Source of the DNA: an uncultured Planctomycetales bacterium | GTDB taxonomy: Bacteria; Omnitrophota; Gorgyraeia; Gygaellales; Profunditerraquicolaceae | Direction: 5' to 3' | Assembly: GCA_964354585.1 (NCBI GenBank) | Contig: CAYHAI010000012.1 | Location: forward strand, 1-52,390 | DNA length: 52,390 bases | Shown here: positions 1 to 52,390 of the stretch, piece after piece | How positions within the stretch are numbered: the stretch's first letter is position 1 | Layout of the letters: every line of letters begins with the position of its first letter | Translations under genes and position numbers: made by a program | The notes under the pieces: model-generated | Told to the model about the DNA's origin: nothing | The model's database searches: none | What the model saw: only the letters and a program-made list of their open reading frames with translations

Positions 1-417
1 GGAATAGGTCTCATGATACACAACCCACTTTGATGTAGGTTTGGGCATATGCCATTCGTTGCTCGACAAACGAAACAAAAAAGGTTTTTTACCGCCTGAT
101 TTACCCATCTTAATCGAACGGACTAACCTGCCGTTATTATCAAAAATACAAACCGTCATCGTACCTTCAACAACATGATAAGATTCACTTTTTCCTTTAG
201 GGTGCCGATGGGGTGGTATAAAAGTGTCTTTATGGGCCACGATAAGCATTTCCTGGGTTTGATGCGCCGTTGAATGATGCATACAAAGCCTGAAACGTTT
301 ACGCGGTGATGCCAAAGCTCTTCGTTTAAGGTCATTGATGACCTTGGCTGTTATCACCAGTATATCTTGATTATTATAAATTGTTTCTCTCATCTCTCCC
401 ATATCAGATATCTCCAT
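1..417 (-). CDS. WbuC-family cupin-fold metalloprotein (partial, runs off window start)
   Basis: Not in the ORF track; translated by hand: MEISDMGEMRETIYN...SPRKRFRLCMHHS...QEMLI...IPPHRHPKGKSESYHVVEG...EWHMP...VYHE. The PHRH..K.E, WH and YHE motifs are typical of WbuC-type cupins in polysaccharide loci. Alternative start at 393. Confidence 0.8.
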   Translation of the reverse strand, partial: MEISDMGEMRETIYNNQDILVITAKVINDLKRRALASPRKRFRLCMHHSTAHQTQEMLIVAHKDTFIPPHRHPKGKSESYHVVEGTMTVCIFDNNGRLVRSIKMGKSGGKKPFLFRLSSNEWHMPKPTSKWVVYHETYS

Positions 418-438
418 AACTACTCAAAAAAGACTCGC

Positions 439-1350
439 CTAAACGAACCCATTAGGGACTGATTTAATATCTGCTATATGCTGATCAAGTAATTCGATTT
501 TTTGACGGATAATCTCTTTGGGGGGCCTAAAATTCATACCCAATGATGATATGGCAAATGAATTATCCAGATGATTACAACGGCCCCGCGGTTCAGAATA
601 AGGGATATCCGAAAATAAAACAACTTTGTAAGCCATCAAATCCTTATATTTGCTAAAATTCATTATCAATGAGGCGAGTTCAGTACGAACAATAGAGGGG
701 TTACTAGCGAGGTGGCAAACTCTTATCCCGGGATTATCGCAAAGCCTCAATAGGCCTTCAACTGTGTCTCTAACATCAATTATAGAAAAAATATTGTCTT
801 TTGCCATTTTGGCTTCTGGATGGATTAATGTATTATAAGTCAGCTTAATCACGCAACGGTCATTAAAATCCCAACCGACATTCCAACCCGTACGGACGAT
901 GCAACTTTTACCTCCTTTTTCAATCAAATAGTTTTCAATTTCAAATTTCATCTTACCATATAAATTAATTGGCCTTGGTGATGATTTCTCATTATAATTT
1001 CCCTGCTCTCCATCAAAAACTTCAACTGACGACATAAAAATAAGACGGGCGCCAACCTCAAAAACTTCGTTGATAAGCCGCTTTGTGGCAAAAAGGTTAA
1101 GCTGGAAAGCTTCATCTTGATTATTATATATCCAGGAGGGATTGCTGTAGGCAGACAAAAGACATACTACATCACTAGAGTTAATGTCCGGTAAAACAGA
1201 TCGTAACGACTGAGATCGCATATCATAACTAACCAGCTCTTCATTCTTTCTAATATTGCATGTACCAACCACCCTTCGTCCTGAGGCCCTGGCCGCAGCG
1301 TATAGATTTCGGCCAATTAACCCAGAAGCCCCAATAATAACAATACGCAT
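439..1350 (-). CDS. RmlD-like NDP-4-keto-sugar reductase (extended SDR)
   Basis: GASGLIG Rossmann motif, FMSSVEVFDG, YNEKSSPRPINLYGKMK (YxxxK) resemble the dTDP-4-dehydrorhamnose reductase family. Confidence 0.8.
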   Translation of the reverse strand: MRIVIIGASGLIGRNLYAAARASGRRVVGTCNIRKNEELVSYDMRSQSLRSVLPDINSSDVVCLLSAYSNPSWIYNNQDEAFQLNLFATKRLINEVFEVGARLIFMSSVEVFDGEQGNYNEKSSPRPINLYGKMKFEIENYLIEKGGKSCIVRTGWNVGWDFNDRCVIKLTYNTLIHPEAKMAKDNIFSIIDVRDTVEGLLRLCDNPGIRVCHLASNPSIVRTELASLIMNFSKYKDLMAYKVVLFSDIPYSEPRGRCNHLDNSFAISSLGMNFRPPKEIIRQKIELLDQHIADIKSVPNGFV

Positions 1351-1362
1351 AAAATTAACCTT

Positions 1363-2292
1363 CTATGTTTTCTCCAATAGTTGTCTGGATTTTTCTAAAA
1401 TTACTTCCTCTGAAAAACCTAATCTTTTACAATGTTGCTCATAAGTTCCGTATTCATGAATAAATTTATCTCCCGTATTTATTGATTCGTATTTAACGCC
1501 GCCTAAATTCCTTGTGCATCTTAGGACTTCCTCAAAGACCCCTCCATACATACTATGCTCTTCAATAGTAAGACAATGCTTTGTCTTTGATAAGCTCTCT
1601 TTTACTATACCCTCATCAAATGGCTTAATTGTATGAATATAAATTATCTCAACCGATATCCCATTCTGTTTTAAAAGTTCTACCGCATTGATTGCTGTTT
1701 TTAACTGTGACCCTACAGCGATAATAGTGAGGTCACTGCCTTCTTTAATCCTAATACCTTTTCCGAATTGTATCTCGGCATCATCAAACATAATATCGTG
1801 TTGGTGCTTAGCTATGCGTATATAATTAGGCAAACCGTTATTATAAGTTTGCTTAAAAAGCAAATTGAACTCTTTGCAACTTGCCGGATACATAATCTGC
1901 ATTCCTTGGACATTTTTTAATAAGGCAAAATCGTCGTAGCAATGGTGTGTGCAACCGTGCGTGCTATAATCAAAAACGCTCCCTATAGATATAAGATTAA
2001 CCCCTAATTTTTGATATCCAAAATTAAGTTTAATTTGTTCAAAAGAACGCTCGATTAAAAAGGGGGTGAACGTATGAACTACAGGAAAAAATCCTAATTT
2101 GGCAAGTCCTGCTGCCATATTTATAACGGTAGGCTCACAAATACCAACATTATAAAATCTTTCGGGATATGCCTTAGCAAAAGGCTGAAGGATAAAATAA
2201 CTAATATCCGCTATAAGAACCACGAGATTATCGTCTTTTTGTCCAACCTCAAGCATTGTATCAGCAAATTCCTGTCTAATTGTTTTACTCAT
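1363..2292 (-). CDS. Split transketolase, C-terminal (pyrimidine-binding + C-terminal) subunit, copy 2
   Basis: RFYNVGICEP, RSFEQIK, GCTHH, HTIKPFD and TIEEHS..GG motifs. Confidence 0.9.
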   Translation of the reverse strand: MSKTIRQEFADTMLEVGQKDDNLVVLIADISYFILQPFAKAYPERFYNVGICEPTVINMAAGLAKLGFFPVVHTFTPFLIERSFEQIKLNFGYQKLGVNLISIGSVFDYSTHGCTHHCYDDFALLKNVQGMQIMYPASCKEFNLLFKQTYNNGLPNYIRIAKHQHDIMFDDAEIQFGKGIRIKEGSDLTIIAVGSQLKTAINAVELLKQNGISVEIIYIHTIKPFDEGIVKESLSKTKHCLTIEEHSMYGGVFEEVLRCTRNLGGVKYESINTGDKFIHEYGTYEQHCKRLGFSEEVILEKSRQLLEKT

Positions 2293-3113
2293 TGTAACTC
2301 ATTCCTTATTTTTTGCATCTCTTCATCGGAAGGTATCCTGTAATGCCAAGGGCCATGGCCTTCTATAAAACTTACCCCTTTGCCTTTTATGGTATGCGCA
2401 ATAATTACCTTTGGTAACGTATTGTAGGCAAAAATTATTTTTCTAAACGCACTTTCTATTTCTTCCTCAGAATGCCCGTCAATTTCATAAGCTTCCCATC
2501 CAAAAGATTCCCACTTCTGCTTCATGTTAGGAATAGGTAAAATCTGCTCAGCAGACTTATTATTATCAACAACTATACACAAATTTCCTAATTTGAGGTG
2601 GGCGCCTACTAGAGCCGTTTCCCATACAGCTCCTTCGTTACACTCTCCATCTCCTACTAATGCAATGACTCTATTTTCTTTCTTTCTGATTTTAAGTCCT
2701 AAAGCAATGCCCATGGCTGTAACTAAACCATGGCCCAAAGAACCTGTAGAGGCTTCAATCCCGGGCACTTTTGTACAATCGGGATGCCCGCCTAAAATTC
2801 CTTCTTCGCTGCTTTTCTTCTGTAAATCATCTTCCGTTACAAATCCATACTTTTGTAATACCACATATAAAGCACAGCAACCGTGTCCCTTACTTAAAAT
2901 AAAATAATCTCTTTCTTCCCAATTAGGATTCTTACAATCATATTTAAGAAAATTCCCATAAAGGAAATCAAGAATGTCAATAATTGAGAATGAACTGGGA
3001 ATATGGCCTTCTCCTGCATTTTTAATTACTTCTGCTATTTTTATTCTTAATTCTTTATTCATTTTTACCTTAACTTTATAGACCAAAAAAACATCTTCCT
3101 TGCCCGCCATCAA
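2289..3113 (-). CDS. Split transketolase, N-terminal TPP-binding subunit, copy 2 (true start probably 3062, MNKELR)
   Basis: GHIPSSFS, DYFILSKGH, STGSLGHG, GDGECNEG..WE TPP motif, HTIKGKGVSF..WH. Confidence 0.9.
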   Translation of the reverse strand: MMAGKEDVFLVYKVKVKMNKELRIKIAEVIKNAGEGHIPSSFSIIDILDFLYGNFLKYDCKNPNWEERDYFILSKGHGCCALYVVLQKYGFVTEDDLQKKSSEEGILGGHPDCTKVPGIEASTGSLGHGLVTAMGIALGLKIRKKENRVIALVGDGECNEGAVWETALVGAHLKLGNLCIVVDNNKSAEQILPIPNMKQKWESFGWEAYEIDGHSEEEIESAFRKIIFAYNTLPKVIIAHTIKGKGVSFIEGHGPWHYRIPSDEEMQKIRNELQ

Positions 3114-3852
3114 CAGGAACTATCGATCCTACGCAAAAAGAAGCATGTTCAGAACAAAAAAAGGCTACAAGGGTCGCAACCTCATCGACTTTGCCAAAAC
3201 GATTAATCGCAACTCTTTCTTTAAGAAACTTTTTTACGTGCTCCGGCCTTGTTTGAGACGTAATATCCCAATAACCTTTTTCTGTAAATACTGGGCCAGG
3301 CAAAATGTCAACCATGATAATCCCATCGGGTGCAACAACCCGAGCCATGCTACGAGTGTATGCTGACACCGCAGCCTTTACGGAACAAAAGGGAACGGGA
3401 CCTTGATTTTCCATCGCAGCAATTGAGGAAATACTAATAATTCTACCCCATTTTTTTTCTTTCATATAAGGTATAACTAAATTATTAATCTCAATTGCCA
3501 CCTCCATATTAATCCGCCATAATTTTCTCCAATCATCAGTTGTACAAAAGGGATCTTTGATATTAAGAGAATCCCCTAAATTATTTACCACAATGTCAGG
3601 ATGGCCAATCTTTCTTTGTATTTTTGAGATGACTTTCTGCGGCATGCCTTCTTTTGTTAAATCACAAGCTATTGCATAATGCCCTTTTTCTTGCCCTCCC
3701 ATATCTTTCACAAGATTATCTAGGTCTGTTTTAGTTCTTGAAACAACAATTAATCGTACGCCTTCTTTAGCGAGATTCATCGCTATTCCGCGCCCTATTC
3801 CCCGTCCAGCTCCCGTAATTAATGCGATTTTCCCTTTTATTTTTAAATCCAT
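3076..3852 (-). CDS. Classical SDR oxidoreductase (FabG-like)
   Basis: TGAGRGIG, VVNNLG, ISSIAA, C-terminal VDGG. The catalytic YxxxK position reads FCSVK. Confidence 0.85.
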   Translation of the reverse strand: MDLKIKGKIALITGAGRGIGRGIAMNLAKEGVRLIVVSRTKTDLDNLVKDMGGQEKGHYAIACDLTKEGMPQKVISKIQRKIGHPDIVVNNLGDSLNIKDPFCTTDDWRKLWRINMEVAIEINNLVIPYMKEKKWGRIISISSIAAMENQGPVPFCSVKAAVSAYTRSMARVVAPDGIIMVDILPGPVFTEKGYWDITSQTRPEHVKKFLKERVAINRFGKVDEVATLVAFFCSEHASFCVGSIVPVDGGQGRCFFGL

Positions 3853-3871
3853 CTATTGAACCCCTCCTTCA

Positions 3872-5104
3872 TTAAATTAAATTAAGCGGTATAATTATCT
3901 GCTTTGTTTCTATCTCTATTAATCTCTTAATAATCGCCCGTGCAGTCTGTAAGGAGTTTATCGCAGTAACAAGAAACACAGAGTTTTTGAAATCGCTGAT
4001 TCCATCTAAATGTTTTATCTGAATAGGTAAATTAATATAATACAAACCATCTTTGTTTTTATCATCGTCTATAATGCATTTTATCATTTTTAATCCACCA
4101 AGGTGATAATCTAAAACGGGAAGCATTAAAGCAGCCCCGTATCCATAAATCTTCTCATCTTTCAAGGATTCTAACTGCCTCTTTGTTATATCCATACAAT
4201 CTTTAAAAATTGAGTAGTGCTTAAGAATTTTTTCATTTGATATGTGTATTAAAAATTTAGCAATTTTATCATGTGGAACAACATTATTTTTGTTTTTTTT
4301 CTTGAAAGCAATCATTAAGGTACCCCAATGATAAGGATTTATTTTAAAATCAATTAATTCTGCCCCTAATTCATTTAACATATAAACCACAGATTTAAGG
4401 GAGAAATAATTAAGATGTTGATGAAATACCTGATCAAATCTACTACTTTGTATTAATGCTTCTAAACTTGGGAATTGAAAGAAAAATAGCGTATTAGAAG
4501 TAGCATTAGCAATTACTCTCTGGATTAATTCTTTTGGCTCCCCAATATGCTCCAACGTATGACTGCTCAAAACCACATCTATTTTGCCATTTATTTTTTT
4601 TAAATCTACATTTTCAAAAAAATCACCTATTATTTCTATCTTCTCGTCTCGAAACTGCTTTTCTTTACCGATTAATATAGGGTCAATACCGTATAATTTA
4701 TCTGCTCTCTTCCGTAATTTTTTAAGTGTATATAAATCATTACATCCGATTTCTACTATATTTTTGACAGGCCTCCCCTTAAGGATATTATCTATAAATT
4801 CTAAAAACACATTTATGGCAGCTACGGCTGAAGAACTTATCGAGGTTCTGGTAACATACCATCTTCCATAAAGAAATTCTGAATCAATTATATTTGATAT
4901 TTGTCCGTGTCCGCAGTTTTTACAAAAATGAAAGTTCTGATCCACAAATCCGACTTTTTCATTAATTTTCTTTTTGATATAAATTTCTGTTATTGGGAAA
5001 TCAGGCAATTCGATTACTGGGCTACCCAATTTTTGTCCACAAACAACACAATGCCTACGTTTCTTGAAAGGAATATTTTTAAACTTGCTAATGTCTATAT
5101 TCAT
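3872..5104 (-). CDS. NDP-hexose C-methyltransferase-like class I SAM methyltransferase
   Basis: N-terminal zinc site (CVVC...CKNC), EIGCND SAM motif, HTLEH, FDQVFHQHLNYFS, C-terminal YGYGA domain typical of sugar C3-methyltransferases. Confidence 0.8.
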   Translation of the reverse strand: MNIDISKFKNIPFKKRRHCVVCGQKLGSPVIELPDFPITEIYIKKKINEKVGFVDQNFHFCKNCGHGQISNIIDSEFLYGRWYVTRTSISSSAVAAINVFLEFIDNILKGRPVKNIVEIGCNDLYTLKKLRKRADKLYGIDPILIGKEKQFRDEKIEIIGDFFENVDLKKINGKIDVVLSSHTLEHIGEPKELIQRVIANATSNTLFFFQFPSLEALIQSSRFDQVFHQHLNYFSLKSVVYMLNELGAELIDFKINPYHWGTLMIAFKKKNKNNVVPHDKIAKFLIHISNEKILKHYSIFKDCMDITKRQLESLKDEKIYGYGAALMLPVLDYHLGGLKMIKCIIDDDKNKDGLYYINLPIQIKHLDGISDFKNSVFLVTAINSLQTARAIIKRLIEIETKQIIIPLNLI

Positions 5105-5107
5105 TTA

Positions 5108-6178
5108 TTAAACAAACTCTAAATGTTCCTTATCTGCATTGAGGTACTCTAAGATAAGTTTATTATTTGTATTTACTGCGCAGTGGTGGTTACAGTACAG
5201 GGAAGGATTGATTTTAAAAAACTTCTTCTTATCAGAAAACCAAAAAAATTTGAACCGACAATTCTTAATAGACCCGAGGGACCCTGTATCAAGATTGTAT
5301 GCTTTATCATGGCAGGCATATATATTAAGGTCGGCACCTATCACCGGAAGAATTTGCAGATATGGACACCATTGATAATCCTTTTTAAATTTCTGGTCCA
5401 ATTCATGATAGGCATCATATAATTCAAAGTTATCATCTGCTAAATTTAGAACGCTTTTTTCAATCTGCTCTTTTACCTTAAGAAAAATAGGTTTATGATA
5501 TTGATTGTTCTCTTTTGCGTCATTACTAACTATACACGGTGAAATCTTTACGCTATCCACACCGGTACTTTTGAGTCTTTTAATAAACTTGTATATATGG
5601 GCTGCGTTTTTCCTGTCCACTATTAAGCATATTCCTAAATAGCACTTCCCTCCCAAGTTCTTGAACTGTTCCATATTGTTCATTACTTTAGTGAACTCAC
5701 CCTTCCTCACTCCTCGGTAGGCAGCATAACTTTCATCATCCCAACCGTCTATAGAAATGCGCAGCCACATTCCATGATAAGCAAAAATCTCGGCTAACTC
5801 ACCCTCCAAAAGGGCACCGTGGGTTAAGGCGGCAAACTTCACGGCAGTATTGGATAATTTCTTTAGCGCATCCAGCAAATAAGGATAGCAAAAAGGTTCT
5901 CCTCCTCCGCTGAAGGTAACAGATTTGACTCCCATATCTTTTATGTCATCGATTATCTCTAGCATTTTTTCTTTGGGGATCAGATCTTTTAAGTTCATAT
6001 CCTTGCCGAGCTGCAAATTATCCGCCCTGTAGGCACAATACCAGCAATTATGATTGCAGGCATTTATCGGCTTTATCCTAATATGTATAGGGGGTAGTAT
6101 CTTATCGACATCAAAAGGAAGTGAATCTATCTTCTCCTTAAAATGAAAAATTTTCATTTTTGTATACAAAAGTTTCAT
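5108..6178 (-). CDS. Radical SAM protein with C-terminal SPASM/twitch-like domain
   Basis: CNHNCWYC (CxxxCxxC), FSGGGEP, C-terminal CPY...YAC...CNHHC. Confidence 0.9.
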   Translation of the reverse strand: MKLLYTKMKIFHFKEKIDSLPFDVDKILPPIHIRIKPINACNHNCWYCAYRADNLQLGKDMNLKDLIPKEKMLEIIDDIKDMGVKSVTFSGGGEPFCYPYLLDALKKLSNTAVKFAALTHGALLEGELAEIFAYHGMWLRISIDGWDDESYAAYRGVRKGEFTKVMNNMEQFKNLGGKCYLGICLIVDRKNAAHIYKFIKRLKSTGVDSVKISPCIVSNDAKENNQYHKPIFLKVKEQIEKSVLNLADDNFELYDAYHELDQKFKKDYQWCPYLQILPVIGADLNIYACHDKAYNLDTGSLGSIKNCRFKFFWFSDKKKFFKINPSLYCNHHCAVNTNNKLILEYLNADKEHLEFV

Positions 6179-6192
6179 AAAAAATCCTTTAT

Positions 6193-6855
6193 TTATTCAA
6201 AGTATATAAATTCATAATCGCCCGTATATCCAAATTCATTAAATAGCCATAACCATTCTTCAGGCTTAAAGAATCCCCTGCAAGTCAAGGCCCAGCATTG
6301 GAGATTAAATAGTTCTTTTTCATTTCGATAACTCTCTACGAGAATATATCTATTTTTAGCGACCCTCTCTATTTCTTTTAAGGCCGATTTCAATTCATTT
6401 ATATAGAGATTATGCAGAGCGGCCAAAGATACAACCAAATCAAATTCCTTGTCTTTAAAGGGATAACTGTCTTGGGCTCTGTGGATGAACAGAGAACTTT
6501 TTATTTCTGGTTTCGCATTTTCTATGGCGTAGTTTGACACATCAAAGCCTGCAATTTTTGCAGCGGACAAAATTTTCTTAAATTCATATAATAAAAACCC
6601 CTTCCCGCATCCTACGTCCAATATTTTGGCATTCGCAGGCAAACTATAAATCCCGGCCAGTTCCCTCGCCACAGGCCCCCATCTTCCATCGTATTTATAC
6701 CCTCCGTAGCCAAACTTTCTCTCACCATCCCAATATTCTTTTCCATATCGCCTGGCCACCTCCATACATCTTACCTTATCATCATTCATTCTCCCCAGGT
6801 AGTCCCTTTTTGTCATCTTATGCAAAGAGGTCACAACATTTAATAACCGACTCAT
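6193..6855 (-). CDS. Class I SAM-dependent methyltransferase
   Basis: ILDVGCGKG, FDLVVS...LHN; N-terminal YWDG...YGGYKYDGRW segment seen in methyltransferases of polysaccharide loci. Confidence 0.85.
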   Translation of the reverse strand: MSRLLNVVTSLHKMTKRDYLGRMNDDKVRCMEVARRYGKEYWDGERKFGYGGYKYDGRWGPVARELAGIYSLPANAKILDVGCGKGFLLYEFKKILSAAKIAGFDVSNYAIENAKPEIKSSLFIHRAQDSYPFKDKEFDLVVSLAALHNLYINELKSALKEIERVAKNRYILVESYRNEKELFNLQCWALTCRGFFKPEEWLWLFNEFGYTGDYEFIYFE

Positions 6856-6857
6856 GG

Positions 6858-7781
6858 TTAAACCTCCAGTAAGCTCTTCGCAGCTCTTATAATATCTACC
6901 TTAGAAAGCCTATTTATCTCTTTCAAATCTTGGTAAGTTCCATACCCTACAGGGAAAGCATCGTCTAACCCTAACCGCTTGAATTTAATAGGCACTTTAT
7001 TATTTTCAAGCACAACCTCGGCAACGGCGCTACCCAAACCACCCAAAACTGTATGTTCCTCAACGGTCAATATGGCTTTTGTGTCGTAAGCTGCCCTGAG
7101 AACAATTTCCTTATCAATGGGCTTTAAGGTGTGAATATTTATTACCCTTACAGAGATACCCAGGCTCTTTAGCTCATCTGCCGCCTGCAAAACTTCATGC
7201 AATATGGCGCCAGTTGCGATAATAGCCAAACCGCTACCTTCCCGTAAAACTACCCCACGGCCCACCTTAAATTCATAGTCTCTTTCATAAATTCTCGGGG
7301 TTCCGGCAGTAGCCAGTCGCAGATATACAGGACCGTTAATCTGTGCCGCCGCAATTGTGGCTTTCCTGGCCTCTAATGGGTCAGCAGGAGAAAATATGGT
7401 CATATTAGGCAGAGCCCGCATAAGGGCAATGTCTTCCGTGGCCTGATGGGTAGGGCCCAAATTGCTATATACAAAACCGGCGCCAATCCCAACCAGTTTA
7501 ACGTTCATCTTTTGTAAACAAACGTCATCCCGAATCTGCTCAAATGCCCGCATAGTAATAAAACAAGCTATAGTGTAGGCAAAAGGAATCTTGCCGCAGG
7601 AAGCCAATCCAGCAGCAATACTGACCATGTTCGCCTCTGAGATGCCACAATTCAAAAATCGATCGGGGAATTCTCGGCGGTATTCGTCATAAACAATAGC
7701 GCCATTATCAGCAACTAAAACCAGAATCTGTTTATTTTCCCTGGCTAAATCATGCAATGCCGATATATATGCTTTTCTCAT
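6858..7781 (-). CDS. Split transketolase, C-terminal subunit, copy 1
   Basis: NCGISEANMV, RAFEQIR, GPTHQATED, HTLKPID, TVEEH..GGLGSAVAE. Confidence 0.92.
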   Translation of the reverse strand: MRKAYISALHDLARENKQILVLVADNGAIVYDEYRREFPDRFLNCGISEANMVSIAAGLASCGKIPFAYTIACFITMRAFEQIRDDVCLQKMNVKLVGIGAGFVYSNLGPTHQATEDIALMRALPNMTIFSPADPLEARKATIAAAQINGPVYLRLATAGTPRIYERDYEFKVGRGVVLREGSGLAIIATGAILHEVLQAADELKSLGISVRVINIHTLKPIDKEIVLRAAYDTKAILTVEEHTVLGGLGSAVAEVVLENNKVPIKFKRLGLDDAFPVGYGTYQDLKEINRLSKVDIIRAAKSLLEV

Positions 7782-7792
7782 CGTGGCTTTTT

Positions 7793-8614
7793 CTAAAAAT
7801 ATTCCAGGCCCAGCTCATCGCAGGCAATCTTCATTTCATCGCTGTTAGGCAAACGATAATGCCAGATAGGGGCATTTTCCATAAATGAAATGCCTTTGCC
7901 CTTAATGGTATTGGCTATTATTAAACTTGGCTTCCCGAATGCAAAGGGAACGGCTTTAAAGATATCACGCAGCTTATTAATATCATGGCCGTCAACCTCT
8001 CTTACCTCCCAGCCAAATGACTTCCACTTATCAACTAAGGAATCTAAGGAAATAATTTTATCTAATCTGTCTAACGCCTGTAATTTATTGTAATCAATGA
8101 TAGCGGTCAAATTGTCTAACTTGTGTTGTGGTGCAAAAAGAGCGGTTTCCCACACAGTCCCTTCCTGACATTCTCCGTCGCCAAGCAGGACGAATACGCG
8201 ATAATCTTTTTTATCCATCTTGGCCGCAAGAGCAACTCCCGCCCCAAAAGGTAATCCATGGCCCAACGATCCCGTAGAGGCTTCTATCCCAGGCACACTA
8301 TACATATCAGGATGCCCACCTAAAATAGTGCCTGACCTGCCAAATTTATCAAGTTCTCCTTTGTCAAAAAAACCCTTGTCTGCAAGAACCGCATATAACG
8401 CAACGCCGGCATGGCCTTTACTCAATACAAACCTATCCCTTCCAGCCTCCTGGGGGTTTTGGGGATCTATTCTTAAAATACCATAATAGAGAACGGACAA
8501 TATCTCTACTATTGACAGCGAGGCTGGTATATGGCCGCCTCCGCCTTTACAAATCGTTCTGAATATCGTTTTTCTTAATTCCTTAACTTTTTTTTCTAAG
8601 TCTATCTCCTGCAT
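7793..8614 (-). CDS. Split transketolase, N-terminal TPP-binding subunit, copy 1
   Basis: GGHIPASLS, DRFVLSKGH, STGSLGHG, GDGECQEG.VWE, TIKGKG...WH. Confidence 0.92.
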   Translation of the reverse strand: MQEIDLEKKVKELRKTIFRTICKGGGGHIPASLSIVEILSVLYYGILRIDPQNPQEAGRDRFVLSKGHAGVALYAVLADKGFFDKGELDKFGRSGTILGGHPDMYSVPGIEASTGSLGHGLPFGAGVALAAKMDKKDYRVFVLLGDGECQEGTVWETALFAPQHKLDNLTAIIDYNKLQALDRLDKIISLDSLVDKWKSFGWEVREVDGHDINKLRDIFKAVPFAFGKPSLIIANTIKGKGISFMENAPIWHYRLPNSDEMKIACDELGLEYF

Positions 8615-8630
8615 ATAATTAGTCTCTTGC

Positions 8631-9629
8631 CTAAGTAAGTTTTATAGCTCGCATTGTCTTGATATTATAATATCTGATATCATCCATTGAATTGGGAATC
8701 TTATTTTGCTTAAAGGCCTCTCTCAAATCCTTTACTGCCTCTTCGATTGTATGCTTAGGCAGGAAACCTAACTCGCGTTTAATTTTCTCCGAAGAAATAT
8801 GATACGAACGGTTATCGTCAGTGGGTTTAATAACTATCTCTAGGTTCTTGTCCACAATATTACGGACAATCTCTGCCAACTCAATGACTTTTTTGTTTTC
8901 GTATCCCGTATTAAAAATCTGGCCATCAACTGCTGCATCCGGCCATTCTAAAGCCTTAATGTAAAGTTCGGCCATATCTTCTATATGGATATTCGGACGC
9001 CTCTGCTGACCTCCGAATACGGTGATTTTTTTGTTATTCACTGCCTGGTTAGTAAGGATATTTACGGTCAGGTCCAGTCTCTGCCTTGGGGAGTAACCAC
9101 ACACTGTTGCCGGCCGTACAACCAGAACGACAAATCCCGGCGCGCGTTCTTTAAGCAATATCTCTTCGCAAAGCGCCTTATATTTGGAATAATCTGTCAA
9201 CGGTTCCAAAGACATATCTTCTGTGACATTATCAGTATCTTTAACGCCATAGACACTGGAGCTTGAGGCGTAGATAAAACGGCGCACCCCATTTTTTTTG
9301 GAAATATTAACGACATCAATAAAGGCATCGTAGTTTATGGACTTACCCAGTTGTGGATCAAGCTCAAAACTCGGGTCATTGGAAATGCAGGCCAGATGAA
9401 TCAGGGCATCACAACTCGGGATGACCTGTTCTAAAAGCGGCGAATTGCGAATATCGCCCTTAATTTGCTCTAAGTTTGGATCATCTTTTACTGCCCCTAA
9501 AACATCTTCTCCAAAAATATACAAATCCAGCACCTTGACATGGTATCCCTTCTTTAACAACTTAGGCACTAATACCGCACCCACATACCCGGCTCCGCCA
9601 GTAACTAAAATATTTTTTAACTTATGCAT
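8631..9629 (-). CDS. NAD-dependent nucleotide-sugar epimerase/dehydratase (extended SDR)
   Basis: TGGAGYVG, ASSSSVYG, YSKYK, RPATVCG.SPRQRLDL. Confidence 0.9.
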   Translation of the reverse strand: MHKLKNILVTGGAGYVGAVLVPKLLKKGYHVKVLDLYIFGEDVLGAVKDDPNLEQIKGDIRNSPLLEQVIPSCDALIHLACISNDPSFELDPQLGKSINYDAFIDVVNISKKNGVRRFIYASSSSVYGVKDTDNVTEDMSLEPLTDYSKYKALCEEILLKERAPGFVVLVVRPATVCGYSPRQRLDLTVNILTNQAVNNKKITVFGGQQRRPNIHIEDMAELYIKALEWPDAAVDGQIFNTGYENKKVIELAEIVRNIVDKNLEIVIKPTDDNRSYHISSEKIKRELGFLPKHTIEEAVKDLREAFKQNKIPNSMDDIRYYNIKTMRAIKLT

Positions 9630-10268
9630 CTACGGTTTTGCCCTCATCCTGCCTCTACTTTGAAGAATAAGATCAAGGAAACAATTACAAATAGAATGGT
9701 GGATCACTTCCACCAGACCATAATTTGTCGAAGACACATAGAAATTTAATTCTCCTAATTTACTCAAGGGGTTATTCATAGAAAATCCGGAAAGGGTAAT
9801 TACTTTCATTTTCTTGCGCAGTGCCATTCTTGCTGCCTTTAGGATATTCTCAGATTTACCTGAACTACTAATAGCAATTAATACATCCCCTCCCTCACCC
9901 AGTATCTCAAGAGGTTTTTCAAATACATATTTATATCCCAAATCATTACAGATGCAGGTCAAAAGAGAGGCATCATTAAAGGTAATAGCCTTTATATGTG
10001 CGTTTTTGCAGAAATCACTAGCCATGTGGCTGGATATAGCAGCACTGGCTCCGTTACCGATAAAAATTAATTTTTTCCTAAAAGAAGATTGTTTCTGAAT
10101 AAGCTTCGCCGCATCAGCAACTCCCGCATAAAAATTGATGGATTTGCTTTGGGAGTCTTTGACCTCCACAGATTTAAACAACTTCTCGATCTGAAAGTAA
10201 TAATTTTCAGCGCGCTGTTCCATGGGTTTATCCTTTCTTTTAACGCAATAAAGTATAAATAAACTCAA
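9630..10268 (-). CDS. SIS-domain phosphosugar isomerase (GmhA-like); likely start about 10223 (MEQRAE)
   Basis: IGNGASAAISSH, NDLGY..VF, AISSSGKSENI, YGLVEVIH: GmhA-type motifs. Confidence 0.85.
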   Translation of the reverse strand: MSLFILYCVKRKDKPMEQRAENYYFQIEKLFKSVEVKDSQSKSINFYAGVADAAKLIQKQSSFRKKLIFIGNGASAAISSHMASDFCKNAHIKAITFNDASLLTCICNDLGYKYVFEKPLEILGEGGDVLIAISSSGKSENILKAARMALRKKMKVITLSGFSMNNPLSKLGELNFYVSSTNYGLVEVIHHSICNCFLDLILQSRGRMRAKP

Positions 10269-11766
10269 ATAATTTCTGCGGTTCTACTGGTTCATGATTA
10301 CAGACAATCTGCACCGCAATAGCGCCTGCTACATTTCCCACAAATGAAATGAGCTCCAAAGGCAAGCCCTTGGCAAAACAAGGCGCAGCAAAACTAAAAT
10401 AGGCATCCCCCGCTCCAATCCTGTCTATAACCCGAGATGAAAAAGCAGGTGTTAAGTTTAACTTCCCACCAGAATTAATGCCTATAGAACCATTTTTGCC
10501 CCGAGTTATAATTAAACATTTCGCATGCACGCGTTTGGCTAATATTTTGGCGATATCATCTATTTTTCCAAACCTATCTTGACAGGCAAAACGTGCTTCT
10601 GGTTCATCAATGCAGGTAAAATCAATTGCATGATATTTAGTTACCATATTAAATCCTAAATTTGCACCATTAGCCTGCACATTTACTGTCAAAATTTTTG
10701 CTTTATCTTCTACTAATTGAATTATTTTTTTTGTGATAAAATTGTGTCCATAATCACCAATCATGATAAGGTCATATTTGGGAATTTGTTTCTTGAGATA
10801 CTCCAAGATTTGTCCTTCCAATTTTCGAGGCAACTCATTATCATTAATGTAACATATCTCAAACAATTTTTGGTTCAAATACTCATCAATAAACCGGCGT
10901 TTCACAAGCGTAGCAGCATCCTGGCGATAGAAAAACTTCGGCTTAATGTTTTCCTTAAGTTTCCTTAATATAAAATTTTCCCGGAGATTTTGATTACCCA
11001 ATATAGTTACCAAATGCACATTATCGCATATCCCGGCGACATGATTGGCTACGGCCAAAACTCCGCCGGCAAAAGACTCATCAGAAAGATACTTATTCAC
11101 CACTAAGTGTTCCTTCACAGACTTTCCCAATGGCGCGCAATAGTGGTATTCGTCAATGATGGTATCACCTATAATGAGAACCTTTAATTTTTTAAGGCCC
11201 CCGAGCTGGGTGATAATATCTTGGGCGCTATATTTTTTCTGAAATTCTCTAAGATACTTCCTTGTTTCCTCTGGATAGACATCAAGAAATTGGTTAATTA
11301 TTTTTGTAGAGCTAAAAACCTCTCCTGGCGTATAATGAATTTTGCAACCGGCAACATCCAAGGCCTCTTCCTCCTGTCGGATTTTGCGCATTACCCCTTG
11401 GTCTCTATCTTTATAGTCTTGACCACGCGCAAATACATCGGGTTTTAAAAACTTCACACATTTTAATGGGGCGGAATCATCTACCACGGATATATAATCT
11501 ACGCATCCTAATGAAGCCACATTTTTTGCTCTTAACTCCTCACCAAATATAGGATAACCTGGGCCTTTACGCACATCTTTATCCCTTATTACCGTAACTA
11601 TCAAGACATCGCCAAGCCTCTTCGCAGCCTCGATATGTCTGATAATACCCGGATGAATAATATCAAACACACCATGACATTGCACAACCTTTTTACCTTT
11701 TTTCTTTAGCTTAGAAACAATCTGGCATAGTTCTTTAAAGGTCTTAATTTTATTTTCGGTGTCCAT
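10240..11766 (-). CDS. Bifunctional nucleotidyltransferase / PfkB-type sugar kinase (HldE-related, reversed domain order)
   Basis: N-terminal HGVFDIIHPG...FSST cytidylyltransferase-like domain; C-terminal IIGDTIIDEY...DRIGAGDAY PfkB signature. Confidence 0.88.
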   Translation of the reverse strand: MDTENKIKTFKELCQIVSKLKKKGKKVVQCHGVFDIIHPGIIRHIEAAKRLGDVLIVTVIRDKDVRKGPGYPIFGEELRAKNVASLGCVDYISVVDDSAPLKCVKFLKPDVFARGQDYKDRDQGVMRKIRQEEEALDVAGCKIHYTPGEVFSSTKIINQFLDVYPEETRKYLREFQKKYSAQDIITQLGGLKKLKVLIIGDTIIDEYHYCAPLGKSVKEHLVVNKYLSDESFAGGVLAVANHVAGICDNVHLVTILGNQNLRENFILRKLKENIKPKFFYRQDAATLVKRRFIDEYLNQKLFEICYINDNELPRKLEGQILEYLKKQIPKYDLIMIGDYGHNFITKKIIQLVEDKAKILTVNVQANGANLGFNMVTKYHAIDFTCIDEPEARFACQDRFGKIDDIAKILAKRVHAKCLIITRGKNGSIGINSGGKLNLTPAFSSRVIDRIGAGDAYFSFAAPCFAKGLPLELISFVGNVAGAIAVQIVCNHEPVEPQKLFEFIYTLLR

Positions 11767-11783
11767 CTTTCTCCTTATTTTCT

Positions 11784-12263
11784 TTAAAACGTAAAGTATT
11801 TCTTTAATAATTTTGTGGAAGAAAAAACAATCTCATGGGTAAAACGCACTCGACATCCAATTTCTTTTAGTACTTTTAGTTCTTTTTGTAACTTTCCTGT
11901 TTTATCTTTTTCGCCCTCAAATTCCTGGCCTTTAACATAAAAATGAGGTTTTATTCTCTTAAGCGTCTCTACCGCAGTAGGCCACTTATTGATACTGGCA
12001 AAATCCACACATTCTAACGCTGCTACAGAGTTTACCCTTAAGTTCTGATTAAAGACAGGCCTCCCCGGTCCTTTGTCTACATATTTATCAGAGGTTACCG
12101 TTACCATAAGTATATCCCCCATTTTCTTTGCTGCCTGAAAGTGTTTAATATGGCCGGGGTGCATAAGGTCAAAACAACCGTGGCATAAAACAATTTTTTT
12201 ACCAGCGCGTTTTAGATTCTTTAAATTTTTAGCTAATGTATCAAATTTAACGACCTTTCCCAA
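11784..12263 (-). CDS. Standalone cytidylyltransferase-family (RfaE domain II-like) nucleotidyltransferase
   Basis: HGCFDLMHPGH (HxGH), KGPGRP, YVKGQE, FSSTKL. Confidence 0.88.
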   Translation of the reverse strand: MGKVVKFDTLAKNLKNLKRAGKKIVLCHGCFDLMHPGHIKHFQAAKKMGDILMVTVTSDKYVDKGPGRPVFNQNLRVNSVAALECVDFASINKWPTAVETLKRIKPHFYVKGQEFEGEKDKTGKLQKELKVLKEIGCRVRFTHEIVFSSTKLLKKYFTF

Positions 12264-13236
12264 CTGTGGCCTCCATTTTATTTATCTGCGCCCACAAATT
12301 CGGGATGGTTTGAGAGTGTTTGCCTCTGATATAAAAACTTTTTCCGCCACCGGCAATACTACGCACTAACATCGTCTTCCAAGGCCTAAAATAGTACACA
12401 GGTTCATTTCGCGAGGGTTCTTTTTTAATATTACCTGAGAGCCGTATAAGGTCAAAAACAACGCTGGTAAAATGCCTGATATCCTTACCTTGCCTATGAG
12501 CGACGTTTCTGGCCATGCTTAAGGCCTTTAAAAAAACTTCCGGTCCCATTACCGCGCTACCGAAATTAATAATCAGGCCGTTTTCTAAATTTTGCACTAC
12601 AGAAACAAATTTTAAAAAATCATTATAAGAAAGAGCGCCTGTGGCTGCGCCACTGCAATTAGGGTGTTCGTGAATAATATCATAACCAATGCCTACATGT
12701 ATGGTAATGGGAATACCTAAACGATAACCGGCAGCTAAGATACTAATTGATTTATAGGGAAAGCGAGAATTCTCTACATAGCGTCCAATAGCCTCTCCCA
12801 TACCTATGTTTTTATCTTTTGCGTAGGCCTGATTGATAATATCATTTAATTGCGCGGTTTCTCTCCAAAGGCCGAATTGCCCTTCTTTTATATAACGCGC
12901 TACATTTTCAGTGGTGGCGCCAATTAAAGCAAATTCAAAGTCATGGATTATCCCCGCGCCGTTTATGGCAATGCATGATATATAACCTCTTTGCATTAAA
13001 TCAATAAGATAATTCTGCACGCCCGACCTTAGAACGTGCGCGCCAAGCACCATAATAATTGCCCCCTGTTTTTTCTTGGAGCGAAGCACACACTGCGCAA
13101 GCTCTGCGAGCCGAACATTACCCTTTGATATCTGCTGAGTTTCCACTTTTCTTATAATTGAAATATCCAAATCGTGTTTTCTCTTTGATAAGGCCTTAAT
13201 AATTAGTCTGTCTCGATCAAATAATTGTGCTTTCAT
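12247..13236 (-). CDS. Conserved hypothetical protein, possibly deoxyhypusine-synthase-like fold
   Basis: LGAHVLRSG, NGAGIIHDFE, FGLWRET, PITIHVGIGYDIIHEHP and NFGSAVMGPEVFLKAL blocks recall a DHS-like uncharacterised family. Fold assignment is from memory. Confidence 0.55.
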   Translation of the reverse strand: MKAQLFDRDRLIIKALSKRKHDLDISIIRKVETQQISKGNVRLAELAQCVLRSKKKQGAIIMVLGAHVLRSGVQNYLIDLMQRGYISCIAINGAGIIHDFEFALIGATTENVARYIKEGQFGLWRETAQLNDIINQAYAKDKNIGMGEAIGRYVENSRFPYKSISILAAGYRLGIPITIHVGIGYDIIHEHPNCSGAATGALSYNDFLKFVSVVQNLENGLIINFGSAVMGPEVFLKALSMARNVAHRQGKDIRHFTSVVFDLIRLSGNIKKEPSRNEPVYYFRPWKTMLVRSIAGGGKSFYIRGKHSQTIPNLWAQINKMEATVGKGR

Positions 13237-13260
13237 TTATCAGCTAATGCACCTCCTCCA

Positions 13261-14565
13261 TTAAGGTATAGTCTTGTCAAGACAAACCGTCTCCCAGGCA
13301 AGCCGCGGCCGTATTACTGGTCCTGCCCAAGAACCCAAAAATTCTTTGCGCATCTGTCCGGTATCATGTACATCAAACGAAAGTAAATATTCCAGGAGAA
13401 TCTGGGTATCAAAAAAATCTTTACCCAGAATAACACCAATACTGTATAAGCCTTCATTAAGAAAATTCCCGGGTATGCGACAGATAGATTTAAAGAGACC
13501 TTTAGGATACGCCCGCCCACTCCAGTAATCTTCACTTAGAGAAACTGACTTATGATTACTCGAAGTAAGTATGAAAGTACCTACCCCATCTCTCAGGCGG
13601 ATGCCTGGATAAAGAAATGCTCCTTCTCGCAAATTCCAATAGTTAATCTCAATGATAACCTCTCTGGAGATATCTATATCTGCGGCAGGGCCATCTATTC
13701 CTTCCTGAAGGATACGGACCGCCTGTAAACGCACAATATCATTACCTGGTGCCTTGTCTGGTTCAAGCCACACTACCTGGCCGGATGCAGAGCGAACTGT
13801 ATCTAAATAATACTGAACAACATCTCTAGGAAGGCCTTCTTTCTCTAAACTGCCTGCTGTCAATAAAAGAGCGCGCTGACAAAGATTGATGATACTAGGT
13901 ATATTATGCGAAACAAACAGCACTGTCCTGCCTTCTTTAGCTACATCGCCCATCTTACCCAAGCACTTCTTTTGAAAGGCTGCATCACCTACTGCCAAGA
14001 CTTCATCTATCAACAAAATCTCCGGCTCAAGGTGAGCAGCTACCGCAAAGGCAAGGCGCAAATACATACCGCTGGAATAGTGTTTCACCGGAGTATCAAT
14101 AAACTTCTCAATTTCGGCAAAAGCCACTATCTCATCAAACTTACGCTTTATTTCTTCCTTCTTCATACCCAAGATGATACCACTCAAGAAGATATTATCC
14201 CGACCAGTCAGTTCAGGATGAAAACCCGTGCCGACCTCAAGCAGTGAAGCTATCCGGCCTTGGACTTCGACATACCCTTCAGTGGGCGGAGTGATACGGG
14301 AAAGTATTTTAAGAAGAGTGGATTTACCTGCCCCATTACGGCCAATTATGCCCACGGCTTCGCCTTTTTTTATCTGGAAAGATACATTCTTTAGCGCCCA
14401 GATGTAACTTGGGGTCTGTTCTTTTGATTTTAAACCATTTTTAAGTTTTTTAAGGGAAGATGTAAAGATATTGTTTATAGCCTCGCGTAAGGTTTCATAA
14501 GGCGCTTTCTCTGCGATATGATAAAGTTTACCTAAGTTTTCTGCGCGTATCACCACTTCGTTCAT
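13261..14565 (-). CDS. wzt: Polysaccharide ABC transporter ATP-binding subunit with C-terminal carbohydrate-binding domain
   Basis: GRNGAGKST, LLEVGTGFHPELTGR, YSSGMYLRLAF, LLIDEVLAVGD, plus a ~180-aa Wzt_C extension. Confidence 0.93.
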   Translation of the reverse strand: MNEVVIRAENLGKLYHIAEKAPYETLREAINNIFTSSLKKLKNGLKSKEQTPSYIWALKNVSFQIKKGEAVGIIGRNGAGKSTLLKILSRITPPTEGYVEVQGRIASLLEVGTGFHPELTGRDNIFLSGIILGMKKEEIKRKFDEIVAFAEIEKFIDTPVKHYSSGMYLRLAFAVAAHLEPEILLIDEVLAVGDAAFQKKCLGKMGDVAKEGRTVLFVSHNIPSIINLCQRALLLTAGSLEKEGLPRDVVQYYLDTVRSASGQVVWLEPDKAPGNDIVRLQAVRILQEGIDGPAADIDISREVIIEINYWNLREGAFLYPGIRLRDGVGTFILTSSNHKSVSLSEDYWSGRAYPKGLFKSICRIPGNFLNEGLYSIGVILGKDFFDTQILLEYLLSFDVHDTGQMRKEFLGSWAGPVIRPRLAWETVCLDKTIP

Positions 14566-14568
14566 CTT

Positions 14569-16494
14569 CTACACCATATCTGCAAAAACTTTCTCCATCC
14601 GGCGAAAATAAAAAGCGCCAGAAATCAAGATAAGCAAAACTATCGCTATGGAAACTATCATGAGCGGGCCGGGCGGTTCTGTTCCGACGAGGACCCAACG
14701 AAAACCTTCGATTACGCCTACCATCGGATTTAAACCATATATCCACTGCCAGGACTTCGGCAAAGATGAACTGGAGTAAACCACCGGCGAGGCAAAAAAC
14801 CAAAACTGGATTAAAAAAGGTATGGTATAGCGGACATCCCGATACTGCACATTAATTGCGGAAAGCCACAAACCCACTGCCAAGGCAGTAATTAATGCCA
14901 AGAGCAGAAAAACAGGAAGTAGAAGGATTTTTATGGTGGGAGGAAAACCATAATAAAACATCAACCCGATAAAAACAAGAAATGCAAAGCCAAAATCAAC
15001 CAAAGGAGATATAATCCCAGAGATAGGCATAATTAGCCGCGGGAAATAAACCTTCGTAATAAGATTAGCGTTCTGGACCACGCTGTCAGTAGAACGGCTA
15101 AGCCCTTCGGCAAATAACATCCAGGGCAGTATGGCCGCATAACTAAATAAGGGATAAGCAATACCTTCGCGCGGGACTTTCATAAACTTGCCAAAGAAGA
15201 GACTGAATACCACCATCATCAAAAATGGCTGCAATATTGCCCAGGCAGCGCCCAGGGTCGTCTGCTTGTAACGCACTTTGATCTCACGCCAGATAAAAAA
15301 ATAGAGTAATTCGCGATGGCGCCAGAGCTCTTTTAGATCAATAGGCACCCATCCCTTAACAGATTTAATCCTTAGGATAGGATTAGAAGATATTACCTTT
15401 GCAGAAATTATTTCAGAGACGCGCTCTTTAAATTTATGAAAACTAAAAAATTCAAGGATGCGCTGTCTAAGATATGGACCATCTAATAAACTTTCAGGCG
15501 CTTCTCTTTTTAAAATTTTGATAATTGCGGCTTTAATTTCGCTGAGATTATGCGGGTTAACCAAAAACCCTAGCTCTCCATCCAAAAGCGCATCGCCTGA
15601 ACCATCAATATTTCCGGCAATAACCGGCTTACCACAGGCAAGCGCTTCTAAAAAGACTATTCCAAATCCTTCCGCCTTACTGGGCATTACAAAGACATCG
15701 CAGAGATTATAATAATCTACTATTTCCTCGTGAGGTATAAAACCGTTAAGTATTACTTTATCTTCCAAATTATTATCGCTAATCAGCGCCTTTATTCTCT
15801 CTTCATCGCTACCTGAGCCTACGATAATATATTTTGCATTAGGAACCTCTTTTACTATTTCTTTCATCGCCATAATCACCAAGTCATATCCCTTATACTT
15901 TTCTTGCTTCGATAACCTGGCAATGGTAAGAAGAATCTTATCATCGGGTTTTATGTTCAGCTTATTCATAAGATACTCTGGTTTTGGCTGGGGTTTAAAC
16001 TTCTCTGCATCAAATGTGTTAGGAAGGATAAATATATTATCTTCTCCATAGTGCGGTAATTGCTTCAGAATTTCATTTTTGGTGAATCGACTTACTGAAA
16101 GAATTTCAAGAGAACATCTAAGCCCTAATCTTTTTAGCCCCCTCAACCTCCACGCCTCTATGCCATGGGTGATGGTAAAGTAAGGCGCCTTAAAAATTGT
16201 TTTTAATAACAGACAAAAGGGGGAAAAATTAATATGACCGCAGAGGATAAGATCGGGTTTAAAACTAAAAATCTGCCTTAAGGTATTTATAATAAATGCA
16301 GTCTTTTTAAAATATCCATATTTACCACAAGGCATAAATGAGCATTTGGCATTATTCAGGCTTTTGCTATCATTTAGAGAAACCACGCTTAGGTTATTCC
16401 CAAGTTCAGCCAATGCCTTTATCAGGTGATTATTAAATACCTGAATACCGCCTTTACTATTAGCAAGGTCGGTAACTAAAAATAGAATTTTCAT
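14569..16494 (-). CDS. Fusion: GT4 glycosyltransferase (N-terminal ~365 aa) + Wzm ABC-2 permease (C-terminal ~270 aa)
   Basis: GGIQ...HGIEAW...EGFGIVFLEALACGKPVIAG (GT4), followed in frame by ELWRHRELLYFFIWREIKVRYKQTTLGAAWAILQP...KVYFPR...YRDV...LNP...FADMV (Wzm). Confidence 0.9.
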   Translation of the reverse strand: MKILFLVTDLANSKGGIQVFNNHLIKALAELGNNLSVVSLNDSKSLNNAKCSFMPCGKYGYFKKTAFIINTLRQIFSFKPDLILCGHINFSPFCLLLKTIFKAPYFTITHGIEAWRLRGLKRLGLRCSLEILSVSRFTKNEILKQLPHYGEDNIFILPNTFDAEKFKPQPKPEYLMNKLNIKPDDKILLTIARLSKQEKYKGYDLVIMAMKEIVKEVPNAKYIIVGSGSDEERIKALISDNNLEDKVILNGFIPHEEIVDYYNLCDVFVMPSKAEGFGIVFLEALACGKPVIAGNIDGSGDALLDGELGFLVNPHNLSEIKAAIIKILKREAPESLLDGPYLRQRILEFFSFHKFKERVSEIISAKVISSNPILRIKSVKGWVPIDLKELWRHRELLYFFIWREIKVRYKQTTLGAAWAILQPFLMMVVFSLFFGKFMKVPREGIAYPLFSYAAILPWMLFAEGLSRSTDSVVQNANLITKVYFPRLIMPISGIISPLVDFGFAFLVFIGLMFYYGFPPTIKILLLPVFLLLALITALAVGLWLSAINVQYRDVRYTIPFLIQFWFFASPVVYSSSSLPKSWQWIYGLNPMVGVIEGFRWVLVGTEPPGPLMIVSIAIVLLILISGAFYFRRMEKVFADMV

Positions 16495-16495
16495 T

Positions 16496-18331
16496 TTATT
16501 GCCTTCCCATTACTATCAGCGCCCAAGCCCTTGACCAGTGTAGCCTGCCCTGTTCAAACTTACGCCAGAGGCCATTAGCGTATCTCTTGTTTATATTACC
16601 TTTAGATAAGGCAACCTTCAAAAGTTGATTCCCTTGTTTTCTTAGCCATAAATCAAAAGGGAAAGTAAACCCTTGTTTTTTTCTATAAATAATTTCTCTA
16701 GGCAACATATCCTTAAGGGATTTTGCTAGAAGCGGCTTGGGTATATTTTTATCAATTTTTAGGCGGGAATCTACAGCGGCTATATAATCCACCAGAATAT
16801 GGTCAAGGAAAGGCACCCTGGTTTCCACAGAATGATACATACTCATAAAATCGGTATCTTTCAGGAGTTGATTCTGCAGGTACAAATTTATTTCCATATG
16901 TGAAAGCCAATCGATAGGGTTTAAAGTATTAAGTATTGAGTATTGAGTATTGAGATTAAAATCATCTATTGAATTGCTTACTTCTTTCTCGGTAATATCC
17001 AAAATTCTTGCTACATCCTTTGGAACAAAGAGCCCTCTGATAGCTAAGTAGAGCGCCAGATGGTCATCTTTTTGAAGATAATTTAACTTACGCCAGCGAT
17101 CATTAAGACCGCCGGTTAAAGCAAGCGCAGACCGCAATATTTTCGGCAGACGATTTATAGCCTTAAGCAACCGGATTTTTTTAAATGATTCGTAGCCGCA
17201 AAAAATTTCATCTCCTCCTAAACCTGACAATACTGCCTTCAGCCCTGCCTGTTTAGCCGCCCTGGAGACAAAATAGGTATTCACTCCATCAACCGTGGGT
17301 TGGTCCATCGCCGTAAAAATATTATCTATCTCGGCATAAAAATCCTTCTGTGTTACTTTTATCTGCCGATGGTCTGTGCGGTATTGCTCGGTAATCATCT
17401 TCTGGTAGGGGAGTTCAGAATATGCTTCTTCATCAAAGATAATGGAGAGCGTGGTAATCGGAATATCTCTGGCCTTACTGGCCAGGGCAACCAGAACTGA
17501 TGAGTCTATGCCTCCGCTTAAAAATACACCCAATGGCGCATCGCTAATCAAATGCAGGTCTATCGCTTCAGTCAGAATAGAACGCAAACTGCTATATATA
17601 TCTTCAGTGTCTTTTAACTTAGCTTTAGTGAAACTATCAATAGGGTCGTAGTATTTTACCAGTCTTTTTTTACCATTCTCAATTAACATATAACTGCCCA
17701 CTGATAGAGAAAAAACATTTTTTATTGTCGTCCAAGGCGCCGGGATATAACCAAAAATAAAAAAGGCAATATCCGCCTTCTGGTTACGTTCAACCGGGAT
17801 AATTCCGCTTTTTACCATAGCGCCCACCTCAGAAGAAAATATGAGCAGTTTATCATCTTGATAATAATAAAGCGGCTTTATGCCAAAGCGGTCGCGGGCA
17901 AGGATAAACCTTGGGATCGGAGATGTTAGGTCATAAATGGCAAAGGCAAACATTCCTCGCAGGCGCTTAAGCAAACCATCAATTCCCCATTCCTTATAAC
18001 CATTGACGACTACCTCTGTATCGGAATTAGAGCTAAGGCTGTAACCTTTTTCTTTTAGTTCATTTTGCAGTTGGCAATAGTTATATATTTCGCCGTTGTA
18101 TGATATCCATACTTTGCCCTCTCTATCAGACATTGGCTGGTGGGCTAAAGGGGTAAGGTCGATTATGGAAAGCCTTGTATTAACGAGGCAAAATCGTTTA
18201 TCAGAACTAAAATAAACGCCATGGTCATCCGGCCCGCGGCGCGTCAAATAATCGCGCATCTTGACTGTGCGGGTAAAATCTATCTCTTTTTCTTCTTTAA
18301 GATTATACGTTCCGGCAATTCCACACATCAT
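16496..18331 (-). CDS. asnB: Asparagine synthase (glutamine-hydrolysing)-family amidotransferase, probably amidating glycan carboxylates
   Basis: MCGIAG N-terminal nucleophile, RGPD, RLSIID, YNGEIYN, ARDRFGIKPLYY, FLSGGIDSS, LSGLGGDEIFCGY, ETRVPFLDH, KKQGF. Confidence 0.92.
   Translation of the reverse strand: MMCGIAGTYNLKEEKEIDFTRTVKMRDYLTRRGPDDHGVYFSSDKRFCLVNTRLSIIDLTPLAHQPMSDREGKVWISYNGEIYNYCQLQNELKEKGYSLSSNSDTEVVVNGYKEWGIDGLLKRLRGMFAFAIYDLTSPIPRFILARDRFGIKPLYYYQDDKLLIFSSEVGAMVKSGIIPVERNQKADIAFFIFGYIPAPWTTIKNVFSLSVGSYMLIENGKKRLVKYYDPIDSFTKAKLKDTEDIYSSLRSILTEAIDLHLISDAPLGVFLSGGIDSSVLVALASKARDIPITTLSIIFDEEAYSELPYQKMITEQYRTDHRQIKVTQKDFYAEIDNIFTAMDQPTVDGVNTYFVSRAAKQAGLKAVLSGLGGDEIFCGYESFKKIRLLKAINRLPKILRSALALTGGLNDRWRKLNYLQKDDHLALYLAIRGLFVPKDVARILDITEKEVSNSIDDFNLNTQYSILNTLNPIDWLSHMEINLYLQNQLLKDTDFMSMYHSVETRVPFLDHILVDYIAAVDSRLKIDKNIPKPLLAKSLKDMLPREIIYRKKQGFTFPFDLWLRKQGNQLLKVALSKGNINKRYANGLWRKFEQGRLHWSRAWALIVMGRQ
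16924..16954. repeat. Heptamer tandem repeat (AAGTATT x2, GAGTATT x2, GAG) inside asnB
   Basis: Read directly; encodes the low-complexity segment LNTQYSILNTL. Confidence 0.8.
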
Positions 18332-18337
18332 CGTTGG

Positions 18338-19435
18338 TTATACAAAGACATCTTTCAGGAAACCAATAAAAACCTTGCCTAAGAGAATCTGTAACTGGGG
18401 GTCTTTAATAATGATAGATATGACCTTAGAATGATTCTCAAAATCTCCAAACTTTTCTATAATACTGGCATTATTCTTAAGAACGGCGAATAATTTTTCC
18501 GTTTCCTCTTGGTTTAACCTCTCATACATTCGTTTTAATTTTAAACCGATATCAATTTCTCTCTCAAATCTCTGCTTCCATTGCCTCTCGTATTCTCCAG
18601 CGTTATTCTTTAATATACAATCAACGAGCATCTCTGCGCAGCGCATCCCGTAATATATACCACCATGGGTTAAAGGCTTTACCTGACAGGCAGCATCGCC
18701 TACTAAAAATATATTTCTATTATGGGTGAGGCATTTTCCTAAAGGCACAACTCCGGCGAATTTTTCTAAAATTTCTCCCTCAATAGACTTCTCTTCTAGA
18801 AATTCGCTTAAATCATGGTAAGGATTATCCGAAATAATCCCTATCCGGACAATACCTTCACCCTCGGGAATAATCCAGGCAAAACAGGGGCTTTTTAAAT
18901 AAACTTGAACGGAATTTTTATCACACTTATCATATCCCATTCTAAATTGCACCCCGCGCAGATACTCTATATTTCCCTTAAAACCTGTGATCTTACGCAG
19001 CGTTGAATTTGCGCCATCTGAACCGATAACAATATCTGCGTAATATTCTCCTTTGTCTGTCTCTACCAGGTAAGCCTCGCCTTCCCTTTCTATGCCGACA
19101 AATTTGGTGTTAAAATTTATCTTCAGTCCAATACCTAAGGCGCGGTCAAACTTTTCCCGGTCTATTACCACGGCCACGTCTTTTCTGTTTATTCTAAAAC
19201 TATCGTGATTTAAGAAAAACTCCGCGCCATCTATCCGATTAATGATGACGTCATCATTAATCGGAACTTTAATTTGAGTGAACACATCCATACTCACCAG
19301 ACCTGCGCAATGAACAGGCCGGCCAATCTCTGGATGTTCCTCAATGATAGTAATGTCAAAATCCCTATCTTTTTCTTTTAGTAATTGCGCGGTATAGCAA
19401 CCGATAGGTCCTGCGCCAATAATTATTATCTTCAT
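18338..19435 (-). CDS. Geranylgeranyl-reductase-family FAD-dependent oxidoreductase
   Basis: IIGAGPIG, EEHPEIGRPVHCAGL, IDREKFD, GSDGANS, FAWIIP, LVGDAACQVKPLTHGGIYYG. Confidence 0.85.
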   Translation of the reverse strand: MKIIIIGAGPIGCYTAQLLKEKDRDFDITIIEEHPEIGRPVHCAGLVSMDVFTQIKVPINDDVIINRIDGAEFFLNHDSFRINRKDVAVVIDREKFDRALGIGLKINFNTKFVGIEREGEAYLVETDKGEYYADIVIGSDGANSTLRKITGFKGNIEYLRGVQFRMGYDKCDKNSVQVYLKSPCFAWIIPEGEGIVRIGIISDNPYHDLSEFLEEKSIEGEILEKFAGVVPLGKCLTHNRNIFLVGDAACQVKPLTHGGIYYGMRCAEMLVDCILKNNAGEYERQWKQRFEREIDIGLKLKRMYERLNQEETEKLFAVLKNNASIIEKFGDFENHSKVISIIIKDPQLQILLGKVFIGFLKDVFV

Positions 19436-19454
19436 CCCGCACCTTCTATTTTAT

Positions 19455-19787
19455 TCATCCCGTACCTTTGATAAATTCATTTTTATTCTTTTCTTTGAAT
19501 ATCTCCAAAGGTGCGGGATTCAAGGCTTTTATTTGATTCAGGCTATTCTTTATTCTAAGTTTTAAGTATGCGTATGCTCTACCAAAGGATTTAAGAGATC
19601 TCTCGCGTATCTTAGCATCTTCTAATGAAATAAAAGTCTCGCAATAGACTAAATTCCAGGGTAGGTATTTCCTTGTATATTGGACTAATCCTAAGTTGTG
19701 CTCCTTTAATCTTTGTTTAATATTCTTTGTATAACCAATATAAAATACACCGTTTTTCTGACTCTTTAAAAGATAAACGTGATACAT
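19455..19787 (-). CDS. Small GIY-YIG endonuclease (SLX1/UPF0213-like)
   Basis: YHVYLL...FYIGYT...RLKEHN...YT....PW.LVYCE......A..RE..LK. Confidence 0.92.
   Translation of the reverse strand: MYHVYLLKSQKNGVFYIGYTKNIKQRLKEHNLGLVQYTRKYLPWNLVYCETFISLEDAKIRERSLKSFGRAYAYLKLRIKNSLNQIKALNPAPLEIFKEKNKNEFIKGTG
19458..19518. mobile_element. Nested 61-bp MITE-like copy with the same ends
   Basis: Ends TCCCGTACCTTTG (19458-19470) and CAAAGGTGCGGGA (19506-19518), again flanked by direct TTCA (19454-19457 and 19519-19522). Confidence 0.7.
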
Positions 19788-19812
19788 TTTGAATACAAAG
19801 AAGGTGCGGGAT

Positions 19813-20523
19813 TCATCCCCTTATCAAATCCTCTCCTCCAATAGATTTAAGAAACTCAAACACCTCTCCTACTACCACTCCGCCAGAAACTGCTTTCTGT
19901 AACGCTATAGCTTTTTGAATATGGTAAAGAAAATTTTCTACTTTACCCCGAGAGAAGAAATATCGGCTCAAGTAAAGATGGATACTTAAGTTCTGAGGAG
20001 AAAGCAAAACTGCTTTCTTAAATTCTTCTTCCGCGCTTTTAGTATCTGATAATTTATCAAATATAGCGCCCAGCCTCTGATGGTAAATGGCATTGGTGGG
20101 CTCCCTTAAAATCGCTCCTGTGAATTCTCTCTTTGCCAGCCCATAAAATTCCATCCTATCGTTTTCGAGTTTAGCATCCAGCATTTTTATATCCAAGGAA
20201 CTGCTCAGCAGCGTATCATCTCCTATCTCTGTAATAATCTGCGCATATTCAAAATAAGGCCTTGAATCATCAGTATTCAAACTGGCAGTTTCTTTTAGCA
20301 ACTTTAATGCCTGGTAATAAAAGAGCGTTTTCTCTATAATTATCTGCTTGTCTAAAGAGCGGCTTTTCTCTAAATAATCTAATGCCTTATCTAAATATCC
20401 CTGCGCGGATAAACGCGAAAATAAAACACATTCGTAAAAGATAAAGAGAAAAATAAACAAACTCATCAAAATTAAGGATTGTTTTTGGTCTAAGTCTTTC
20501 TGCCAGTTACTTAGTAACACCAT
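19813..20523 (-). CDS. Membrane-anchored TPR-repeat protein
   Basis: N-terminal hydrophobic helix, then TPR-like units (AILREPTNAIYHQRLGAIF...AEEEFKKAVLLSPQN). Overlaps the end of the ligase-like gene. Confidence 0.7.
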   Translation of the reverse strand: MVLLSNWQKDLDQKQSLILMSLFIFLFIFYECVLFSRLSAQGYLDKALDYLEKSRSLDKQIIIEKTLFYYQALKLLKETASLNTDDSRPYFEYAQIITEIGDDTLLSSSLDIKMLDAKLENDRMEFYGLAKREFTGAILREPTNAIYHQRLGAIFDKLSDTKSAEEEFKKAVLLSPQNLSIHLYLSRYFFSRGKVENFLYHIQKAIALQKAVSGGVVVGEVFEFLKSIGGEDLIRG

Positions 20524-21844
20524 CGCTAAACCTCGTATAGACCAAGCGATAAGCCAGGCCCATAATCACAAAGAATAACAGGGCATTTGCCGGTATGTGC
20601 AGATTAAAATCTAACAGCGAATATACTAACATTGCAAATATGGACGCCATTGCGCCCAATACCACAGATATAACATAAGCGTTATGCCTTTTCCGCCACA
20701 TCTTCAATACCTTCCTAAAATACAAAATAAAAAACAAAGATATACAGAGAAAACCAACTAAACCCACCTCGGATAATAACTGAAGATAGTCATTATGGGC
20801 ATAGGTAAACAAAATTTGCATGGGGCAAGTCTTATACATAGAAGAGATGCTGGCAAATGTGCCTAACCCTGTGCCAAAAAGATGAAAATCCTGCCATATT
20901 CTTAAAGTATCCCACCAGGAATAGCCATGGCCAAAAACAACCAGCGTCTCATCTTTAAATAGATTAGCAAATCTCTCTAAAACACCTTTAAAATCTATAA
21001 AAAAAATAGATAAAAAAAATACTACAGAAAAACAAACAAGCAAAGTTTTTGTCTTGGGCTTTAAACTATACTTGAAGTTTGACAATGACAACATAAATAA
21101 CAAAACCAGAATATAGACTAAAATGCCGGCCCGGGATAAAGACAAGAGTAGCGCCAAAACCATAATCCACATACAAAGGCCGTAAATAACCCTTTTAGAC
21201 CAAGGCAAATCAGTTAAAAAATATCCTAAGGCCAGGGGTATAATCATATTTATATACCCGCTAAAATTATTGCGGTTAACAAAAGGCCCGAAAGGTGTAA
21301 GTGCTGACCCGGATGCGTCAAACCAATAGACCTTACCCGAATAGGTATATTTCTGGATAATCCCAAATATGCTAATAACGACCCCAAAAAAGATAATTGT
21401 ATTTATAAGGTAGTCGAACTGTCTCTTCGTCTCTATCTTGTTAATAATTAGAAAAAATATGCCTATGTAGGTTAAAACCTTAAATAATTCTGAAAGGGTA
21501 GCATTAGGACAGATGCTTAAAGTAAAAAATGTTTTTGAGGCACCAGCGGGAATAAGATTTTTATATAAATAAGCGGTATTACCGCAAATTATTCTCATTA
21601 AATCTATAGGCAACGGGATCAATTGAAGAACAACGAGACCCAAGAATAATGCAATGGGTAAAATTAGGCCTGTTTCTAAAAAAGAGAATCTTCTTTTATA
21701 GGCCATACCTATCAACCAGAATAAAATCAGTAAAACTACTACAGTTTCTATTATTGTAATCGGCAGGGCAGTCACGCTTCCATAAAAGAGACAGCTAAAA
21801 ATGAGCAGGGGCGCAACGAGATATGGGAAGATAATGCCAGACAT
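20507..21844 (-). CDS. O-antigen ligase / Wzy_C family membrane protein (could be an O-oligosaccharyltransferase or polymerase)
   Basis: About 12 TM helices, GPFVNRNNFSGY, SLSRAG, FGTGLGTF, YAHNDYLQLLSEVGLVG, DFNLHIPAN. Confidence 0.85.
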   Translation of the reverse strand: MSGIIFPYLVAPLLIFSCLFYGSVTALPITIIETVVVLLILFWLIGMAYKRRFSFLETGLILPIALFLGLVVLQLIPLPIDLMRIICGNTAYLYKNLIPAGASKTFFTLSICPNATLSELFKVLTYIGIFFLIINKIETKRQFDYLINTIIFFGVVISIFGIIQKYTYSGKVYWFDASGSALTPFGPFVNRNNFSGYINMIIPLALGYFLTDLPWSKRVIYGLCMWIMVLALLLSLSRAGILVYILVLLFMLSLSNFKYSLKPKTKTLLVCFSVVFFLSIFFIDFKGVLERFANLFKDETLVVFGHGYSWWDTLRIWQDFHLFGTGLGTFASISSMYKTCPMQILFTYAHNDYLQLLSEVGLVGFLCISLFFILYFRKVLKMWRKRHNAYVISVVLGAMASIFAMLVYSLLDFNLHIPANALLFFVIMGLAYRLVYTRFSDGVTK

Positions 21845-21852
21845 AATAAATA

Positions 21853-23703
21853 TTAAGCCTTTTTCTCCTTCTCTTGGGCATAATAATAATGGTAATAATA
21901 GTAAGAGTCTTCTTTCTTTATGTTCACATTGTTCAGGATTACTCCGATAATCCTGGCCTTTGCCTCGTTGAGCCGCTGCCTACAGCTTAAGATAGCTTCA
22001 ATATTTCTAAAACCAGCGCGGATAACATAAACCACTCCATCCGCCATATTGGCTAAGATAGCCGCATCGGTAACTGTAAGCACTGGCGGCGCATCAATGA
22101 TAATTCTGTCAAATCTGGTTTTAAGTTCCCCCAAGAGTTGACGGCTCTTAGCAGAACTTAAAAGTTCCGCCGGATTTGGCGGCCGCGGACCAGCAGGCAT
22201 TAGAAAGAGATTAGGGACGGGGGTGTGTTTTATGACTACATCTAGAGTCGCTGCTCCGGCGAGGAAACTACTTAAACCGTCTTTATTATCTACGCCCAAT
22301 GAACTACCGATGCGGCAACGACGCATATCCGCCTCTAAGAGCAAAATCTTTTCATTGGCATGAGCAAAGATAGTGCCTAAATTTATTGCAACCGTGCTCT
22401 TGCCCTCCTGGGGCGAAGCGCTGGTAATCAGAACTGTCTTAAGAGGCTTGTCTTCCGGAGAAGAGAAGATTATGGAACTGCGGATAGAACGATAGGCTTC
22501 AGCAATCCGGGAGTTAGGCATCTTATGAGATAATAAATCAACGTCTTTCACCGTTTCGGCCTCTCGCCTTGCTGAAGGCACATAACCCAAAAAGGGTAGT
22601 CTTACATATGTCTCAATATCTTCGGCGGTCTTTACCGTAGAATCAAGGTATTCTAAGATGAAAGCCAAAACCACTCCTAAAAAGAAACCTAACATTATCC
22701 CTCTGGATACGTCCTGTTTCCTGTTTGGGCTAAACGGCCCTCCCGGCACCTGCGCTAAATCAATAATGCGGATATTGGTTGTCTCTAATTGTTTAGAGAC
22801 CTCAGTTTCCTTTATTCTTCTTAGCAATGATTCATATAGAGATTTGTCTGACTCTAGTTCTCTTTTTAAGGCGTTATACTGTATGGTCTTGGTATTAAGC
22901 TCAAGGAGTTTCCTGGTCTCATCATCAATACTTTTATTTGCTGCCTCCAATCTGGTGTTGGCATTGAGCATCTTGGGATGCTTTGATTTATAGCGCTTGG
23001 ATGACTCTATAATTTCATTTTCAATCTTTACCTTGTCCCCTTTTAAGCCCTCCAGGATAGACGCTGTTTGTTTCTCTACATCTCCCAGAGAGACAATTGC
23101 ATTCCTCTGTATATAATCGTTTAAAGTCGCCTCGGAATCCTGAAGTTTCTTTTTTAACTCTGTTAATTGTATCTGCAGCCATCCGGTTGCATATTTACTC
23201 GCTTCTGACCTTCTCTCTATATCATCCTTTATATAACTCTCTGCCAAGGCATTGGCAAACTTTGCTGCCTTAAGGGGATCGGTACTTACATAACCCACAT
23301 CTATGAGTTGCGTACCGCCCACAAGATTAACGCTCACCCCTCCTAAAAAGGCGCCCTCAGGCTCCTGCATTCCTACAAAAGCGGTATCACCTGTAGCAAT
23401 AAGGCGTTCTACCACTTTTTTGGCTAAACTCCGCGAAGTAAGAATATTGATTTGGGTCTGGATATATTCCTTATCGATCCAAGCGGAAGGGGAATAGACC
23501 TGCTGGATAGGAACCACATCTGGCATAGTTCTTTCGATAAGGACTTTGGCACTTGTCCGATAAAGAGCAATTTTCTTTAAGGTTTTCATCGTGGCATCGG
23601 TAGTGGTAATGGCAAGGCAAATAAGGATTATCCAGAATCTTCTCTTAACGACAACTAGGTAATCCTTAACCGTTATATCCCTTAATTGGGAAGAAGGTAA
23701 CAT
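21853..23703 (-). CDS. wzc: Polysaccharide co-polymerase / tyrosine autokinase (Wzc/GumC family)
   Basis: Two TM helices around a coiled-coil periplasmic domain, AEAYRSIR, TSASPQEGKST Walker A, EADMRR, IIIDAPP, C-terminal Tyr cluster YYYYHYYY. Confidence 0.92.
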   Translation of the reverse strand: MLPSSQLRDITVKDYLVVVKRRFWIILICLAITTTDATMKTLKKIALYRTSAKVLIERTMPDVVPIQQVYSPSAWIDKEYIQTQINILTSRSLAKKVVERLIATGDTAFVGMQEPEGAFLGGVSVNLVGGTQLIDVGYVSTDPLKAAKFANALAESYIKDDIERRSEASKYATGWLQIQLTELKKKLQDSEATLNDYIQRNAIVSLGDVEKQTASILEGLKGDKVKIENEIIESSKRYKSKHPKMLNANTRLEAANKSIDDETRKLLELNTKTIQYNALKRELESDKSLYESLLRRIKETEVSKQLETTNIRIIDLAQVPGGPFSPNRKQDVSRGIMLGFFLGVVLAFILEYLDSTVKTAEDIETYVRLPFLGYVPSARREAETVKDVDLLSHKMPNSRIAEAYRSIRSSIIFSSPEDKPLKTVLITSASPQEGKSTVAINLGTIFAHANEKILLLEADMRRCRIGSSLGVDNKDGLSSFLAGAATLDVVIKHTPVPNLFLMPAGPRPPNPAELLSSAKSRQLLGELKTRFDRIIIDAPPVLTVTDAAILANMADGVVYVIRAGFRNIEAILSCRQRLNEAKARIIGVILNNVNIKKEDSYYYYHYYYAQEKEKKA

Positions 23704-23736
23704 CCATAACCCCTTGTTATAAAAGGCATTTCACGT

Positions 23737-23765
23737 ATTTTAGCATATTCTTGTGATGTTATCAA
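23737..23765 (-). promoter_or_regulatory. Putative sigma70 promoter for wzc and downstream glycan genes
   Basis: Minus strand TTGATA-17 nt-TAAAAT, with TG in the extended -10 position. Confidence 0.55.
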
Positions 23766-25510
23766 TAACAAAATAAATCTAACCCTATCTTCTCTACTCT
23801 TAACTGATGGTTAAGATAATTCTGGTATTGAATATTATTCCTTAAGAGCTCTTCATGTGTGCCCATATCAATCTTATCAGGACTATTTAGGAAAAATACT
23901 AAATCTGTTCTTTTTATGGCGGAAAAACGATGCGATACAATTATAATAGTAGTATCTCTCAGTGAAACCATCATATTATCTATTATCCTTGCCTCTATCT
24001 GGGCATCTACCGAGGAAAGCGCCTCATCTAAGATTAGAATCTTAGGTCTTTTAATCACTGCCCGGGCAATGGCAATGCGTTGCTTCTGGCCCTCGGAGAT
24101 TTTACAGGCATTCTCTCCAATAATTGTATCGCAGCCCAAAGGCAAGTTATTGATAAAATCATCAATACAGGCAATCCTAGCTGCCTCTACTATTTCTTTA
24201 AAACTCGCATCTGGATTCCCATATCTGATATTATTTGACACTGTATCATTCCATAAATATGGCTCCTGAAGCACTACGCCAATTTGCGCGTATAAGGATT
24301 TTGATTTAATAAGATTTATATTGCCTCCATCAATGATTATCTGGCCACTCAGAGGTTTATAAAGTCTTAAGATTAAATTAAGTATCGTTGTCTTTCCACA
24401 ACCCGAAGGGCCAACCAAGGCAATAAAAGAACCACCCTCGATATAAAAATTTAGGTTCTGCAAAACCATCTTATCCTGTCGGTAACCAAAGGTCACATTT
24501 CTAAATTCTATCTGGCCTTTTAAAAAGGTAATTTCTTTGGTATATTTATCTTCTATAGAGTCAAGCTTGGTTTCTAATATGGAATCTAACCTCTCGCAAG
24601 AAACAAGATCCAAAGATACTTGCTGGAAGAAATATGCCAGCGAACTTTGTAACCCTGATAGCTGATTTAAATAAAGGGTTATTGCGCTAAGGCTTCCTAA
24701 AGTCATTTTGCCCTTGATTATCTGATAACCGCCATAAAAAACAATTAGGCCTAAAATTATCCGCTGGGCTAAACTGTTGGCAAATCCGGATATCACTCCT
24801 AATCTTGTATTTATTAATCCAAATCTAATATTTTCTATCAATCCTTTTATATATCGTCTGGTCTCATATTTTTCTTTTCCCAATGCCTTTACTAAATGAA
24901 TATGTGATAATACTTCCTGTAGGCTCTTAAAAATCTCCCGTGAATTTTCTATCAATCTCCTCATTATTTTCTTTGCTCTGCGGGTAAAATAATAAGGGGT
25001 AAGATATAAAAAAGGTATAAGCGCTAAAGCCAACAAGGCAATCTTGTAATCTAAATAGAACACAATCGCCAAAATAAGTAATGACCTAGGTATGAGTGGG
25101 ATAGCCTGTGGCAACACATCAGTAATAAATGAAGTAAGCCGGTCTATGTCATAATTAATCGTATAGAGGTGCTCGCCAGTAGAGCTATCTTGAAAAAATC
25201 CATAAGGAAGACGCTGTAATTTATTAAAAACCTTACAATTTAAATCAAGATTTATCCGCAACCTGATATAATTTGTTAAATAATTACTTAATCCGCCAAT
25301 AAGACCATTTAAAATAAATATGCTTCCTCCAATAGAAACTATGATTATAAATAATCTTAAGTCTCTATTCCCGTAGGCTTTATCAATAATAAGTTTAGTC
25401 AAATAAGGGTTAACCAAGCCTAAGGCCATAGTAATGCCGCTTAAAAACAATACAAGAACTTCTCTCTTCCAAAAAGGAAGTAGATATCTATAAAACTTAA
25501 GGTATTTCAT
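23762..25510 (-). CDS. ABC exporter, fused permease + ATPase (peptide/MsbA-like), no C39 peptidase domain
   Basis: N-terminal 6-TM domain, GPSGCGKTT, ISEGQKQRIAIARA, LILDEA, SHR. Confidence 0.92.
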   Translation of the reverse strand: MKYLKFYRYLLPFWKREVLVLFLSGITMALGLVNPYLTKLIIDKAYGNRDLRLFIIIVSIGGSIFILNGLIGGLSNYLTNYIRLRINLDLNCKVFNKLQRLPYGFFQDSSTGEHLYTINYDIDRLTSFITDVLPQAIPLIPRSLLILAIVFYLDYKIALLALALIPFLYLTPYYFTRRAKKIMRRLIENSREIFKSLQEVLSHIHLVKALGKEKYETRRYIKGLIENIRFGLINTRLGVISGFANSLAQRIILGLIVFYGGYQIIKGKMTLGSLSAITLYLNQLSGLQSSLAYFFQQVSLDLVSCERLDSILETKLDSIEDKYTKEITFLKGQIEFRNVTFGYRQDKMVLQNLNFYIEGGSFIALVGPSGCGKTTILNLILRLYKPLSGQIIIDGGNINLIKSKSLYAQIGVVLQEPYLWNDTVSNNIRYGNPDASFKEIVEAARIACIDDFINNLPLGCDTIIGENACKISEGQKQRIAIARAVIKRPKILILDEALSSVDAQIEARIIDNMMVSLRDTTIIIVSHRFSAIKRTDLVFFLNSPDKIDMGTHEELLRNNIQYQNYLNHQLRVEKIGLDLFCY

Positions 25511-25540
25511 GGTATCTTTCTATAGGACTGCCTTCTCTAC

Positions 25541-26665
25541 TTACCCCAGATGCGCTAATGCACAAAACCATCTGACTCTTCCCTCTAAATCTCCTGTCTC
25601 CAATAGTGCTTTTCCCGGACAATTAAAACAGGTGTTTCTGATGGAACAGCTCTGACATTTAGAATTATTAGCAAAATATCGTGTTCTTACCCAGTCTAAA
25701 ACTTTTTTCTGGGCTTCTCCCACATCTTCCTTAAGCAGATTTATCTTAGGCTTCCTAATGCAGTCACAAGGGAATGTATTTCCATAAGGGTCAATATAAA
25801 CTCCGTCTCCGCCTCCGATAGCACAGCGGAATAATTCGTGGTTCCTGCCTGCCGGCAGGCATGGCGTGGGGCGTGGTTGGTGGTTCGTCAATAAATCACG
25901 ATCATCAATTAACGATTTCTTATTTCCATTTAAACCCAAAACTTCCTGTGGTGAAATTCTTAAATTAGCAGGAGCCAAATCTCGGTTTAATCGACTATGC
26001 AGGAAAATACCCGGTCTAAATTTTAAGCCTGAACTTTCCACAAATTTTCTTATCCGGGGTAGCTCTCTAAAGTTATCTCTCGTAACCTGGGTCTTAATCT
26101 TTAAGGGCAGCTTGGCTTTTAAAATTAGATTTATTCCTCTCATTACTTTATAAAATGAACCTTTGACTTGAGATATCTTCTCATATAAATCTTGCGTAAC
26201 TGCATTTAGGGTAATCTCAATAACAAAGGGAGGCCTGCCTCTTAAATACTCAGCTATCCTTCTATTCATAGAATAGCCATTAGTAAATATAGTGATAATA
26301 AAACCTTTATTCTTTGCATACCCATATAATTCTAAAAAATCTTCTCGGGTCAAAGGGTCTCCTCCGGTAAAACATAACCATAACATACCTCGGTTATAAA
26401 CCTTATCTAAAATGAGTTTTGCCTCTTGGGTATTCAATTCTCTCCGAATGAATCTCGCTCTATTATAGTAATCACTATAACAGTGTTTGCAATGAAGTTC
26501 ACAACCAAAGGTCAGTTCGAACTGGCAAACATTAGGTCTTCTATTTTGCCAATTCTTTTTGTGAAATTTTAAACTAAAATGTTTATAAGGAATTATTCTC
26601 ATTGGCCTACTGACATCTACATTGCCGACTAAGAATGAATTTGTATTACTAAGATACCTCCGCAA
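25541..26665 (-). CDS. Radical SAM/SPASM protein 3 (likely start 26602, MRIIPY)
   Basis: CELHCKHC, FTGGDPL, FTNG; SPASM FRCAIG...IDPYGNTFPC...CQSCSIRNTCFNCPG...FC. Confidence 0.92.
   Translation of the reverse strand: MRRYLSNTNSFLVGNVDVSRPMRIIPYKHFSLKFHKKNWQNRRPNVCQFELTFGCELHCKHCYSDYYNRARFIRRELNTQEAKLILDKVYNRGMLWLCFTGGDPLTREDFLELYGYAKNKGFIITIFTNGYSMNRRIAEYLRGRPPFVIEITLNAVTQDLYEKISQVKGSFYKVMRGINLILKAKLPLKIKTQVTRDNFRELPRIRKFVESSGLKFRPGIFLHSRLNRDLAPANLRISPQEVLGLNGNKKSLIDDRDLLTNHQPRPTPCLPAGRNHELFRCAIGGGDGVYIDPYGNTFPCDCIRKPKINLLKEDVGEAQKKVLDWVRTRYFANNSKCQSCSIRNTCFNCPGKALLETGDLEGRVRWFCALAHLG
25837..25885. repeat. Heptamer array (CGTGGTT-like) interrupted by a 16-bp perfect palindrome TGCCTGCCGGCAGGCA, inside the radical SAM gene
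   Basis: Units at 25837-43, 25865-71, 25872-78 and 25879-85; palindrome at 25846-25861; encodes HQPRPTPCLPAGRNHE. Confidence 0.75.
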
Positions 26666-28298
26666 GATAATTCTTTAGCATCCACACCAGATGATAAATA
26701 ATCTCTTCACTACTTATTTGTTTAAACAACTTACTCATATACTCATTTATTTCCTCAATACTCGAGTTCTGTTTTTCTCTTAAATAAAAAAGTATTAAGA
26801 AAACTATTTGGGGCACGATAAGATTTAATGGAGGCACTGCTGATAAAAATCTCCTTGTTTTCAATAATTGAATCCCTTCTTCTGTTACGGTTATATGGGT
26901 TTGCTTATTTAATATACGCGAAGGATAATGCTTAAAACATTCAAAATATCGGGGATAAAAAACCGGTTTTGCTTTAGGAGATGCCTTATATTTTTCTGCT
27001 TTATCTATTAATTTGTCACAAAGCATTTCATATTTAGGGATAACCAATGACCAGTCATAATTTTCAAGAACCCGCTTTCTGGCATTATATCCCAATCTTA
27101 AACGCAAGTCCTTGCGTTTAATGAGGAGCGAAAGATACTCAATCATTTTCTTTATATCTATACAAACTGATTGCCCCAAAGATAAATGCTCTACCTGAAT
27201 ATCATTAGTGAATAAATAAGTAGAATTTGATATCTCCCGGTCACACTTAGCCCAATATGTAGGGATACAAAAGCCTGTTTCATTATGTATAACTATCTCT
27301 CTATAGCCATCCCAATCGGAAACAACCACAGCTAAACCTGAAGCCATAGCCTCAATGACGGTTAAACCGAATGACTCCTGCAGGCTATCGCTCGGTGAAA
27401 CAAAGATATCGCTTGCAGCGTATAATAAATATTTTTCTGCCTGGGAAAGATTTAAGAAAAATTTGATATTATGCAAAATACCTAAATCATTTGCCATCTT
27501 CTTTAGTCTTACGGCATAATTACCTTGAAAATTTTTACCTGCAAGCACAAGTAAAATATTTTTGTTTTTAGTTAACAGGTTCTTAAAAGCAAAAAGCACT
27601 GGGTAGAGGTCTGCTTTATCAGAAATCGAGAAACGACCGACATAAAGAATAATGATTTTTTTGTCAGGTAATCGCAGCTTTTTACGAGACCCATCCTTAT
27701 TATTTTTCATATAATCTTCGCTATTTATCCCCAAGGGCAGACAGTCTAACCTTGCTTTATAATTGAGGTTTATAGACATTTTTTTAAATATATTTTGCTC
27801 TATCAATCTATGTATTTTCTTTACAGACTCCAAATTTGACTTACTAACGCATATAATAGAATCAAAAGGATGTAAGTCAGAAATCATATTATAAAAAAAA
27901 TAGTGACCAAGTAATTCAGCATAACTTACAGTATGGCTCACGCCACAGATAGGAAAATACCTTTTTGCATAAATACTGCGCAAATTAGCTATATTAAATA
28001 TTGCCGGAGTACTAAAGGTTAAAAAGATTAAATTTTTTGCATTCTTTAAAAATAAAGGAAGTTGAATAATCTTTTCAATTTTTACCCTTTCATTATTTAT
28101 ATAAGGAATTACCTCTTTGTGCAAAGGATACTTTTTACTATTTTCTGGAAGGATAAAAAAATGATACTCATCAAATTTTCCAAATCGGATTAAGTTTTTA
28201 TAAAAATCGCTTGTTGCCACCCATGCCCCATATAAACCTGCTTTGCTTGAGGATTCCCTAAGATTCCCCATGAATTCATTTGTTACAAATATTCTCAT
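26649..28298 (-). CDS. GT4 glycosyltransferase with C-terminal helical (winged-helix/RRE-like) extension
   Basis: LYVGRF...K, DIFVSPSDSLQESFGLTVIEAMASGLAVVVSDWDGYREIV; extra ~110 aa after the GT-B fold. Confidence 0.85.
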   Translation of the reverse strand: MRIFVTNEFMGNLRESSSKAGLYGAWVATSDFYKNLIRFGKFDEYHFFILPENSKKYPLHKEVIPYINNERVKIEKIIQLPLFLKNAKNLIFLTFSTPAIFNIANLRSIYAKRYFPICGVSHTVSYAELLGHYFFYNMISDLHPFDSIICVSKSNLESVKKIHRLIEQNIFKKMSINLNYKARLDCLPLGINSEDYMKNNKDGSRKKLRLPDKKIIILYVGRFSISDKADLYPVLFAFKNLLTKNKNILLVLAGKNFQGNYAVRLKKMANDLGILHNIKFFLNLSQAEKYLLYAASDIFVSPSDSLQESFGLTVIEAMASGLAVVVSDWDGYREIVIHNETGFCIPTYWAKCDREISNSTYLFTNDIQVEHLSLGQSVCIDIKKMIEYLSLLIKRKDLRLRLGYNARKRVLENYDWSLVIPKYEMLCDKLIDKAEKYKASPKAKPVFYPRYFECFKHYPSRILNKQTHITVTEEGIQLLKTRRFLSAVPPLNLIVPQIVFLILFYLREKQNSSIEEINEYMSKLFKQISSEEIIYHLVWMLKNYLAEVS

Positions 28299-28304
28299 TT
28301 ATCT

Positions 28305-29873
28305 TTATTTATATTCATCTGACACCAGATAACCCAAATCCACTAATTCCTGAACTATGGCAATCTGCTCTTTGTCTTGAGGAATAATTAAATATTCATC
28401 TGGTTTTAAGTAACGGGCGCACTTCACTAAAGAATTCCATAATTTTTTGGGATAGCGCCTAATCCTTGGCCCAGGATATCCAAATTCCATGAGTGCCTTT
28501 TCTTTATCCCAAAAGGCAATGCGGAAAAACCCGCGCCAAATACTATTTTTTTCTACTTTGGGCGGCGCGTTCATAGCTGAATATATTCCCTGGGCAACGG
28601 CAAAGGCATAATGTAAAGGTCCATCACCATAGACATAAGCTCCGGGAGGCAATTCTTTTCTTGTATCCACAAAATAATTAAAAACCCTGTTATCAACCAC
28701 ATTAAATAACTGTCTTTTTATATCTCGCTCAGTTTTTTCTAAATCCAGGGGTATCTCGGGAGGCCTCTTTATCAGATATCTTACGGCTTTCTTTAAATTA
28801 TCTTTTAAAATTTTGGGGTTACATTCTTTGAGCACAAAATTACGGTATTGTTGGTTGGATAGCCAATTTCGTTCAAGGATTGCCCTTTGTAAAAGAATTC
28901 TAAATTGCCTTAAGCTAAAGCGACAGCCAAAAAGCGTAGGATAGGTATCCACCCCTTTCCAGGGCATATTATCTGCTAAGAGCCTTAGGCCACAAAAATT
29001 AGTGGTCACCACCGGCAGTCCGCAGGACATTGCCTGGCGTGGAGTAACCCCAAAATCCTCATCTGGCTGGATAGATAGATTGACAAACAAATCTGCTGAC
29101 CAAAATAAATCCCTTAACTCCTGCTTATTCTTAGCCTCCTGAAAACGCAGCCAGGGCCTGGGCCTATTGCGCAATATTTCCGCATTAAAAAAGTGGGAAA
29201 ATGTCTTATGCTGGGCAAAAGAAAAAGCCAACCCAAACTCTTCTTCAATATTACCTGCTAAGGTAAACACAATATTATCTGAAATAGGCCAGATATCCAA
29301 GGCGCGGATTAACTGACAAATTCCCTTAGTCACAATCCATCTACCGGCATAAACAATATGTAACTGCCCTTTTCTTATCCCTTGTTTCTTACGTGCCAGC
29401 AAACGCTGATGGTTATTAGGTAGAGTAAAATAATTAGTATCTACTTTGTTACTAAAAACCGCTATCTCCGGCGCAAGACTACCCAAGTAAGACCTTATCC
29501 GATTCATTTGAAATTGGGTTGAAACAAGGTCAACCTGAGCAGAGGGCAGATATTTAAAGTTATAAAGATGCTCTGGCAACAATAACGAACCTAAAGAAAG
29601 CCAAAGTAACCGATGGGGCACTTTGGATAGGAGATTTCTTTCTGATAAAAAGTGTACTGATACAAATATCGCATCTGGTTTTCCCAGAAGCATCTTAAGT
29701 CTTTTCTCTTCTAATTTTTCATTCAGTGGAATAATTTTGCCAAGCTGGCTAAGACAGCTAAAAAACCATTTTTTATACGCGATGACCGCAGTCCCTTCGT
29801 CAACCTTGAACGGGCCTTTTTTGTTCTTCTTAAAAACACTCAAGTAGTCTTTTTCTAAGATATAAAATTTCAT
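28305..29873 (-). CDS. GT4 glycosyltransferase with C-terminal extension (RRE-like tail)
   Basis: VYAGRW...KG, DLFVNLSIQPDEDFGVTPRQAMSCGLPVV; tail ends ...QELVDLGYLV. Confidence 0.8.
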   Translation of the reverse strand: MKFYILEKDYLSVFKKNKKGPFKVDEGTAVIAYKKWFFSCLSQLGKIIPLNEKLEEKRLKMLLGKPDAIFVSVHFLSERNLLSKVPHRLLWLSLGSLLLPEHLYNFKYLPSAQVDLVSTQFQMNRIRSYLGSLAPEIAVFSNKVDTNYFTLPNNHQRLLARKKQGIRKGQLHIVYAGRWIVTKGICQLIRALDIWPISDNIVFTLAGNIEEEFGLAFSFAQHKTFSHFFNAEILRNRPRPWLRFQEAKNKQELRDLFWSADLFVNLSIQPDEDFGVTPRQAMSCGLPVVTTNFCGLRLLADNMPWKGVDTYPTLFGCRFSLRQFRILLQRAILERNWLSNQQYRNFVLKECNPKILKDNLKKAVRYLIKRPPEIPLDLEKTERDIKRQLFNVVDNRVFNYFVDTRKELPPGAYVYGDGPLHYAFAVAQGIYSAMNAPPKVEKNSIWRGFFRIAFWDKEKALMEFGYPGPRIRRYPKKLWNSLVKCARYLKPDEYLIIPQDKEQIAIVQELVDLGYLVSDEYK

Positions 29874-29901
29874 TTTAATATCCCAAGAAGGAGTTTTTAC
29901 C

Positions 29902-30822
29902 TTATATTTTTCTTACAAATTCAATAACCTTTTTATTATTTACAAATCCCAACTTAAAACAAGTAACATTCTTTACCAAATCCTCGCAAAAACAAACTAC
30001 ATTTTCTAAACACGCCTTATCCCAGAAAGTAGGAAAAAGCGCAGGATAAAGCATGCTAAATGCCTCTTTCTCACAAATACGCCGCAGTCTATTTTGGCAG
30101 GCATGATAAATAAAGAATAACTTATCCAGACGCGCTGATTCAATGCGTGACAGAAGATAATCGCTGAATTCTCCGTGCCAGGGTGAGCCATAGATAAGAA
30201 ATTTACCTTTTAATCTGCGCACAATTATGCGGTCATCATTAAGGACCATTGCCCGGCTATGCTTGTGCCAAAGCCTGGCGGTAGTACTTTTACCCATACC
30301 AGATTTACCGGCAAAAAGTAAACCCCTGCCATCTAAATCCCTTACGCCAATACTATGCACAAAGATTCCTTTTTTCCTCAAGGCAAAATAATTTATTAAA
30401 AGAACCTGTAAAAAGTCATAAATAATATCTGCAATATTCCAGACCCGGCCTTTGTTCTTCTTAGGTAATAGATAAGCGGTTACTGTGTCAAATGTCTGAT
30501 TTACCAACATAACCTGTTGTTTATTTTCTAAAGGGCAGCGGTAAATATAAGCATTATCTTTTTTTTGCAGTCTCCAGCTCTCCTGGTGTCCATCGGGGTG
30601 AAAGGTGGTAAAGATATCTCTGGCTTTACCAATATCCGGCGATTTATCCACTATGTCAATCTTAATGGCAATATCCGGCTTAGCTTTTCCTTTATATAAA
30701 AAGCTATTAAACCTTTCGGGAATCTGCAGTCTTTGTCCTTTTTTGCTAAGTTGTTCATAACTAAAATTACTCTGTAGCTGAATGATTGTGTCAGCGATTT
30801 TTAGCTTAACCTCTGTTTTCAT
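29902..30822 (-). CDS. HPr-kinase-like P-loop protein (ScmC/HPr-rel-A type; putative peptide kinase)
   Basis: VHSIGV...GLLFAGKSGMGKSTTA...VLNDDRIIVR...YGSPWHGE. Start moved to MKTEVK (30822) to remove the overlap with the upstream gene. Confidence 0.8.
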   Translation of the reverse strand: MKTEVKLKIADTIIQLQSNFSYEQLSKKGQRLQIPERFNSFLYKGKAKPDIAIKIDIVDKSPDIGKARDIFTTFHPDGHQESWRLQKKDNAYIYRCPLENKQQVMLVNQTFDTVTAYLLPKKNKGRVWNIADIIYDFLQVLLINYFALRKKGIFVHSIGVRDLDGRGLLFAGKSGMGKSTTARLWHKHSRAMVLNDDRIIVRRLKGKFLIYGSPWHGEFSDYLLSRIESARLDKLFFIYHACQNRLRRICEKEAFSMLYPALFPTFWDKACLENVVCFCEDLVKNVTCFKLGFVNNKKVIEFVRKI

Positions 30823-30835
30823 ATTCTTTTCTTCT

Positions 30836-31930
30836 CTATTCTGCCCGGTATTGGCTTTCTGGATCGCAGGCAGTGAAGGTTCTATTATAAAGCAAGGCCT
30901 GCCCCGGCCACCATTTGCAATCATTGCAGAATTGGCATTTATCGCATTGATAATTCTTATCTGGCTTTATAGAGGCAACTAACTCTTTTAATCTCTCCCA
31001 CGCATATTTCAAACCATCTTTCGGATGTACGATGTGCGATGTGCGATGTACGATGTACTTATTCAATATTTTATATTTAGGATAATCTATCATCAAACAC
31101 ATCTTCAACTCGCCATATGGAGTTATCGCTGCTTGACTTACTCCTACCCCGCATTTAAATAGAGTATTGTGTATTGTGTATTGTGTATTGTGTTCTGATT
31201 TTTGAAAATTCAAACCGCAGGCTTCAAATTTGTCTTTACTGGTGACCTGGCGACCTGGTGACCTGGTGACTATTTGTTTCCTAAATCCTCTATGCCGATA
31301 CGGTTCTCTATCGCCATCTAAACGCGGTGAAAGCCTATCATCTAAACGATGCAAAGCGCCTAAAGAAGCTGCAAAATCCTGAATTTCTTTTATCTCCTTC
31401 TCATTTTCCTTTAAAAGGCAACTCTTAAATCCCAGCCTGACTCCATTTTTATGCAAAAGCCGGATGGCCTTAAATACATTATCGCAAGAGCCCTTAACTC
31501 CCGTAATCTGCTCAAAAGCCCTTTTACTTATAGCCGGGATAGTAATATCTACCTTATTTGGGTTGAGCTGCTTCAATTCCTCGGCTTTGGCTTTATCTAT
31601 GAGCGAACCATTGGTATAAATAATAATCTGGAAACCTTTCTTCTTGGCATACCAGAGAATCTTGAATATATCCTCTCTTAAAAATGGCTCGCCGCCGGTA
31701 AATCCCAAATAAAAACAGCCTAAATCTTTAAGTTGGTCTAAAATAGAAAATACCTCTTTTGTGGTAAGTTCTACCCTGGCTTTCTTTTGATAACTGGCTG
31801 GAACATAACAGTGTCTACATCTAAAATGACATCTATAGGTTAATTCAAATATTACCCGCAAAGGGAAACTATCTTTCCTTGCTGTTTTATGTATCTGTTG
31901 CCAAAAATCGTGGTAGGATCTAACTTCCAT
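30836..31930 (-). CDS. Radical SAM/SPASM protein 2
   Basis: ELTYRCHFRCRHCY, FTGGEP, YTNG; SPASM FKCGVG...ITPYGELKMC...CDKCQFCNDCKWWPG...C. Confidence 0.92.
   Translation of the reverse strand: MEVRSYHDFWQQIHKTARKDSFPLRVIFELTYRCHFRCRHCYVPASYQKKARVELTTKEVFSILDQLKDLGCFYLGFTGGEPFLREDIFKILWYAKKKGFQIIIYTNGSLIDKAKAEELKQLNPNKVDITIPAISKRAFEQITGVKGSCDNVFKAIRLLHKNGVRLGFKSCLLKENEKEIKEIQDFAASLGALHRLDDRLSPRLDGDREPYRHRGFRKQIVTRSPGRQVTSKDKFEACGLNFQKSEHNTQYTIHNTLFKCGVGVSQAAITPYGELKMCLMIDYPKYKILNKYIVHRTSHIVHPKDGLKYAWERLKELVASIKPDKNYQCDKCQFCNDCKWWPGQALLYNRTFTACDPESQYRAE
31024..31058. repeat. Heptamer tandem repeat GATGT(A/G)C x5 inside radical SAM 2
   Basis: gatgtac gatgtgc gatgtgc gatgtac gatgtac; encodes YIVHRTSHIVH. 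Confidence 0.9.
31162..31194. repeat. Heptamer tandem repeat G(A/T)GTATT x4.5 inside radical SAM 2
   Basis: gagtatt gtgtatt gtgtatt gtgtatt gtgtt; encodes HNTQYTIHNTL. Confidence 0.9.
31239..31270. repeat. Octamer tandem repeat CTGG(T/C)GAC x4 inside radical SAM 2
   Basis: ctggtgac ctggcgac ctggtgac ctggtgac; encodes VTRSPGRQVTS. Confidence 0.9.
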
Positions 31931-32993
31931 TAATCTGTTCTGCAGTTGCTTTAGCTAATTCGCAATAATAAGGAACCGGCGCCTCTTCATCACCGGTTTC
32001 TAAATACGCCCTTGCTGGACAATGATAGCAAATCGGTCTTAACCGGCAATCCTTACATTTAGAGTTAGTTTTAAATTTTTCATTTAAAAGTTTAGGAAAT
32101 ATATTATAGAAACCTTCTCTAAAGGCAGTGTCTTTTAGATTAACGCTAAACTTATCTGAGAAGCCACAGAACTTAAGATAACCGTAAGGGTTAATGTCAA
32201 AATGCTGCATCCATGAATTACACTGATAAAGAAACTGCCTATCTCTTCTTAACTTAGGCAAAGTGCAATCTAAACTCTCTTGATATTCCTTCCAGATATC
32301 CGGGTCTTGCTTTTTTACCTCTAATAACTCCGCAGGCGAAAGCCTATAATTACAAGGTATTTTATCACGGTTGTATCTAGGGTATATCATAGGGTCATAT
32401 TGAAAACGGTATCTATTTCGGGGTAAATTATCAAAGGCTTTTTCTGTAAAAGCCTTTATCCGGCCAATCTGGGACTTATTTTGCTTAAGGCAGTTAGCTT
32501 TTAATATCAAGGGCGATTTTTTTTCTTTCAACTGGCTGATTGTATCCATAACCTTAGCAAAAGAACCGGGAACCCGAGTAATTGCTTCATAGGTTTTTTG
32601 GGTTATGCCATTTAAGGTAATTTCTATAGAATAAGGCGGAGATTTTAGAAAATAATTAATCATCTGGGCTGTAAGTGCCTGGCCATTGGTAAGCAGGGTG
32701 ATAAAAAATCCTTTTTTCTTGGCATAAGAATAAATCTCCAGGAAATCCTTTCTTATTAAGGGGTCTCCTCCGGTAAGGCACAGGCACAAGCAACCCTCTC
32801 TTTGTATCATATCGAGGATCCGCTTCCATTCTGCAGTGGTTAGTTCCCGGCGTGTTGATTCTAAGCCTTTACAATAGCAATGGACGCAATTTAATTTACA
32901 TCTATAAGTGAGTTCAATCTGGCCATTTAAAGGAAAGTGTGCTTTTTTATTAAAGAGGTCATAGAAAAAATACCCGGCCTGCTTTTTGTTCAT
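31920..32993 (-). CDS. Radical SAM/SPASM protein 1
   Basis: ELTYRCKLNCVHCY, LTGGDPL, LTNG; SPASM YQCNSW...INPYGYLKFC...CKDCRLRPICYHCPA...YYC. Confidence 0.93.
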   Translation of the reverse strand: MNKKQAGYFFYDLFNKKAHFPLNGQIELTYRCKLNCVHCYCKGLESTRRELTTAEWKRILDMIQREGCLCLCLTGGDPLIRKDFLEIYSYAKKKGFFITLLTNGQALTAQMINYFLKSPPYSIEITLNGITQKTYEAITRVPGSFAKVMDTISQLKEKKSPLILKANCLKQNKSQIGRIKAFTEKAFDNLPRNRYRFQYDPMIYPRYNRDKIPCNYRLSPAELLEVKKQDPDIWKEYQESLDCTLPKLRRDRQFLYQCNSWMQHFDINPYGYLKFCGFSDKFSVNLKDTAFREGFYNIFPKLLNEKFKTNSKCKDCRLRPICYHCPARAYLETGDEEAPVPYYCELAKATAEQINGS

Positions 32994-33134
32994 TGCTACA
33001 TTCTCCTAAACGCACGTCTTGAAAATATCTTTTTTCTCAACTTAGCTATGCCAAACCTAATCCCTCTTATATCCTCTTGTTGCCAAATTTTGAATTTGCT
33101 CTTATTAACAAACTACCAAATCGCCAAAAAGGGC

Positions 33135-33377
33135 TTAGGAAGCGGCAACGGTAGTGTTCTGTTTATATGTAGAGGCAGTCCCACTCGCAGCATCGCAGGT
33201 TACATGCGTCTCACCCACCTTCGGACTCGTAATCCCGCAAGGCCTATATTGAGACGCTCCCTTGTTAGCTGCTACTGTTGTCCAGCTCTGACCAGTATAG
33301 CAGGCGCACTGCAATACCGCCTGTTCAGGGTTGAGTTTTACCCGCGTGATTACCGGCTCAAACTTCTTCTTATACAT
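33135..33377 (-). CDS. Putative RiPP precursor peptide (80 aa)
   Basis: Strong SD (GAGGTGA) before ATG; basic leader-like N-terminus KKKFEPVITRVKLNPEQAVL; core with Cys24/26/47/61 and 16 Ser/Thr; directly upstream of radical SAM/SPASM genes. Confidence 0.8.
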   Translation of the reverse strand: MYKKKFEPVITRVKLNPEQAVLQCACYTGQSWTTVAANKGASQYRPCGITSPKVGETHVTCDAASGTASTYKQNTTVAAS

Positions 33378-33415
33378 ACATTCACCTCGCTTTCTAATAA
33401 CTCTATTTCTATCTA

Positions 33416-34201
33416 TTAATATTTGTCAAATAAGTCCTTGATAATTGTCTTGGCGTTCACTACGAGATTGGCTTCATCTTCATTAAAAAGAAAAGGCCTT
33501 AATCCCTTCGCAAGCCTTTCCAATTCCGAAAGACTAAATTCATTAATCGTCTCGAGCATAACTTCTCTAGGCTCTTGCTTAATACCATTGGCTTCTAACA
33601 CATCTTTATTGATCGGGAATTTTTTAGAAAGCATAATAATAATATCATAGATATGTCTTCCCTTCTTAATATGCCTTAAGGCGTCTATCTTTTCCGCAAA
33701 GACTGAGCCTTTAGACATTACCCTAACTGGAAAAATCTCGCCAAAACTTGAAACGTTAGTTGTCTCTGTCTCCAGTTCAAATATAGGTCTGTTGGCTTCC
33801 AACTTTACCATAAGATTTCCTCTTTTATCCATTATCTTGTAATATTCTAAGACATTTTTGAATACAAATACGCTTGATGAAAGTCTTCCTCTATGCTGGA
33901 AAGCAACCTCAGGATGAATATTCTCTCTTTTTAATTCTTCTTTGACAAATTCTGCAGCCTTTTGGAATTCTACCTTATTGACTTCGGTAATGTTGAAATC
34001 TAAATCTTCGGAAAACCTCTTAAAACCATATACTAATCTTAACGAGGTTCCACCTAAAAAATAAAATTTATCATGCCATTTACTTACGTAAAGATATTTG
34101 AGCATAAGGGTCTGAATATATTCTCTCATTATGCCGCGCATCTTATTGATGGGCAGATTATTAATCTTGGCCTGCTCTATTAGTGCTTCATAACCGAGCA
34201 T
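33416..34201 (-). CDS. AbiEii/AbiGii-family nucleotidyltransferase (type IV TA toxin)
   Basis: FLGGTSLRLVYGFKRFSEDLDF, AEKIDAL...RHIYDI. Confidence 0.9.
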   Translation of the reverse strand: MLGYEALIEQAKINNLPINKMRGIMREYIQTLMLKYLYVSKWHDKFYFLGGTSLRLVYGFKRFSEDLDFNITEVNKVEFQKAAEFVKEELKRENIHPEVAFQHRGRLSSSVFVFKNVLEYYKIMDKRGNLMVKLEANRPIFELETETTNVSSFGEIFPVRVMSKGSVFAEKIDALRHIKKGRHIYDIIIMLSKKFPINKDVLEANGIKQEPREVMLETINEFSLSELERLAKGLRPFLFNEDEANLVVNAKTIIKDLFDKY

Positions 34202-34808
34202 AAATATCCTTTATTGTATTATAAGTTAATTTATTAAGATAAGAAGCGTAATTATAGAGTTTTGCCTTTTTAAATTTTTTAAGCACGGATAAATCAAGGC
34301 GCTCTTCTTCTACATTAATTTTATGACCATCATATAGTTTGAAATAAACATAATCTGCAAACGCCTTTTCTGGTTCAGCAATTTTAATCTTAAATTTATT
34401 CTCTTCTATAATTCTATAGCCAATGAAGGCATTTGTCTTTATGCTTCTGTATCTAAAAAAACCATGGTAATTCTTAAATTCCCGCGTGGGTTTTGTGGTA
34501 ATAGAAGTAACGCCAAAGGCGACTTCCGGAATTATATTGTAGATAGAAAGCGCGGTCTCTAATGATACATAAGATGGGCTATATAACTTATTTGCCAAGA
34601 ATAAATCAGGGATATTTTTGCTTTCTGGATAGATTATCTCATAAAGTCCATTTTTTAGAACTCTAATCCAATTACGTTTCTTCCAATAGTGAATTTGCTG
34701 TCTTAAAATCTCTTTTTTTTCTTCTGGAAAAAGACAGTATAAATCCTGAGTTGAAAATAGATATAATCGGTTTTCCTCTAACTTCTTATACAGATCAATA
34801 TATTTCAT
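34188..34808 (-). CDS. AbiEi-family antitoxin / transcriptional regulator (type IV TA)
   Basis: N-terminal wHTH (LKNGLY), LYSPSYVSLETALSIYNIIPE, TSITT, IAEPEKAFADY; overlaps the toxin start. Confidence 0.9.
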   Translation of the reverse strand: MKYIDLYKKLEENRLYLFSTQDLYCLFPEEKKEILRQQIHYWKKRNWIRVLKNGLYEIIYPESKNIPDLFLANKLYSPSYVSLETALSIYNIIPEVAFGVTSITTKPTREFKNYHGFFRYRSIKTNAFIGYRIIEENKFKIKIAEPEKAFADYVYFKLYDGHKINVEEERLDLSVLKKFKKAKLYNYASYLNKLTYNTIKDIYARL

Positions 34809-34842
34809 TTTATTATAATTATTTATGACTTTCTGAAATAGA

Positions 34843-34871
34843 ATTATAACTAATAAAATCTAATTTGTCAA
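34843..34871 (-). promoter_or_regulatory. Consensus sigma70 promoter of the abiE pair
   Basis: Minus strand TTGACA-17 nt-TATAAT (perfect). An imperfect inverted repeat TTATAATT...AATTATAA (about 34813-34849) overlaps the -10, as expected for an AbiEi operator. Confidence 0.8.
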
Positions 34872-35068
34872 TAAAATAATTCCCTAATTTTTAAATTTTT
34901 ACATTAAATTTAAAAGATTCAGACAGGATTTCTTGAAAAGGCAAAAACCGTATCCTGCCAGGCGAGGTAAAACCAAAACCATCAAAAGAATAGAAAGAAA
35001 ATTCGCTTTAATCGCAAAGCTAATTCCTTCGCCAAGCGACAGTATCTCCTCACCGCTACCTAGACGCG

Positions 35069-35353
35069 TTAACCCTTAACCGCCTTTATCTCTTTTAAGT
35101 CTTTTAAGAATTTTGTTAATTCTTTATCCAGTTTTTTTTCTGTAGTGTCAAACTCTTGCAAAAGTGTCTTTTTAATCTTTTCCAGACTTCTCTTGCCGTC
35201 AATAAGTTCCCAAATCCTTGCTGCTACCTTATTCAGGGTATAAATACAGTTTATCTCATCAGATGTCTTATAAATGGGCATAAGGATTGTTTCGTCTTCG
35301 ATGGTGCGACTAACTATATTAGGGTTCTTTTTCAATACGACTGATTCCTTCAT
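35069..35353 (-). CDS. PqqD-family standalone RiPP recognition element (RRE)
   Basis: 94 aa; IVSRTIEDETILMP...IYTLNKVAARIWELIDGKRSL...FLKDLKEIKAV; strong SD GGAGGAGG. Confidence 0.92.
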   Translation of the reverse strand: MKESVVLKKNPNIVSRTIEDETILMPIYKTSDEINCIYTLNKVAARIWELIDGKRSLEKIKKTLLQEFDTTEKKLDKELTKFLKDLKEIKAVKG

Positions 35354-35417
35354 TTCCTCCTCCCTCTTTGATAAGTTACCTTATAGATACAAGCGATACA
35401 GCTATTGCCACGACCTT

Positions 35418-36245
35418 TTAAGGCGAAACAAGTAATCTTATCATCTGCTGCGCTAACTCCTGTGCTTTTTTAAACTTGCCGATAGATATATGCTGATAAA
35501 TAAATTTCATCCTTGCCTTTATCCCATTGCCAAACCTGTCAAAGAATAGAATATTATTTATATATACTTGCAACCATCTCTCTTTTGGAACGTTGTAGTT
35601 CATACCGGTTTTTGACCTGTTCCACTCATAAATTGTATGATTGATATAACATCCTTTGGCGCCCGACATTAAAGCGCGCATCCAAAAATCCACATCCTGA
35701 CCGTCATACGAAAACTCCTGTAGATATCCGCCTATGCGTCTCCATAAAGATTTTCGGCAGGGGCTGCCTCCATAAAGAATCCAATTATGAGTGGCTAAAT
35801 ATCTGGGGTTCAAAAACCCATCACGAGAACAGAGAACACTGCAGTCTATTAGCTTTTCAATACCCTTCTCTGGTTCGCGGCGAATATAATTGCCAAAGAT
35901 AAAATCAGCTTCCGGTGCTTTTCTAAACCCATTGCGTATAGCGGCTATCGCTGCCTGCGGCAGGGTATCATCAGCATCTAAAGGCACGCAAATATCTCCC
36001 TCTATAGCTTCGTAACCGCTATTCCTCGCTGCTGACAACCCGCAGTTTTCCTTATGCCAGATAATATGCGCTTTCTTTTCCTGTTCTAATTCACGGCAGA
36101 TCTGATTTGTCGAGACATCAGACGAGGCATCGTTTACAATAAGTGTCTCAAAATCCTTGTCGGTCTGGCTTTCAAGACTTGCAAATGCCCGTCGCAGCAG
36201 TTCGCCTTCATTGTAGCAGGTTATTACTACGCTTATTCTGTCCAC
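35418..36245 (-). CDS. GT2 glycosyltransferase
   Basis: ISVVITCYN, VNDASSD, GLSAARNSG, LDADD, QDVDFW; GTG start. Confidence 0.9.
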   Translation of the reverse strand: MDRISVVITCYNEGELLRRAFASLESQTDKDFETLIVNDASSDVSTNQICRELEQEKKAHIIWHKENCGLSAARNSGYEAIEGDICVPLDADDTLPQAAIAAIRNGFRKAPEADFIFGNYIRREPEKGIEKLIDCSVLCSRDGFLNPRYLATHNWILYGGSPCRKSLWRRIGGYLQEFSYDGQDVDFWMRALMSGAKGCYINHTIYEWNRSKTGMNYNVPKERWLQVYINNILFFDRFGNGIKARMKFIYQHISIGKFKKAQELAQQMIRLLVSP

Positions 36246-36303
36246 GGATTGTCCTTAGTTACTTTTGTCAACAGTGCTTTATTTAAGCCAATTCAAGAGG
36301 CTT

Positions 36304-38385
36304 CTATGAATTAACTTTTGCAGGCTTTTTAAAATAAGCAGCTGCTGTCGCACTTAGAATTCTTAGATATGAAGAGATATTAAAGATTACGTTAGAAGTA
36401 ACGGCGCAAGGCCATTGGCAGTAACACCTATTCTCTCTGATTCTTAGCCTTGCTTCTTTTACCTTTTGGGACCTCATAATTTTTCTAAACTTATATCCTT
36501 CATCCCTAAGATTACCTATCCGTTCTGATAATAACTCACATGCAAGAAGATCGCCATTTGTCTCTATAACAAAGAATTTTCGCGCTGCCAGGCATGGCCA
36601 TAATGACCTCCTTGCCTCATATTCCTTTAAAGACTTATCGCGGCAATACTTCAGCAATGACTTATAGAATTTCTCTTTTATGGAACTAAATCGTCCCTTA
36701 AATCTCATATTGGCTTTCTGCAATAATTTGAAATATTTTTTAATTGATATGAACTCCGACCCAATGCTAGTTGCGGCTGGCTGCCTTAGCAGGTTTAAAT
36801 AGTGCCTATCGTAATTGAGATTTTTATTGAAATAATCCAAGATATATTCGATATCAGCTGCATTTTCTTTAACTAATATCGTATTTATATCCAATGTTAA
36901 CCTAGAAAATCTTGATTTTAACCCGTTAAGCTTCTCCAATACAGATAAAACAGTCCTGTAACAACCGTTAGCCCCTTTAAGATAATCGTGCTTTTCTTCT
37001 ATATTATCAAGCGCAATGACAACATTAAGATGAAGCTGCCCGCAGTCTATCAAAAGCCTCTCCGCCGTTTCTTCTATGTGTGATGATAATATTCCGTTAC
37101 TTACTATGGTAATAAACCTTGTGTCGCAGTTATTGTAAAATAACTTACATATATCATAGAGGTCTTCCCTTAAGAACGGCTCTCCTCCTGTAATAACCAA
37201 CCATGGCAAAAAACTCATATCTTCTGTTATCTTTTTAATCTCATCTAAAGACAATTCGTTTTCTTTATTATAAACTCGGCCTCCATTCTTGTTAAAACAA
37301 AAATAACAGTCGGCATTACATCTGGTTGTAACAAAAAAGAAGATGCGCGATAGGGCTGATGGATTAATTATATTAATTATAAATTTAATATGCCACAAAA
37401 CTTTCTTAATTATTCCATGTATAATCTGCAGGAGTGCCTTAATATGTCCTATAAAGTTAAGAATACTTATAGTGAATACAGCTATAGGCAGTAAAAAAAT
37501 GTAAGGAGTTTTTAACGAGCGCCTATATGCCAATATAATAATAGGTAACTGCGCTGCTAAATAAACTATAAGGAAAGAAAAATATGCCTTCCATATAGGC
37601 AGAATTAAAAGCACAGATGTTAGAATTAAAAGAGAAAGGGAAAGTATGTAAAGAAGGCTTTTATAGAGATGGTGGGGCTCTTTGAATAATAAGCCTCCGC
37701 ATAGGCCTGTTGTCCGTGCGCCATTATATCCGTAAGAGATGGATTTTTTTAGAATACCTAATAATGTATATTTTGGATTATGGATTACAGATATTCGTGG
37801 GTCATAAATTACTCTTCCGAATCTGGCCAATTCACAACACATCAGCGTATCATCGCTGCCTACCATTTTGCTGCAATATAATAATTCTTTCTTCTCCCTT
37901 ATGCGCAGCAGTGACGATCTCCAAAAGGCGCAGTTTCCTCCGTAGAGGGATACAAGCACCCTGGGTTTGGCATAGACTATATCCTTCAGGTACCAATATG
38001 TCATAAAAAGCTTGCTAATAATATCCGTATCTTTTAAAAAATTATATCTACCGCCTATACCCACGATATCACAAGTAAGTCTTTTATTTATTTTGTTTAG
38101 CCAGTCTTTTGGGGCTATGCAATCAGAATCCAAGAATGCCACTATTTCCCCGTCTGCTAAATTACTTCCCCTATCTCTCGCAAATGCAGGCCCTCTTCTT
38201 TCAGGCAAAACTAAAATTTTACAATTATATCTCCTGGCAATCTCAACAGAGCTATCAGTAGAGCAATCGTCAACTATAATGACTTCGAAGTTTTTGTAGT
38301 CAAGCGCAAAAATGCTATCCAGGCATCTCGCTAATGTCCGCTCGGCATTATGAACCGGTATTACTATAGTTATTCTCTTCTCCAT
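36304..38385 (-). CDS. Fusion: GT2 + TM helices + radical SAM/SPASM(twitch) domain
   Basis: N-terminal IVIPVHN...VDDCSTD...FLDSD; about 3 TM helices; then TTRCNADCYFC, ITGGEP, C-terminal CLA...LACE...CYCQWPC. Confidence 0.88.
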   Translation of the reverse strand: MEKRITIVIPVHNAERTLARCLDSIFALDYKNFEVIIVDDCSTDSSVEIARRYNCKILVLPERRGPAFARDRGSNLADGEIVAFLDSDCIAPKDWLNKINKRLTCDIVGIGGRYNFLKDTDIISKLFMTYWYLKDIVYAKPRVLVSLYGGNCAFWRSSLLRIREKKELLYCSKMVGSDDTLMCCELARFGRVIYDPRISVIHNPKYTLLGILKKSISYGYNGARTTGLCGGLLFKEPHHLYKSLLYILSLSLLILTSVLLILPIWKAYFSFLIVYLAAQLPIIILAYRRSLKTPYIFLLPIAVFTISILNFIGHIKALLQIIHGIIKKVLWHIKFIINIINPSALSRIFFFVTTRCNADCYFCFNKNGGRVYNKENELSLDEIKKITEDMSFLPWLVITGGEPFLREDLYDICKLFYNNCDTRFITIVSNGILSSHIEETAERLLIDCGQLHLNVVIALDNIEEKHDYLKGANGCYRTVLSVLEKLNGLKSRFSRLTLDINTILVKENAADIEYILDYFNKNLNYDRHYLNLLRQPAATSIGSEFISIKKYFKLLQKANMRFKGRFSSIKEKFYKSLLKYCRDKSLKEYEARRSLWPCLAARKFFVIETNGDLLACELLSERIGNLRDEGYKFRKIMRSQKVKEARLRIRENRCYCQWPCAVTSNVIFNISSYLRILSATAAAYFKKPAKVNS

Positions 38386-38416
38386 CTGCTTTATAAGTAA
38401 ATGTGATTGAAGATAT

Positions 38417-39124
38417 TTATTTCTTAGTTAATAATAGCTTTGTATAACAGTAGATTGTCCCGAAGATATACGAAAGATTATAATGGCTTCTGCCATAGAT
38501 ACGTTTATTATGCGCTATCTCTATTTCGGTTATCCTGTTTGTGCGTTTTGAAAGAATATATGGCAGGAGTCCAATCTCGTATTTATTCGTAAAGACTATA
38601 TTTTTAACGATATCTCTTCTGTATGCCCGCATACCGCAACCCATATCATGCAGATTTAACCCTGTTATCTTTCTTTGTATAAAATTACCTGCCTTTGCAC
38701 TTACAATTTTATACCAGCGGTCTTTTCTATCCTTACGCCAACCGCATACTATATCAAAATTTTCATTTAGTTTTCCTATTAGTTTTGGAATATCATATGG
38801 GTCGTGCTGGAGGTCTGAATCCATAGTAACAATAATTCTTCCTTTGGCTTCCATAAAACCCTTCTCTATAGCTTTATGCTGCCCTTGATTGGATAAGAAC
38901 TTAAAAACCTTGACCATCTTATCTAAAATAGACAGCTGTTTTAATATCTCCGCAGAGCCATCGGTTGAGCCGTCATCGATAAATATAATTTCATTATTTT
39001 CCCCTAACTTCCCAAGGACATCTCTTATCCTTTTATACAAGATATCAATCGTTTTTTCTTCATTGCATATGGGGACTACTACTGAAATTCCGATTTGATT
39101 CTTGTCTTGGGGCGTAATATTCAT
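38417..39124 (-). CDS. GT2, polyprenol-phosphate glycosyltransferase (DPM1/ArnC-like)
   Basis: SVVVPICNEE, IDDGSTD, NQGQHKA, TMDSDLQHDP, CGWRKDRKD, HDMGCGMRAYRR. Confidence 0.9.
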   Translation of the reverse strand: MNITPQDKNQIGISVVVPICNEEKTIDILYKRIRDVLGKLGENNEIIFIDDGSTDGSAEILKQLSILDKMVKVFKFLSNQGQHKAIEKGFMEAKGRIIVTMDSDLQHDPYDIPKLIGKLNENFDIVCGWRKDRKDRWYKIVSAKAGNFIQRKITGLNLHDMGCGMRAYRRDIVKNIVFTNKYEIGLLPYILSKRTNRITEIEIAHNKRIYGRSHYNLSYIFGTIYCYTKLLLTKK

Positions 39125-39139
39125 ACCATAACCATAAAA

Positions 39140-40564
39140 TTACTTGGCAAAATACTCTGCTATTCTTCTAATTATTGTATTTAAATTGCTAATTCTTTTT
39201 ATATCCTTGAGTATCCCGTAGATTATTTTAGGACGCACATAAAATCTAAGATTAAGATAAACCTTAAGCAGGCGCAATTCAAAGAGTGGAATATCGCCCA
39301 ACCTAACAAAAACTTTATCTGACATAATATTTTCAAAATCGAAACTTTCAAGTTTAAGCTTCCCCTCTTTTACAAGTTCGTCAAAAATCTCTGTTCCTGG
39401 AAGCGGCACAAAGATGCCAAAATCCGCCCTGTGAAACGGCATTGTAAGGGCAAACTTTAATGTTTCATAAATCTCGTTTTTAGTCTCCGTAGGCAGCCCA
39501 AATAATAAAAAGGCCAGCATGCGAATTCTGGTTGCGCGTGCTACCATATCTATCTTCTCTTTCATATCCTCAGGGGCCATATTCCGCTTTAGCCTCCTAA
39601 GAAGCCGATGAGAACTTGTCTCAACCCCTACGGCAAAGTAATAAAAACCGGCGGATTCCATCGTTTTTACCAACTCTTCATCAAGCGTATCGAGTCTTAA
39701 CCCCATTGGGCAGGCGAAGGATAATTCGTATTTTAACTTATTTAGTTCGGCGCAGAACCGCATCACATAGTCTTTGTTGAAAGTAAAGTTGTCGTCTTCG
39801 ATATGTATCTCTTTTACGCCAAACCGCTCCGCTAATAACCTTATCTCTTTAATGACAACTTCAATTGAACGCCATCTGATCTTCCTGCCAGTTACTAAAT
39901 GCCCTCCGCAATATGTGCACTGGCAGGGGCATCCCCGCGTAACAATTATGGGCGCTATGGGTAAATTTTTAAAAAATGCTCCCTGGGGCCTTGGCGGATA
40001 TTTACGAGGGTCTATCAAATCCCACGCAGGAGCGCCGAAAATATCTAAATTGTCCTCTGAGGTAAGCGGATTTATAATTATCTTTGTTTGCTTATCCCGT
40101 CTGACTAAGTTTGGAATTTTATCGAATCCGTTTTTGCCGATAGAGATTTGATTCAAAAATAAAGCAAGCGGCATCTCTCCCTCGCCTACAATAATATAGT
40201 CAAGCCCTGGTATATCATTCATCGTTAATTCCGGGACTGCGCTGGGATGCGGCCCGCCTGCAATTAGCTTTAGCCCTGGCTTTACCTGCTTAAGAGCTGC
40301 TGATATTTTTTTTACGCTGACATAGTCTCGGCTATACATAGTAATGCCGACAGCATCTGGGTCAAGCCTTAATATTTCTTCTATAGTTTTTTTCAAGGGG
40401 AGATTGTCTTTAAAGGCATCTAAGATAAAGACATCCCAATTTGTATTTTCTCTTACAGAAGCGGCTAAATACCCAAGTCCTATTGGCGGAATCAATATGC
40501 CTTTCACGGGATGATTCGGCTTGACAAGGACTATTCTTCTATTCGAATCCAATTTTCTTTCCAT
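39140..40564 (-). CDS. Cobalamin-binding radical SAM protein (class B methyltransferase-like)
   Basis: PPIGLGYLAA, GGPHPS, GEGE (B12 domain), TRGCPCQCTYC, EDDNF, GVET, GLPTET, PLPGT. Start set at MERKLD (40564); the ORF track extends to 40651. Confidence 0.9.
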   Translation of the reverse strand: MERKLDSNRRIVLVKPNHPVKGILIPPIGLGYLAASVRENTNWDVFILDAFKDNLPLKKTIEEILRLDPDAVGITMYSRDYVSVKKISAALKQVKPGLKLIAGGPHPSAVPELTMNDIPGLDYIIVGEGEMPLALFLNQISIGKNGFDKIPNLVRRDKQTKIIINPLTSEDNLDIFGAPAWDLIDPRKYPPRPQGAFFKNLPIAPIIVTRGCPCQCTYCGGHLVTGRKIRWRSIEVVIKEIRLLAERFGVKEIHIEDDNFTFNKDYVMRFCAELNKLKYELSFACPMGLRLDTLDEELVKTMESAGFYYFAVGVETSSHRLLRRLKRNMAPEDMKEKIDMVARATRIRMLAFLLFGLPTETKNEIYETLKFALTMPFHRADFGIFVPLPGTEIFDELVKEGKLKLESFDFENIMSDKVFVRLGDIPLFELRLLKVYLNLRFYVRPKIIYGILKDIKRISNLNTIIRRIAEYFAK

Positions 40565-40604
40565 AAGATAATATAAAAAATCGCCTGTTTTATAAAACCT
40601 GTTA

Positions 40605-42308
40605 CTATAAACCTCGCTGGCTATATCCGGTGTTTTTTGGTTTATATACAAGAAAATTTCCTTCAGCCGATTTAAAAACTCTATCGAATCTGTTCTGATT
40701 AAATTTTGATTCTATCGCCTTTGTTCTAACAACAATATATATATCTTTGTTTAGGCTAAAAAAGTCCTCTGTTTCTTTGTCTAAAGACTTTTGAGTTATA
40801 TCATAGATACCTTTGACTATCCTTCTCCTTTTCTCAATTAGATTATAATCGTATCCGCACATTAGCAAAATATCTTTTATAGGCGCGCTATAGCCAAGAT
40901 TTTTCTCCCAATCCCTCTCTTCTCCCATTCCTATAAAAAGCTGTCTCTTGGCAAAGACTGGGATAGTAAGCTCTGAGTCAACAAATATACTATCCAAAGA
41001 CGTATTATTCGTAATCCATTGATATAATTTGTCCTCTTCCTTATCCCTGTGATAGACATTTTTTCCTTTTTCAACACAGGTATTGACAACATCTTTTAAT
41101 CTCGCTATTTTCATTCGCATATCAAAATAGGTAGAGCTAAGAAAAAGAAACAATAGGATAAACATCGCAAAGTTATTGCACCGCTTGCTCATCGCACTAA
41201 AAGCCACTCCCCCTATTATGCCTAAACCTAACGTGGAAAACATAAAGAATTTATACTCGTTCTCCCAGCTCAAACAAATGAGAATATAAAGAAACAGGTT
41301 TGTCACAATAACAGCCAAAATGATAAGCAGGGCTTCTCTGTCTATATTCTTCTTTAAATAGCCTTTATTTATATAGATCACCGCTAAAATTGGAAAGCTC
41401 ACAATAAAATATTTAACAATTTTGATAACAACGGCTCTGATATTTGGAAATTGTATATTTTTTGCCATACCTTGACTTATAGATGACAGATAGGGCCATA
41501 AGATTAAGATAGCGATTGACAAAAGCACGGCTACGAAGACCGTCTTTCTAAAATTAACGATAAAGTTATTCTTTTTGCTAACGATAGCTAGGACTAGAAA
41601 GATTGGGATTATGCTTGTAACCACGCCTAATAATATACCCGGATAAAAAAACCCACCCCCCAAAACAGAGACAAAAAAAACTAACATATAAAAAATGTTT
41701 TTTCTTGTTTCGAATATTTTTATAACGGAATACAAAAATAAAAGAAAGAATACAAACCCTAAAACATCGCCGTTAATATTGGAGAATTTATTAAATATCG
41801 GCGTGCCTTTTATCATTATCCTTGAAGCATAACCAGGAAATATCTCTTCTAACAAATAATGATTCACAATCGACATCCCAAAAACCGAAATAGCCGCAGA
41901 GAAAATATTAGCCTTTTCGTCTCTGATTAATAAACTCGATATCTTATAAGCTAGTATCAGCGTAACTAAAAGTGAAATAGCGCTTATAAAGGAAAAAGAA
42001 TAAAAAGGCGTTATGTTAAAAATCTTAGTAATCCATGCTGCCAGATAATGATATCCCCAATAAAAAACCAGCGGCTGACCGCCTAACAATGGATTGGTGG
42101 GCGGGATTTTTCCATCTAATATCTGATAGACTATTCCAGCATGCCAAAAGCCATGGAATGAATAGATTCGGTTGTTTGGGCTTATAATATAAAACGCTAT
42201 CAGCGCAGATAAACCTAAAAGAATATAGTAGATTTTGCTTATTCCCTTTTTAGATAAAATCGGAAATGAAAAAAATAGATATAATATCAGCCACAACGCG
42301 AAACACAT
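40605..42308 (-). CDS. Polytopic membrane protein, probable GT-C-type glycosyltransferase
   Basis: About 13 hydrophobic segments; early loop H...IPPTNP..GG....YWGYH; C-terminal soluble domain (LYQWITNNT). Confidence 0.6.
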   Translation of the reverse strand: MCFALWLILYLFFSFPILSKKGISKIYYILLGLSALIAFYIISPNNRIYSFHGFWHAGIVYQILDGKIPPTNPLLGGQPLVFYWGYHYLAAWITKIFNITPFYSFSFISAISLLVTLILAYKISSLLIRDEKANIFSAAISVFGMSIVNHYLLEEIFPGYASRIMIKGTPIFNKFSNINGDVLGFVFFLLFLYSVIKIFETRKNIFYMLVFFVSVLGGGFFYPGILLGVVTSIIPIFLVLAIVSKKNNFIVNFRKTVFVAVLLSIAILILWPYLSSISQGMAKNIQFPNIRAVVIKIVKYFIVSFPILAVIYINKGYLKKNIDREALLIILAVIVTNLFLYILICLSWENEYKFFMFSTLGLGIIGGVAFSAMSKRCNNFAMFILLFLFLSSTYFDMRMKIARLKDVVNTCVEKGKNVYHRDKEEDKLYQWITNNTSLDSIFVDSELTIPVFAKRQLFIGMGEERDWEKNLGYSAPIKDILLMCGYDYNLIEKRRRIVKGIYDITQKSLDKETEDFFSLNKDIYIVVRTKAIESKFNQNRFDRVFKSAEGNFLVYKPKNTGYSQRGL

Positions 42309-42450
42309 ATTATTCCCTTATAATAAAAGGCCTCTTATAGTCTTGGCCAAAAGCAATTTTGCCATTGTGATATGCGGAATATATGATCTTGGGCAAGTTA
42401 TTATTTTGACAAATGTACTTTACGAGATAATTATCTTCATTTTTATTATA

Positions 42451-42479
42451 AAGATACTCTCCTATATTTCATTTGTCAA
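42451..42479 (-). promoter_or_regulatory. Putative sigma70 promoter for the long leftward gene run
   Basis: Minus strand TTGACA-17 nt-TATCTT in the divergent intergenic region. Confidence 0.45.
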
Positions 42480-42548
42480 GCACAGATTTCAGTATAGCAT
42501 TACCCGCAATTTTTAAAAACAGCGAGATACAATCGCCTTTTTTATGGG

Positions 42549-42577
42549 TTGACTTAACTATCGCCTCTTTATATAAT
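42549..42577 (+). promoter_or_regulatory. Putative sigma70 promoter
   Basis: TTGACT-17 nt-TATAAT upstream of 42644. Confidence 0.75.
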
Positions 42578-42643
42578 GTATATATAAAGGATTAAAATTA
42601 GGAGAATTCTTGATAGAGAAAACTTTGCGGGAGCGTATAAACA

Positions 42644-44374
42644 ATGAATCTTTTGTTTGCAAGACTTGATTGGGATTCTGTCAATAACAATGATTCAGTA
42701 GCGGCTGAATGCGACAGTTTCAAAAAGGATAATATCTGTCTATATGCAACACGAATATATAACGACAGTAAAGCCATTTTTTACAGCAAAGAAGATAAAG
42801 TTATTTGTGCCATGATAGGATATATACAAAACTTAGAAGATATTAAATTAACATACGGAATCGACAGTAGTTGCGACATTGAAATCATTACAAAACTTTA
42901 CTTGCTAAAAAGGCTTGATTTCATAAAAGATTTGGACGGTGTCTTTTTAATCTTTATTTTTGAGGAGGACACAAAAAAGGGGTATATATTCCAAGACGAA
43001 TATGGCTTTAACTTACCGATTTACTACATCTTTACCAAAGATGCATTTTTGTTTGGCACAAGCCTAAAGTATATATTGAAGAACTCGGGCCTTAAAAGAG
43101 AGTTGAATATTGATGCGGTCTACGACTTTTTGCATTTTAAATTTATAATTCCCAATGAGTCAACCCTGATAAAAAATATCAACAAGTTGGCTCCTTTAAA
43201 GTATATTGCGGTGGATATTAAAACACGTTCTTTTATAGTTGGGGATTCAAACATAACAGTAAAAAAGCTCTCAAAAAAAACCGCCAAAAAGAACTTAACT
43301 ATGTCCGTCAGAGGCAGCATCGCGCGCTTATTAAAGCAATCAAAAAGAGAAAAATCTGCCTTTTTAAGTCTAAGCTCGGGTTTTGATTCTAATCTTCTCT
43401 TAAATTTTTTGAGAGAATCAATTGATTTTTTATTAACAGCCGCGACAATAGGGGGCATAGAAACTAATGAGATTCCCCAAGTTAGTTTGATACTAAAAAA
43501 TTATAGCGGAATTAAACATATAACGAATGTTATAAAGGAGGATATGTTAGAGTTTTTTCCTGACATCGTGTGGAAGCTTGAAGGTTGTGTATGCGAAATT
43601 GGAATATTTTTGCAATACGAATTAGGAAGAATCTTAAAAGAAAAAAAATGCGCATCTATTTTTGTAGGGGACTGCGCAAATGAAATCTTAAGCTACTATC
43701 ATAAAAAGGCCAAAGTTAGTACGATATTTACAGAATTGCTGGTGTCGTTTAAGTATTTCATTAAAAAGACTATTTTAAAATATAAACCGTATGGCAAAAA
43801 AGAGCTGCAAGAGTCGGTAGAGCTGACAGAGTTTAAAAGATACCTTCATAGTTTACAAAAAAGAAGCATAAAAAAATATTCTATATATCCTTGTTATGCC
43901 AAAAACCTATATTGGATTTTTAAAAAAAGTGGAATTATGTTTAACAGCTTCGGGATACAGGGCCTATATCCTTTTTTAAACAAAGAGACAAGGGCAATCT
44001 CTAAGGCTCTAAGGCTGGATACAACAAGAAATTTCTACAAACAAGAAGTGATAAAAACCCTCAACCCGAACATTGCACAATACTTAACGTCGGCTGGCGG
44101 AAGAACAGATATAAGATATCTATTTACCAAAGAGAAAAAAGATATGGCGATGAAAATCCTAAATTCCGAATTCATAAACAGAATATTGGGTAAATCTCAG
44201 GCAGATACAATAGTTAATAATTCGAAATTTTATTTTGCCGATTACCACACATCTAATTTTATTCTGCTATTACTATACCTTTACATCTTCAATGAACTCT
44301 TTATTACCGGCAAGTACGACTCAAGGTTTGACCAAGATAAACTGGATGTATCATTAAATGAGCTCTTGGCATAA
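42644..44374 (+). CDS. Asparagine-synthase-related protein lacking the N-terminal Cys nucleophile
   Basis: DLDGVF...QDEYGFNLPIYY, TLIKNINKL, LSLSSGFDS (PP-loop variant), FVGDCANEI, LYPFL. Confidence 0.7.
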   Translation: MNLLFARLDWDSVNNNDSVAAECDSFKKDNICLYATRIYNDSKAIFYSKEDKVICAMIGYIQNLEDIKLTYGIDSSCDIEIITKLYLLKRLDFIKDLDGVFLIFIFEEDTKKGYIFQDEYGFNLPIYYIFTKDAFLFGTSLKYILKNSGLKRELNIDAVYDFLHFKFIIPNESTLIKNINKLAPLKYIAVDIKTRSFIVGDSNITVKKLSKKTAKKNLTMSVRGSIARLLKQSKREKSAFLSLSSGFDSNLLLNFLRESIDFLLTAATIGGIETNEIPQVSLILKNYSGIKHITNVIKEDMLEFFPDIVWKLEGCVCEIGIFLQYELGRILKEKKCASIFVGDCANEILSYYHKKAKVSTIFTELLVSFKYFIKKTILKYKPYGKKELQESVELTEFKRYLHSLQKRSIKKYSIYPCYAKNLYWIFKKSGIMFNSFGIQGLYPFLNKETRAISKALRLDTTRNFYKQEVIKTLNPNIAQYLTSAGGRTDIRYLFTKEKKDMAMKILNSEFINRILGKSQADTIVNNSKFYFADYHTSNFILLLLYLYIFNELFITGKYDSRFDQDKLDVSLNELLA

Positions 44375-44381
44375 GAAGCAT

Positions 44382-44548
44382 ATGAGGGCAAAATTTTCTA
44401 TGGAGAATTCTACCCCTTAAACTGCATTATGTGCCCGCAGAGGCATAACCTAAAAAAAACTATTGATGCAGATATTCTTAAGAGGAACGTTGATTGGTCA
44501 CAGATAGAAGATATTGAGCTCCAGGGCAGAGAGATACTCGCAATGTAA
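44382..44548 (+). pseudogene. Possible decayed N-terminal remnant of a nucleotidyltransferase-family (NTP_transf_5-like) gene
   Basis: Broken frames read MRAKFSMENS / ALCARRGIT / IDADILKRNVDWSQI, resembling the LCAR...IDW N-terminus of that family (from memory). Confidence 0.3.
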
Positions 44549-44584
44549 GATGCGAAGGATTTTTATCTCTGGCTGACAAAACAA

Positions 44585-45697
44585 ATGAAAATAGGATTTT
44601 TTTATTACGGCTATTATCCATTAATAAATTATGGCAGCTCCACACATGGATATCATTTATTTAAGGCTTTAATAAAAAAGGGGCATACAATTCTGTCTTG
44701 TTTGGGTGAAAATAATCCAGGGTGTGTAAGTTATCCTCATACAATACCTGGCGCTATAAGGCTGGTAAAGGATGCGGACGTCCTTTATATAAGAGAAGAT
44801 ATGTCTTATTACTCTCAGAGGATAGCCTTGCTTAAACTTATCAGGCTCTTTTCGGTGCCTGTAGTATGGGAGATTAACGCGCCTTCGCAAGAGAAATACA
44901 TTATGCTGCCATACGGTCTTAAAAAACAATTTTTTACAATAATGGATGAGACTAGAAGAATTCTTTTTGCGAAGTTTGTTGATGCGGCTATATGCAATTC
45001 TGAGCCTGTTAAAAGATATGCAGAGGAGGTCTTAAGAATTAAAAGGGCATTTGTTATACCTAACGGAGCTGACCCTGAGTTATTTGACCCGGAAAGGAAG
45101 GCATCGCCAACCATATTGGATGATTATAGTAACTATTTTAAGGTTGGGTGGATTGGTCTTCCTTGGGAAATCACAGGAATTAATACCATGCTGGAAGTCG
45201 CTGATGAATGCTACAGGCTCGATAAGAAGATACTCTTTGTTTTTATCATTAAGGAAATAAAGACCGGTTACTTAAGAACCCCCGCAATTCCAATAAGAAA
45301 TAATATTTTGGTTCTGAAAAACATTGAACATCTCCAAGTGCGCGATTATCTTAAGGGCTTGGATTTGTGTCTGGCAATCTATAAAAATTGCGATTGGTTT
45401 AAATATGGGTTCTATCTTTCGCCCATTAAACTATTTGAGTATATGGCTATGGCAAAACCGATTATTGCGACCGGGCTTGGACAGATTTCAGAGGCCATAC
45501 AGGATGGAATTAACGGTTTACTTACAAATAACTCCGTCGAAGATATTGTAGATAAAATATTGTTGTTGAAGAATGATAAAAATTTAAGAGAAAATATTGG
45601 CAGAAAGGCAAGATATGGCGTGCTCAAATATTATAACTGGGATAGGGCTGCTGCAGATATGGAAAACGTGTTTAGAAGCTTAGTGCTGAAATGCTGA
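44585..45697 (+). CDS. GT4 glycosyltransferase
   Basis: WEINAP, IPNGADPELF, SPIKLFEYMAMAKPIIAT..GQISE.I.DG.NGLL, YNWD. Confidence 0.9.
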   Translation: MKIGFFYYGYYPLINYGSSTHGYHLFKALIKKGHTILSCLGENNPGCVSYPHTIPGAIRLVKDADVLYIREDMSYYSQRIALLKLIRLFSVPVVWEINAPSQEKYIMLPYGLKKQFFTIMDETRRILFAKFVDAAICNSEPVKRYAEEVLRIKRAFVIPNGADPELFDPERKASPTILDDYSNYFKVGWIGLPWEITGINTMLEVADECYRLDKKILFVFIIKEIKTGYLRTPAIPIRNNILVLKNIEHLQVRDYLKGLDLCLAIYKNCDWFKYGFYLSPIKLFEYMAMAKPIIATGLGQISEAIQDGINGLLTNNSVEDIVDKILLLKNDKNLRENIGRKARYGVLKYYNWDRAAADMENVFRSLVLKC

Positions 45698-46984
45698 CGT
45701 TTTAACACGGCTCCTTGACGAAATAAGCCTGCTTAAGCCATAGCCTGCAAGAATAGAATAAAACGGTATAGAGGCAAAACGATACCTGCTATTAGAAGTT
45801 AAATCCAACCATATAATCGTAGCAAAATATAGGATAGCAAAAACAAGCACTAACAATTCTTTTATCTTTTTATATTTCAACGCAAAGAATATCCCTGTTA
45901 ATGCCAAAACATATATTATAAGCAGGGTGCTTAAAAATAAAAGTTCAAGGACAGTAAATTTCCAAGAATAACGCAAGAGCCTTATATAATCATTTACATT
46001 AGAACCGCTTAAATTAACAAACAACTCTAAATCCATATTCTTGCCTTCGGGCTTTATTTTATCTGACATATAGTATTTATGCAGATTATCTGTGCGGACA
46101 AAAGTCCTGTAAAATGTTATTGTAGCTGTTCCAAAGATGTATCTTATAGCTGGGTTTTTTATGGAACCAGGATATTTATTATATCTCCATTTTAGATAAT
46201 CAATTTCTTTAAGCAATGGCTCTTTCTCCGGAGAAACAAATCCTTTTGCTTCCACAAAACAGAATTTGTGCCAAATTTTGTAATTTCTGATAATCCAGGG
46301 TGAAATAACCAGTCCGACTACAATAATTGTAACTAAGGAGGCTAGCATAGCTCTCTTTATCGATTTTCTCCAATAAATAAACGCGAATAATATGCTCAAT
46401 AAAGGAAAATAAAAAATCACTGGTTTGGTAAGCATGGCGATGGCAAGGATGATATTCGATAAAATGAGGTATTTGTATCTTATTCTATTTCTTGTATCTG
46501 GTTGAAGAAATTTTATCAAAAGATAGATACTTAAAGGTAGAAACACTGCAATAAGTATCTCGGGCATAGCTATTATTGAATAAAGAAGCACAACGGGTTC
46601 AAAACTGAAAAAGAGGATTGCCCAGATGCCCGCGGTTTCATTAAATAAAATAGATGCCAATTTAAAAATAAAAATGCAGGCAATTACATATAAAGCGATG
46701 TGCAAATAATTGATGAGATGCGGGTTATATCCGAATATATAGTATACGGATGCCAAAAGTGCCGGGTAGACCGGTGGATATAGCGCGGTTGGTTCTACGT
46801 TGGGAGTTTCCAGCCTTTGCATAGAATATATTCCCTTAAATGCTATATTTTGGGCGATAAGGTCATATTTCCAAGCATCGGTGTCAGTATTAAGGTTGTA
46901 TGAAAAGTAAACAAGACAGGTTCTAATAATAACTCCTGCCAAAACAATCATCCAAAAGACACGATTTTTTCTTATAATAGCCAT
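45680..46984 (-). CDS. GT-C (ArnT/PMT-like) membrane glycosyltransferase
   Basis: DAWKYDLIAQNI...PPVYPALLA, MPE, LTKP, PWIIRNY, RYRF; many TM helices. Confidence 0.8.
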   Translation of the reverse strand: MAIIRKNRVFWMIVLAGVIIRTCLVYFSYNLNTDTDAWKYDLIAQNIAFKGIYSMQRLETPNVEPTALYPPVYPALLASVYYIFGYNPHLINYLHIALYVIACIFIFKLASILFNETAGIWAILFFSFEPVVLLYSIIAMPEILIAVFLPLSIYLLIKFLQPDTRNRIRYKYLILSNIILAIAMLTKPVIFYFPLLSILFAFIYWRKSIKRAMLASLVTIIVVGLVISPWIIRNYKIWHKFCFVEAKGFVSPEKEPLLKEIDYLKWRYNKYPGSIKNPAIRYIFGTATITFYRTFVRTDNLHKYYMSDKIKPEGKNMDLELFVNLSGSNVNDYIRLLRYSWKFTVLELLFLSTLLIIYVLALTGIFFALKYKKIKELLVLVFAILYFATIIWLDLTSNSRYRFASIPFYSILAGYGLSRLISSRSRVKTSAFQH

Positions 46985-47071
46985 AGCAACATCTTATGCA
47001 GAATTTAGAAGCAGGCCATCGTGTTTATAAATTTCTTATCCTCTTAGGGATCATAATATACAATAGAATTT

Positions 47072-47099
47072 ATTGTAGCAAAAAAAGATATTTTGTCCA
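47072..47099 (-). promoter_or_regulatory. Possible promoter for 45680..46984
   Basis: Minus strand TGGACA-16 nt-TACAAT with extended -10 TG. Confidence 0.4.
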
Positions 47100-47119
47100 G
47101 ATAATAAGACTGTTATGAG

Positions 47120-47148
47120 TTGACTTAGGCATTACGTCGTTATATAAT
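47120..47148 (+). promoter_or_regulatory. Putative sigma70 promoter, likely leaderless transcript
   Basis: TTGACT-17 nt-TATAAT; the GTG start follows 6 nt after the -10 hexamer. Confidence 0.75.
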
Positions 47149-47154
47149 GCTTTT

Positions 47155-48333
47155 GTGAAATTATTAATAGTTCATAACTTTTATACTAATCTTACAGGCG
47201 AGGATTTTGTTGTAGAAGAAGCCGCAAGAATCTTAAAGAATTCTAAAAAAATAGTTGTGGTTGAATATTATAAATATTCAAAGAATTTTCAAAAGCTGCC
47301 TTGGGTTAAAAAAATAATTATATTGATTAAGGCTAATATGCCTTTTTATATTCCCGGGGAGTTTAAAGAAATCCTTAACAGAGAAAAACCCGATCTCGCT
47401 CAGATCCATAACCTTACACCCTTAATAAATATCTGGATACTAGGAGAGTTAAAGAAAAGAAAATTACCTATCTTATATTACATACATAACTACCGCCTAT
47501 TCTGCCCGCGGGGAACCTGTTTTCTAAAAGATAAGCCTTGCACAAGTTGCGCTGATAAGTCGCTAATCTTCTGTATTATAAATAACTGCTTAGAGAACTT
47601 TTCCTATTCTTTATTATATACCTACAGGGTTTTTTTAGAGAGGTTATTTTTAAGATATATAGACCTTTTTGTCTCAAACACCAACTTTGCAAAAGGATTC
47701 TATGAGAGATATTTGCCAAAAATAAATATATCTATTCTTAAAGGATACGTAGACATACCTGAGGAATTCAAAGATATAAATGGAGAAAAAAAAGAATTTG
47801 TCGTTTTCGCAGCAAGGCTGGTTAAAGAAAAAGGGCTATCTATTGTTCTGGAATCTGCTGCCTCACTTAAAGATATAAGATTTAAAATTTGCGGAGAAGG
47901 TCCTGAGTTTAGGCTATATAAAGATATGGCTATAAGAAAAAATTTAAAAAATATAGAATTTCTCGGTTTAGTTGAACGAAAGAAACTGCTTAAACTTATA
48001 AAAGAAGCGCGGATGCTGATTCTTCCGAGTCTATGGTATGAAATCTATGGCCGGATAACAATCGAGGCTATGTTTTTAGGTACACCAGTAATAGCATCGA
48101 AGATAGGGGCTAATGCTGAAATTATCCAAGATAACAAAACAGGTTTTTTATTTGGCCCGGAGGATGTAACCTCATTGGTTGAACTGATTAAAAGATTATG
48201 GTCCGATGAAAATTTAAGAAAAAATATCAGCTTCGAGGCTTATACAGAGACTAAGAGATGGAATAACTCTGAGAGATATATTAAAGACCTTCTTGATATA
48301 TATAAGAATCTCTTGTCGAAGACAAGGCATTAA
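47155..48333 (+). CDS. GT4 glycosyltransferase
   Basis: LIVHNFY...GE, QIHN, IHNYRLFCP..C..C, ARLVKEKG, PSLWYEIYGRITIEAM. Confidence 0.9.
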   Translation: MKLLIVHNFYTNLTGEDFVVEEAARILKNSKKIVVVEYYKYSKNFQKLPWVKKIIILIKANMPFYIPGEFKEILNREKPDLAQIHNLTPLINIWILGELKKRKLPILYYIHNYRLFCPRGTCFLKDKPCTSCADKSLIFCIINNCLENFSYSLLYTYRVFLERLFLRYIDLFVSNTNFAKGFYERYLPKINISILKGYVDIPEEFKDINGEKKEFVVFAARLVKEKGLSIVLESAASLKDIRFKICGEGPEFRLYKDMAIRKNLKNIEFLGLVERKKLLKLIKEARMLILPSLWYEIYGRITIEAMFLGTPVIASKIGANAEIIQDNKTGFLFGPEDVTSLVELIKRLWSDENLRKNISFEAYTETKRWNNSERYIKDLLDIYKNLLSKTRH

Positions 48334-48369
48334 AGAGTATAAAATTACTAAAGAAAAGATGGTTTAGTA

Positions 48370-49344
48370 ATGAAATTTTCAATAATAGTTCCTGTTTACA
48401 ATTCCCAAGATACCTTAAGAGACTGTTTAGATTCAATATTTTCTTCTGAAATCAAAGATTTTGAAGTAATCGCTGTTAATGCAAAAAGCACAGATAAATC
48501 TGCAGAAATTGCCAAGAGATACCCCTGTAAACTGATAGCTTTAGACGAAAATAGAGGAACTGCCTTTTCGCGAAACATAGGCAAAGACAACGCCAATGGC
48601 GAACTCCTCCTATTTATAGATGCGGATGTGGCGATTAAAAAAAATACCCTGGGATTAATAGCTGAGAGTTTTAGGGAAGATAAAGAGCTTGCCGCTGTTA
48701 CGGGTATACTTTCTAAAGAATCGCCGCATAAGGATTTTTTTACCCAATATAAGAATCTCTATATGCATTATATATTCAAGAGATGCCCAAGATATGTAGA
48801 TTTTCTCTACGGCTCCCTTATCGCCATTAGAAGGGACTATTTTTTAAGATTCGACGAAAGTTTTAAAATCACCGATGATACAGAACTGGGGCAGAGATAT
48901 AAGAAATTAAATAAAAAAATCTTATTAAACCCTGAATTAGAAGTAGTTCATTTTAAAAAGTATGATTTTAAGGGTATAATAAAGAATGACTTTTTCGTGC
49001 CTTTCTGGTGGGCGAAGTCCTTTATGCTACACAATGGCTATAAGGATATCTTGAGAAAGAAAAGATTTTCTCATACCCGAATGAATCAGATAATAAGTAT
49101 CGTAGTTTCATATCTTCTGATGACATCTTTTCTCTTCTGGAACAAATCATGGGCAAAAGTTGTCTTTTTTATTCTCTTACTCATATTCTTTTTATTGAAT
49201 TATGATTTTTTTACCTTTTTACGCAGGGAGAGAGGTCTTTCATTCTCAATAAAATCGATTATATTTACCTACTTAGATATGCTGATAATGGGTTTAGGGG
49301 TCTTAGCCGGGTTTATCTATTTTAACGTCCTTGTTAGAAGTTAA
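48370..49344 (+). CDS. GT2 glycosyltransferase with C-terminal TM helices
   Basis: SIIVPVYN, SRNIG, LFIDADV, DDTELG. Confidence 0.9.
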   Translation: MKFSIIVPVYNSQDTLRDCLDSIFSSEIKDFEVIAVNAKSTDKSAEIAKRYPCKLIALDENRGTAFSRNIGKDNANGELLLFIDADVAIKKNTLGLIAESFREDKELAAVTGILSKESPHKDFFTQYKNLYMHYIFKRCPRYVDFLYGSLIAIRRDYFLRFDESFKITDDTELGQRYKKLNKKILLNPELEVVHFKKYDFKGIIKNDFFVPFWWAKSFMLHNGYKDILRKKRFSHTRMNQIISIVVSYLLMTSFLFWNKSWAKVVFFILLLIFFLLNYDFFTFLRRERGLSFSIKSIIFTYLDMLIMGLGVLAGFIYFNVLVRS

Positions 49345-49382
49345 TTTGTAATTGCAAGAGATCAATAAAGAGTTAAAAATAA

Positions 49383-50303
49383 ATGAAATTTATGGATATG
49401 AAAAATAATATTTTTGTCTCGATTGTAATCCCAACACTAAACAGACCCAGAATATTAATAAATACTGTTGGTTATCTATTAAAACAGACTTATCGCAATT
49501 ATGAAATCATTATTGTTGACCAGAGCGATTCCTGCAATGCAGGGAAAACAAAAAATGAGCTTAAAGACGTTAATAAAATTAAATATCTGCATATCGAAGA
49601 GAAAGGATTGCCAAATGCCAGAAACGTAGGTATTAAAGAATCAGAAGCAGACATAATTGTATTTCTAGATGATGATGTTATCTCGGATAATAATTTAATT
49701 TTATATCATGTGCAAGGATATAATAATTCTCAAGTAGGATGCGTTGGGGGAAGGGTCATAGATGAAACAAATGATATTAAAAATACAGATACTATCGGTG
49801 GAAAGGTTTGTTTATCTGGATGGATGCTAGTAAACTGGGATATTGAATCCAACCATTATATTTACTCCGCTTGCGGGTGCAATATGTCTTTTTCAAGAGA
49901 AGCGATTAAAAGGACGGGCTTCTTTGATGTTAGATTTGAAGGAAGCAGCCAATTTGAAGAAACTGATTATTGCTACCGGTTAAGGAAACTAGGATATAAA
50001 ATTTTATTTGAGCCAAGAGCATCCGTAAGGCATCTCAGAGTTCCAACTGATGGGTGTCGAATGAAAGAACCGTTTCAAGCAGAATACTACCGTTTTCATA
50101 ATACTATTTTATTTTATTGCAAAAATATGAATACAATATTTCTGCCGTACGTTATTTTAATCCACTTCCTGGTAGCGATTAAAAAAGTTTTAATACCTAG
50201 TAGTAGCATTAAGGAGTTTATAAAAGTCTTAAAGGGTATGGTTGACGGATACAATAGCTATCGTTATGGTAATTGCAAAGCTGATAAAAAGATTTTGCGA
50301 TAA
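49383..50303 (+). CDS. GT2 glycosyltransferase
   Basis: SIVIPTLNR, VDQS, ARNVG, FLDDD, GCNMSF, EETDYCYRL. Confidence 0.9.
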   Translation: MKFMDMKNNIFVSIVIPTLNRPRILINTVGYLLKQTYRNYEIIIVDQSDSCNAGKTKNELKDVNKIKYLHIEEKGLPNARNVGIKESEADIIVFLDDDVISDNNLILYHVQGYNNSQVGCVGGRVIDETNDIKNTDTIGGKVCLSGWMLVNWDIESNHYIYSACGCNMSFSREAIKRTGFFDVRFEGSSQFEETDYCYRLRKLGYKILFEPRASVRHLRVPTDGCRMKEPFQAEYYRFHNTILFYCKNMNTIFLPYVILIHFLVAIKKVLIPSSSIKEFIKVLKGMVDGYNSYRYGNCKADKKILR

Positions 50304-50380
50304 AACAATGTTATTAGATAAAGGAAAACAAATAGCCCTTGGACATACAGAAGAGATTGTAGATATTTATCTTAAAAATT

Positions 50381-52015
50381 ATGTTAAATAATATACTAAG
50401 GCAAGACAAATATTTTATCGTTATCTTAATATTTTCCATATTAGCAGGCGTTATATTCCGATTCGCAATTTTAAATTCATGGGGTTTTTGGGAGGATGAG
50501 GCTTTTCAATTCTGGGCTGCCAAAGGAATTAATCCTTTTCAACTGCAAACTCCTAACGCTTTAGTCCAGAATACAAGATTGCCGAATCTGATAAGAAACA
50601 CGCATAGAAGACTACTGGGTTCATCAACTTTTACGCTATGCATACATTATTGGTCAAAGATATCCAATTCAGTTTTTTGGCTAAGGATAATCCCCTGCTT
50701 ATTTGGCATTGGGGCGCTGTTGTTGATGTATATTATAGCGATAGGGTGTGGCTTTTCAAAAAATTGGGCGCTTTTGATAGTAGCGTTTTGTGCATGGAAT
50801 GCACCCTGGGTTTATTATTCGGTTGAATTAAGACCGATTTCATTTGAGATATTTTGTTCAGCGTTAACGCTGCTTTTGTTAATCAGGATTCTAAAAAACA
50901 ATACGTTAACGCTATACACCTGGCTAACTCTAAGTATCTTATTAGGAATAACCTCCGGATACGGATATTTTATTTATTATCCTTTTATAGTTATTTTCTT
51001 GATTTTTTATGTGGTAATAAAAGAAGGGGATTCTATAGGCCGTAAATTTCTTAAAGTGCTTATAGTAACGACGCCGGTTATCGCTTCTTTATTTTATGCC
51101 AAATATAATACGTTAACATTGCTTATAACCAAGGGTTTTCAGCCTGGATATTTAACATATTTAAGCCAATACAGCGGTTTGGCTTATTTTTTGAATGCCA
51201 TAAGAATGATAATCTATACGGTATCCTGGCAGCTCTTTAATGTGCGAAAGATTTTTTTATCCGCTTTACCCTTGGGCCTTCCTTTTATTATAATAACGAT
51301 ACTATTCTTAATATATTCATTATATATTCTGCTACTTGTTATAAAAAAGAAAAAGGTTATAGAAAGCGCTGTCTTAGGGGCATATATCTATTCGATTATT
51401 ATATGTATTGTATTATCGACCAAAGGATTGGCTCCTTTAGGCCCGTCTCACCATAATCTCTTTTTCAGCCCACTGCTATTTATTAGCTTTTTTATCTGCC
51501 TAAGATATGCTTATCAAACTCTTAAGATGGACTCGTTAAAGATAAAAGAAAATTTTGTTTTGATACCTTTGTTAGCTTTTTTATTAGCACCGAGTCTATT
51601 TCGCAACTCCAGCGTATTTTTTAATTACAAGGAGGTAGTTTGGTTAAAAAACATGGAAGATTGGCGGGTATTGTTAAAAAAAATTCAGGAAACTGTCAAC
51701 CCAAATGATAAAGTATCTGTTTATGTAAATGGACGCAGTATCCCTGCTTTTAGATATGAACTTAGGTATTCTAATATTCCCTGGGCAAAGAAGCTAAATT
51801 ATGAAGATATTTCAACAGATTATCATTCTTTTATGGCAGGTAAAAATAGCGGCTATGATTACCAATGGTATATGATTGCTAATATATTCGATGGCCCAGT
51901 GAATGAAATTAAGGAACATTTAAAAAAGGAATATGATATCATTGTTGACCAAGAATATTTTCTTCCCCGGCAAGGCGTAGCGGGATTTAGGGCAAGGAGA
52001 AAAACCCGCCAGTAA
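50381..52015 (+). CDS. GT-C (PMT_2-like) membrane glycosyltransferase
   Basis: FWEDE loop after the first TM, WLRIIP, YYSVELRP, about 11 TM helices, C-terminal soluble domain. Confidence 0.75.
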   Translation: MLNNILRQDKYFIVILIFSILAGVIFRFAILNSWGFWEDEAFQFWAAKGINPFQLQTPNALVQNTRLPNLIRNTHRRLLGSSTFTLCIHYWSKISNSVFWLRIIPCLFGIGALLLMYIIAIGCGFSKNWALLIVAFCAWNAPWVYYSVELRPISFEIFCSALTLLLLIRILKNNTLTLYTWLTLSILLGITSGYGYFIYYPFIVIFLIFYVVIKEGDSIGRKFLKVLIVTTPVIASLFYAKYNTLTLLITKGFQPGYLTYLSQYSGLAYFLNAIRMIIYTVSWQLFNVRKIFLSALPLGLPFIIITILFLIYSLYILLLVIKKKKVIESAVLGAYIYSIIICIVLSTKGLAPLGPSHHNLFFSPLLFISFFICLRYAYQTLKMDSLKIKENFVLIPLLAFLLAPSLFRNSSVFFNYKEVVWLKNMEDWRVLLKKIQETVNPNDKVSVYVNGRSIPAFRYELRYSNIPWAKKLNYEDISTDYHSFMAGKNSGYDYQWYMIANIFDGPVNEIKEHLKKEYDIIVDQEYFLPRQGVAGFRARRKTRQ

Positions 52016-52051
52016 TTAAAAACTATAACTATAGGCTATAAGTGAAATATC

Positions 52052-52390
52052 ATGGAAAATAAGAATGTAATTATAGGCGCAGGCATATCAGGATTATCCT
52101 GCGGATGGGTCCTTAAAGATAGGGCTATTATATTAGAAAAAGAACCTCATATAGGCGGGTTAGCTGTTACGAAAGAATTTGGCAATTTTAAGTTTGATTT
52201 AGGCGGCCATAGATTCTTTACTTATGACCCCTCCATTGAGAGGTTCTTTAGAAATCTCCTTCAGAGAGAAATTCTTGAGACTCAGAGAAAAAGTAAAATC
52301 TATAAAGATGGAAAATTTATAGATTATCCTTTGCGGGCATCTGTAGTCTTTCAACTTAACCCTTTAGATATAACATTATCGTTCTTTACT
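52052..52390 (+). CDS. FAD-dependent oxidoreductase (UDP-galactopyranose mutase / HemY-like), partial
   Basis: Hand translation MENKNVIIGAGISGLSCG...LEKEPHIGGLA...FDLGGHRFF...DYPL; runs off window end. Confidence 0.85.
   Translation, partial: MENKNVIIGAGISGLSCGWVLKDRAIILEKEPHIGGLAVTKEFGNFKFDLGGHRFFTYDPSIERFFRNLLQREILETQRKSKIYKDGKFIDYPLRASVVFQLNPLDITLSFFT

Follow-up and report, generated by a model that had tools for sequence, protein, structure and literature searches.

A mobile bacterial element carrying a GIY-YIG nuclease as its only gene, inserted at a start codon between two overlapping host genes

Bacterial MITEs and their parent DDE insertion sequences, the Rickettsia palindromic elements and the Neisseria Correia elements are tolerated in or near genes. 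Phages carry free-standing genes for GIY-YIG homing endonucleases, among them the Seg proteins and enzymes of the I-TevI type. UPF0213 proteins and Slx1 are cellular proteins for which we know of no association with repeats; Slx1 contains a RING-type domain in addition and has a partner protein. The described system closest to the locus reported here is that of the Ssn ssDNA nucleases with their NTS/SRM hairpin repeats (Chenal et al. 2025, PMC11893778). In the sections of that paper on which we draw, SsnA of Neisseria meningitidis is a 94-aa protein with catalytic Y6, Y17 and E64 that binds its palindrome in ssDNA only, cuts one strand a few nucleotides upstream and accepts a stem formed by two separate strands; the authors liken the Ssn layout to an insertion sequence, and movement is not demonstrated in those sections (PMC11893778).

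The window analysed here is a stretch of 52,390 nt (contig CAYHAI010000012.1) from a 1.8-Mb Omnitrophota genome (G000), a metagenome bin of 218 contigs that is 89% complete. On its minus strand a mobile-element copy of 377 bases lies between two overlapping genes, neither of which is broken (Table 1). Read in this direction, the order is TGAA, a 13-nt end, the gene for a 110-aa GIY-YIG protein, the inverted end and a second TGAA. The initial annotation had described a GIY-YIG-only element with perfect 13-bp inverted ends and a 4-bp direct repeat, and both its coordinates and its ends are confirmed. An inverted-repeat search returns the arms as a perfect 14-nt repeat, 351 nt apart, whose 14th pair is the A/T shared with TGAA. 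The inverted ends of 13-14 nt are YCCCGCACCTTCT, accompanied by a second short inverted block, ATTCA. With up to one mismatch, the 11-mer TCCCGCACCTT occurs five times in the window (0.35 expected; five reached in 0/100 shuffles), and four of these occurrences are inside the element. Rfam gives no match in 19200-20000 at E values up to 1.

Table 1. Features of the element and its host junction (window coordinates)
Feature	Position	Strand	Sequence or product	Remark
Upstream host gene	19813..20523	-	236-aa protein, weak TPR matches	Intact
Left flank	19812..19816	-	ATGAA	A19816-G19814 = captured original start codon
Left 4-nt direct repeat	19815-19812	-	TGAA	Single copy at empty site
Stop of upstream TPR gene	19815-19813	-	TGA	Within left repeat
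Left terminal inverted repeat	19799..19811	-	TCCCGCACCTTCT	Consensus built from 19 copies
Subterminal block	19794-19790	-	ATTCA	After left terminal inverted repeat
Nuclease ORF as it stands	19455..19787	-	110 aa	Pfam GIY-YIG
Nested miniature copy	19458..19518	-	Ends TCCCGCACCTTTG / CAAAGGTACGGGA	61 bp
Right terminal inverted repeat	19435..19447	-	AGAAGGTGCGGGA	Last base A19435 = first base of downstream start codon
Right 4-nt direct repeat	19431..19434	-	TGAA	
Downstream host gene	18338..19435	-	365-aa FAD-dependent oxidoreductase	Intact

The ORF coordinates agree with the proposal that the element end supplies the A of the downstream ATG and that both host genes are whole: the upstream ORF ends with the TGA of the left repeat, and the oxidoreductase start codon is 19435-19433, its A being the last base of the element. 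GAAGGT at the element end may have an SD-like role. The arrangement is general in the family. Upstream stop and original start are preserved in the left repeat, and the last base of the element (A or G) with the TG of the right repeat forms the new host-gene start, which often overlaps the nuclease's own TGA. The host genes on both sides stay whole and the nuclease becomes an added cistron of the operon.

The junction also exists without the element. A 946-nt metagenome contig (run X3), with flanks ~96% identical, skips exactly 19431-19811; the gap is 381 nt (377 + 4) and five letters fit both sides. Filled alleles were assembled in two further runs, X1 and X2 (record 9). This contig comparison covered runs X1-X4, with parts of 18900-20400 lacking contig cover. 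In other genera, 4/5 full orthologous TPR/reductase junctions show an uninterrupted ATGAA stop/start overlap. The empty junctions for which the initial annotation had suggested looking are therefore present in the X3 contig and in four related genera, and they have the ATGA overlap that was predicted to result from removal of the element and one TGAA. Many contigs share the termini only and diverge exactly at 19430/19431 and 19816/19817. The flanks equal each other even when they are not TGAA, reading TGAG (C57, L036, L039), TGGA (L051, L063, L081), TGCA (L097), TAAT (L009) or TAAA (L073); those of C184 do not match. TGAA is read as a duplication, since paired flanks vary together and an empty site has just one copy; that it might be a fixed part of the ends was considered and dropped on the same grounds. 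The element is mobile, as had been proposed, with an exact empty allele, multiple copies and varied paired flanks. Given how common short inverted repeats are, and given the fragmented state of the bin, a small nuclease gene might happen to lie between short repeats, by chance or through faulty assembly. This explanation is barely credible, since the count of the end motif was not reached in any shuffle, independent assemblies contain the filled junctions (X1, X2) and the empty one (X3), and the architecture is common to dozens of homologous loci.

Further copies, another check named at the outset, are abundant. G000 holds ~25 short paired copies of the terminal inverted repeats, and the end motif is in excess both there (58 vs 6 in the control) and in a second genome, G028 (41 vs 12). 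The gene-less, MITE-like derivatives of 50-140 bp have the same ends as the coding element; they are short, non-coding and multi-copy, with inverted ends, a duplication and a coding parent, as MITEs are defined. What remains in one of them (C171:326-446) is ~23 nt from the left terminus, ~70 nt from the 3' part of the gene and the right end, and two others at different loci (C189:838 and C189:6706) are identical at 88/92 positions (96%). The miniature copy nested in the window element, which is absent from the initial annotation, carries 14-nt ends of its own (93% complementary), is flanked on each side by TGAA (19522-19519 and 19457-19454) and has an ssDNA fold z of -4.7. It sits within the 3' end of the nuclease ORF and rewrites the C-terminus: together with its flanking TGAA, the nested copy encodes the final 21 residues and the stop codon.

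Full copies are found one per genome, alongside many repeats. This distribution favours the possibility that the system now has mainly a host function, in which a domesticated Ssn-type nuclease and its repeats modulate ssDNA uptake, recombination or operon expression and mobility is past. In the sections of the Ssn paper used here, Neisseria SsnA and the NTS repeats modulate natural transformation, and domestication is proposed by the authors (PMC11893778). We nevertheless regard such a function as distinctly improbable for the present family, in view of the insertion polymorphism between ~96% alike strains, the near-identical short copies at different loci, the presence of nested and tandem insertions, and the full copies at unrelated loci in different genomes; moreover, the occupied sites are gene starts and are not distributed around particular genes.

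The ORF at 19787-19455 matches Pfam PF01541 with an E value of 1.2e-14 over residues 1-67, the catalytic domain. Apart from an overlapping T5orf172 match on the same residues there is no further domain, and the original statement that the element has no transposase stands, Pfam giving GIY-YIG alone. NCBIfam, PADLOC and PHROGs return weak partial GIY-YIG-type matches only, and a homologue (P0019) falls in GIY-YIG protein clusters. By sequence, the closest solved structures are 1zg2 (E 1.6e-8), 1ywl (3.4e-7) and Slx1 (~1e-4). Homologues are mostly 79-115 aa long; among 36 aligned nuclease sequences Y16, R26, H30 and E62 do not vary, and Y5 is almost as constant (at least 90%). In 9/16 full-length elements and 13/24 metagenome elements the captured host start and the nuclease share a reading frame (MNPAPS...), an internal ATG is absent from the gene in three copies, and the right end of the element codes for the nuclease C-terminus, ...EGAG. 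By this standard the window copy is imperfect: its captured ATG is off frame by one base and its C-terminus is replaced by the nested copy. Terminal inverted repeats, target-site duplication and copies at different sites, by which insertion sequences are classically recognised, are all present; a transposase of a known class (DDE, HUH, serine, tyrosine or Cas1) is not, the sole ORF being GIY-YIG.

Nuclease and ends occur together well beyond this genome. GIY-YIG genes with matching ends and flanks are found in Omnitrophota and Planctomycetota, and intact elements measure ~295-330 bp, their single gene encoding a single-domain GIY-YIG nuclease of ~85-100 aa. The suggested association of the motif with GIY-YIG genes is borne out: searches for related loci with a narrower nuclease alignment (A2) show the ends at ~16/19 nuclease loci in genome contigs and flanking inverted repeats at 69/72 evaluable metagenome loci. 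The end sequences vary by nuclease lineage (L009, L013, L020, L034, L051). Among five genomes searched, the window end type is enriched solely in G000 and G028, whose nuclease copy bears the same ends, and the end type of G021 is confined to G021, around two GIY-YIG genes.

A start codon, [A/G]TG + 2 nt and mostly ATGAA, is the most fitting description of the target, and the repeats at start-codon targets are TGAA, TGAG, TGGA and TGCA. Insertion is usually at a tight gene junction, with the upstream stop overlapping the start or a few bases away, and the nuclease gene always points in the direction of the host genes. A set of 16 full-length elements includes 15 whose right junction opens an ORF of 114-640 codons and 12 in which an upstream ORF, at least 92 codons long, terminates within the repeat. 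Among 24 metagenome elements, [AG]TG + 2 is found on the left in 21 and a long ORF is opened on the right in 23; the left start codon is missing in three and the flanks are unequal in five. At short copies the upstream stop is no more than 7 nt from the start in 8/11 cases in G000 and 8/8 in G028, and the different sites occupied in the two genomes number at least 19. Of the 6470 ATGAR sites that serve as background, 6.1% are start-like and 1.3% overlap-like. Against a selection-filtered null limited to intergenic and start sites, the enrichment of start codons alone is not significant (p 0.12), so selection may explain part of the target pattern; the enrichment of stop/start overlaps is significant (p 5e-4). 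The original idea of an element that targets translational-coupling junctions thus stands in so far as overlaps are enriched, but what stays constant in the target is the start codon, and the TGA overlap is frequent without being required.

We consider it moderately probable that this insertion-sequence-like element is moved by its own GIY-YIG nuclease. By analogy with the Ssn nucleases, the ends would pair as a stem in single-stranded DNA, and the nuclease would bind the stem and cut a few bases 5' of it, in ATGAA. Such a stem-bound cut of one strand would account for the fixed orientation. To our knowledge GIY-YIG enzymes are hydrolytic nucleases, without strand transfer or a covalent intermediate, so cutting alone leaves insertion unexplained; host repair or ligation, or a chemistry new for the GIY-YIG fold, would have to provide the other cut and the joining step and give rise to the 4-nt duplication.

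The want of a joining step also favours the alternative that the inverted-end elements depend for their movement on a different enzyme acting in trans, for example one of the Y1/HUH RAYT type or one not recognised so far, with the GIY-YIG gene as a passenger or selfish helper. A helper might, for instance, cut empty sites and leave repair to copy the element back, a role suggested for TnpB in IS200/IS605. Full copies are far fewer than short ones, and G000 encodes four Y1_Tnp (RAYT-like) proteins. The Y1 gene at C171:12023 is flanked by CGCACC...GGTGCG hairpins, which share part of the CCCGCACC core (CGCACC) and resemble 23-nt hairpins, TCCCGCACC-loop-GGTGCGGGA, elsewhere in G000. Yet the Y1 genes of G000 bear other repeats at their own flanks, and a profile search of this 89% complete genome for DDE_Tnp_1, rve, DDE_3 and the TnpB zinc ribbon gave no match. 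In G028 (94% complete), where short copies are numerous and a single full copy is present, there is no Y1_Tnp match, and G032 (75% complete) likewise has none. The ends, moreover, co-vary with the nuclease lineage and encode the last residues of the nuclease, and the architecture is the same across two phyla. Movement in trans therefore appears unlikely to us, though less so than a host function.

Should the element's own nuclease move it, GIY-YIG would join the short list of folds that move DNA transposons, and the recently found Ssn nucleases would gain a role outside Neisseria, a question left open by their discoverers. Together with its relatives at gene starts in many genomes, the element points to an as yet unelucidated route of DNA movement. 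More tentatively, and with slightly less than even confidence, we propose a family of bacterial transposable elements, not classified before, that move via stem-ended ssDNA and have a bare, Ssn-like GIY-YIG nuclease as their one mobility enzyme. Each lineage would be specialised on a universal gene-expression signal rebuilt by the 4-nt duplication: start codons at operon junctions for this element, sigma-70 -35 boxes for a TTGA lineage, and possibly tRNA and 16S rRNA genes. The insertion strategy takes over a start codon, gains an operon cistron and returns a rebuilt start to the host gene, which accounts for the persistence of a parasite in 1-2-Mb genomes that are ~91% coding. The family lends itself to testing, as it offers copies both intact and decayed along with short derivatives, empty sites and a 5-nt target. 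It also matters for annotation, as gene callers mis-start these nuclease genes (MNPAPS...) and the host genes that now start with GTG.

Searches of the open-access literature yielded no bacterial element with terminal inverted repeats and target-site duplication that codes solely for a GIY-YIG nuclease, save the remark on an insertion-sequence-like layout in PMC11893778. Among known systems, the UPF0213 proteins (BH0048, EF2693) and Slx1 resemble the nuclease as the nearest solved structures by sequence. Free-standing homing genes of phages are likewise mobile units with a GIY-YIG nuclease as the only gene, often between two genes. However, their nucleases have C-terminal DNA-binding modules and home by recombination to one cognate site, and the genes are without inverted ends, duplication or miniature copies, whereas the enzyme here is a bare domain and many unrelated sites are occupied. 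MITEs, Rickettsia palindromic elements and Correia elements share short palindromic repeats, inverted ends and short duplications with the present family, which differs from classical MITEs in that the parent encodes no DDE enzyme and the target is a gene-expression signal rebuilt by the duplication.

IS200/IS605 and REP/RAYT (REPIN) elements are similar in being very small, with stem-forming ends read in ssDNA, a specific 4-5-nt target, fixed orientation and abundant gene-less derivatives. They are moved by an HUH Y1 transposase through a covalent intermediate, and have subterminal hairpins and no target duplication. The elements described here contain no Y1 gene and have both terminal inverted repeats and a duplication, which places them outside IS200/IS605.

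The comparison with Ssn is drawn from the sections of PMC11893778 used above. Each Ssn flank is a self-contained hairpin of ~28 nt, whereas the ends of the present element pair across the gene. Target-site duplication, empty sites, a target rule and deletion derivatives are seen here and are not reported for Ssn in those sections, which also do not mention Omnitrophota or Planctomycetota. The degenerate SRM motif (PMC11893778) is not enriched in G000, with four matches versus six in the reversed genome and none within ~1 kb of the gene; the stem-forming repeats that do occur here differ from it in sequence and layout. The two systems also have features in common. Both proteins are single-domain GIY-YIG proteins of ~90-100 aa with Tyr, Tyr and Glu at near-equal positions (Y6/Y17/E64 in SsnA, Y5/Y16/E62 here, equivalent by position only). 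In both systems the gene lies between stem-forming repeats that recur across the genome, the stem core starts with TCCCGC, and the bases directly 5' of the stem set the orientation.

The element lies within perfect inverted ends and 4-nt direct repeats (see table). A repeat search returns its arms as a 14-nt perfect inverted repeat with a spacer of 351 nt, and the core 11-mer (up to one mismatch) occurs five times in the window vs 0.35 expected, a count reached by 0 of 100 shuffles; four of the five occurrences are inside the element. Its ORF matches the GIY-YIG domain (PF01541, E = 1.2e-14), and T5orf172 (PF10544, E = 2.6e-05) gives an overlapping match on those residues. Upstream, a 236-aa ORF with weak TPR matches has the left-repeat TGA as its stop codon, and the downstream ORF, a 365-aa FAD-type oxidoreductase, starts with the last A of the element and the TG of the right repeat. 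Sequence reading, repeat search and shuffles thus bear out the inverted ends and direct repeats described in the initial annotation, and the two ORFs its view that both host genes stay whole, the element's last A completing the downstream ATG; its interpretation overall is supported, and is widened here. Pfam places Wzy_C upstream and asparagine synthase downstream, and the neighbourhood looks like one of polysaccharide synthesis. The host cluster (16496-23703, minus strand) encodes asparagine synthase, the FAD oxidoreductase, the TPR protein and a Wzy_C O-antigen-ligase-like membrane protein, several genes having overlapping ends; judged by eye, a 616-aa protein upstream in the cluster resembles the chain-length-determinant/tyrosine-kinase type.

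Features of the element (window positions) and Y1_Tnp genes of the same genome bin, G000 (contig:positions).
Feature	Position	Strand	Basis
Left direct repeat TGAA	19815-19812	-	sequence reading
Left terminal inverted end TCCCGCACCTTCT	19811-19799	-	sequence reading
GIY-YIG nuclease ORF, 110 aa	19787-19455	-	ORF and Pfam
Right terminal inverted end AGAAGGTGCGGGA	19447-19435	-	sequence reading
Right direct repeat TGAA	19434-19431	-	sequence reading
Y1_Tnp (RAYT-like) gene	C52:62973-63311		
Y1_Tnp (RAYT-like) gene	C54:7290-7634		
Y1_Tnp (RAYT-like) gene	C32:12171-12497		
Y1_Tnp (RAYT-like) gene	C171:12023-12259		

A 61-bp miniature copy at 19518-19458, overlooked in the initial annotation, sits within the 3' end of the nuclease ORF and has its own inverted ends with TGAA on either side. 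It leaves the catalytic part (residues 1-88) intact. When it is removed in silico with one TGAA, the nuclease frame extends into the right end, with the right-repeat TGA as its stop, the protein then ending in EGAG like 12 of 35 aligned homologues.

Other copies of the end pairs, for which the initial annotation had suggested a search, are present in relatives and in the window's own bin (G000; 1.82 Mb, 218 contigs, 89% complete; the window is contig C12), which the names of homologues and related records assign to Candidatus Omnitrophota. Paired ends of the CCTTCT type number 13 in the bin (lengths of 73-136 bp, with the full and the nested copy besides), those of the CCTTTG/CCTTTT type about eight (59-78 bp) and those of the CCCAG type three (51 bp). 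Both flanks are the same 4 nt in 12 of the 13 CCTTCT-type copies (11 TGAA, 1 TGAG; the exception is on contig C184), and the left flank is ATGA[A/G] in 11 of 13, that of the nested copy being TTGAA. At C171:326-446 there remain some 23 nt from the left end, roughly 70 nt from the 3' end of the gene, and the right end, which marks this copy as an internal-deletion derivative. Since C189:838 and C189:6706 are identical at 88 of 92 positions in two loci, the short form has itself been copied. As ssDNA, short copies are predicted to form the terminal 14-bp stem and an ATTCAA/TTGAAT stem (z = -4.7 and -4.4; 0 of 200 shuffles equal). The CCTTTG and CCCAG copies and some full elements of relatives are centred in a larger, imperfect palindrome with CGAAYTnA to the left and TnAATTCG to the right (C116:4769, C169:3262, C180:3087, C143:57, C179:31 and C194:16871 in G000; loci L011, L021, L034, L050, L110 and L114); either the ends are longer in that lineage, or another repeat is the target.

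The element is mobile. A 946-nt contig (depth 4.9) from the groundwater metagenome X3 spans 19236-19430 and continues directly at 19812-20400, omitting exactly 381 nt, that is the 377-nt element and one TGAA; five letters fit either side. It differs from the window at 10/195 and 22/589 positions and therefore originates in a near relative. The oxidoreductase was detected in 6 of 40 relatives, with a readable 5' end in five. In four of these (G005, G006, G033, G038) the TGA of a TPR-like gene overlaps the reductase ATG and an A follows, giving an uninterrupted ATGAA; in the fifth, G021, the junction differs. The empty ATGA junction predicted in the initial annotation thus exists in four of five orthologous junctions and in the X3 contig. 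Runs from other studies contain assembled filled junctions (X2 record 9 across 19419-19824; X1 records 2 and 5 over both junctions). Many short contigs from all four runs (X1-X4) match only 19431-19457 and 19787-19816 and have differing interiors, their unmatched tails starting at 19430/31 and 19816/17.

Gene and ends also occur together in other genomes. G028 has a GIY-YIG gene (65% identity) with the same ends as the window and TGAA flanks; those of G001 (ends TCCCGTTAGACCC) and G014 (ends CCCCGCCCTT) are likewise flanked by TGAA, that of G021 (ends CCCCCACACCAACTCC) by TAAT and its second copy by TAAA, and those of G032 and G039 have direct flanks and tight inverted ends of other sequence. 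Ends of the form YCCCGCACCTT were found at about 16 of 19 genome-contig loci, in Omnitrophota, in Planctomycetota (Sedimentisphaerales among them) and in a few bins with other labels. Eight of 80 metagenome loci are too close to a contig end; 69 of the 72 evaluable ones carry 10-22-nt repeats around a 284-499-bp element, and the other three have no inverted repeat of at least 9 nt. The association of the end motif with GIY-YIG genes, proposed earlier, therefore holds in both sets. Motif/control counts for YCCCGCACCTTYT are 58/6 (G000), 41/12 (G028), 10/4 (G021), 6/2 (G001) and 15/12 (G014), and among the genomes searched the G021 end type is confined to G021, around its two GIY-YIG copies; the end type follows the resident nuclease. 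Two elements share one TGAA in tandem arrays at seven loci (L038, L047, L089, L092, L093, L095, L098), and nested copies or remnants are present in the window copy, C39, L006 and L039; the internal TGAA of the right end itself seems often to be hit as a target. These loci form a real family of minimal mobile elements, active or recently active.

The full-length genome set comprises 26 loci, 16 of TG type (repeats TGAA, TGAG, TGGA, TGA or TAAT); the remaining ten are palindromic CGAAYT (four), TTGA (two), without a left repeat (two), with a different inverted repeat (one) or with none found (one). An ORF of 114-640 codons begins at the right junction [A/G]TG in 15 of the 16 TG-type loci, in 12 the repeat holds the stop of an upstream ORF 92 or more codons long (L047 reads through its tandem neighbour), and in seven the right-repeat TGA is the nuclease stop. 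The metagenome set, 24 distinct elements with CCTTC ends, partly overlaps the full-length genome set. Its left sites are [AG]TG plus two bases in 21/24 (14 ATGAA, 2 GTGAA, 2 GTGGA, 1 each of ATGAG, ATGCA and ATGTA), flanks are equal in 19, a long right-hand ORF, or one still open at the stretch end, is present in 23, and in 13 an upstream ORF 90 or more codons long has its stop no more than 12 nt from the start. Among the G000 short copies the upstream stop overlaps the start or is at most 7 nt away in 8 of 11. Of 12 short-copy pairs examined in G028, eight are at ATG[A/G]A with a stop/start junction (TAAATG, TAATG, ATGA etc.) and four are of other types, away from starts. Aligned copies have no visible consensus upstream of ATGAA. 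These sites show a 5-nt target, a start codon with two further bases; orientation is fixed, and tight junctions are preferred.

Against a background of 6470 ATGAR sites in G000 (6.1% start-like, 1.3% overlap-like), the short copies are strongly enriched at both start-like (8/11, p ~3e-8) and overlap-like sites (6/11, p ~2e-9). Purifying selection would leave only intergenic (387) and start-like (395) sites; under this null the enrichment at starts alone lacks significance (p = 0.12), but that at overlaps persists (p = 5e-4). The initial proposal that coupling junctions are targeted agrees with the overlap enrichment; selection, beside mechanism, may be a partial source of the tight-junction preference.

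Insertion spares the operon and also makes use of it. Both the upstream stop and the old start are preserved in the left repeat; read through the left end, this start gives MNPAPS..., an N-terminus annotated in 8 of 35 database homologues. The frame of the old start continues through the whole nuclease in 9/16 genome and 13/24 metagenome elements (chance expectation at most one third), and L013, L020 and L049 lack an internal ATG altogether; in the window copy the captured ATG is off frame by one base. The right end encodes EGAG, and its last base with TG forms the ATG or GTG of the host gene; GAAGGTG is a putative ribosome-binding site.

Y16, R26, H30 and E62 of the nuclease are invariant among aligned homologues and Y5 nearly so. 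G000 has no match for four common transposase families (DDE_Tnp_1, rve, DDE_3, TnpB zinc ribbon); its four Y1_Tnp genes have their own flanks with other repeats. G028 (94% complete) has no Y1_Tnp despite one full copy and many short ones. Because the nuclease is the sole gene within the element, G000 has no match for those four families and G028 none for Y1_Tnp, we favour the nuclease, with moderate confidence, as the mobility enzyme. In the mechanism we propose, the ends would pair as a stem in ssDNA with TGAA on either side, and the nuclease would bind the stem and cut in or beside the 5' ATGAA. Orientation would be fixed because the nuclease would not act on the complementary strand, which presents TTCA; the 4-nt duplication would arise when a target ATGAR receives a matching cut and the host then fills the gap and ligates. 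Each Y1_Tnp gene of G000 lies between its own palindromic repeats, of the GGGACGTC type or, for one gene, CGCACC-stem hairpins, to which 23-nt hairpins TCCCGCACC-loop-GGTGCGGGA at C25, C29, C53 and C61 are related.

A sister lineage has ends CCCCGCACCTTTT, 20-nt repeats, nucleases about 50% identical and TTGA direct flanks (right junctions at L043, L046, L118, L119, L125-L127, L130, L132, L137, L139 and L142). In 10 of 13 distinct loci a -35-like hexamer (TTGACA, TTGAAC, TTGACT, TTGATT) stands at the right junction with TAnnnT about 17 nt on, which looks like insertion into sigma-70 -35 boxes rebuilt by the duplication; at one locus the flanks are TCAA, the opposite orientation. At L117, L121, L122, L124 and L153, GIY-YIG elements bounded by inverted ends have the flanks GGGAAGAA and TTGACGGTAC in common, with a conserved GTGCCAGCAGC.GCGGTAATACG after them, which places the elements inside a 16S rRNA gene. 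Small GIY-YIG genes without such ends (C52:69850-70095 and two on C75 in G000; L008, L010, L012, L014, L015, L017) lie directly 5' of tRNA genes (Glu, Ser, Pro, Asn, Val, Met) in 9 of 10 loci scanned. At several, the 5' part of the same tRNA is duplicated upstream of the nuclease gene, as if a tRNA gene had been entered and then restored.

Of relatives with solved structures, UPF0213 proteins and Slx1 are nearest to the window nuclease. Because the protein lacks a DNA-binding extension and many sites are occupied, the element does not count as a classical homing endonuclease gene. IS200/IS605 and REP/RAYT are alike in several respects, and the element differs from them by its enzyme and by the duplication. 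Compared by description, the closest system is the Ssn family of site-specific ssDNA nucleases with NTS/SRM hairpin repeats, described in 2025. According to the description available to us (PMC11893778), SsnA of Neisseria meningitidis is a 94-aa single-domain GIY-YIG protein that binds the palindromic repeat NTS as ssDNA only, requires three bases 5' of the palindrome, cuts one strand a few bases upstream and accepts a stem of two separate strands; its gene is often between NTS-type repeats, a layout that the authors liken to an insertion sequence. That description mentions no duplication, target, empty site or derivative, nor Omnitrophota or Planctomycetota, and a search for its SRM motif found none at the element. 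Ssn repeats each form a hairpin, whereas here the two element ends would pair with each other. The GIY-YIG family, one step from Ssn, chooses targets in such a way that the signal hit is rebuilt, and its interest lies in the mobility mechanism.

Follow-up and report, generated by a model that had tools for sequence, protein, structure and literature searches.

Among the insertion sequences (IS) and MITEs of bacteria, the Correia/NEMIS elements of Neisseria, ERIC and RUP are familiar examples, and IS200, with a length of ~0.7 kb, is the smallest IS known to us. The Y1 enzymes act on hairpins, insert in one orientation beside a fixed tetranucleotide and drive the expansion of REP repeats, and their peel-and-paste transposition leaves no target duplication. 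GIY-YIG homing endonucleases, exemplified by I-TevI and the Seg proteins, are either free-standing or intron-borne, and the cut made by I-TevI leaves a 2-nt stagger.

The Ssn proteins are single-domain GIY-YIG nucleases of ~94 aa (PMC11893778, Chenal et al. 2025, Nat Commun). According to the parts of that report used here, they cut only single-stranded DNA, on one strand, beside a hairpin repeat of the TCCCGC type, and cutting persists when the two halves of the hairpin are placed on separate oligos (PMC11893778). The ssn genes are often flanked by such repeats, and in the same parts of the report the authors likened the arrangement NTS-ssnA-NTS to an insertion sequence and suggested domestication (PMC11893778). 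The names Omnitrophota and Patescibacteria are absent from the 12 of the 14 PMC11893778 supplement files that were word-searched. A literature search, with subscription journals outside its coverage, did not turn up any account of an inverted-repeat transposon with a GIY-YIG gene in prokaryotes.

The window, the whole stretch of 52,390 nucleotides that was analysed here, carries a GIY-YIG gene enclosed between inverted repeats, with a second, smaller inverted-repeat element nested in the 3' end of the gene. The features of the locus are as follows.

19435-19811, minus strand: GIY-YIG element (outer), 377 bp, of which 312 bp remain once the nested copy and the duplicated TGAA are subtracted
19812-19815, minus strand: upstream TGAA duplication of the outer element; the TGA at 19813-19815 is the stop of the TPR gene
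19431-19434, minus strand: downstream TGAA duplication of the outer element; its TG lies within the ATG at 19433-19435
19813-20523, minus strand: upstream TPR gene
18338-19435, minus strand: downstream FAD-dependent oxidoreductase gene, with its ATG at 19433-19435
19788-19811, minus strand: left terminal inverted repeat and short leader before the nuclease start codon
19435-19457, minus strand: TGAATAAAATAGAAGGTGCGGGA, the right end of the outer element, which the nested insertion does not disrupt
19455-19787, minus strand: present GIY-YIG nuclease ORF, 110 aa, the last 22 residues from the nested copy
19458-19518, minus strand: nested MITE, 61 bp, a member of the ~60-bp subfamily; its 13-bp arms have one mismatch
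19519-19522, minus strand: TGAA upstream of the nested element, a flanking copy
19454-19457, minus strand: TGAA downstream of the nested element; its TGA is the present stop of the nuclease ORF

We hold it likely that these sequences belong to a family of micro-transposons with MITEs, that the nested copy is a separate insertion and that, as we infer, an Ssn-like nuclease which recognises hairpins probably drives the family. It seems to be a hitherto undescribed type of bacterial transposon of extremely small size. The family shows all the structural hallmarks of a class II element with MITEs, a known transposase excepted. As in IS and MITEs, there are terminal inverted repeats, a short target duplication, many gene-less copies, nesting and co-transcription with host genes. 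In contrast to IS, the only protein is a 96-aa hydrolytic nuclease and a known transposase class is absent, and the gene-bearing element, at ~0.3 kb, has less than half the length of IS200. Unlike both IS and MITEs, the insertions are orientation-specific and lie on start codons.

The hairpin cis signal, the fixed orientation to a short target word, the very small size of the elements and the massive expansion of gene-less hairpin repeats are shared with the IS200/IS605 and REP-RAYT systems. However, the domain is GIY-YIG rather than Y1 HUH, and a target duplication is present here but not there. Membership in these systems was rejected, as none of the four Y1 genes of the genome is flanked by the repeat core and a duplication is present. 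Homing endonucleases resemble the present system in having a GIY-YIG catalytic domain within a selfish element, and the nuclease has weak, generic GIY-YIG matches to profiles in NCBIfam (TIGR01453) and PHROGs (phrog_314), NCBIfam holding no specific model. The 2-nt stagger of I-TevI can be set beside one reading of the junctions here, namely a 2-bp duplication between A...T ends. Unlike homing endonucleases, the protein has no separate DNA-binding domain, and inverted repeats and a target duplication are found here. A GIY-YIG homing endonuclease gene was also rejected as an explanation, because the protein has a single domain and 65 of 67 flanks are unique, against the one homing site in a conserved gene.

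Comparison with Ssn, as described in the parts of PMC11893778 used here, showed the closest similarity in the protein and the repeat. In both systems the gene of a single-domain GIY-YIG protein of ~95 aa (96 aa and one domain in the window, without the nested copy) is bracketed by inverted-repeat DNA, and the repeats have in common a TCCCGC...GCGGGA core and many copies genome-wide (PMC11893778). Recognition of one strand, as in Ssn, would explain the 74:1 orientation bias observed here. However, a single inverted repeat encloses the gene here with its two arms, in contrast to the two complete hairpins of the arrangement described for ssn in those parts of the report. The present family shows a 4-bp target duplication, empty sites, MITEs derived by deletion, nesting and the targeting of start codons, none of which was found for Ssn in the parts of PMC11893778 used. 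The published SRM motif HGTCWY..YYVSBRH..WNVSBRG..RNCYNB does not match the repeat of the window and is not enriched in the genome (4 hits vs. 1-10 in 10 shuffles), none of the hits being closer than 1 kb to any of the five small GIY-YIG genes. By analogy, the present nuclease and its repeat may work like the Ssn/repeat pair, to which they are likened by size, domain and repeat core without being placed as a member.

The ends of the outer element are TCCCGCACCTTCT and AGAAGGTGCGGGA, with a sub-terminal TATTCA/TGAATA motif. The terminal inverted repeats are perfect over 13 bp and reach ~23 bp when the TATTCA motif is counted, and the same architecture is found in the loci L007, L011 and L012. 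The last A of the right end and the TG of the flank together rebuild the start codon of the oxidoreductase gene, and GAAGGTG, located 4 nt upstream of this ATG, looks like a putative ribosome-binding site. As reconstructed from the sequence, the original site must have been an ATGA stop/start overlap between the TPR gene and the FAD oxidoreductase gene. The nested copy shifted the nuclease stop to 19 nt upstream of the host ATG, and the exact overlap is gone in the window. The genes around the element form a surface-polysaccharide-type cluster (window 16496-23703, all on the minus strand), which comprises an asparagine-synthase-like gene, the FAD oxidoreductase gene, the TPR gene, a gene for a multi-pass membrane protein (20507-21844) and a chain-length-regulator/tyrosine-kinase-like gene (21853-23703); apart from two genes scanned by profile, these designations rest on a reading of the translations.

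Contigs assembled from the public metagenome runs X1 and X3 join position 19430 directly to 19812, skipping 381 bp, which correspond to the 377-bp element and one TGAA. The X3 contig is 946 nt long, with 195 and 589 aligned bases on either side, and the X1 contig is 170 nt long. The joint has 5 ambiguous letters, and a single TGAA is kept. These contigs come from strains ~95% identical, and the difference at the site is either an insertion or a precise loss. Empty and filled alleles of one site were both observed, as is expected of an element with terminal inverted repeats. The oxidoreductase orthologues of three other genera (G005, G006 and G027) start with ATGAAG or ATGAAA, with nothing inserted.

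The earlier note had described a nested 61-bp inverted-repeat copy with TGAA on both sides in the 3' end of the GIY-YIG gene, and the analysis confirmed it at 19458-19518. Read on the minus strand, the junctions are ...GCCT TGAA / TCCCGCACCTTTGGAG...ATCAAAGGTACGGGA / TGAA TAAAATAGAAGGTGCGGGA TGAA G..., and the 13-bp arms are GGTACGGGA and GGTGCGGGA, with one mismatch. The TGAA at 19454-19457 doubles as the TGAA of the sub-terminal TGAATA motif of the outer element. The change of C-terminus that the note had described was reproduced in silico: once the 61 bp are deleted together with one TGAA, the ORF has 96 aa, the C-terminus ...IKALNKIEGAG and a TGA stop overlapping the ATG of the next gene, and with the insert the ORF has 110 aa and ends in ...FIKGTG. 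Homologues from a large protein collection agree with the restored end. The EGAG C-terminus, encoded by the right inverted repeat, is present in 31 of the 94, all among the best 53, and an internal EGAG in none of the 94. The PAPL...KGTG tail is found only in P0001, which is 98% identical, has the same nested copy and evidently represents this locus in a different sample. In L007 and L012, from two other Omnitrophota genomes, the site reads TTGAATAAGAAAGAAGGTGCGGGG without interruption where the window has the insert. The TGAA on both sides, the restoration of a conserved C-terminus and these uninterrupted sites bear out the second, independent insertion proposed in the note. The 61-bp stretch is best explained as a separate insertion into a 312-bp relative, whose sub-terminal TGAATA motif supplied the TGAA target.

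With at most one mismatch allowed, the 11-mer TCCCGCACCTT has 5 matches in the window; 100 shuffles gave 0.35 on average and never as many as 5, and four of the five matches are the four ends of the inner and outer elements. The first 12 bases of the outer ends are common to the ends of the nested copy, and the two subfamilies differ in the ends ...CCTTTG (nested copy) vs. ...CCTTCT (outer element). Four solo copies of 59-60 bp (contigs C21, C116, C169 and C185) are 82-84% identical to the nested copy. Because of this identity and its ...CCTTTG ends, the nested copy is assigned to the ~60-bp subfamily; it is a member of a sister subfamily and not a deletion derivative of the outer element. Since the terminal 12 bases are identical, it may have been mobilised by the nuclease of the window or by a sister nuclease. 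Its DNA hairpin (-10.8 kcal/mol) is weaker than others at -16 to -19 kcal/mol. The element-bearing contigs of the runs X1, X2 and X4 all hold the nested copy too, and the insertion is not recent, because it is present in every element-bearing contig of the three runs. Alleles lacking the nested 65 bp alone were not seen among the four metagenome runs, whose short-contig assemblies make this say little. That the family has been active repeatedly is shown directly by the nested copy, which also makes the element's own TGAATA motif a target. A gene-bearing copy of 329 bp at L011 (G022:C20) has ~30 bp extra in its 3' part, including a small palindrome TTTAAATAAAATATCTTTATTTAAA; this lies near the spot that matches the nested copy of the window and may mark an insertion hot spot.

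The solo short copies anticipated by the earlier note do exist. A scripted catalogue found 29 inverted-repeat pairs genome-wide, with ~20 short copies, some of which hold remnants of the nuclease gene. The terminal inverted repeats of the family begin with YCCCGCACCTT, and the 8-mer CCCGCACC occurs 112 times in the genome vs. 18 expected. Reading of the catalogue assigned 12 copies to the outer type, of 73-136 bp plus the 377-bp one; they are flanked on both sides by TGAA (10 of 12) or TGAG (1 of 12), and the flanks of the remaining one do not match. The copies in C143 and at C171:326 encode N- and C-terminal remnants of the nuclease and are internal-deletion derivatives, because pieces of both termini are kept. 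In the nested-copy subfamily, five of nine copies have an identical 4-mer on both sides (TGAA, TTAA, TCAA twice and TTTA), and four of nine have no matching 4-mers, several of these being central in a larger mosaic repeat. The duplicated word always fits T-N-N-A. The junctions are also readable as a 2-bp duplication, because the ends could be written as A...T. Composite or truncated forms with a third internal end are present in C39, C161, C184 and C189. The window holds the sole gene-bearing copy of this end type in an 89%-complete, fragmented assembly, with its tail altered by the nested copy. As to the autonomous and MITE-like members claimed in the note, a real family with MITEs stands, and for the autonomous part we infer that the nuclease is the mobilising enzyme.

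The mosaic repeats consist of 50-77-bp hairpins in the arrangement CGAAYTNA, hairpin, TNARTTCG, flanked by AACTTATGGAACGAAGTGAACATAAGTT-type hairpins. In this genome (G000) they are located at C116 4769-4827, C169 3262-3321, C180 3087-3163, C143 57-107, C179 31-81 and C194 16871-16921, and a search of the genome for an empty version of the mosaic found none. Gene-bearing GIY-YIG elements with CGAAYTTG-ACCCCC outer ends are present in other Omnitrophota (L016, L017, L019 and L025).

A scan of metagenomes with a right-end pattern free of flanks gave 80 loci with 81 right ends (L046-L125), and the elements recovered, all of 66-244 bp, are MITEs; the same pattern found nothing in viral contigs. 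The right flank is TGAA at 74 of the 81 ends, and the 4-mers on the two sides are identical in 66 of the 72 elements with a recognisable left end. Variant duplications (TGGA, TGCG, TAAA, TTCA and TTAA) also occur, and because these variant 4-mers match on both sides, the flanking word is a duplicated target and not part of the element. Of 67 cases, 59 have A and 7 have G immediately before the duplicated 4-mer. The opposite orientation was found once among the 81 ends (a bias of 74:1). The insertion flanks are unique in 65 of 67 cases, and near-identical 73-bp copies are inserted at different genes. The fixed target proposed in the earlier note holds for the outer type, both here and in the metagenomes, but not for the nested-copy subfamily, in which only T-N-N-A is kept.

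The placement on start codons was observed in each set of copies. In the own genome, 10 of 12 junctions, formed by the last A or G of the element and TG, open ORFs of 143-370 aa, whereas 17% of all 4,688 ATGAA sites of the genome open an ORF of at least 140 aa (P ~1e-6); at 6 of the 12 copies the upstream TGA also terminates a long upstream ORF. Of the 11 gene-bearing elements checked in other Omnitrophota, 9 have a junction ATG or GTG with which an ORF of 155-410 aa begins, and in the metagenomes the junction codon starts a host ORF in 66 of the 75 evaluable cases. A share of this bias must be due to purifying selection rather than to targeting. The right end GAAGGTGCGGG(A/G)TG resembles a putative ribosome-binding site, a spacer and a start. 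A stop-free mini-ORF of the type MNPAPS...NK.EGAG, running from the old start to a TGA that overlaps the new start, is present in 31 of 62 unique MITEs, the loci in this genome being C143 2936-3071, C171 326-446 and C179 6087-6204. The lengths of the MITEs are 1 mod 3 in 38 of 62; as the copies are not independent, the distinct lengths were also counted singly, which gives 17 of 35. The reverse-strand frames are likewise often stop-free. Translational coupling through the mini-ORF is only suggestive, because the length bias weakens on this count and the reverse frames are often open.

The profile scan of the sole ORF of the element showed PF01541 and PF10544 alone. The match to Pfam PF01541 (E 1.2e-14) spans residues 1-67 with an intact core, and the residues Y5, Y16, G18, R26, H30 and E62, invariant among 20 aligned sequences, are kept in the window protein, with its catalytic residues undamaged. 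The element encodes no recognised transposase of the DDE, serine, tyrosine or HUH class, the nuclease being its single ORF. The nearest PDB structures are the UPF0213 proteins 1zg2 (E 4.5e-6) and 1ywl, and a structure of Ssn was not found in the PDB. A search of the genome contigs with the single protein gave 3 loci, and homologues are present in 181 of 301 sampled Omnitrophota genomes. Inverted repeats bracket 19 of the 36 gene-bearing homologue matches in Omnitrophota, and at 15 of the 36 the finder, which is crude, detected no flanking inverted repeat. The bracketing repeats differ with the protein subfamily (ACCCCGCACC, ATCCCATCACC, ACCCCCACACC, ACCCCGCCC and others). An MNPAPS... start, which is the flank ATGAA and the left repeat read in frame, is present in 21 of the 94 homologues (21 of the best 53); in the window the left repeat is out of frame with the nuclease by one A. 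We claim no selection for this in-frame joining of the hijacked ATG to the nuclease, since 21 of the best 53 is close to the chance expectation of one-third.

If the nuclease moves the family, the two ends of an element would pair in single-stranded DNA, and the nuclease would recognise the paired-end stem together with the adjoining TGAA and nick beside it on one strand, by analogy with Ssn. Host polymerase and ligase would then complete the insertion, the strand-joining step being unexplained. GIY-YIG enzymes hydrolyse DNA and are not, to our knowledge, able to join strands, and we know of no precedent for the integration step. The outer type nearly always enters the TGAA of an (A/G)TGAA start codon, in one orientation save for the single case given above, and the strict orientation fits a strand-specific mechanism. 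The insertion appears harmless to the host gene, with the start codon rebuilt and the TGA of the nuclease ORF, or of the mini-ORF in half of the MITEs, overlapping that start codon.

The relation between the ends and the nuclease was compared across genomes. The 12-mer end has 10-18 copies in all four genomes with a close homologue (E <= 1e-30), which are mutually related and thus not independent, and reaches 8 copies in 5 of the 297 other genomes. These five, with 8-27 copies and no close homologue, weigh against movement by the nuclease and in favour of a different explanation, in which the copies are true MITEs moved in trans by an unrelated transposase, e.g. a Y1 enzyme, and the GIY-YIG gene is a passenger or selfish rider. 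The genome itself has four Y1_Tnp (IS200/RAYT-like) genes:

C52 62934-63428 (G000): Y1 gene
C54 7290-7634 (G000): Y1 gene
C32 12171-12497 (G000): Y1 gene
C171 11798-12520 (G000): Y1 gene

The Y1 traits cited in the parts of PMC11893778 used here (hairpins, one orientation, a fixed tetranucleotide and REP expansion) would also fit. However, none of the four genes is flanked by the CCCGCACC core within 250 bp, the one match lying inside a coding CGPC motif, and the variant 4-mers duplicated on both sides disagree with a Y1 mechanism. PF01609 and PF00665 transposases were not found in the assembly. The ends covary with the nuclease subfamily across many genera, and the MITEs keep remnants of the nuclease gene, indicating that they derive from a gene-bearing element. 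A trans-acting transposase is accordingly regarded as unlikely. Two observations stand beside these. The Y1 genes are flanked by GGGGACG-type short repeats, which form a separate repeat system. The end 12-mers of G258 (27 copies) and G034 (12 copies), two genomes without a close homologue, are mostly in pairs 32-36 nt apart, forming minimal hairpins.

A domesticated Ssn-type system, which serves the host by restricting incoming single-stranded DNA or by shaping recombination or expression and no longer transposes, would turn the copies into old relics. A reading of this kind was proposed for SsnA/NTS of Neisseria (in the parts of PMC11893778 used), and the arm mismatch and weaker hairpin of the nested copy, as well as its presence in all element-bearing contigs, agree with it. 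We nevertheless give it little credence, since the outer element is present or absent between closely related strains, the metagenome sites are almost all unique, with near-identical copies at different genes, and the strict placement on start codons with their rebuilding is what insertion, rather than a use by the host, would produce. That the inner repeat is a local duplication or recombination product of the ends of two elements, for which the composite forms with a third internal end could be cited, or a chance palindrome, is very improbable given the exact TGAA on both sides, the exactly restored C-terminus, the match of its interior to the solo ~60-bp copies at four loci and the shuffles, none of which equalled the count of end-motif matches.

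Movement by the nuclease itself is thus the preferred reading. A bolder version of it, which we put forward tentatively and at slightly less than even chances, holds that no self-mobilising DNA transposon smaller than these 0.3-kb elements is known and that they use a new class of transposase, a ~95-aa hydrolytic GIY-YIG protein that recognises the paired ends of its own element in single-stranded DNA. The elements would have evolved to land on start codons, rebuild the start, supply the ribosome-binding-like GAAGGTG and keep translation coupled via their own ORF or mini-ORF, and so would colonise the streamlined genomes of Omnitrophota and CPR at almost no cost. If the nuclease moves the elements, the enzymes of transposition would extend to a hydrolytic GIY-YIG domain, autonomous mobile elements would have a new lower size limit, and the spreading of their own hairpin repeats would be a natural role for Ssn nucleases. 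The placement on start codons lets a mobile element sit in an operon junction without harm, the start being rebuilt and the overlapping stop kept. It also affects the annotation of uncultivated bacteria: gene callers start many such genes at the wrong ATG, giving MNPAPS... extensions, and may miss GTG-started host genes behind a MITE.

Other GIY-YIG genes of the genome lie next to tRNA genes. A second small one (L040, C52 69773-70095 of G000), 40% identical to that of the window, is located directly upstream of tRNA-Glu(CTC), and on its other side there are a partial copy of the 5' part of the tRNA and two TCCCGC-type hairpins. This arrangement resembles the outcome of an insertion into the tRNA gene at its 5' end, with a long duplication. 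Two more GIY-YIG genes, on contig C75, adjoin tRNA-Ser genes.

Follow-up and report, generated by a model that had tools for sequence, protein, structure and literature searches.

A probable RiPP-type maturation and export cassette of an undescribed family in an uncultured bacterium of the Omnitrophota

The DNA analysed here (the window) is a stretch of 52,390 nucleotides from an uncultured bacterium. Its region 23762-35353 is, with good probability, a RiPP-type maturation and export cassette. It is a member of a large and as yet undescribed family of cassettes from uncultured bacteria, common in the order of the window's genome. The chemical steps, their order and the role of the glycosyltransferases are inferred as follows. 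The PqqD protein would bind the 80-aa precursor via its conserved N-terminal leader, and three radical SAM/SPASM paralogues would then modify the variable core, most likely by cross-links at conserved cysteines (the CxC junction and one to three downstream Cys). The kinase-like enzyme, whose homologues phosphorylate lasso-peptide precursors, would act likewise on the invariant Ser at the C-terminus of this peptide, placing the phosphate on its side chain. In the window's genome, two GT4 glycosyltransferases probably add a sugar, possibly to the Ser phosphate or to Ser/Thr of the core. The product would be exported by the ABC transporter, and the leader is probably cut by an S24/S26-like peptidase, which here is fused to an NTP_transf_5 domain and encoded on another contig. 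The gene content was established by the ORF listing and by Pfam and NCBIfam scans, which found on the minus strand all the genes listed in the original prediction:

35069..35353, minus strand, PqqD (PF05402, 52.4 bits vs cut-off 23.4), standalone, presumed RiPP recognition element for the leader
34843..34871, minus strand, sigma-70-like promoter TTGACA-17-TATAAT in front of AbiEi
34188..34808, minus strand, AbiEi-like antitoxin/regulator (PF13338, 18.7 bits, cut-off 25; NF047376, 51.9 bits, cut-off 150)
33416..34201, minus strand, AbiEii nucleotidyltransferase toxin (PF08843, 80.6 bits vs cut-off 22.5)
33135..33377, minus strand, precursor peptide, 80 aa, matching no family, leader conserved across relatives
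31920..32993, minus strand, radical SAM/SPASM maturase 1 (PF04055, 79.5 bits)
30836..31930, minus strand, radical SAM/SPASM maturase 2 (PF04055, 98.8 bits)
29902..30822, minus strand, HPr-kinase/PEPCK-fold P-loop protein (PF07475, 20.2 bits, cut-off 33.3; ORF runs to 30924)
28305..29873, minus strand, GT4-like glycosyltransferase GT4a, 522 aa (PF00534, 53.4 bits)
26649..28298, minus strand, GT4 glycosyltransferase GT4b, 549 aa (PF00534, 124.6 bits)
25541..26602, minus strand, radical SAM/SPASM maturase 3 (PF04055, 66.7 bits; ORF of 374 aa runs to 26665)
23762..25510, minus strand, ABC exporter, permease and ATPase fused (PF00664 and PF00005)
21853..23703, minus strand, Wzc (Pfam/NCBIfam scans)

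Alignment with homologues moved the start of the kinase-like gene from 30924 to 30822, giving a protein of 306 aa, and placed the likely start of radical SAM 3 at Met22, at about 26602. A promoter before wzc had been proposed as the downstream boundary; a site matching the consensus at 10 of 12 positions does lie at 23765-23737, but the region shows no excess of such promoter-like sites (52, vs 48.1 +/- 7.3 in shuffles). The ABC exporter, presumed to export the mature peptide, showed no N-terminal peptidase domain in the Pfam/NCBIfam scans, and its alignments to peptidase-containing exporter models begin at about model position 150. The window holds no leader peptidase, as had been noted, but a candidate exists elsewhere in the genome: an S24-like protein fused to the NTP_transf_5 nucleotidyltransferase, intact on contig C23 beside Wza.

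The 80-aa ORF is a genuine RiPP-type precursor, as proposed: 39 of 44 near loci have a short leader-bearing peptide next to the homologous enzymes, and 28 of 36 distant loci have a related peptide type. The ORF is preceded by the ribosome-binding site GAGGTG, 6-7 nt upstream, and by a promoter-like site (10/12) at 33429-33400. It consists of a conserved leader (residues 1-23), CxC at 24/26, a variable core that is rich in Ser, Gly and Thr and contains Cys47 and Cys61, and the C-terminal Ser80. A profile search (E<=1e-3) recovered the pattern of the first 26 residues, KFxPxITRxKLNPEQAVLxCxC, in 1011 database proteins, none of which carries a Pfam domain. The best 120 of these 1011 matches are mostly nameless, and the named ones are called 'hypothetical protein', except for one 'unnamed protein product' and two uninformative metaclust entries. 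In the same best 120, the motif PEQA[VIL][VIL]xCxC is present in 119, which end in Ser (115) or Thr (3). Peptides picked by the leader motif alone end in Ser/Thr in 83 cases out of 86 (54/57 of the near type and 29/29 of the distant type). The core is hypervariable, with a median pairwise identity of 16% vs 68% for the leader (13 sequences). Homologues of the precursor occur in 8 of 41 relatives, with up to seven copies in one genome (G029).

The original prediction suggested examining the neighbourhoods of homologues, and the genes do recur together. The survey covered 80 loci from other genomes anchored on kinase-like homologues (44 near and 36 distant). Of these, 45 contained the peptide profile, 62 a PqqD and 78 one or more radical SAMs. 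The genes that recur as a core encode PqqD, the precursor, the HPr-kinase/PEPCK-fold protein and between one and four radical SAM/SPASM enzymes. An ABC exporter is a frequent addition, its orthologue being present in 24 of 45 clustered loci. The usual companions of the family, an S24-like peptidase, a UPF0489-TPR protein and an NTP_transf_5 nucleotidyltransferase, are all missing from the window. In a sample of 151 genomes of the order, 60 have the kinase-like gene and 23 the precursor profile, 21 of the latter having both. The order consists of small-genome bacteria, and the related records are mostly Candidatus Omnitrophota.

The PqqD of the window scores under the cut-off of every NCBIfam PqqD subfamily, and all the named subfamilies that it matches are peptide chaperones. 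In relatives, PqqD homologues of 45-70% identity adjoin the precursor genes. Binding of the leader by PqqD, proposed earlier as a test, gained weak support from complex prediction, with a score of 0.48 against 0.00 for the best of three controls, although the pass may come from likeness, since PqqD-leader complexes have already been solved. The runs shared at least 88% of contacts, with a partner pLDDT of at least 52. The method was calibrated on 80 solved complexes, 58 of which passed, and on 110 mismatched pairs, of which 2 passed; passes at a score of 0.60 or under included only 7 of the 80 solved complexes but both passing mismatches.

As revealed by a regex search, all three radical SAMs possess CX3CX2C and C-terminal SPASM-type Cys motifs, namely CX12-13GX4C followed by CX2CX5CX2C or CX2CX2CX2C; the Pfam SPASM model was not reported for any of them at E<=0.01. 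The CX3CX2C and the two SPASM-type motifs are located at 32-39, 258-276 and 313-325 in radical SAM 1, at 34-41, 260-278 and 329-338 in radical SAM 2, and at 55-62, 281-300 and 337-349 in radical SAM 3. The enzymes, anciently diverged paralogues, fall into three supported orthogroups in a quick tree (maturase 1, 16 rows, SH-aLRT 99; maturase 2, 12 rows, 97; maturase 3, 15 rows, 99). The orthogroup of maturase 1 adjoins the precursor and is nearest to the lone enzyme of minimal systems. Some relatives encode fusions of a radical SAM with the kinase-like protein (654 and 702 aa).

The kinase-like protein misses the Pfam HPr-kinase cut-off and has weak sequence matches to ScmC, HprK_rel_B and HPr kinase. 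Its P-loop, GKSGMGKS, is conserved in the alignment of homologues, which also share an invariant N-D-D/E motif (NDD in the window's protein). The AlphaFold2 model (pLDDT 87.5) has the HPr-kinase/PEPCK fold, aligning with PEPCK over 239-240 residues (Z 13.7, rmsd 4.8) and matching HPr kinase 1knx at Foldseek rank 43 (E 6.3e-5). Structurally, PEPCK is thus a better match than HPr kinase. Two publications describe phosphorylation of the C-terminal Ser of lasso precursors by HPr-kinase homologues, a phosphate that can then be glycosylated, and a predicted metal site of PsmK formed by the D158/D159 pair (PMC6993621, PMC8498205). By analogy, the window's protein is predicted to be a kinase for the C-terminal Ser of the peptide.

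The AbiEi/AbiEii genes are a toxin-antitoxin pair, a later insertion between PqqD and the precursor that stands outside the peptide pathway. Contrary to their inclusion in the predicted gene set, they have no match in the 80 related loci or in 10 earlier loci, and elsewhere PqqD directly adjoins the precursor. The AbiEi promoter, the only 12/12 consensus match within 21500-36500, shows the inserted module to be self-contained; the GC content falls to 0.296 at 34001-35000. Since the usual companions are missing from the window and PqqD is separated from the precursor, this copy could be partly disabled. It is very unlikely, however, that it is a decaying remnant inactivated by the insertion and the loss of the S24-like, UPF0489-TPR and NTP_transf_5 genes. 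The 1.7 kb with its own promoter and the shortened leader-only fragments in relatives (L020, L021/L022, L032, L034) are compatible with decay, but no pathway ORF, from PqqD and the precursor through the three radical SAMs, the kinase-like gene and both GT4s to the ABC exporter, is interrupted or shortened. The radical SAMs and the kinase-like protein keep intact catalytic motifs, the precursor has its own promoter-like site, and the S24-like/NTP_transf_5 fusion is preserved. Moreover, read-through is possible because the insertion is co-oriented.

The two GT4s appear to be cassette-specific accessories. Of the prediction that the kinase and the GT4s travel with the radical SAMs, the part concerning the kinase-like gene (and PqqD) held, but GT4 genes accompany just 7 of the 80 related loci, and the pair does not belong to the conserved unit. 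The GT4s might instead serve the surrounding polysaccharide locus, leaving the peptide cross-linked, phosphorylated and exported; this seems unlikely, though it carries some weight. The cassette does sit in a long glycan locus with GT2 genes, a GT2-radical SAM fusion, Wzc and a Wzy-like gene, and generic GT4 domains are abundant, the GT4b catalytic domain being matched in 90 of the 151 genomes. In GT4a, PF00534 covers residues 160-297 only, the model is poor beyond one Rossmann half (pLDDT 59.3), and Gln replaces a Glu found in homologues. This position is the second Glu of the EX7E motif, so GT4a may be impaired. On the other hand, GT4a homologues occur in only 4 of the 151 genomes, and all three besides the window's lie on the contig of the kinase-like gene, 12 bases to 8 kb away; its C-terminal extension is conserved in L051, L057 and L015. 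The sole other full-length GT4b homologue (G114, 40% identity over 12-546) sits between two kinase-like genes within a double cassette. In the window, the pair is flanked at intervals of 6-46 nt by the kinase-like gene and radical SAM 3, two genes that are adjacent in several relatives.

Two further readings tie the peptide or its enzymes to the glycan locus. HprK-related kinases A/B, for which NCBIfam has models, are linked to exopolysaccharide loci, and the modified peptide could take part in, or regulate, the Wza/Wzc-dependent export of polysaccharide, for instance as a glycan-bearing phospho-peptide or a controller of the Wzc kinase. At least 18 of the 60 kinase-bearing genomes (among the matches listed) have a Wzc-like gene on the contig of the kinase-like gene and no more than 15 kb from it, Wzc occurs in 16 of the 80 anchored loci, including 9 of 36 from other phyla, and the 45 clustered loci contain Wza in 9 and Wzc in 8; the S24-like/NTP_transf_5 fusion adjoins Wza as well. 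This enrichment is overstated because related genomes are not independent, and 64 of the 80 loci have no Wzc within the fetched flanks. Hypervariable cores and multiple precursor copies would be expected of a secreted product that diversifies more than of an invariant part of a machinery, and a dedicated exporter accompanies more than half of the clustered loci, which makes a role in polysaccharide export quite unlikely. Extremely improbable is the idea that the 80-aa ORF is incidental and that the substrate of the radical SAMs and PqqD belongs to the glycan pathway, be it a sugar, a lipid or a cofactor. Two more radical SAM genes of the window (B12-binding, 39140-40651; GT2 fusion, 36304-38385) are clearly part of the glycan locus and lack a peptide partner, and the solved relatives of radical SAM 3 include a nucleoside-sugar decarboxylase (7vob, E 1.2e-8). 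Against this stand the conserved leader beside the enzymes in near and distant loci and the chaperone character of the PqqD matches; the co-occurrence data bring the idea close to refutation. None of eight full-length homologues of the GT2-radical SAM fusion lies on a kinase-bearing contig, and therefore the glycan radical SAMs and the cassette segregate independently. The upstream GT2/radical SAM genes are part of the glycan locus and not of the cassette.

The RiPP cassette remains the preferred reading, which the refutations set out in the original prediction did not overturn, with a genuine precursor and a travelling kinase and PqqD, but with the GT4s and AbiE outside the conserved unit. 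The closest solved relatives of its radical SAMs are peptide-modifying enzymes: SkfB and PqqE for maturase 1, PqqE, SkfB and SuiB for maturase 2, and SkfB for maturase 3. Its kinase-like protein may share the role of the lasso-peptide kinases, which phosphorylate a C-terminal Ser. Candidate small ORFs of true Scm cassettes terminate in residues other than Ser, so not every cassette with a kinase of this type has a peptide ending in Ser. The suggested likeness to SynChlorMet is borne out by the gene content of true Scm loci, which have PqqD, two radical SAMs, ScmC, NTP_transf_5, an ABC exporter and an S24-like gene. In the family scans no NCBIfam model reaches its cut-off. The cassette is one variant of a large family rather than a one-off. 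SynChlorMet is its closest named relative, of which it is not a member, and the cassette is best read as part of a new branch of radical SAM peptide systems that is defined by its precursor.

The gene arrangement described for the minus-strand segment 23762-35353 in the original prediction was confirmed by an ORF listing and family scans. In transcription order, the cassette and the gene following it are:

35069-35353, minus strand: PqqD-family gene, first in transcription order (Pfam and NCBIfam scans)
34188-34808, minus strand: AbiEi-like gene, below cut-offs (18.7 versus 25 bits and 51.9 versus 150 bits)
33416-34201, minus strand: AbiEii gene (80.6 bits, cut-off 22.5)
33135-33377, minus strand: precursor ORF of 80 aa (ORF listing)
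31920-32993, minus strand: radical SAM 1 (PF04055 above cut-off)
30836-31930, minus strand: radical SAM 2 (PF04055 above cut-off)
29902-30924 as an ORF, start revised to 30822, minus strand: P-loop gene with a weak likeness to HPr kinase, the kinase-like gene (homologue alignment)
28305-29873, minus strand: Glycos_transf_1 gene GT4a, 522 aa (PF00534, 53.4 versus 26.4 bits)
26649-28298, minus strand: Glycos_transf_1 gene GT4b, 549 aa (PF00534, 124.6 versus 26.4 bits)
25541-26665 as an ORF, start at about 26602, minus strand: radical SAM 3 (PF04055 above cut-off; homologue alignment)
23762-25510, minus strand: ABC exporter without a peptidase domain, last gene of the cassette
21853-23703, minus strand: Wzc, following the cassette

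The revised starts of the kinase-like gene and radical SAM 3 remove two apparent gene overlaps. All NCBIfam matches of the cassette proteins are far under the curated cut-offs, so no named family claims them. The 144-nt spacer between the precursor gene and radical SAM 1 has no unusual RNA fold (z -0.58; 53 of 200 shuffles fold at least as well). Parts of the region 29900-35400 are present in 15 public runs, none of which is listed as RNA.

The cassette is also followed by a Wzy-like gene, and upstream of it lie genes for a GT2, a GT2-radical SAM fusion, a second GT2 and a B12-binding radical SAM protein. The upstream B12-radical SAM, GT2 and GT2-radical SAM genes were considered as cassette parts and rejected: in the 8 genomes of a 151-genome sample of the order that contain full-length relatives of the fusion, these were never found on the contig of the kinase-like gene (0/8), and the upstream genes thus belong to the glycan locus. 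The fusion (36304-38385, 693 aa) carries a CX17C twitch/SPASM-like motif; in relatives the two parts are either encoded side by side or fused into proteins of about 640-650 aa, and they do not co-localise with the peptide cassette. The best matches of the B12-binding radical SAM protein (39140-40651) are P- and C-methyltransferase families, all below cut-off, and the adjacent 567-aa ORF (40605-42308) has a sole, sub-threshold match to the membrane family DUF2298.

The 80-aa ORF is a genuine precursor. Its gene is preceded by a GAGGTG ribosome-binding site 6-7 nt upstream, and a protein search found matches in 8 of 41 related genomes, with up to seven per genome. The likeness is confined to the N-terminal 26 residues (M..K.KF.P.ITRIKLNPEQAVL.C.C), which contain all invariant columns of a 13-sequence alignment, and the median pairwise identity is 68% up to the CxC and 16% beyond it. 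Of 2785 candidates, 1011 proteins matched the precursor profile at E<=1e-3, and no Pfam domain is present in any of the 1011. Among the best 120 of these 1011 matches, most are nameless and the named ones are mainly annotated as 'hypothetical protein', the exceptions being two metaclust entries whose names say nothing and one labelled 'unnamed protein product'. The organisms among the matches listed are Candidatus Omnitrophota/Omnitrophica and Candidatus Gygaella obscura, and one protein comes from a marine sediment metagenome. The PEQA..xCxC motif is present in 119 of the best 120; these 119 peptides contain 2-5 Cys residues and end in Ser (115), Thr (3) or Ala (1).

The genes accompanying the precursor were compared in two ways. 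In a first look at ten loci from seven related genomes, found via the precursor, radical SAM genes were present in 10/10 loci, the kinase-like gene and PqqD in 8/10 each, a related ABC exporter in 6/10, Wzc in 3/10 and GT4 in 2/10; wherever contigs allow, PqqD directly abuts the precursor gene. A second look included 80 public-genome loci anchored on the kinase-like protein and not on the peptide, 31 of the first 44 being titled Omnitrophota or Omnitrophica. Here at least one radical SAM gene was found in 78 loci, PqqD in 62, the precursor profile in 45 (39 of the 44 nearest), an ABC exporter in 36, Wzc in 16 and GT4 in 7. A neighbourhood check of this kind had been suggested with the original prediction. 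The proposal of a RiPP system is supported in its core, where precursor, PqqD, radical SAM and kinase co-occur; the GT4s (7/80) lie outside this conserved unit as accessories, and the AbiE genes (0/80) are no part of it. Of the 151 sampled genomes, 60 have the kinase-like gene; 23 match the precursor profile, and 21 of these belong to the 60. In two loci, a radical SAM/SPASM and a kinase-like part are fused in single ORFs (L103:6880-8841, 654 aa; L104:6719-8824, 702 aa). Several more kinase-like matches in the order lie within open frames of 629-717 aa.

The 36 distant loci of the second look contain a minimal set of PqqD, one radical SAM gene, a small ORF and the kinase-like gene. The peptide of these four-gene systems (L063-L098; for example, L073:9786-9950 and L093 between 9309 and 9620) is about 55 aa long, and the hosts are labelled Deltaproteobacteria, Desulfobacteraceae, Aminicenantes, Nitrospirota, Nitrospinae, Chloroflexia, KSB1, WOR-3 and Aerophobetes. 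None of the minimal-system proteins reaches an NCBIfam cut-off.

When peptides were selected by the leader motif only, 57 were obtained from 35 of the near loci (ending in Ser in 48 cases, Thr in 6 and other residues in 3, the last being short and truncated in look), and 29 from 28 of the 36 distant loci (28 Ser, 1 Thr), the distant type having the form ..Y.KP.I..V.L..EEAVL..CK...C...C...GS. Overall, Ser or Thr is C-terminal in 83 of the 86 leader-selected peptides. Truncated or leader-only copies of 31-44 aa, not ending in Ser, were observed inside otherwise intact cassettes (L020:1051-1143, L021/L022:4609-4725, L032:8917-9048, L034:3362-3493) and are probably decayed duplicates.

The usual full cassette was outlined by label-free clustering of all ORFs of at least 120 aa from the window and 44 loci. 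Radical SAM and kinase-like genes occur in 45/45 loci, followed by the ABC exporter (24), an NTP_transf_5 nucleotidyltransferase (PF14907, hereafter NTP5; 20), a UPF0489 + TPR protein (17), a small S24-like peptidase (15), an HD protein (10), Wza (9), Wzc (8), U32 peptidase-like and B12-radical SAM proteins (7 each), ordinary GT4 (6) and the GT4a type of the window (3). A common gene order is NTP5, S24, UPF0489-TPR, PqqD, precursor, radical SAM, radical SAM, kinase, radical SAM, ABC, NTP5, Wza, Wzc. A U32 peptidase-like gene paired with a 289-aa gene that matches no Pfam family recurs in cassettes (L026, L032, L035, L039, L040 and others); each partner is found in 7 loci, sometimes duplicated, and the pair may be a further tailoring module.

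No S24, UPF0489-TPR or NTP5 gene was found in the window, and the cassette-type S24-like profile matched none of its ORFs. The original prediction rightly saw no leader peptidase in the window, and a candidate peptidase fusion is located elsewhere in the same genome, on the 5.3-kb contig C23, where a Wza-type export gene (L105:1599-2498) is followed by a gene for a 564-aa protein (L105:2604-4295). Residues 217-466 of this protein match NTP_transf_5 (164.9 bits). A small search with the cassette-type S24-like profile matched residues 38-145 at 59.8 bits (E 2.1e-18); with Pfam's S24 model the score is just 14.6 bits. A search of the genome with the S24-like protein of one relative found nothing, whereas the cassette-specific profile did find this fused copy. 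A search for UPF0489-TPR with one query in the genome, which is 89.3% complete, returned TPR-level matches alone.

The AbiEi/AbiEii pair is an insertion into the operon. The two genes overlap by 14 nt and conform to the AbiE definition, an AbiEii nucleotidyltransferase with an upstream AbiEi regulator. The pair (33416-34871) sits exactly between the PqqD and precursor genes, which are adjacent to each other in relatives, and AbiE genes were found in none of the ten first-look loci and none of the 80 related loci. The sole perfect sigma-70-type promoter match of the region (TTGACA-17-TATAAT, 34871-34843) precedes the pair, and a GC trough of 0.296 coincides with it.

The GT4s are rare in the family (7/80 loci) but not random. 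GT4a-type proteins were found in 4 of 151 genomes, and in all three besides the window they are encoded on the contig of the kinase-like gene, 12 bases to 8 kb from it; in L051 and L057, GT4a adjoins the exporter gene. Just one other full-length GT4b was found in the 151 genomes, 40% identical over residues 12-546; it is flanked by two kinase-like genes of a double cassette. The other 89 genomes with a GT4b match have it in the generic catalytic domain alone. Generic GT4-domain matches were also observed in giant open frames of two related genomes (G021:C5:156496-156951, 57756 aa; G103:C17:32523-32831, 10977 aa); giant genes in Omnitrophota are the subject of a preprint, as far as its accessible part goes (10.1101/2023.11.21.568195).

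In GT4a, PF00534 covers the C-terminal Rossmann half alone, and the 150-residue C-terminal extension is conserved. The model of GT4a has a pLDDT of 59.3 and is confident just at residues 145-360 and about 435-520; an ESM Atlas search with residues 365-522 returned no match of use. One caveat is that the window GT4a has Gln at the second position of the EX7E motif, where its homologues have Glu. GT4a and GT4b can be read as optional tailoring enzymes of the cassette, judging from sequence and gene neighbourhood, and may stand in for the nucleotidyltransferase route. The cassette is better described as one variant, carrying GT4s and interrupted by AbiE, within a large, unnamed family that unites radical SAM, PqqD and kinase genes with Ser-ending precursors.

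All three radical SAM proteins possess the CX3CX2C motif (residues 32-39, 34-41 and 55-62 of radical SAM 1, 2 and 3, respectively). Their C-terminal parts contain CX12-13GX4C followed by CX2CX5CX2C or CX2CX2CX2C, shorter than the usual third SPASM motif CX2CX5CX3C. They align along their full length to SPASM families, yet the Pfam SPASM model was not reported at E<=0.01. The nearest solved relatives are SkfB, PqqE and SuiB (E 2.4e-12 to 3.1e-7). A quick maximum-likelihood tree of 57 radical SAM sequences contains three supported orthogroups with one window enzyme each (16, 12 and 15 rows; SH-aLRT 99, 97 and 99), the radical SAM proteins of the minimal systems forming a separate clade (13 rows, support 99). 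Radical SAM 1-3 are old paralogues, and the conservation of each suggests three different jobs. The precursor gene adjoins the radical SAM genes and co-occurs with them, and the enzymes are predicted to act on the peptide.

The standalone PqqD-family protein named in the original prediction is borne out by a PF05402 match of 52.4 bits (gathering score 23.4). The predicted complex of PqqD with the leader scored 0.48, the best control scoring 0.00, which lends the pairing weak support: in calibration, that mark was reached by 58 of 80 solved complexes and by 2 of 110 mismatched pairs, and among those reaching it, scores of 0.60 or less came from just 7 of the 80 solved complexes and from both mismatches. 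At least 88% of contacts are shared between the runs, with a partner pLDDT of at least 52. Since such complexes have already been solved, the score may reflect likeness only.

The kinase-like protein has a PEPCK/HPr-kinase-type P-loop fold. Its AlphaFold2 model (pLDDT 87.5, pTM 0.87) matches ATP-dependent PEP carboxykinases from end to end, with 239 residues aligned (Z 13.7, rmsd 4.8), and a Foldseek comparison with HPr kinase 1knx gave an E of 6.3e-5; the catalytic domain of HPr kinase has the PEPCK fold. In nine homologues the P-loop and the N-D-D/E motif are invariant or nearly so, G-x-S-x-x-G-K-x-T and N-D being invariant columns. An acidic pair lies about 18 residues past the P-loop Lys, the same spacing as in HPr kinase. 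At the sequence level, the match to PF07475 (HPr kinase C-terminal) is below the cut-off of 33.3 (20.2 bits, residues 196-244 only), and a profile search against the sequences of solved structures returned P-loop-level matches alone (best E 3.4e-4 for a designed protein, 0.017 for HPr kinase). In a search of 1.84 billion representatives, the kinase-like profile picked up 775 clusters at E<=1e-30; at E<=1e-10 the number is 6849.

The strongest clue to the pathway is the near-invariant C-terminal Ser beside the kinase-like gene. According to the accessible parts of two papers on lasso clusters, HPr-kinase homologues phosphorylate the C-terminal Ser on its side chain, largely irrespective of the remaining peptide, and in pseudomycoidin a hexose is then added to the phosphate, dependent on the nucleotidyltransferase PsmN (PMC6993621, PMC8498205). 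Phosphorylation of Ser80 is proposed because the C-terminal Ser is near-invariant in two very different precursor types, both beside this type of kinase. The leader would be presented by PqqD, as the complex model suggests; the radical SAM enzymes would introduce cross-links via the conserved Cys residues, the most likely chemistry; the kinase-like protein, by analogy with its lasso counterparts, would phosphorylate Ser80; and the product would be exported by the ABC transporter.

In at least 18 of the 60 genomes of the order that have the kinase-like gene, its contig also carries a Wzc-like gene no more than 15 kb away. The count was made by comparing tables by hand; it is a lower bound since contigs are short, and it includes related, non-independent genomes. 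Wzc also adjoins 9 of 36 loci from other phyla. The association of Wzc with kinase-bearing cassettes is too frequent to ignore, and it is the basis for a reading of the peptide as coupled to Wza/Wzc glycan export. In its full form, namely a new class of radical-SAM-cross-linked ribosomal peptides in which a C-terminal phosphoserine is the site of sugar attachment and which is coupled to Wza/Wzc export, this reading is improbable, with perhaps a slim chance of proving right. If true, the role of the peptide would be to prime, cap or anchor a glycan, not that of a free small molecule, and the long-orphan SynChlorMet and HprK-related/PqqD sets in exopolysaccharide loci of many phyla would be explained.

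Apart from the full reading, radical SAM + PqqD + HPr-kinase-like cassettes unnamed in current family libraries now have a precursor assigned to them, and its leader motif is directly usable in genome mining. The near-invariant C-terminal Ser next to a kinase gives a sharp prediction, phosphorylation of the last residue, and this rule ties the cassettes to the tailoring chemistry of lasso peptides. Omnitrophota are uncultured bacteria with small genomes, and hypervariable, multi-copy exported peptides could plausibly serve them in dealing with other cells. With Wza/Wzc repeatedly in the neighbourhood, peptide modification and surface polysaccharide may be linked.

Full-text searches of the accessible literature found no description of the cassette or its precursor and no match for 'SynChlorMet'. 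The words 'kinase', 'HPr' and 'SPASM' do not occur in the main text of the RRE-Finder paper. In the accessible portions of the literature combining HPr kinase, radical SAM and RiPP, a kinase is mentioned only in lasso clusters, and two metagenome gene-cluster surveys may carry such clusters under a generic label in their supplementary tables (PMC9902471, PMC13635244).

Among the known systems, the phosphorylated and phosphoglycosylated lasso peptides (paeninodin and pseudomycoidin, with PadeK and PsmK) share with the window a kinase homologue, a PqqD-type element, an ABC exporter and a Ser-ending precursor. Relatives of the window cassette carry NTP_transf_5 in 20 of 45 loci, a possible counterpart of the lasso nucleotidyltransferase PsmN, itself probably a PF14907 member. 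However, the class-defining enzymes here are radical SAM/SPASM proteins, and the sequence similarity of the kinase-like protein is limited to the P-loop region. Neither an Asn-synthetase-like lasso cyclase nor a B-type/transglutaminase-like protease was found in 23762-35353, where all ORFs are otherwise assigned; the cyclase being absent, the cassette does not encode a lasso peptide.

The sacti- and ranthipeptide-type maturases (SkfB, AlbA, PapB, StsB, PqqE, SuiB) share with the window enzymes the CX3CX2C core and C-terminal Cys motifs of the auxiliary-cluster (SPASM) type, and their systems likewise combine a Cys-containing precursor beside the enzyme with a PqqD-type leader-binding element. 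In the window, by contrast, the recognition element is a protein of its own instead of an N-terminal domain, each cassette has three paralogous enzymes, and the scores are far under the cut-offs of the named maturases (StsB 81-91 versus 625, PapB 64.5 versus 340, AlbA 47-74 versus 850). HprK-related kinases A and B (TIGR04352, TIGR04355) resemble the window in pairing an HPr-kinase-like protein with a small PqqD-family partner. Their models are among the few that match the kinase-like proteins of this family (HprK_rel_B 25-32, HprK_rel_A 15-20, versus 200), and their genes often lie in exopolysaccharide loci, a parallel to the Wza/Wzc neighbourhood. To our knowledge, their definitions include no radical SAM protein or precursor.

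The closest architecture is that of SynChlorMet, whose models, reportedly introduced in a 2011 paper, describe an HPr-kinase-like protein (ScmC, TIGR04249), a PqqD-like protein (ScmD, TIGR04248) and two radical SAM/SPASM proteins (ScmE, TIGR04250; ScmF, TIGR04251). The original prediction saw a partial resemblance, and this holds for the parts list (standalone PqqD, at least two radical SAM/SPASM proteins, HPr-kinase-like protein) and the companions, but the likeness is one of architecture and not of membership, as all four Scm cut-offs were failed. The window kinase-like protein scores 24.2 bits and the distant-locus proteins 33-36 against the ScmC cut-off of 125, the window PqqD scores 28.7 against 100 for ScmD, and radical SAM 1-3 score 77.4, 57.1 and 61.9 for ScmE and 52.9, 82.2 and 66.2 for ScmF, each with a cut-off of 400. 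True ScmC (132-301 bits) was found in 11 of 251 genomes from the phylum of one distant locus. Where enough sequence was fetched, the true Scm loci contain PqqD, two radical SAM genes and ScmC, and also, in various combinations, NTP_transf_5, an ABC exporter and an S24-like gene, the usual companions of the window's cassette family. The two architectures, sharing gene set and companions, are therefore homologous.

We know of no Scm precursor, and the family description reportedly identifies none. In four of the true Scm loci L116-L121 (L116, L118, L120, L121), small ORFs without annotation combine a Y..P.L-type start with repeated Cys-x-x-Gly-rich cores and could be the missing precursors; these Cys-repeat peptides have no C-terminal Ser, unlike the window's precursor. 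The window's family further differs from SynChlorMet in its third radical SAM orthogroup, in the GT4 accessories of some members and in a precursor family ending in Ser. By these sequence comparisons, the window cassette belongs to a sister family of SynChlorMet and is not a member of it.

What the first reader, a model, noticed from the sequence alone, without database searches (positions are those of the whole stretch)
26649..29873. Two GT4 enzymes with C-terminal tails resembling the RRE/winged-helix fold: possible peptide-directed glycosyltransferases
Seen: both are 520-550 aa, well above the 370-390 aa GT4s elsewhere in this window, and both sit between RiPP enzymes. The tail of 26649..28298 (LILFYLREKQNSSIEEINEYMSKLF...LVWMLKNYLA) parallels the local PqqD helices (IWELIDGKRSLEKIKKTLLQEF...FLKDLKEIKAV). 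The tail of 28305..29873 has beta-like segments followed by ...QELVDLGYLV. The latter also has EDFGVTPRQAM in place of the usual E-x7-E motif. Known: glycocin glycosyltransferases are GT2. Inference: GT4-RRE fusions would be an unusual way to glycosylate a RiPP.
Basis: inference. Interest (0 to 1): 0.75.

Follow-up and report, generated by a model that had tools for sequence, protein, structure and literature searches.

The report
Long GT4 glycosyltransferases beside a peptide cassette
Two unusually long sugar-adding enzymes sit inside a gene set for a modified secreted peptide; their extra tails are real conserved domains, one winged-helix-like and one of unknown fold, but neither has the standard peptide-recognition fold.

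Summary
26649..28298 (549 aa) and 28305..29873 (522 aa) are GT4 enzymes with conserved C-terminal add-ons, lying head to tail between radical SAM genes.

The RiPP setting is real. An unannotated 80-aa ORF (33135..33377) belongs to a 12-member peptide family with an invariant leader and a variable core; 11 of 12 end in Ser. A PqqD protein, three radical SAM enzymes, an HprK-like P-loop protein and an ABC exporter lie on the same strand.

Tail 1 is a trait of a large ~550-aa GT4 family, present in all 80 relatives fetched. [quoted passage not shown] Sequence profiles match ArsR/MarR regulators weakly (E 0.003) and never PqqD.

Tail 2 occurs only in a small family, 45 hits in 1.84 billion proteins. 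Its model (pLDDT 82) has no significant PDB match.

In GT4-1's half of the family tree, 6 of 22 loci carry lasso, PqqD or small-peptide genes next to the enzyme; the other half has RTX proteins there.

Verdict: peptide-directed glycosylation is plausible but unproven; "GT4-RRE fusion" in the strict sense is not supported.

The parts
26649..28298 (-). GT4-1: 549-aa GT4 (GT-B) glycosyltransferase with a C-terminal tail
   Evidence: Pfam Glycos_transf_1 3.9e-36. R222, K228 and E308 are invariant, and E316 is kept in 60 of 61 relatives. 337 relatives at E<=1e-3.
26652..27005 (-). Tail 1 (GT4-1 residues 432-549). The winged-helix-like core is residues 496-548 (26655..26813).
   Evidence: AlphaFold2 on 67 tails: pLDDT 86.9; order H451-455, E468-471, H473-481, H496-509, bridge 512-513, H514-524, H530-542, E546-548. 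Profile against PDB: HlyU/ArsR at E 0.003. The tail HMM hits 80 of 80 relatives.
28305..29873 (-). GT4-2: 522-aa divergent GT4 with a C-terminal tail; the motif reads E272-x7-Q280
   Evidence: Pfam Glycos_transf_1 2.9e-14. 50 family members including itself. Only 25% identical to GT4-1 over 149 aa. Structural neighbours of an 86%-identical homologue align to residues 1-371..376 only.
28308..28748 (-). Tail 2 (GT4-2 residues ~376-522). The compact beta/alpha subdomain is residues 446-519 (28317..28538) and carries the invariant EFG-x-PGPR loop.
   Evidence: AlphaFold2 on residues 368-522: pLDDT 81.6, and 87-98 over the last ~85 residues. No Pfam, NCBIfam or PDB sequence match. No significant Foldseek match. 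45 hits in 1.84 billion proteins, always at the C-terminus.
29902..30924 (-). HprK-like P-loop protein (340 aa)
   Evidence: Weak matches, all below cut-offs: Pfam Hpr_kinase_C 4.7e-4; NCBIfam HprK_rel_B 9.2e-6 and ScmC 1.9e-5; PDB HPr kinase E 0.12. A Walker-A-like GKSGMGKST is visible in the translation.
30836..31930 (-). Radical SAM enzyme (364 aa)
   Evidence: Pfam Radical_SAM 5.1e-28. Best NCBIfam matches are NirJ, AhbC, mycofactocin and PqqE-type radical SAM/SPASM families, all below cut-off.
31920..32993 (-). Radical SAM enzyme (357 aa)
   Evidence: Pfam Radical_SAM 4.2e-22. Best NCBIfam matches are AhbD, NirJ2, PqqE and ScmE, all below cut-off.
33135..33377 (-). Candidate precursor peptide (80 aa): invariant leader ...ITRVKLNPEQAVL-x-C-x-C, variable Ser/Thr-rich core, C-terminal Ser
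   Evidence: 11 homologues. In the alignment the leader is invariant and the core variable; 11 of 12 end in Ser and 1 in Thr. GGTGA lies 5 nt before the ATG. No Pfam or NCBIfam family. Single copy in the window.
35069..35353 (-). Discrete PqqD-family protein (94 aa), the likely RRE of the cassette
   Evidence: Pfam PqqD 6.7e-14, above cut-off. NCBIfam lasso PqqD chaperone 4.3e-10, below cut-off.
25541..26665 (-). Third radical SAM enzyme (374 aa); its start overlaps the end of GT4-1 by 17 nt
   Evidence: Pfam Radical_SAM 3.6e-18. NCBIfam matches to AhbD, to the sactipeptide maturase StsB over residues 45-369, and to PapB, all below cut-off.
23762..25510 (-). MsbA/HlyB-type ABC exporter (582 aa), with no peptidase domain
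   Evidence: Pfam ABC_membrane 1.1e-40 and ABC_tran 4.4e-32. NCBIfam HlyB-, MsbA- and NHLP-type exporters, below cut-offs.

Best explanation
Both genes encode retaining-type GT-B (GT4) glycosyltransferases. They belong to a same-strand, tightly packed cassette for a ribosomally made, modified and exported peptide, and that cassette is embedded in a large glycan locus of an Omnitrophota-like genome.

Proposed pathway:
1. The 80-aa precursor is held through its invariant leader by the discrete PqqD protein.
2. The three radical SAM enzymes act on the Cys-containing core.
3. The HprK-like protein phosphorylates a Ser, most likely the conserved C-terminal one. This is by analogy with paeninodin, pseudomycoidin and LPP peptides.
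4. GT4-2 and GT4-1 then add sugars, either to that phosphate or to Ser/Thr of the core.
5. The ABC exporter removes the product.

The tails are acceptor-docking modules and not canonical RREs. Tail 1 is a winged-helix-like domain shared by a large ~550-aa GT4 family whose members repeatedly sit beside exported peptides or proteins. Tail 2 is a family-specific 150-aa domain with an invariant EFG-x-PGPR loop.

What is shown: the domain content, the conservation, the predicted folds, the gene order, the precursor family, and the contexts of relatives.

What is inferred: every enzymatic step, the acceptor, and any binding by the tails.
For: GT4 catalytic core:
- Both match Pfam Glycos_transf_1 above cut-off.
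- The R/K pair and the first Glu are invariant in both families.

Gene order:
- Same-strand packing with overlaps or gaps of 6-28 nt around both GT4 genes.
- No gene on the other strand passes any test.

Precursor:
- A 12-member family with an invariant leader and a variable core of 13-33% Ser+Thr.
- 11 of 12 members end in Ser.

Other cassette members:
- PqqD is above the Pfam cut-off.
- The radical SAM proteins begin their radical SAM domain at residues 26-50. That leaves no room for an N-terminal RRE of their own.

Tail 1:
- Present in 80 of 80 fetched relatives and never stand-alone.
- Modelled with pLDDT 86.9.

Family tree:
- FastTree on 132 rows, and IQ-TREE quick on 63 rows, both give a deepest split with support 100.
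- The window's GT4-1 falls in the half that holds all the peptide- or secondary-metabolite-type contexts.

Contexts in that half, in 6 of its 22 loci:
- L004: a lasso-type set with PqqD directly upstream of the GT and a peptide beta-hydroxylase above its NCBIfam cut-off.
- L037: PqqD directly upstream, exporter downstream.
- L003: a lasso-cyclase-like gene overlaps the GT start.
- L002: a 103-aa ORF with a ...VTGG leader and nine AYEPCNA repeats, plus a C39-ABC exporter.
- L017: two tandem Cys-rich ~63-aa ORFs just upstream.
- L001: a 90-aa Gly-rich ORF between the GT and an exporter.

Contexts in the other half:
- RTX-repeat proteins directly upstream in 6 loci and a giant PKD/matrixin protein in 1.
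- The same arrangement on a Rhodovastum plasmid.

Precedent in print (passages read):
- PMC6993621: an HprK-like kinase phosphorylates the C-terminal Ser of a RiPP, and hexoses are added on the phosphate.
- PMC13381572: the LPP peptide family.
Against: - No biochemical evidence exists, and no binding test could be run.
- The cassette lies inside a dense glycan locus (Wzc, Wzy-like, many GT2/GT4, sugar-nucleotide genes). The GT4s could therefore serve polysaccharide synthesis.
- The HprK-like assignment rests on weak P-loop matches, all below cut-offs.
- All radical SAM matches to RiPP maturase families are below their cut-offs.
- Among 80 distant relatives of GT4-1, tblastn and phmmer found PqqD in only 2, a radical SAM gene in 3-4, and an HprK-like gene or the precursor family in none.
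- Many relatives, for example in cyanobacteria and Desulfovibrionaceae, show no peptide-type neighbour.
- The small ORFs in L001, L002 and L017 match no known family.
- The GT4-1, GT4-2 and precursor hit tables share no contig length except 52390, the window's own, and one possible case of 6386 bp (P0102 and P0134). Co-occurrence outside the window is therefore unproven.
- An AbiEi/AbiEii pair separates PqqD from the precursor.
Confidence: 0.45

Rival explanations
1. Ordinary glycan-building GT4 enzymes. Both act on lipid-linked or polymeric sugars of the surrounding exopolysaccharide or surface-glycan locus. The tails serve oligomerisation, membrane or scaffold contacts. The adjacency to the peptide cassette is incidental, or the radical SAM genes also act on the glycan.
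For: - The window is dominated by glycan genes: Wzc, a Wzy/O-antigen-ligase-like protein, ABC-2 permease and ATPase, several GT2/GT4/GT-C, and sugar-nucleotide enzymes.
- One gene fuses a GT2 to a radical SAM/SPASM domain (36304..38385), so radical SAM chemistry on sugars is plausible here.
- Best NCBIfam matches of both GT4s are sugar or lipid glycosyltransferases, all far below cut-offs.
- Many GT4-1 relatives have other GTs as neighbours: a PF12000-type GT4 adjacent in 7 of 80 loci, and a second tailed GT4 in 4.
Against: - The two genes are wedged, with overlaps or gaps of under 30 nt, between the HprK-like gene and the third radical SAM gene. They lie downstream of the precursor and upstream of a HlyB/MsbA-type exporter.
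- Relatives sit directly beside PqqD, lasso genes, GG-leader or Cys-rich small ORFs, or RTX proteins in at least 13 of 80 loci.
- Tail 1 never occurs apart from this GT4 family.
Confidence: 0.3
2. Each tail is a true RiPP recognition element that binds the leader of the precursor, which would make these GT4-RRE fusions.
For:
- Tail 1 is winged-helix-like.
- L002 has a GG-leader peptide and a tailed GT4 but no PqqD was detected there.
- RRE-GT2 fusions are reported in PMC12710340 (passage read).
- One RiPP enzyme, TigE (8vpo), appears among the Foldseek rows for tail 1 at E 2.9. Its identity as a RiPP enzyme is recalled, not checked.
Against: [quoted passage not shown]
- hhalign probabilities are 0.7-5%.
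- PqqD is not among the 25 Pfam families shown (of 54 hit) for the 67 tail-1 members, and 0 of 14 tail-2 sequences hit it.
- 0 of 23 and 0 of 11 PDB profile hits are RRE proteins.
- Foldseek gave 0 hits at E<=1e-3 for either tail.
- A discrete PqqD is present in the operon and next to the relatives in L004 and L037.
- Tail 1 is equally present in the half of the family that sits beside RTX proteins.
Confidence: 0.1
3. Tail 1 is a nucleic-acid-binding winged helix that lets the enzyme regulate its own locus. This would be a moonlighting transcription factor.
For: The closest sequence-profile matches are DNA-binding regulators: HlyU/ArsR at E 0.003, plus MarR, IclR and DprA winged-helix families in individual members. 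PerR/Fur and RctB domains appear among the Foldseek rows.
Against: - All of these matches are weak.
- The wing hairpin is reduced to one short strand, and the window's protein ends 7 residues after the third helix.
- No winged-helix regulator family reaches its cut-off on the window's own tail.
- There is no precedent found for a GT-B enzyme with a DNA-binding tail: the search returned 1 paper, which was irrelevant.
Confidence: 0.05

Closest known systems
Glycocin glycosyltransferases (SunS/ThuS type, GT2)
   Same: They glycosylate Cys, Ser or Thr of a ribosomal precursor peptide inside a small cassette with an ABC exporter (PMC11912497, introduction read).
   Different: They are GT2, not GT4, and glycosylation is the class-defining first step. 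The window has radical SAM enzymes, a PqqD protein and an HprK-like protein, and its GTs carry unrelated C-terminal domains.
RRE fused to GT2 (PF00535), reported by RRE-Finder/Foldseek mining (Bregman et al. 2025, PMC12710340)
   Same: A glycosyltransferase carrying its own winged-helix-type peptide-recognition domain.
   Different: [quoted passage not shown] Here the enzymes are GT4 and neither tail meets it. The main text does not mention PF00534. The paper's supplementary tables could not be opened, so GT4 cases may be listed there.
Paeninodin, pseudomycoidin and LPP peptides: HprK-like kinase plus sugar on phosphate
   Same: The BGC holds an HprK-like kinase, a discrete RRE and an MsbA-like exporter. 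The kinase phosphorylates a Ser: the C-terminal one in paeninodin and pseudomycoidin. Hexoses are then added on the phosphate (PMC6993621 and PMC13381572, passages read). In the window's precursor family 11 of 12 members end in Ser.
   Different: Those systems use a nucleotidyltransferase-like protein (PsmN, LppN) and no recognisable GT, and they lack radical SAM enzymes. The window's HprK-like protein matches kinase models only weakly.
SynChlorMet cassette (NCBIfam ScmC/ScmD/ScmE/ScmF models)
   Same: The same four kinds of protein: an HprK-like ScmC, a PqqD-like ScmD, and two radical SAM/SPASM proteins. The window's proteins hit these models: ScmC 1.9e-5, ScmD 1.1e-6, ScmE 9.3e-22, ScmF 4.6e-23.
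   Different: All scores are far below the models' cut-offs, so this is a related but different cassette. It has a third radical SAM gene, two GT4s and an identified precursor family. No paper mentions the cassette name.
Cao24, the GT4 of the cacaoidin (lanthidin) cluster
   Same: A GT4 encoded in a RiPP cluster and proposed to add a sugar to the peptide (PMC8068269, passages read).
   Different: Its role is only proposed. No C-terminal winged-helix tail is described for it. The RiPP class is different.
ArsR/MarR-type winged-helix domains
   Same: Tail 1's last ~55 residues align to helices 2-4 and the first wing strand of HlyU (E 0.003). They are modelled as alpha-beta-alpha-alpha-beta.
   Different: The domain is fused to an enzyme, its wing is truncated, and an extra N-terminal strand and helix are present. 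No regulator family reaches its cut-off on the window's own tail.

Membership tests
GT4 (GT-B, Pfam Glycos_transf_1) | Match to PF00534 above the gathering score | tested here: met
   GT4-1 scores 124.6 bits and GT4-2 scores 53.4 bits, against a cut-off of 26.4.
GT4 (GT-B, Pfam Glycos_transf_1) | Two-Rossmann GT-B fold for the core | tested here: met
   Tested for GT4-2 only, and indirectly. The ESM Atlas model of P0124 (86% identical) has GT4 clusters as structural neighbours, with TM by target 0.67-0.76 over residues 1-371..376. GT4-1 was not modelled full-length.
GT4 (GT-B, Pfam Glycos_transf_1) | E-x7-E motif and the Arg/Lys pair of the donor site (the motif definition is recalled) | tested here: inconclusive
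   GT4-1 has R222, K228, E308 and E316. GT4-2 has R178, K183 and E272, but Q280 at the second Glu. Across its family that position is E in 32 and Q in 11 of 43.
RiPP recognition element (RRE, PqqD-like) | [quoted passage not shown] | tested here: not met
   The tail 1 model reads E-H-H-(bridge)-H-H-E, after a short N-terminal helix. The tail 2 model reads H-H-H-E-E-E-E-H-E-E-H-E. These are models of isolated tails, not solved structures.
RiPP recognition element (RRE, PqqD-like) | Sequence or profile similarity to PqqD/RRE families | tested here: not met
   - No PqqD hit for either window tail at E<=10.
- PqqD is not among the 25 families shown (of 54 hit) for the 67 tail-1 members.
- 0 of 14 tail-2 sequences hit it.
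- hhalign against a 3-sequence PqqD profile gave probability 0.7-5%. That profile is shallow (Neff 2.3).
RiPP recognition element (RRE, PqqD-like) | Structural match to solved RRE domains | tested here: not met
   Foldseek against PDB gave 0 matches at E<=1e-3 for either tail. Only one RiPP enzyme (8vpo) appears among the listed rows, at E 2.9 for tail 1. Foldseek is weak on such short domains (PMC12710340, passage read).
RiPP recognition element (RRE, PqqD-like) | Binds the leader of the cognate precursor | not testable with these tools
Winged helix-turn-helix (ArsR/MarR type) | Three-helix bundle with a short beta-sheet, order alpha-beta-alpha-alpha-beta(-beta) | tested here: met
   Tail 1 residues 496-548 read H-bridge-H-H-E at pLDDT 92-98. 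Profile hits are HlyU at E 0.003, and MarR_2 at 2.5e-6 in one member. The second wing strand is absent.
SynChlorMet cassette (NCBIfam TIGR04248-04251) | Scores above the equivalog cut-offs for ScmC, ScmD, ScmE and ScmF | tested here: not met
   Scores were 24.2 against a cut-off of 125; 28.7 against 100; 77.4 against 400; and 82.2 against 400.
TIGR04157 GT4 of the Bacteroidales radical SAM/peptide system | Score above the subfamily cut-off | tested here: not met
   GT4-1 scores 66.4 bits and GT4-2 scores 19 bits, against a cut-off of 400.

The most novel reading that the evidence does not exclude
The ~550-aa GT4 family with a winged-helix tail is an unrecognised, phylum-spanning family of peptide and protein glycosyltransferases. 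It has at least 337 members, and the tail is present in all 80 relatives examined. One half of the family decorates RTX-type or giant secreted proteins. The other half decorates RiPPs and bacteriocins.

In this window it works with a second, rare tailed GT4 and an HprK-like kinase. Together they would build a phospho-glycan on the conserved C-terminal Ser of a new, radical-SAM-crosslinked peptide class from Omnitrophota. The non-RRE tails would act as a new kind of acceptor-recognition module.
Probability: 0.2. Interest if true: 0.8.

Novelty: new variant of a known kind. Interest (0 to 1): 0.55.

Why it matters
Glycosylated RiPPs are rare, and their known glycosyltransferases are mostly GT2 (PMC11912497). 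If these GT4s act on the peptide, three things would follow:
- A large, easily recognised GT4 subfamily (about 550 aa, with the ...WLLK-x-G motif at the end) would be linked to peptide and protein glycosylation.
- This would give a new genome-mining handle for RiPP and bacteriocin loci that lack known class-defining enzymes, such as L002 and L017.
- An undescribed precursor family and cassette would be added from an uncultured phylum.

It would also show substrate-docking domains on tailoring enzymes that are not RREs. If the glycan reading is right instead, the finding is an ordinary pair of polysaccharide GTs with accessory domains.

Tried and rejected
Searches that found nothing:
- Pfam, NCBIfam and PDB sequence searches with each tail alone.
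- Tail 2 profile against PDB and Pfam.
- tblastn of GT4-2 against plasmids and phages: no match.
- Rfam (0 matches) and tRNA scan (0 genes) over the window.
- Literature searches for the cassette, for GT4-RRE fusions or for winged-helix GT-B enzymes: searches returned 0, 3, 1, 0, 0 and 1 papers, none of them describing these.

Comparisons that ruled something out:
- hhalign of tail 2 against tail 1: unrelated, probability 0.3%.
- The one long non-GT hit to tail 2 (P0216, 1676 aa) is a Big_2 repeat protein and was judged spurious. The mid-length hits are N-truncated GT4s.

Attempts that failed for lack of data:
- A deeper PqqD profile could not be built from plasmid records: 0 and 1 hits.
- ESM Atlas: the window's tail is not stored; a tail-2-only fragment has no model and no usable hit; a full-length homologue gave only GT4 neighbours.

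Analyses that were uninformative:
- Chou-Fasman averaging, hydrophobic-moment periodicity and APC-corrected mutual information on the tail alignments. The mutual information was dominated by the deep split in the family.
- The promoter and terminator scan was not above shuffled controls.

- Co-folding of GT4-2 with the precursor.
- Cluster-member accession lookup, intended to test gene adjacency in MAGs: switched off.

The neighbourhoods of GT4-2 relatives, of close GT4-1 relatives (>40% identity) and of the precursor family therefore stayed unexamined.

Full report
**What is at the coordinates**

Both match Pfam Glycos_transf_1 above its cut-off, at 3.9e-36 and 2.9e-14. They are only 25% identical over 149 residues of the nucleotide-binding half, so they are not recent duplicates.

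The other stand-alone GT4s in the window are 370 and 392 aa. The quoted strings are all present.

The E-x7-Q variant in GT4-2 is real but is not a family trait. The second position is E in 32 and Q in 11 of 43 relatives, while R178, K183 and the first Glu are invariant.

**The extra length is a conserved family trait**

GT4-1 has 337 relatives at E<=1e-3. The 61 sequences I aligned have a median length of 555 aa.

A scan of one genome per species returned 80 loci at 25-38% identity.
- 73 of the 80 encoded proteins are 520-660 aa.
- 4 are longer fusions.
- 3 are shorter; two of these start at a contig edge.
- An HMM of the tail hits all 80, plus a second tailed paralogue in 4 loci and one frameshifted piece. 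It never hits a stand-alone protein.

GT4-2 belongs to a much smaller family of 50 proteins including itself. An exhaustive phmmer search with its tail against 1.84 billion representatives found 45 proteins. The tail was always at the C-terminus of proteins of about 520 aa or of N-truncated fragments. One further hit was a spurious repeat protein.

Structural neighbours of an 86%-identical homologue in the ESM Atlas align only to residues 1-371..376. The GT-B core therefore ends near residue 375 and the rest is an add-on.

**What the tails are**

*Tail 1 (GT4-1 residues 432-549)*
- A profile of 67 tails matches the ArsR-type regulator HlyU in the PDB at E 0.003-0.006. MarR and AdcR follow at 0.16-0.41.
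- Individual members hit MarR (5 of 67), MarR_2 (4), HTH_5 (4), HTH_20 (3), IclR (3) and DprA_WH (2). No PqqD family appears among the 25 families shown, out of 54 hit.
- A profile of the 23 tails closest to the window again puts MarR and HlyU first, at E 0.06-0.3. None of its 11 hits is an RRE protein.
- AlphaFold2 on the 67-tail alignment gave pLDDT 86.9 and pTM 0.73. The elements are H451-455, E468-471, H473-481, a loop, H496-509, a bridge at 512-513, H514-524, H530-542 and E546-548.
- That order is a strand and a helix followed by the classical winged-helix order alpha-beta-alpha-alpha-beta, with the wing cut to one strand.
- Foldseek against the PDB gave no significant hit (best E 0.64; 0 of 194 at E<=1e-3). 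The rows include PerR/Fur/Zur, RctB domain 1 and a Z-alpha domain. One radical SAM RiPP enzyme, TigE, appears at E 2.9; its identity as a RiPP enzyme is recalled, not checked.
Its probability is only 0.9-5%.

*Tail 2 (GT4-2 residues ~376-522)*
- It has no Pfam, NCBIfam or PDB sequence match, either as a single sequence or as a profile.
- It is unrelated to tail 1.
- Its model has pLDDT 81.6, and 87-98 over the last ~85 residues. It shows three helices (378-392, 395-407, 422-433) followed by a compact unit: E446-448, E451-455, E460-464, E470-473, H476-484, E486-489, E493-496, H501-512, E516-518.
- The invariant EFG-x-PGPR loop lies between the third and fourth strands.
- Foldseek found nothing significant (best E 0.065, TMq at most 0.39). 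The recurrent rows are ribosomal protein L6 and the JmjC oxygenase NO66.

**The setting is a genuine peptide cassette**

The genes run on the minus strand in this order:
1. A GT2 gene.
2. A PqqD protein at 35069..35353 (Pfam 6.7e-14, above cut-off).
3. An AbiEi/AbiEii pair.
4. An 80-aa ORF at 33135..33377.
5. Two radical SAM genes.
6. An HprK-like P-loop gene.
7. GT4-2.
8. GT4-1.
9. A third radical SAM gene.
10. A HlyB/MsbA-type ABC exporter.
11. Wzc.

The 80-aa ORF has GGTGA 5 nt before its ATG. It has 11 homologues.

In the alignment the first 26 residues (M..KKF.P.ITRVKLNPEQAVL.C.C) are invariant or nearly so. The remaining 38-58 residues vary freely, hold 1-2 further Cys and are 13-33% Ser+Thr. 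11 of 12 sequences end in Ser and the other ends in Thr. That is the pattern of a RiPP precursor family. It matches no NCBIfam or Pfam model.

The radical SAM proteins start their radical SAM domain at residues 26-50. They have no room for their own N-terminal RRE, which fits a shared discrete PqqD.

The cassette resembles the NCBIfam SynChlorMet set (ScmC, ScmD, ScmE, ScmF), but every score is far below cut-off.

**What the relatives of GT4-1 say**

A FastTree of 132 rows (the window, 71 locus proteins and 60 database homologues) and an IQ-TREE quick run on 63 rows both split the family in two, with support 100.

*First half (49 rows: Proteobacteria, Cyanobacteria, Planctomycetota).* This half holds:
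- all 6 loci with an RTX-repeat protein directly upstream;
- 1 locus with a giant PKD/matrixin protein;
- 6 of the 7 loci with an adjacent PF12000-type GT4. The seventh, L074, is also in this half but was not given a context label in the trees.

A Rhodovastum plasmid shows the same module.

*Second half (83 rows).* This half holds the window's protein, all 60 database homologues and 22 loci. Six of those 22 have peptide-type neighbours:
- **L004** (Bacillus sp.): a lasso-type set. It has a B2-type protease, a lasso-cyclase-like gene, an exporter, an aKG-HExxH peptide beta-hydroxylase above its cut-off, and a PqqD protein directly upstream of the GT.
- **L037**: PqqD directly upstream and an exporter downstream.
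- **L003**: a lasso-cyclase-like gene overlaps the GT start.
- **L002**: a 103-aa ORF with a ...LEKVTGG leader and nine AYEPCNA repeats, followed by GNAT, methyltransferase, HlyD and a C39-peptidase ABC exporter.
- **L017**: two tandem Cys-rich ~63-aa ORFs just upstream.
- **L001**: a 90-aa Gly-rich ORF between the GT and an exporter.

Three more loci in this half (L007, L010, L012) lie in NRPS- or radical-SAM-type clusters.

*Results against the peptide reading.*
- tblastn and phmmer found no HprK-like gene and no member of the precursor family in any of the 80 loci. They found PqqD in 2.
- Many loci show nothing peptide-related.
- The small ORFs match no known family.

**Most likely mechanism**

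I read the two enzymes as tailoring glycosyltransferases of the peptide. PqqD presents the leader. The radical SAM enzymes cross-link the Cys-containing core. The HprK-like protein phosphorylates a Ser, most likely the conserved terminal one. The GT4s then add sugars to the phosphate or to Ser/Thr, and the exporter removes the product.

The kinase-then-sugar step rests on precedent. HprK-like kinases phosphorylate the C-terminal Ser of paeninodin and pseudomycoidin, and hexoses are then added on the phosphate (PMC6993621, passages read). A related linear family has an HprK-like kinase, a discrete RRE and an MsbA-like exporter (PMC13381572, passages read).

The tails would dock the acceptor or the PqqD-peptide complex. 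All enzymatic steps and all binding are inferred. I put this reading at 0.45.

The main rival, at 0.3, is that both are ordinary glycan GTs of the surrounding polysaccharide locus. That locus is dense with Wzc, Wzy-like, GT2, GT4 and GT-C genes and includes a GT2-radical SAM/SPASM fusion. The strict GT4-RRE reading gets 0.1, and a DNA-binding tail gets 0.05.

**Comparison with what is known**
- Glycocin GTs are GT2 (PMC11912497, introduction and section 9 read).
- RRE fusions to GT2 (PF00535) have been reported. PF00534 is not mentioned in that paper's main text, and its supplements could not be opened.
- A GT4 (Cao24) is encoded in the cacaoidin cluster, with a proposed but untested role (PMC8068269, passages read).
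- My searches found no paper on a GT4 with a winged-helix tail, on this cassette or on this leader family.

**What stayed open**
- Co-folding with the precursor was not possible.
- Full-length models were not made, because both prediction jobs went to the tails. How the tails sit on the GT-B core is therefore unknown.
- The hit tables share no contig length apart from the window's own (52390) and one possible 6386-bp contig that may carry both a GT4-2 relative and a GT4-1-family member.

Noticed in passing
window 33135..33377 (-): An unannotated 80-aa ORF is the founding member, in this window, of a 12-sequence peptide family. The family has an invariant leader (ITRVKLNPEQAVL-x-C-x-C), a variable Ser/Thr-rich core and a C-terminal Ser in 11 of 12 members. 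It matches no Pfam or NCBIfam family.
   Followed up: yes
window 33416..34808 (-): An AbiEi/AbiEii toxin-antitoxin pair sits between the PqqD gene and the precursor, as if inserted into the cassette. A 12-of-12 sigma-70-like site lies just upstream at 34871..34843.
   Followed up: partly
window 36304..38385 (-): A single 693-aa protein fuses a GT2 domain, membrane segments and a radical SAM/SPASM domain. This is an unusual architecture, and it could tie radical SAM chemistry to glycan synthesis in this locus.
   Followed up: no
window 14569..16494 (-): A 641-aa fusion of a GT4 glycosyltransferase with an ABC-2 (Wzm-type) permease, followed by the ABC ATPase at 13261..14565.
   Followed up: no
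L002 2169..2480 (+): A 103-aa ORF directly after the tailed GT4 of a Nannocystaceae MAG. It has a leader ending ...LEKVTGG and then nine near-identical AYEPCNA repeats. A C39-peptidase ABC exporter, HlyD, GNAT and a methyltransferase lie downstream. It looks like an undescribed repeat-core RiPP.
   Followed up: partly
L017 8837..9028 and 9035..9313 (+): Two tandem paralogous small ORFs with a hydrophobic N-terminus and a C-terminal ...CDC-x-S-x-G-x-x-C-x-C-x-INKNP motif. They lie immediately upstream of the tailed GT4 in an Acidobacteriaceae MAG.
   Followed up: partly
L041 9935..13345 (+): In Endozoicomonas arenosclerae the tailed GT4 is fused to a DUF4135 domain to give a 1136-aa protein. 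I recall DUF4135 as the LanM-type dehydratase domain; this was not checked. The gene follows a CesT-family chaperone gene, and a type III secretion component lies nearby.
   Followed up: no
L026, L027, L038, L043, L045, L046, L063; plasmid locus L081: In Proteobacteria and Planctomycetota the tailed GT4 repeatedly follows an RTX-repeat, DUF4214 or otherwise giant secreted protein. A PF12000-type GT4 or a type I secretion ABC/HlyD pair is often nearby. This suggests glycosylation of secreted repeat proteins.
   Followed up: partly
L051 958..4371 and L067 9899..13267 (+): The tailed GT4 is fused to TPR repeats and a CDP-glycerol glycerophosphotransferase domain, giving proteins of about 1130 aa in two Rhodospirillales MAGs.
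   Followed up: no
window 19455..19787 (-) and 42644..44374 (+): A small GIY-YIG nuclease-domain protein sits among the glycan genes. A second, weakly matching asparagine-synthase-like gene (GATase_7 1.9e-10, Asn_synthase 1.1e-6) opens the plus-strand half of the window.
   Followed up: no
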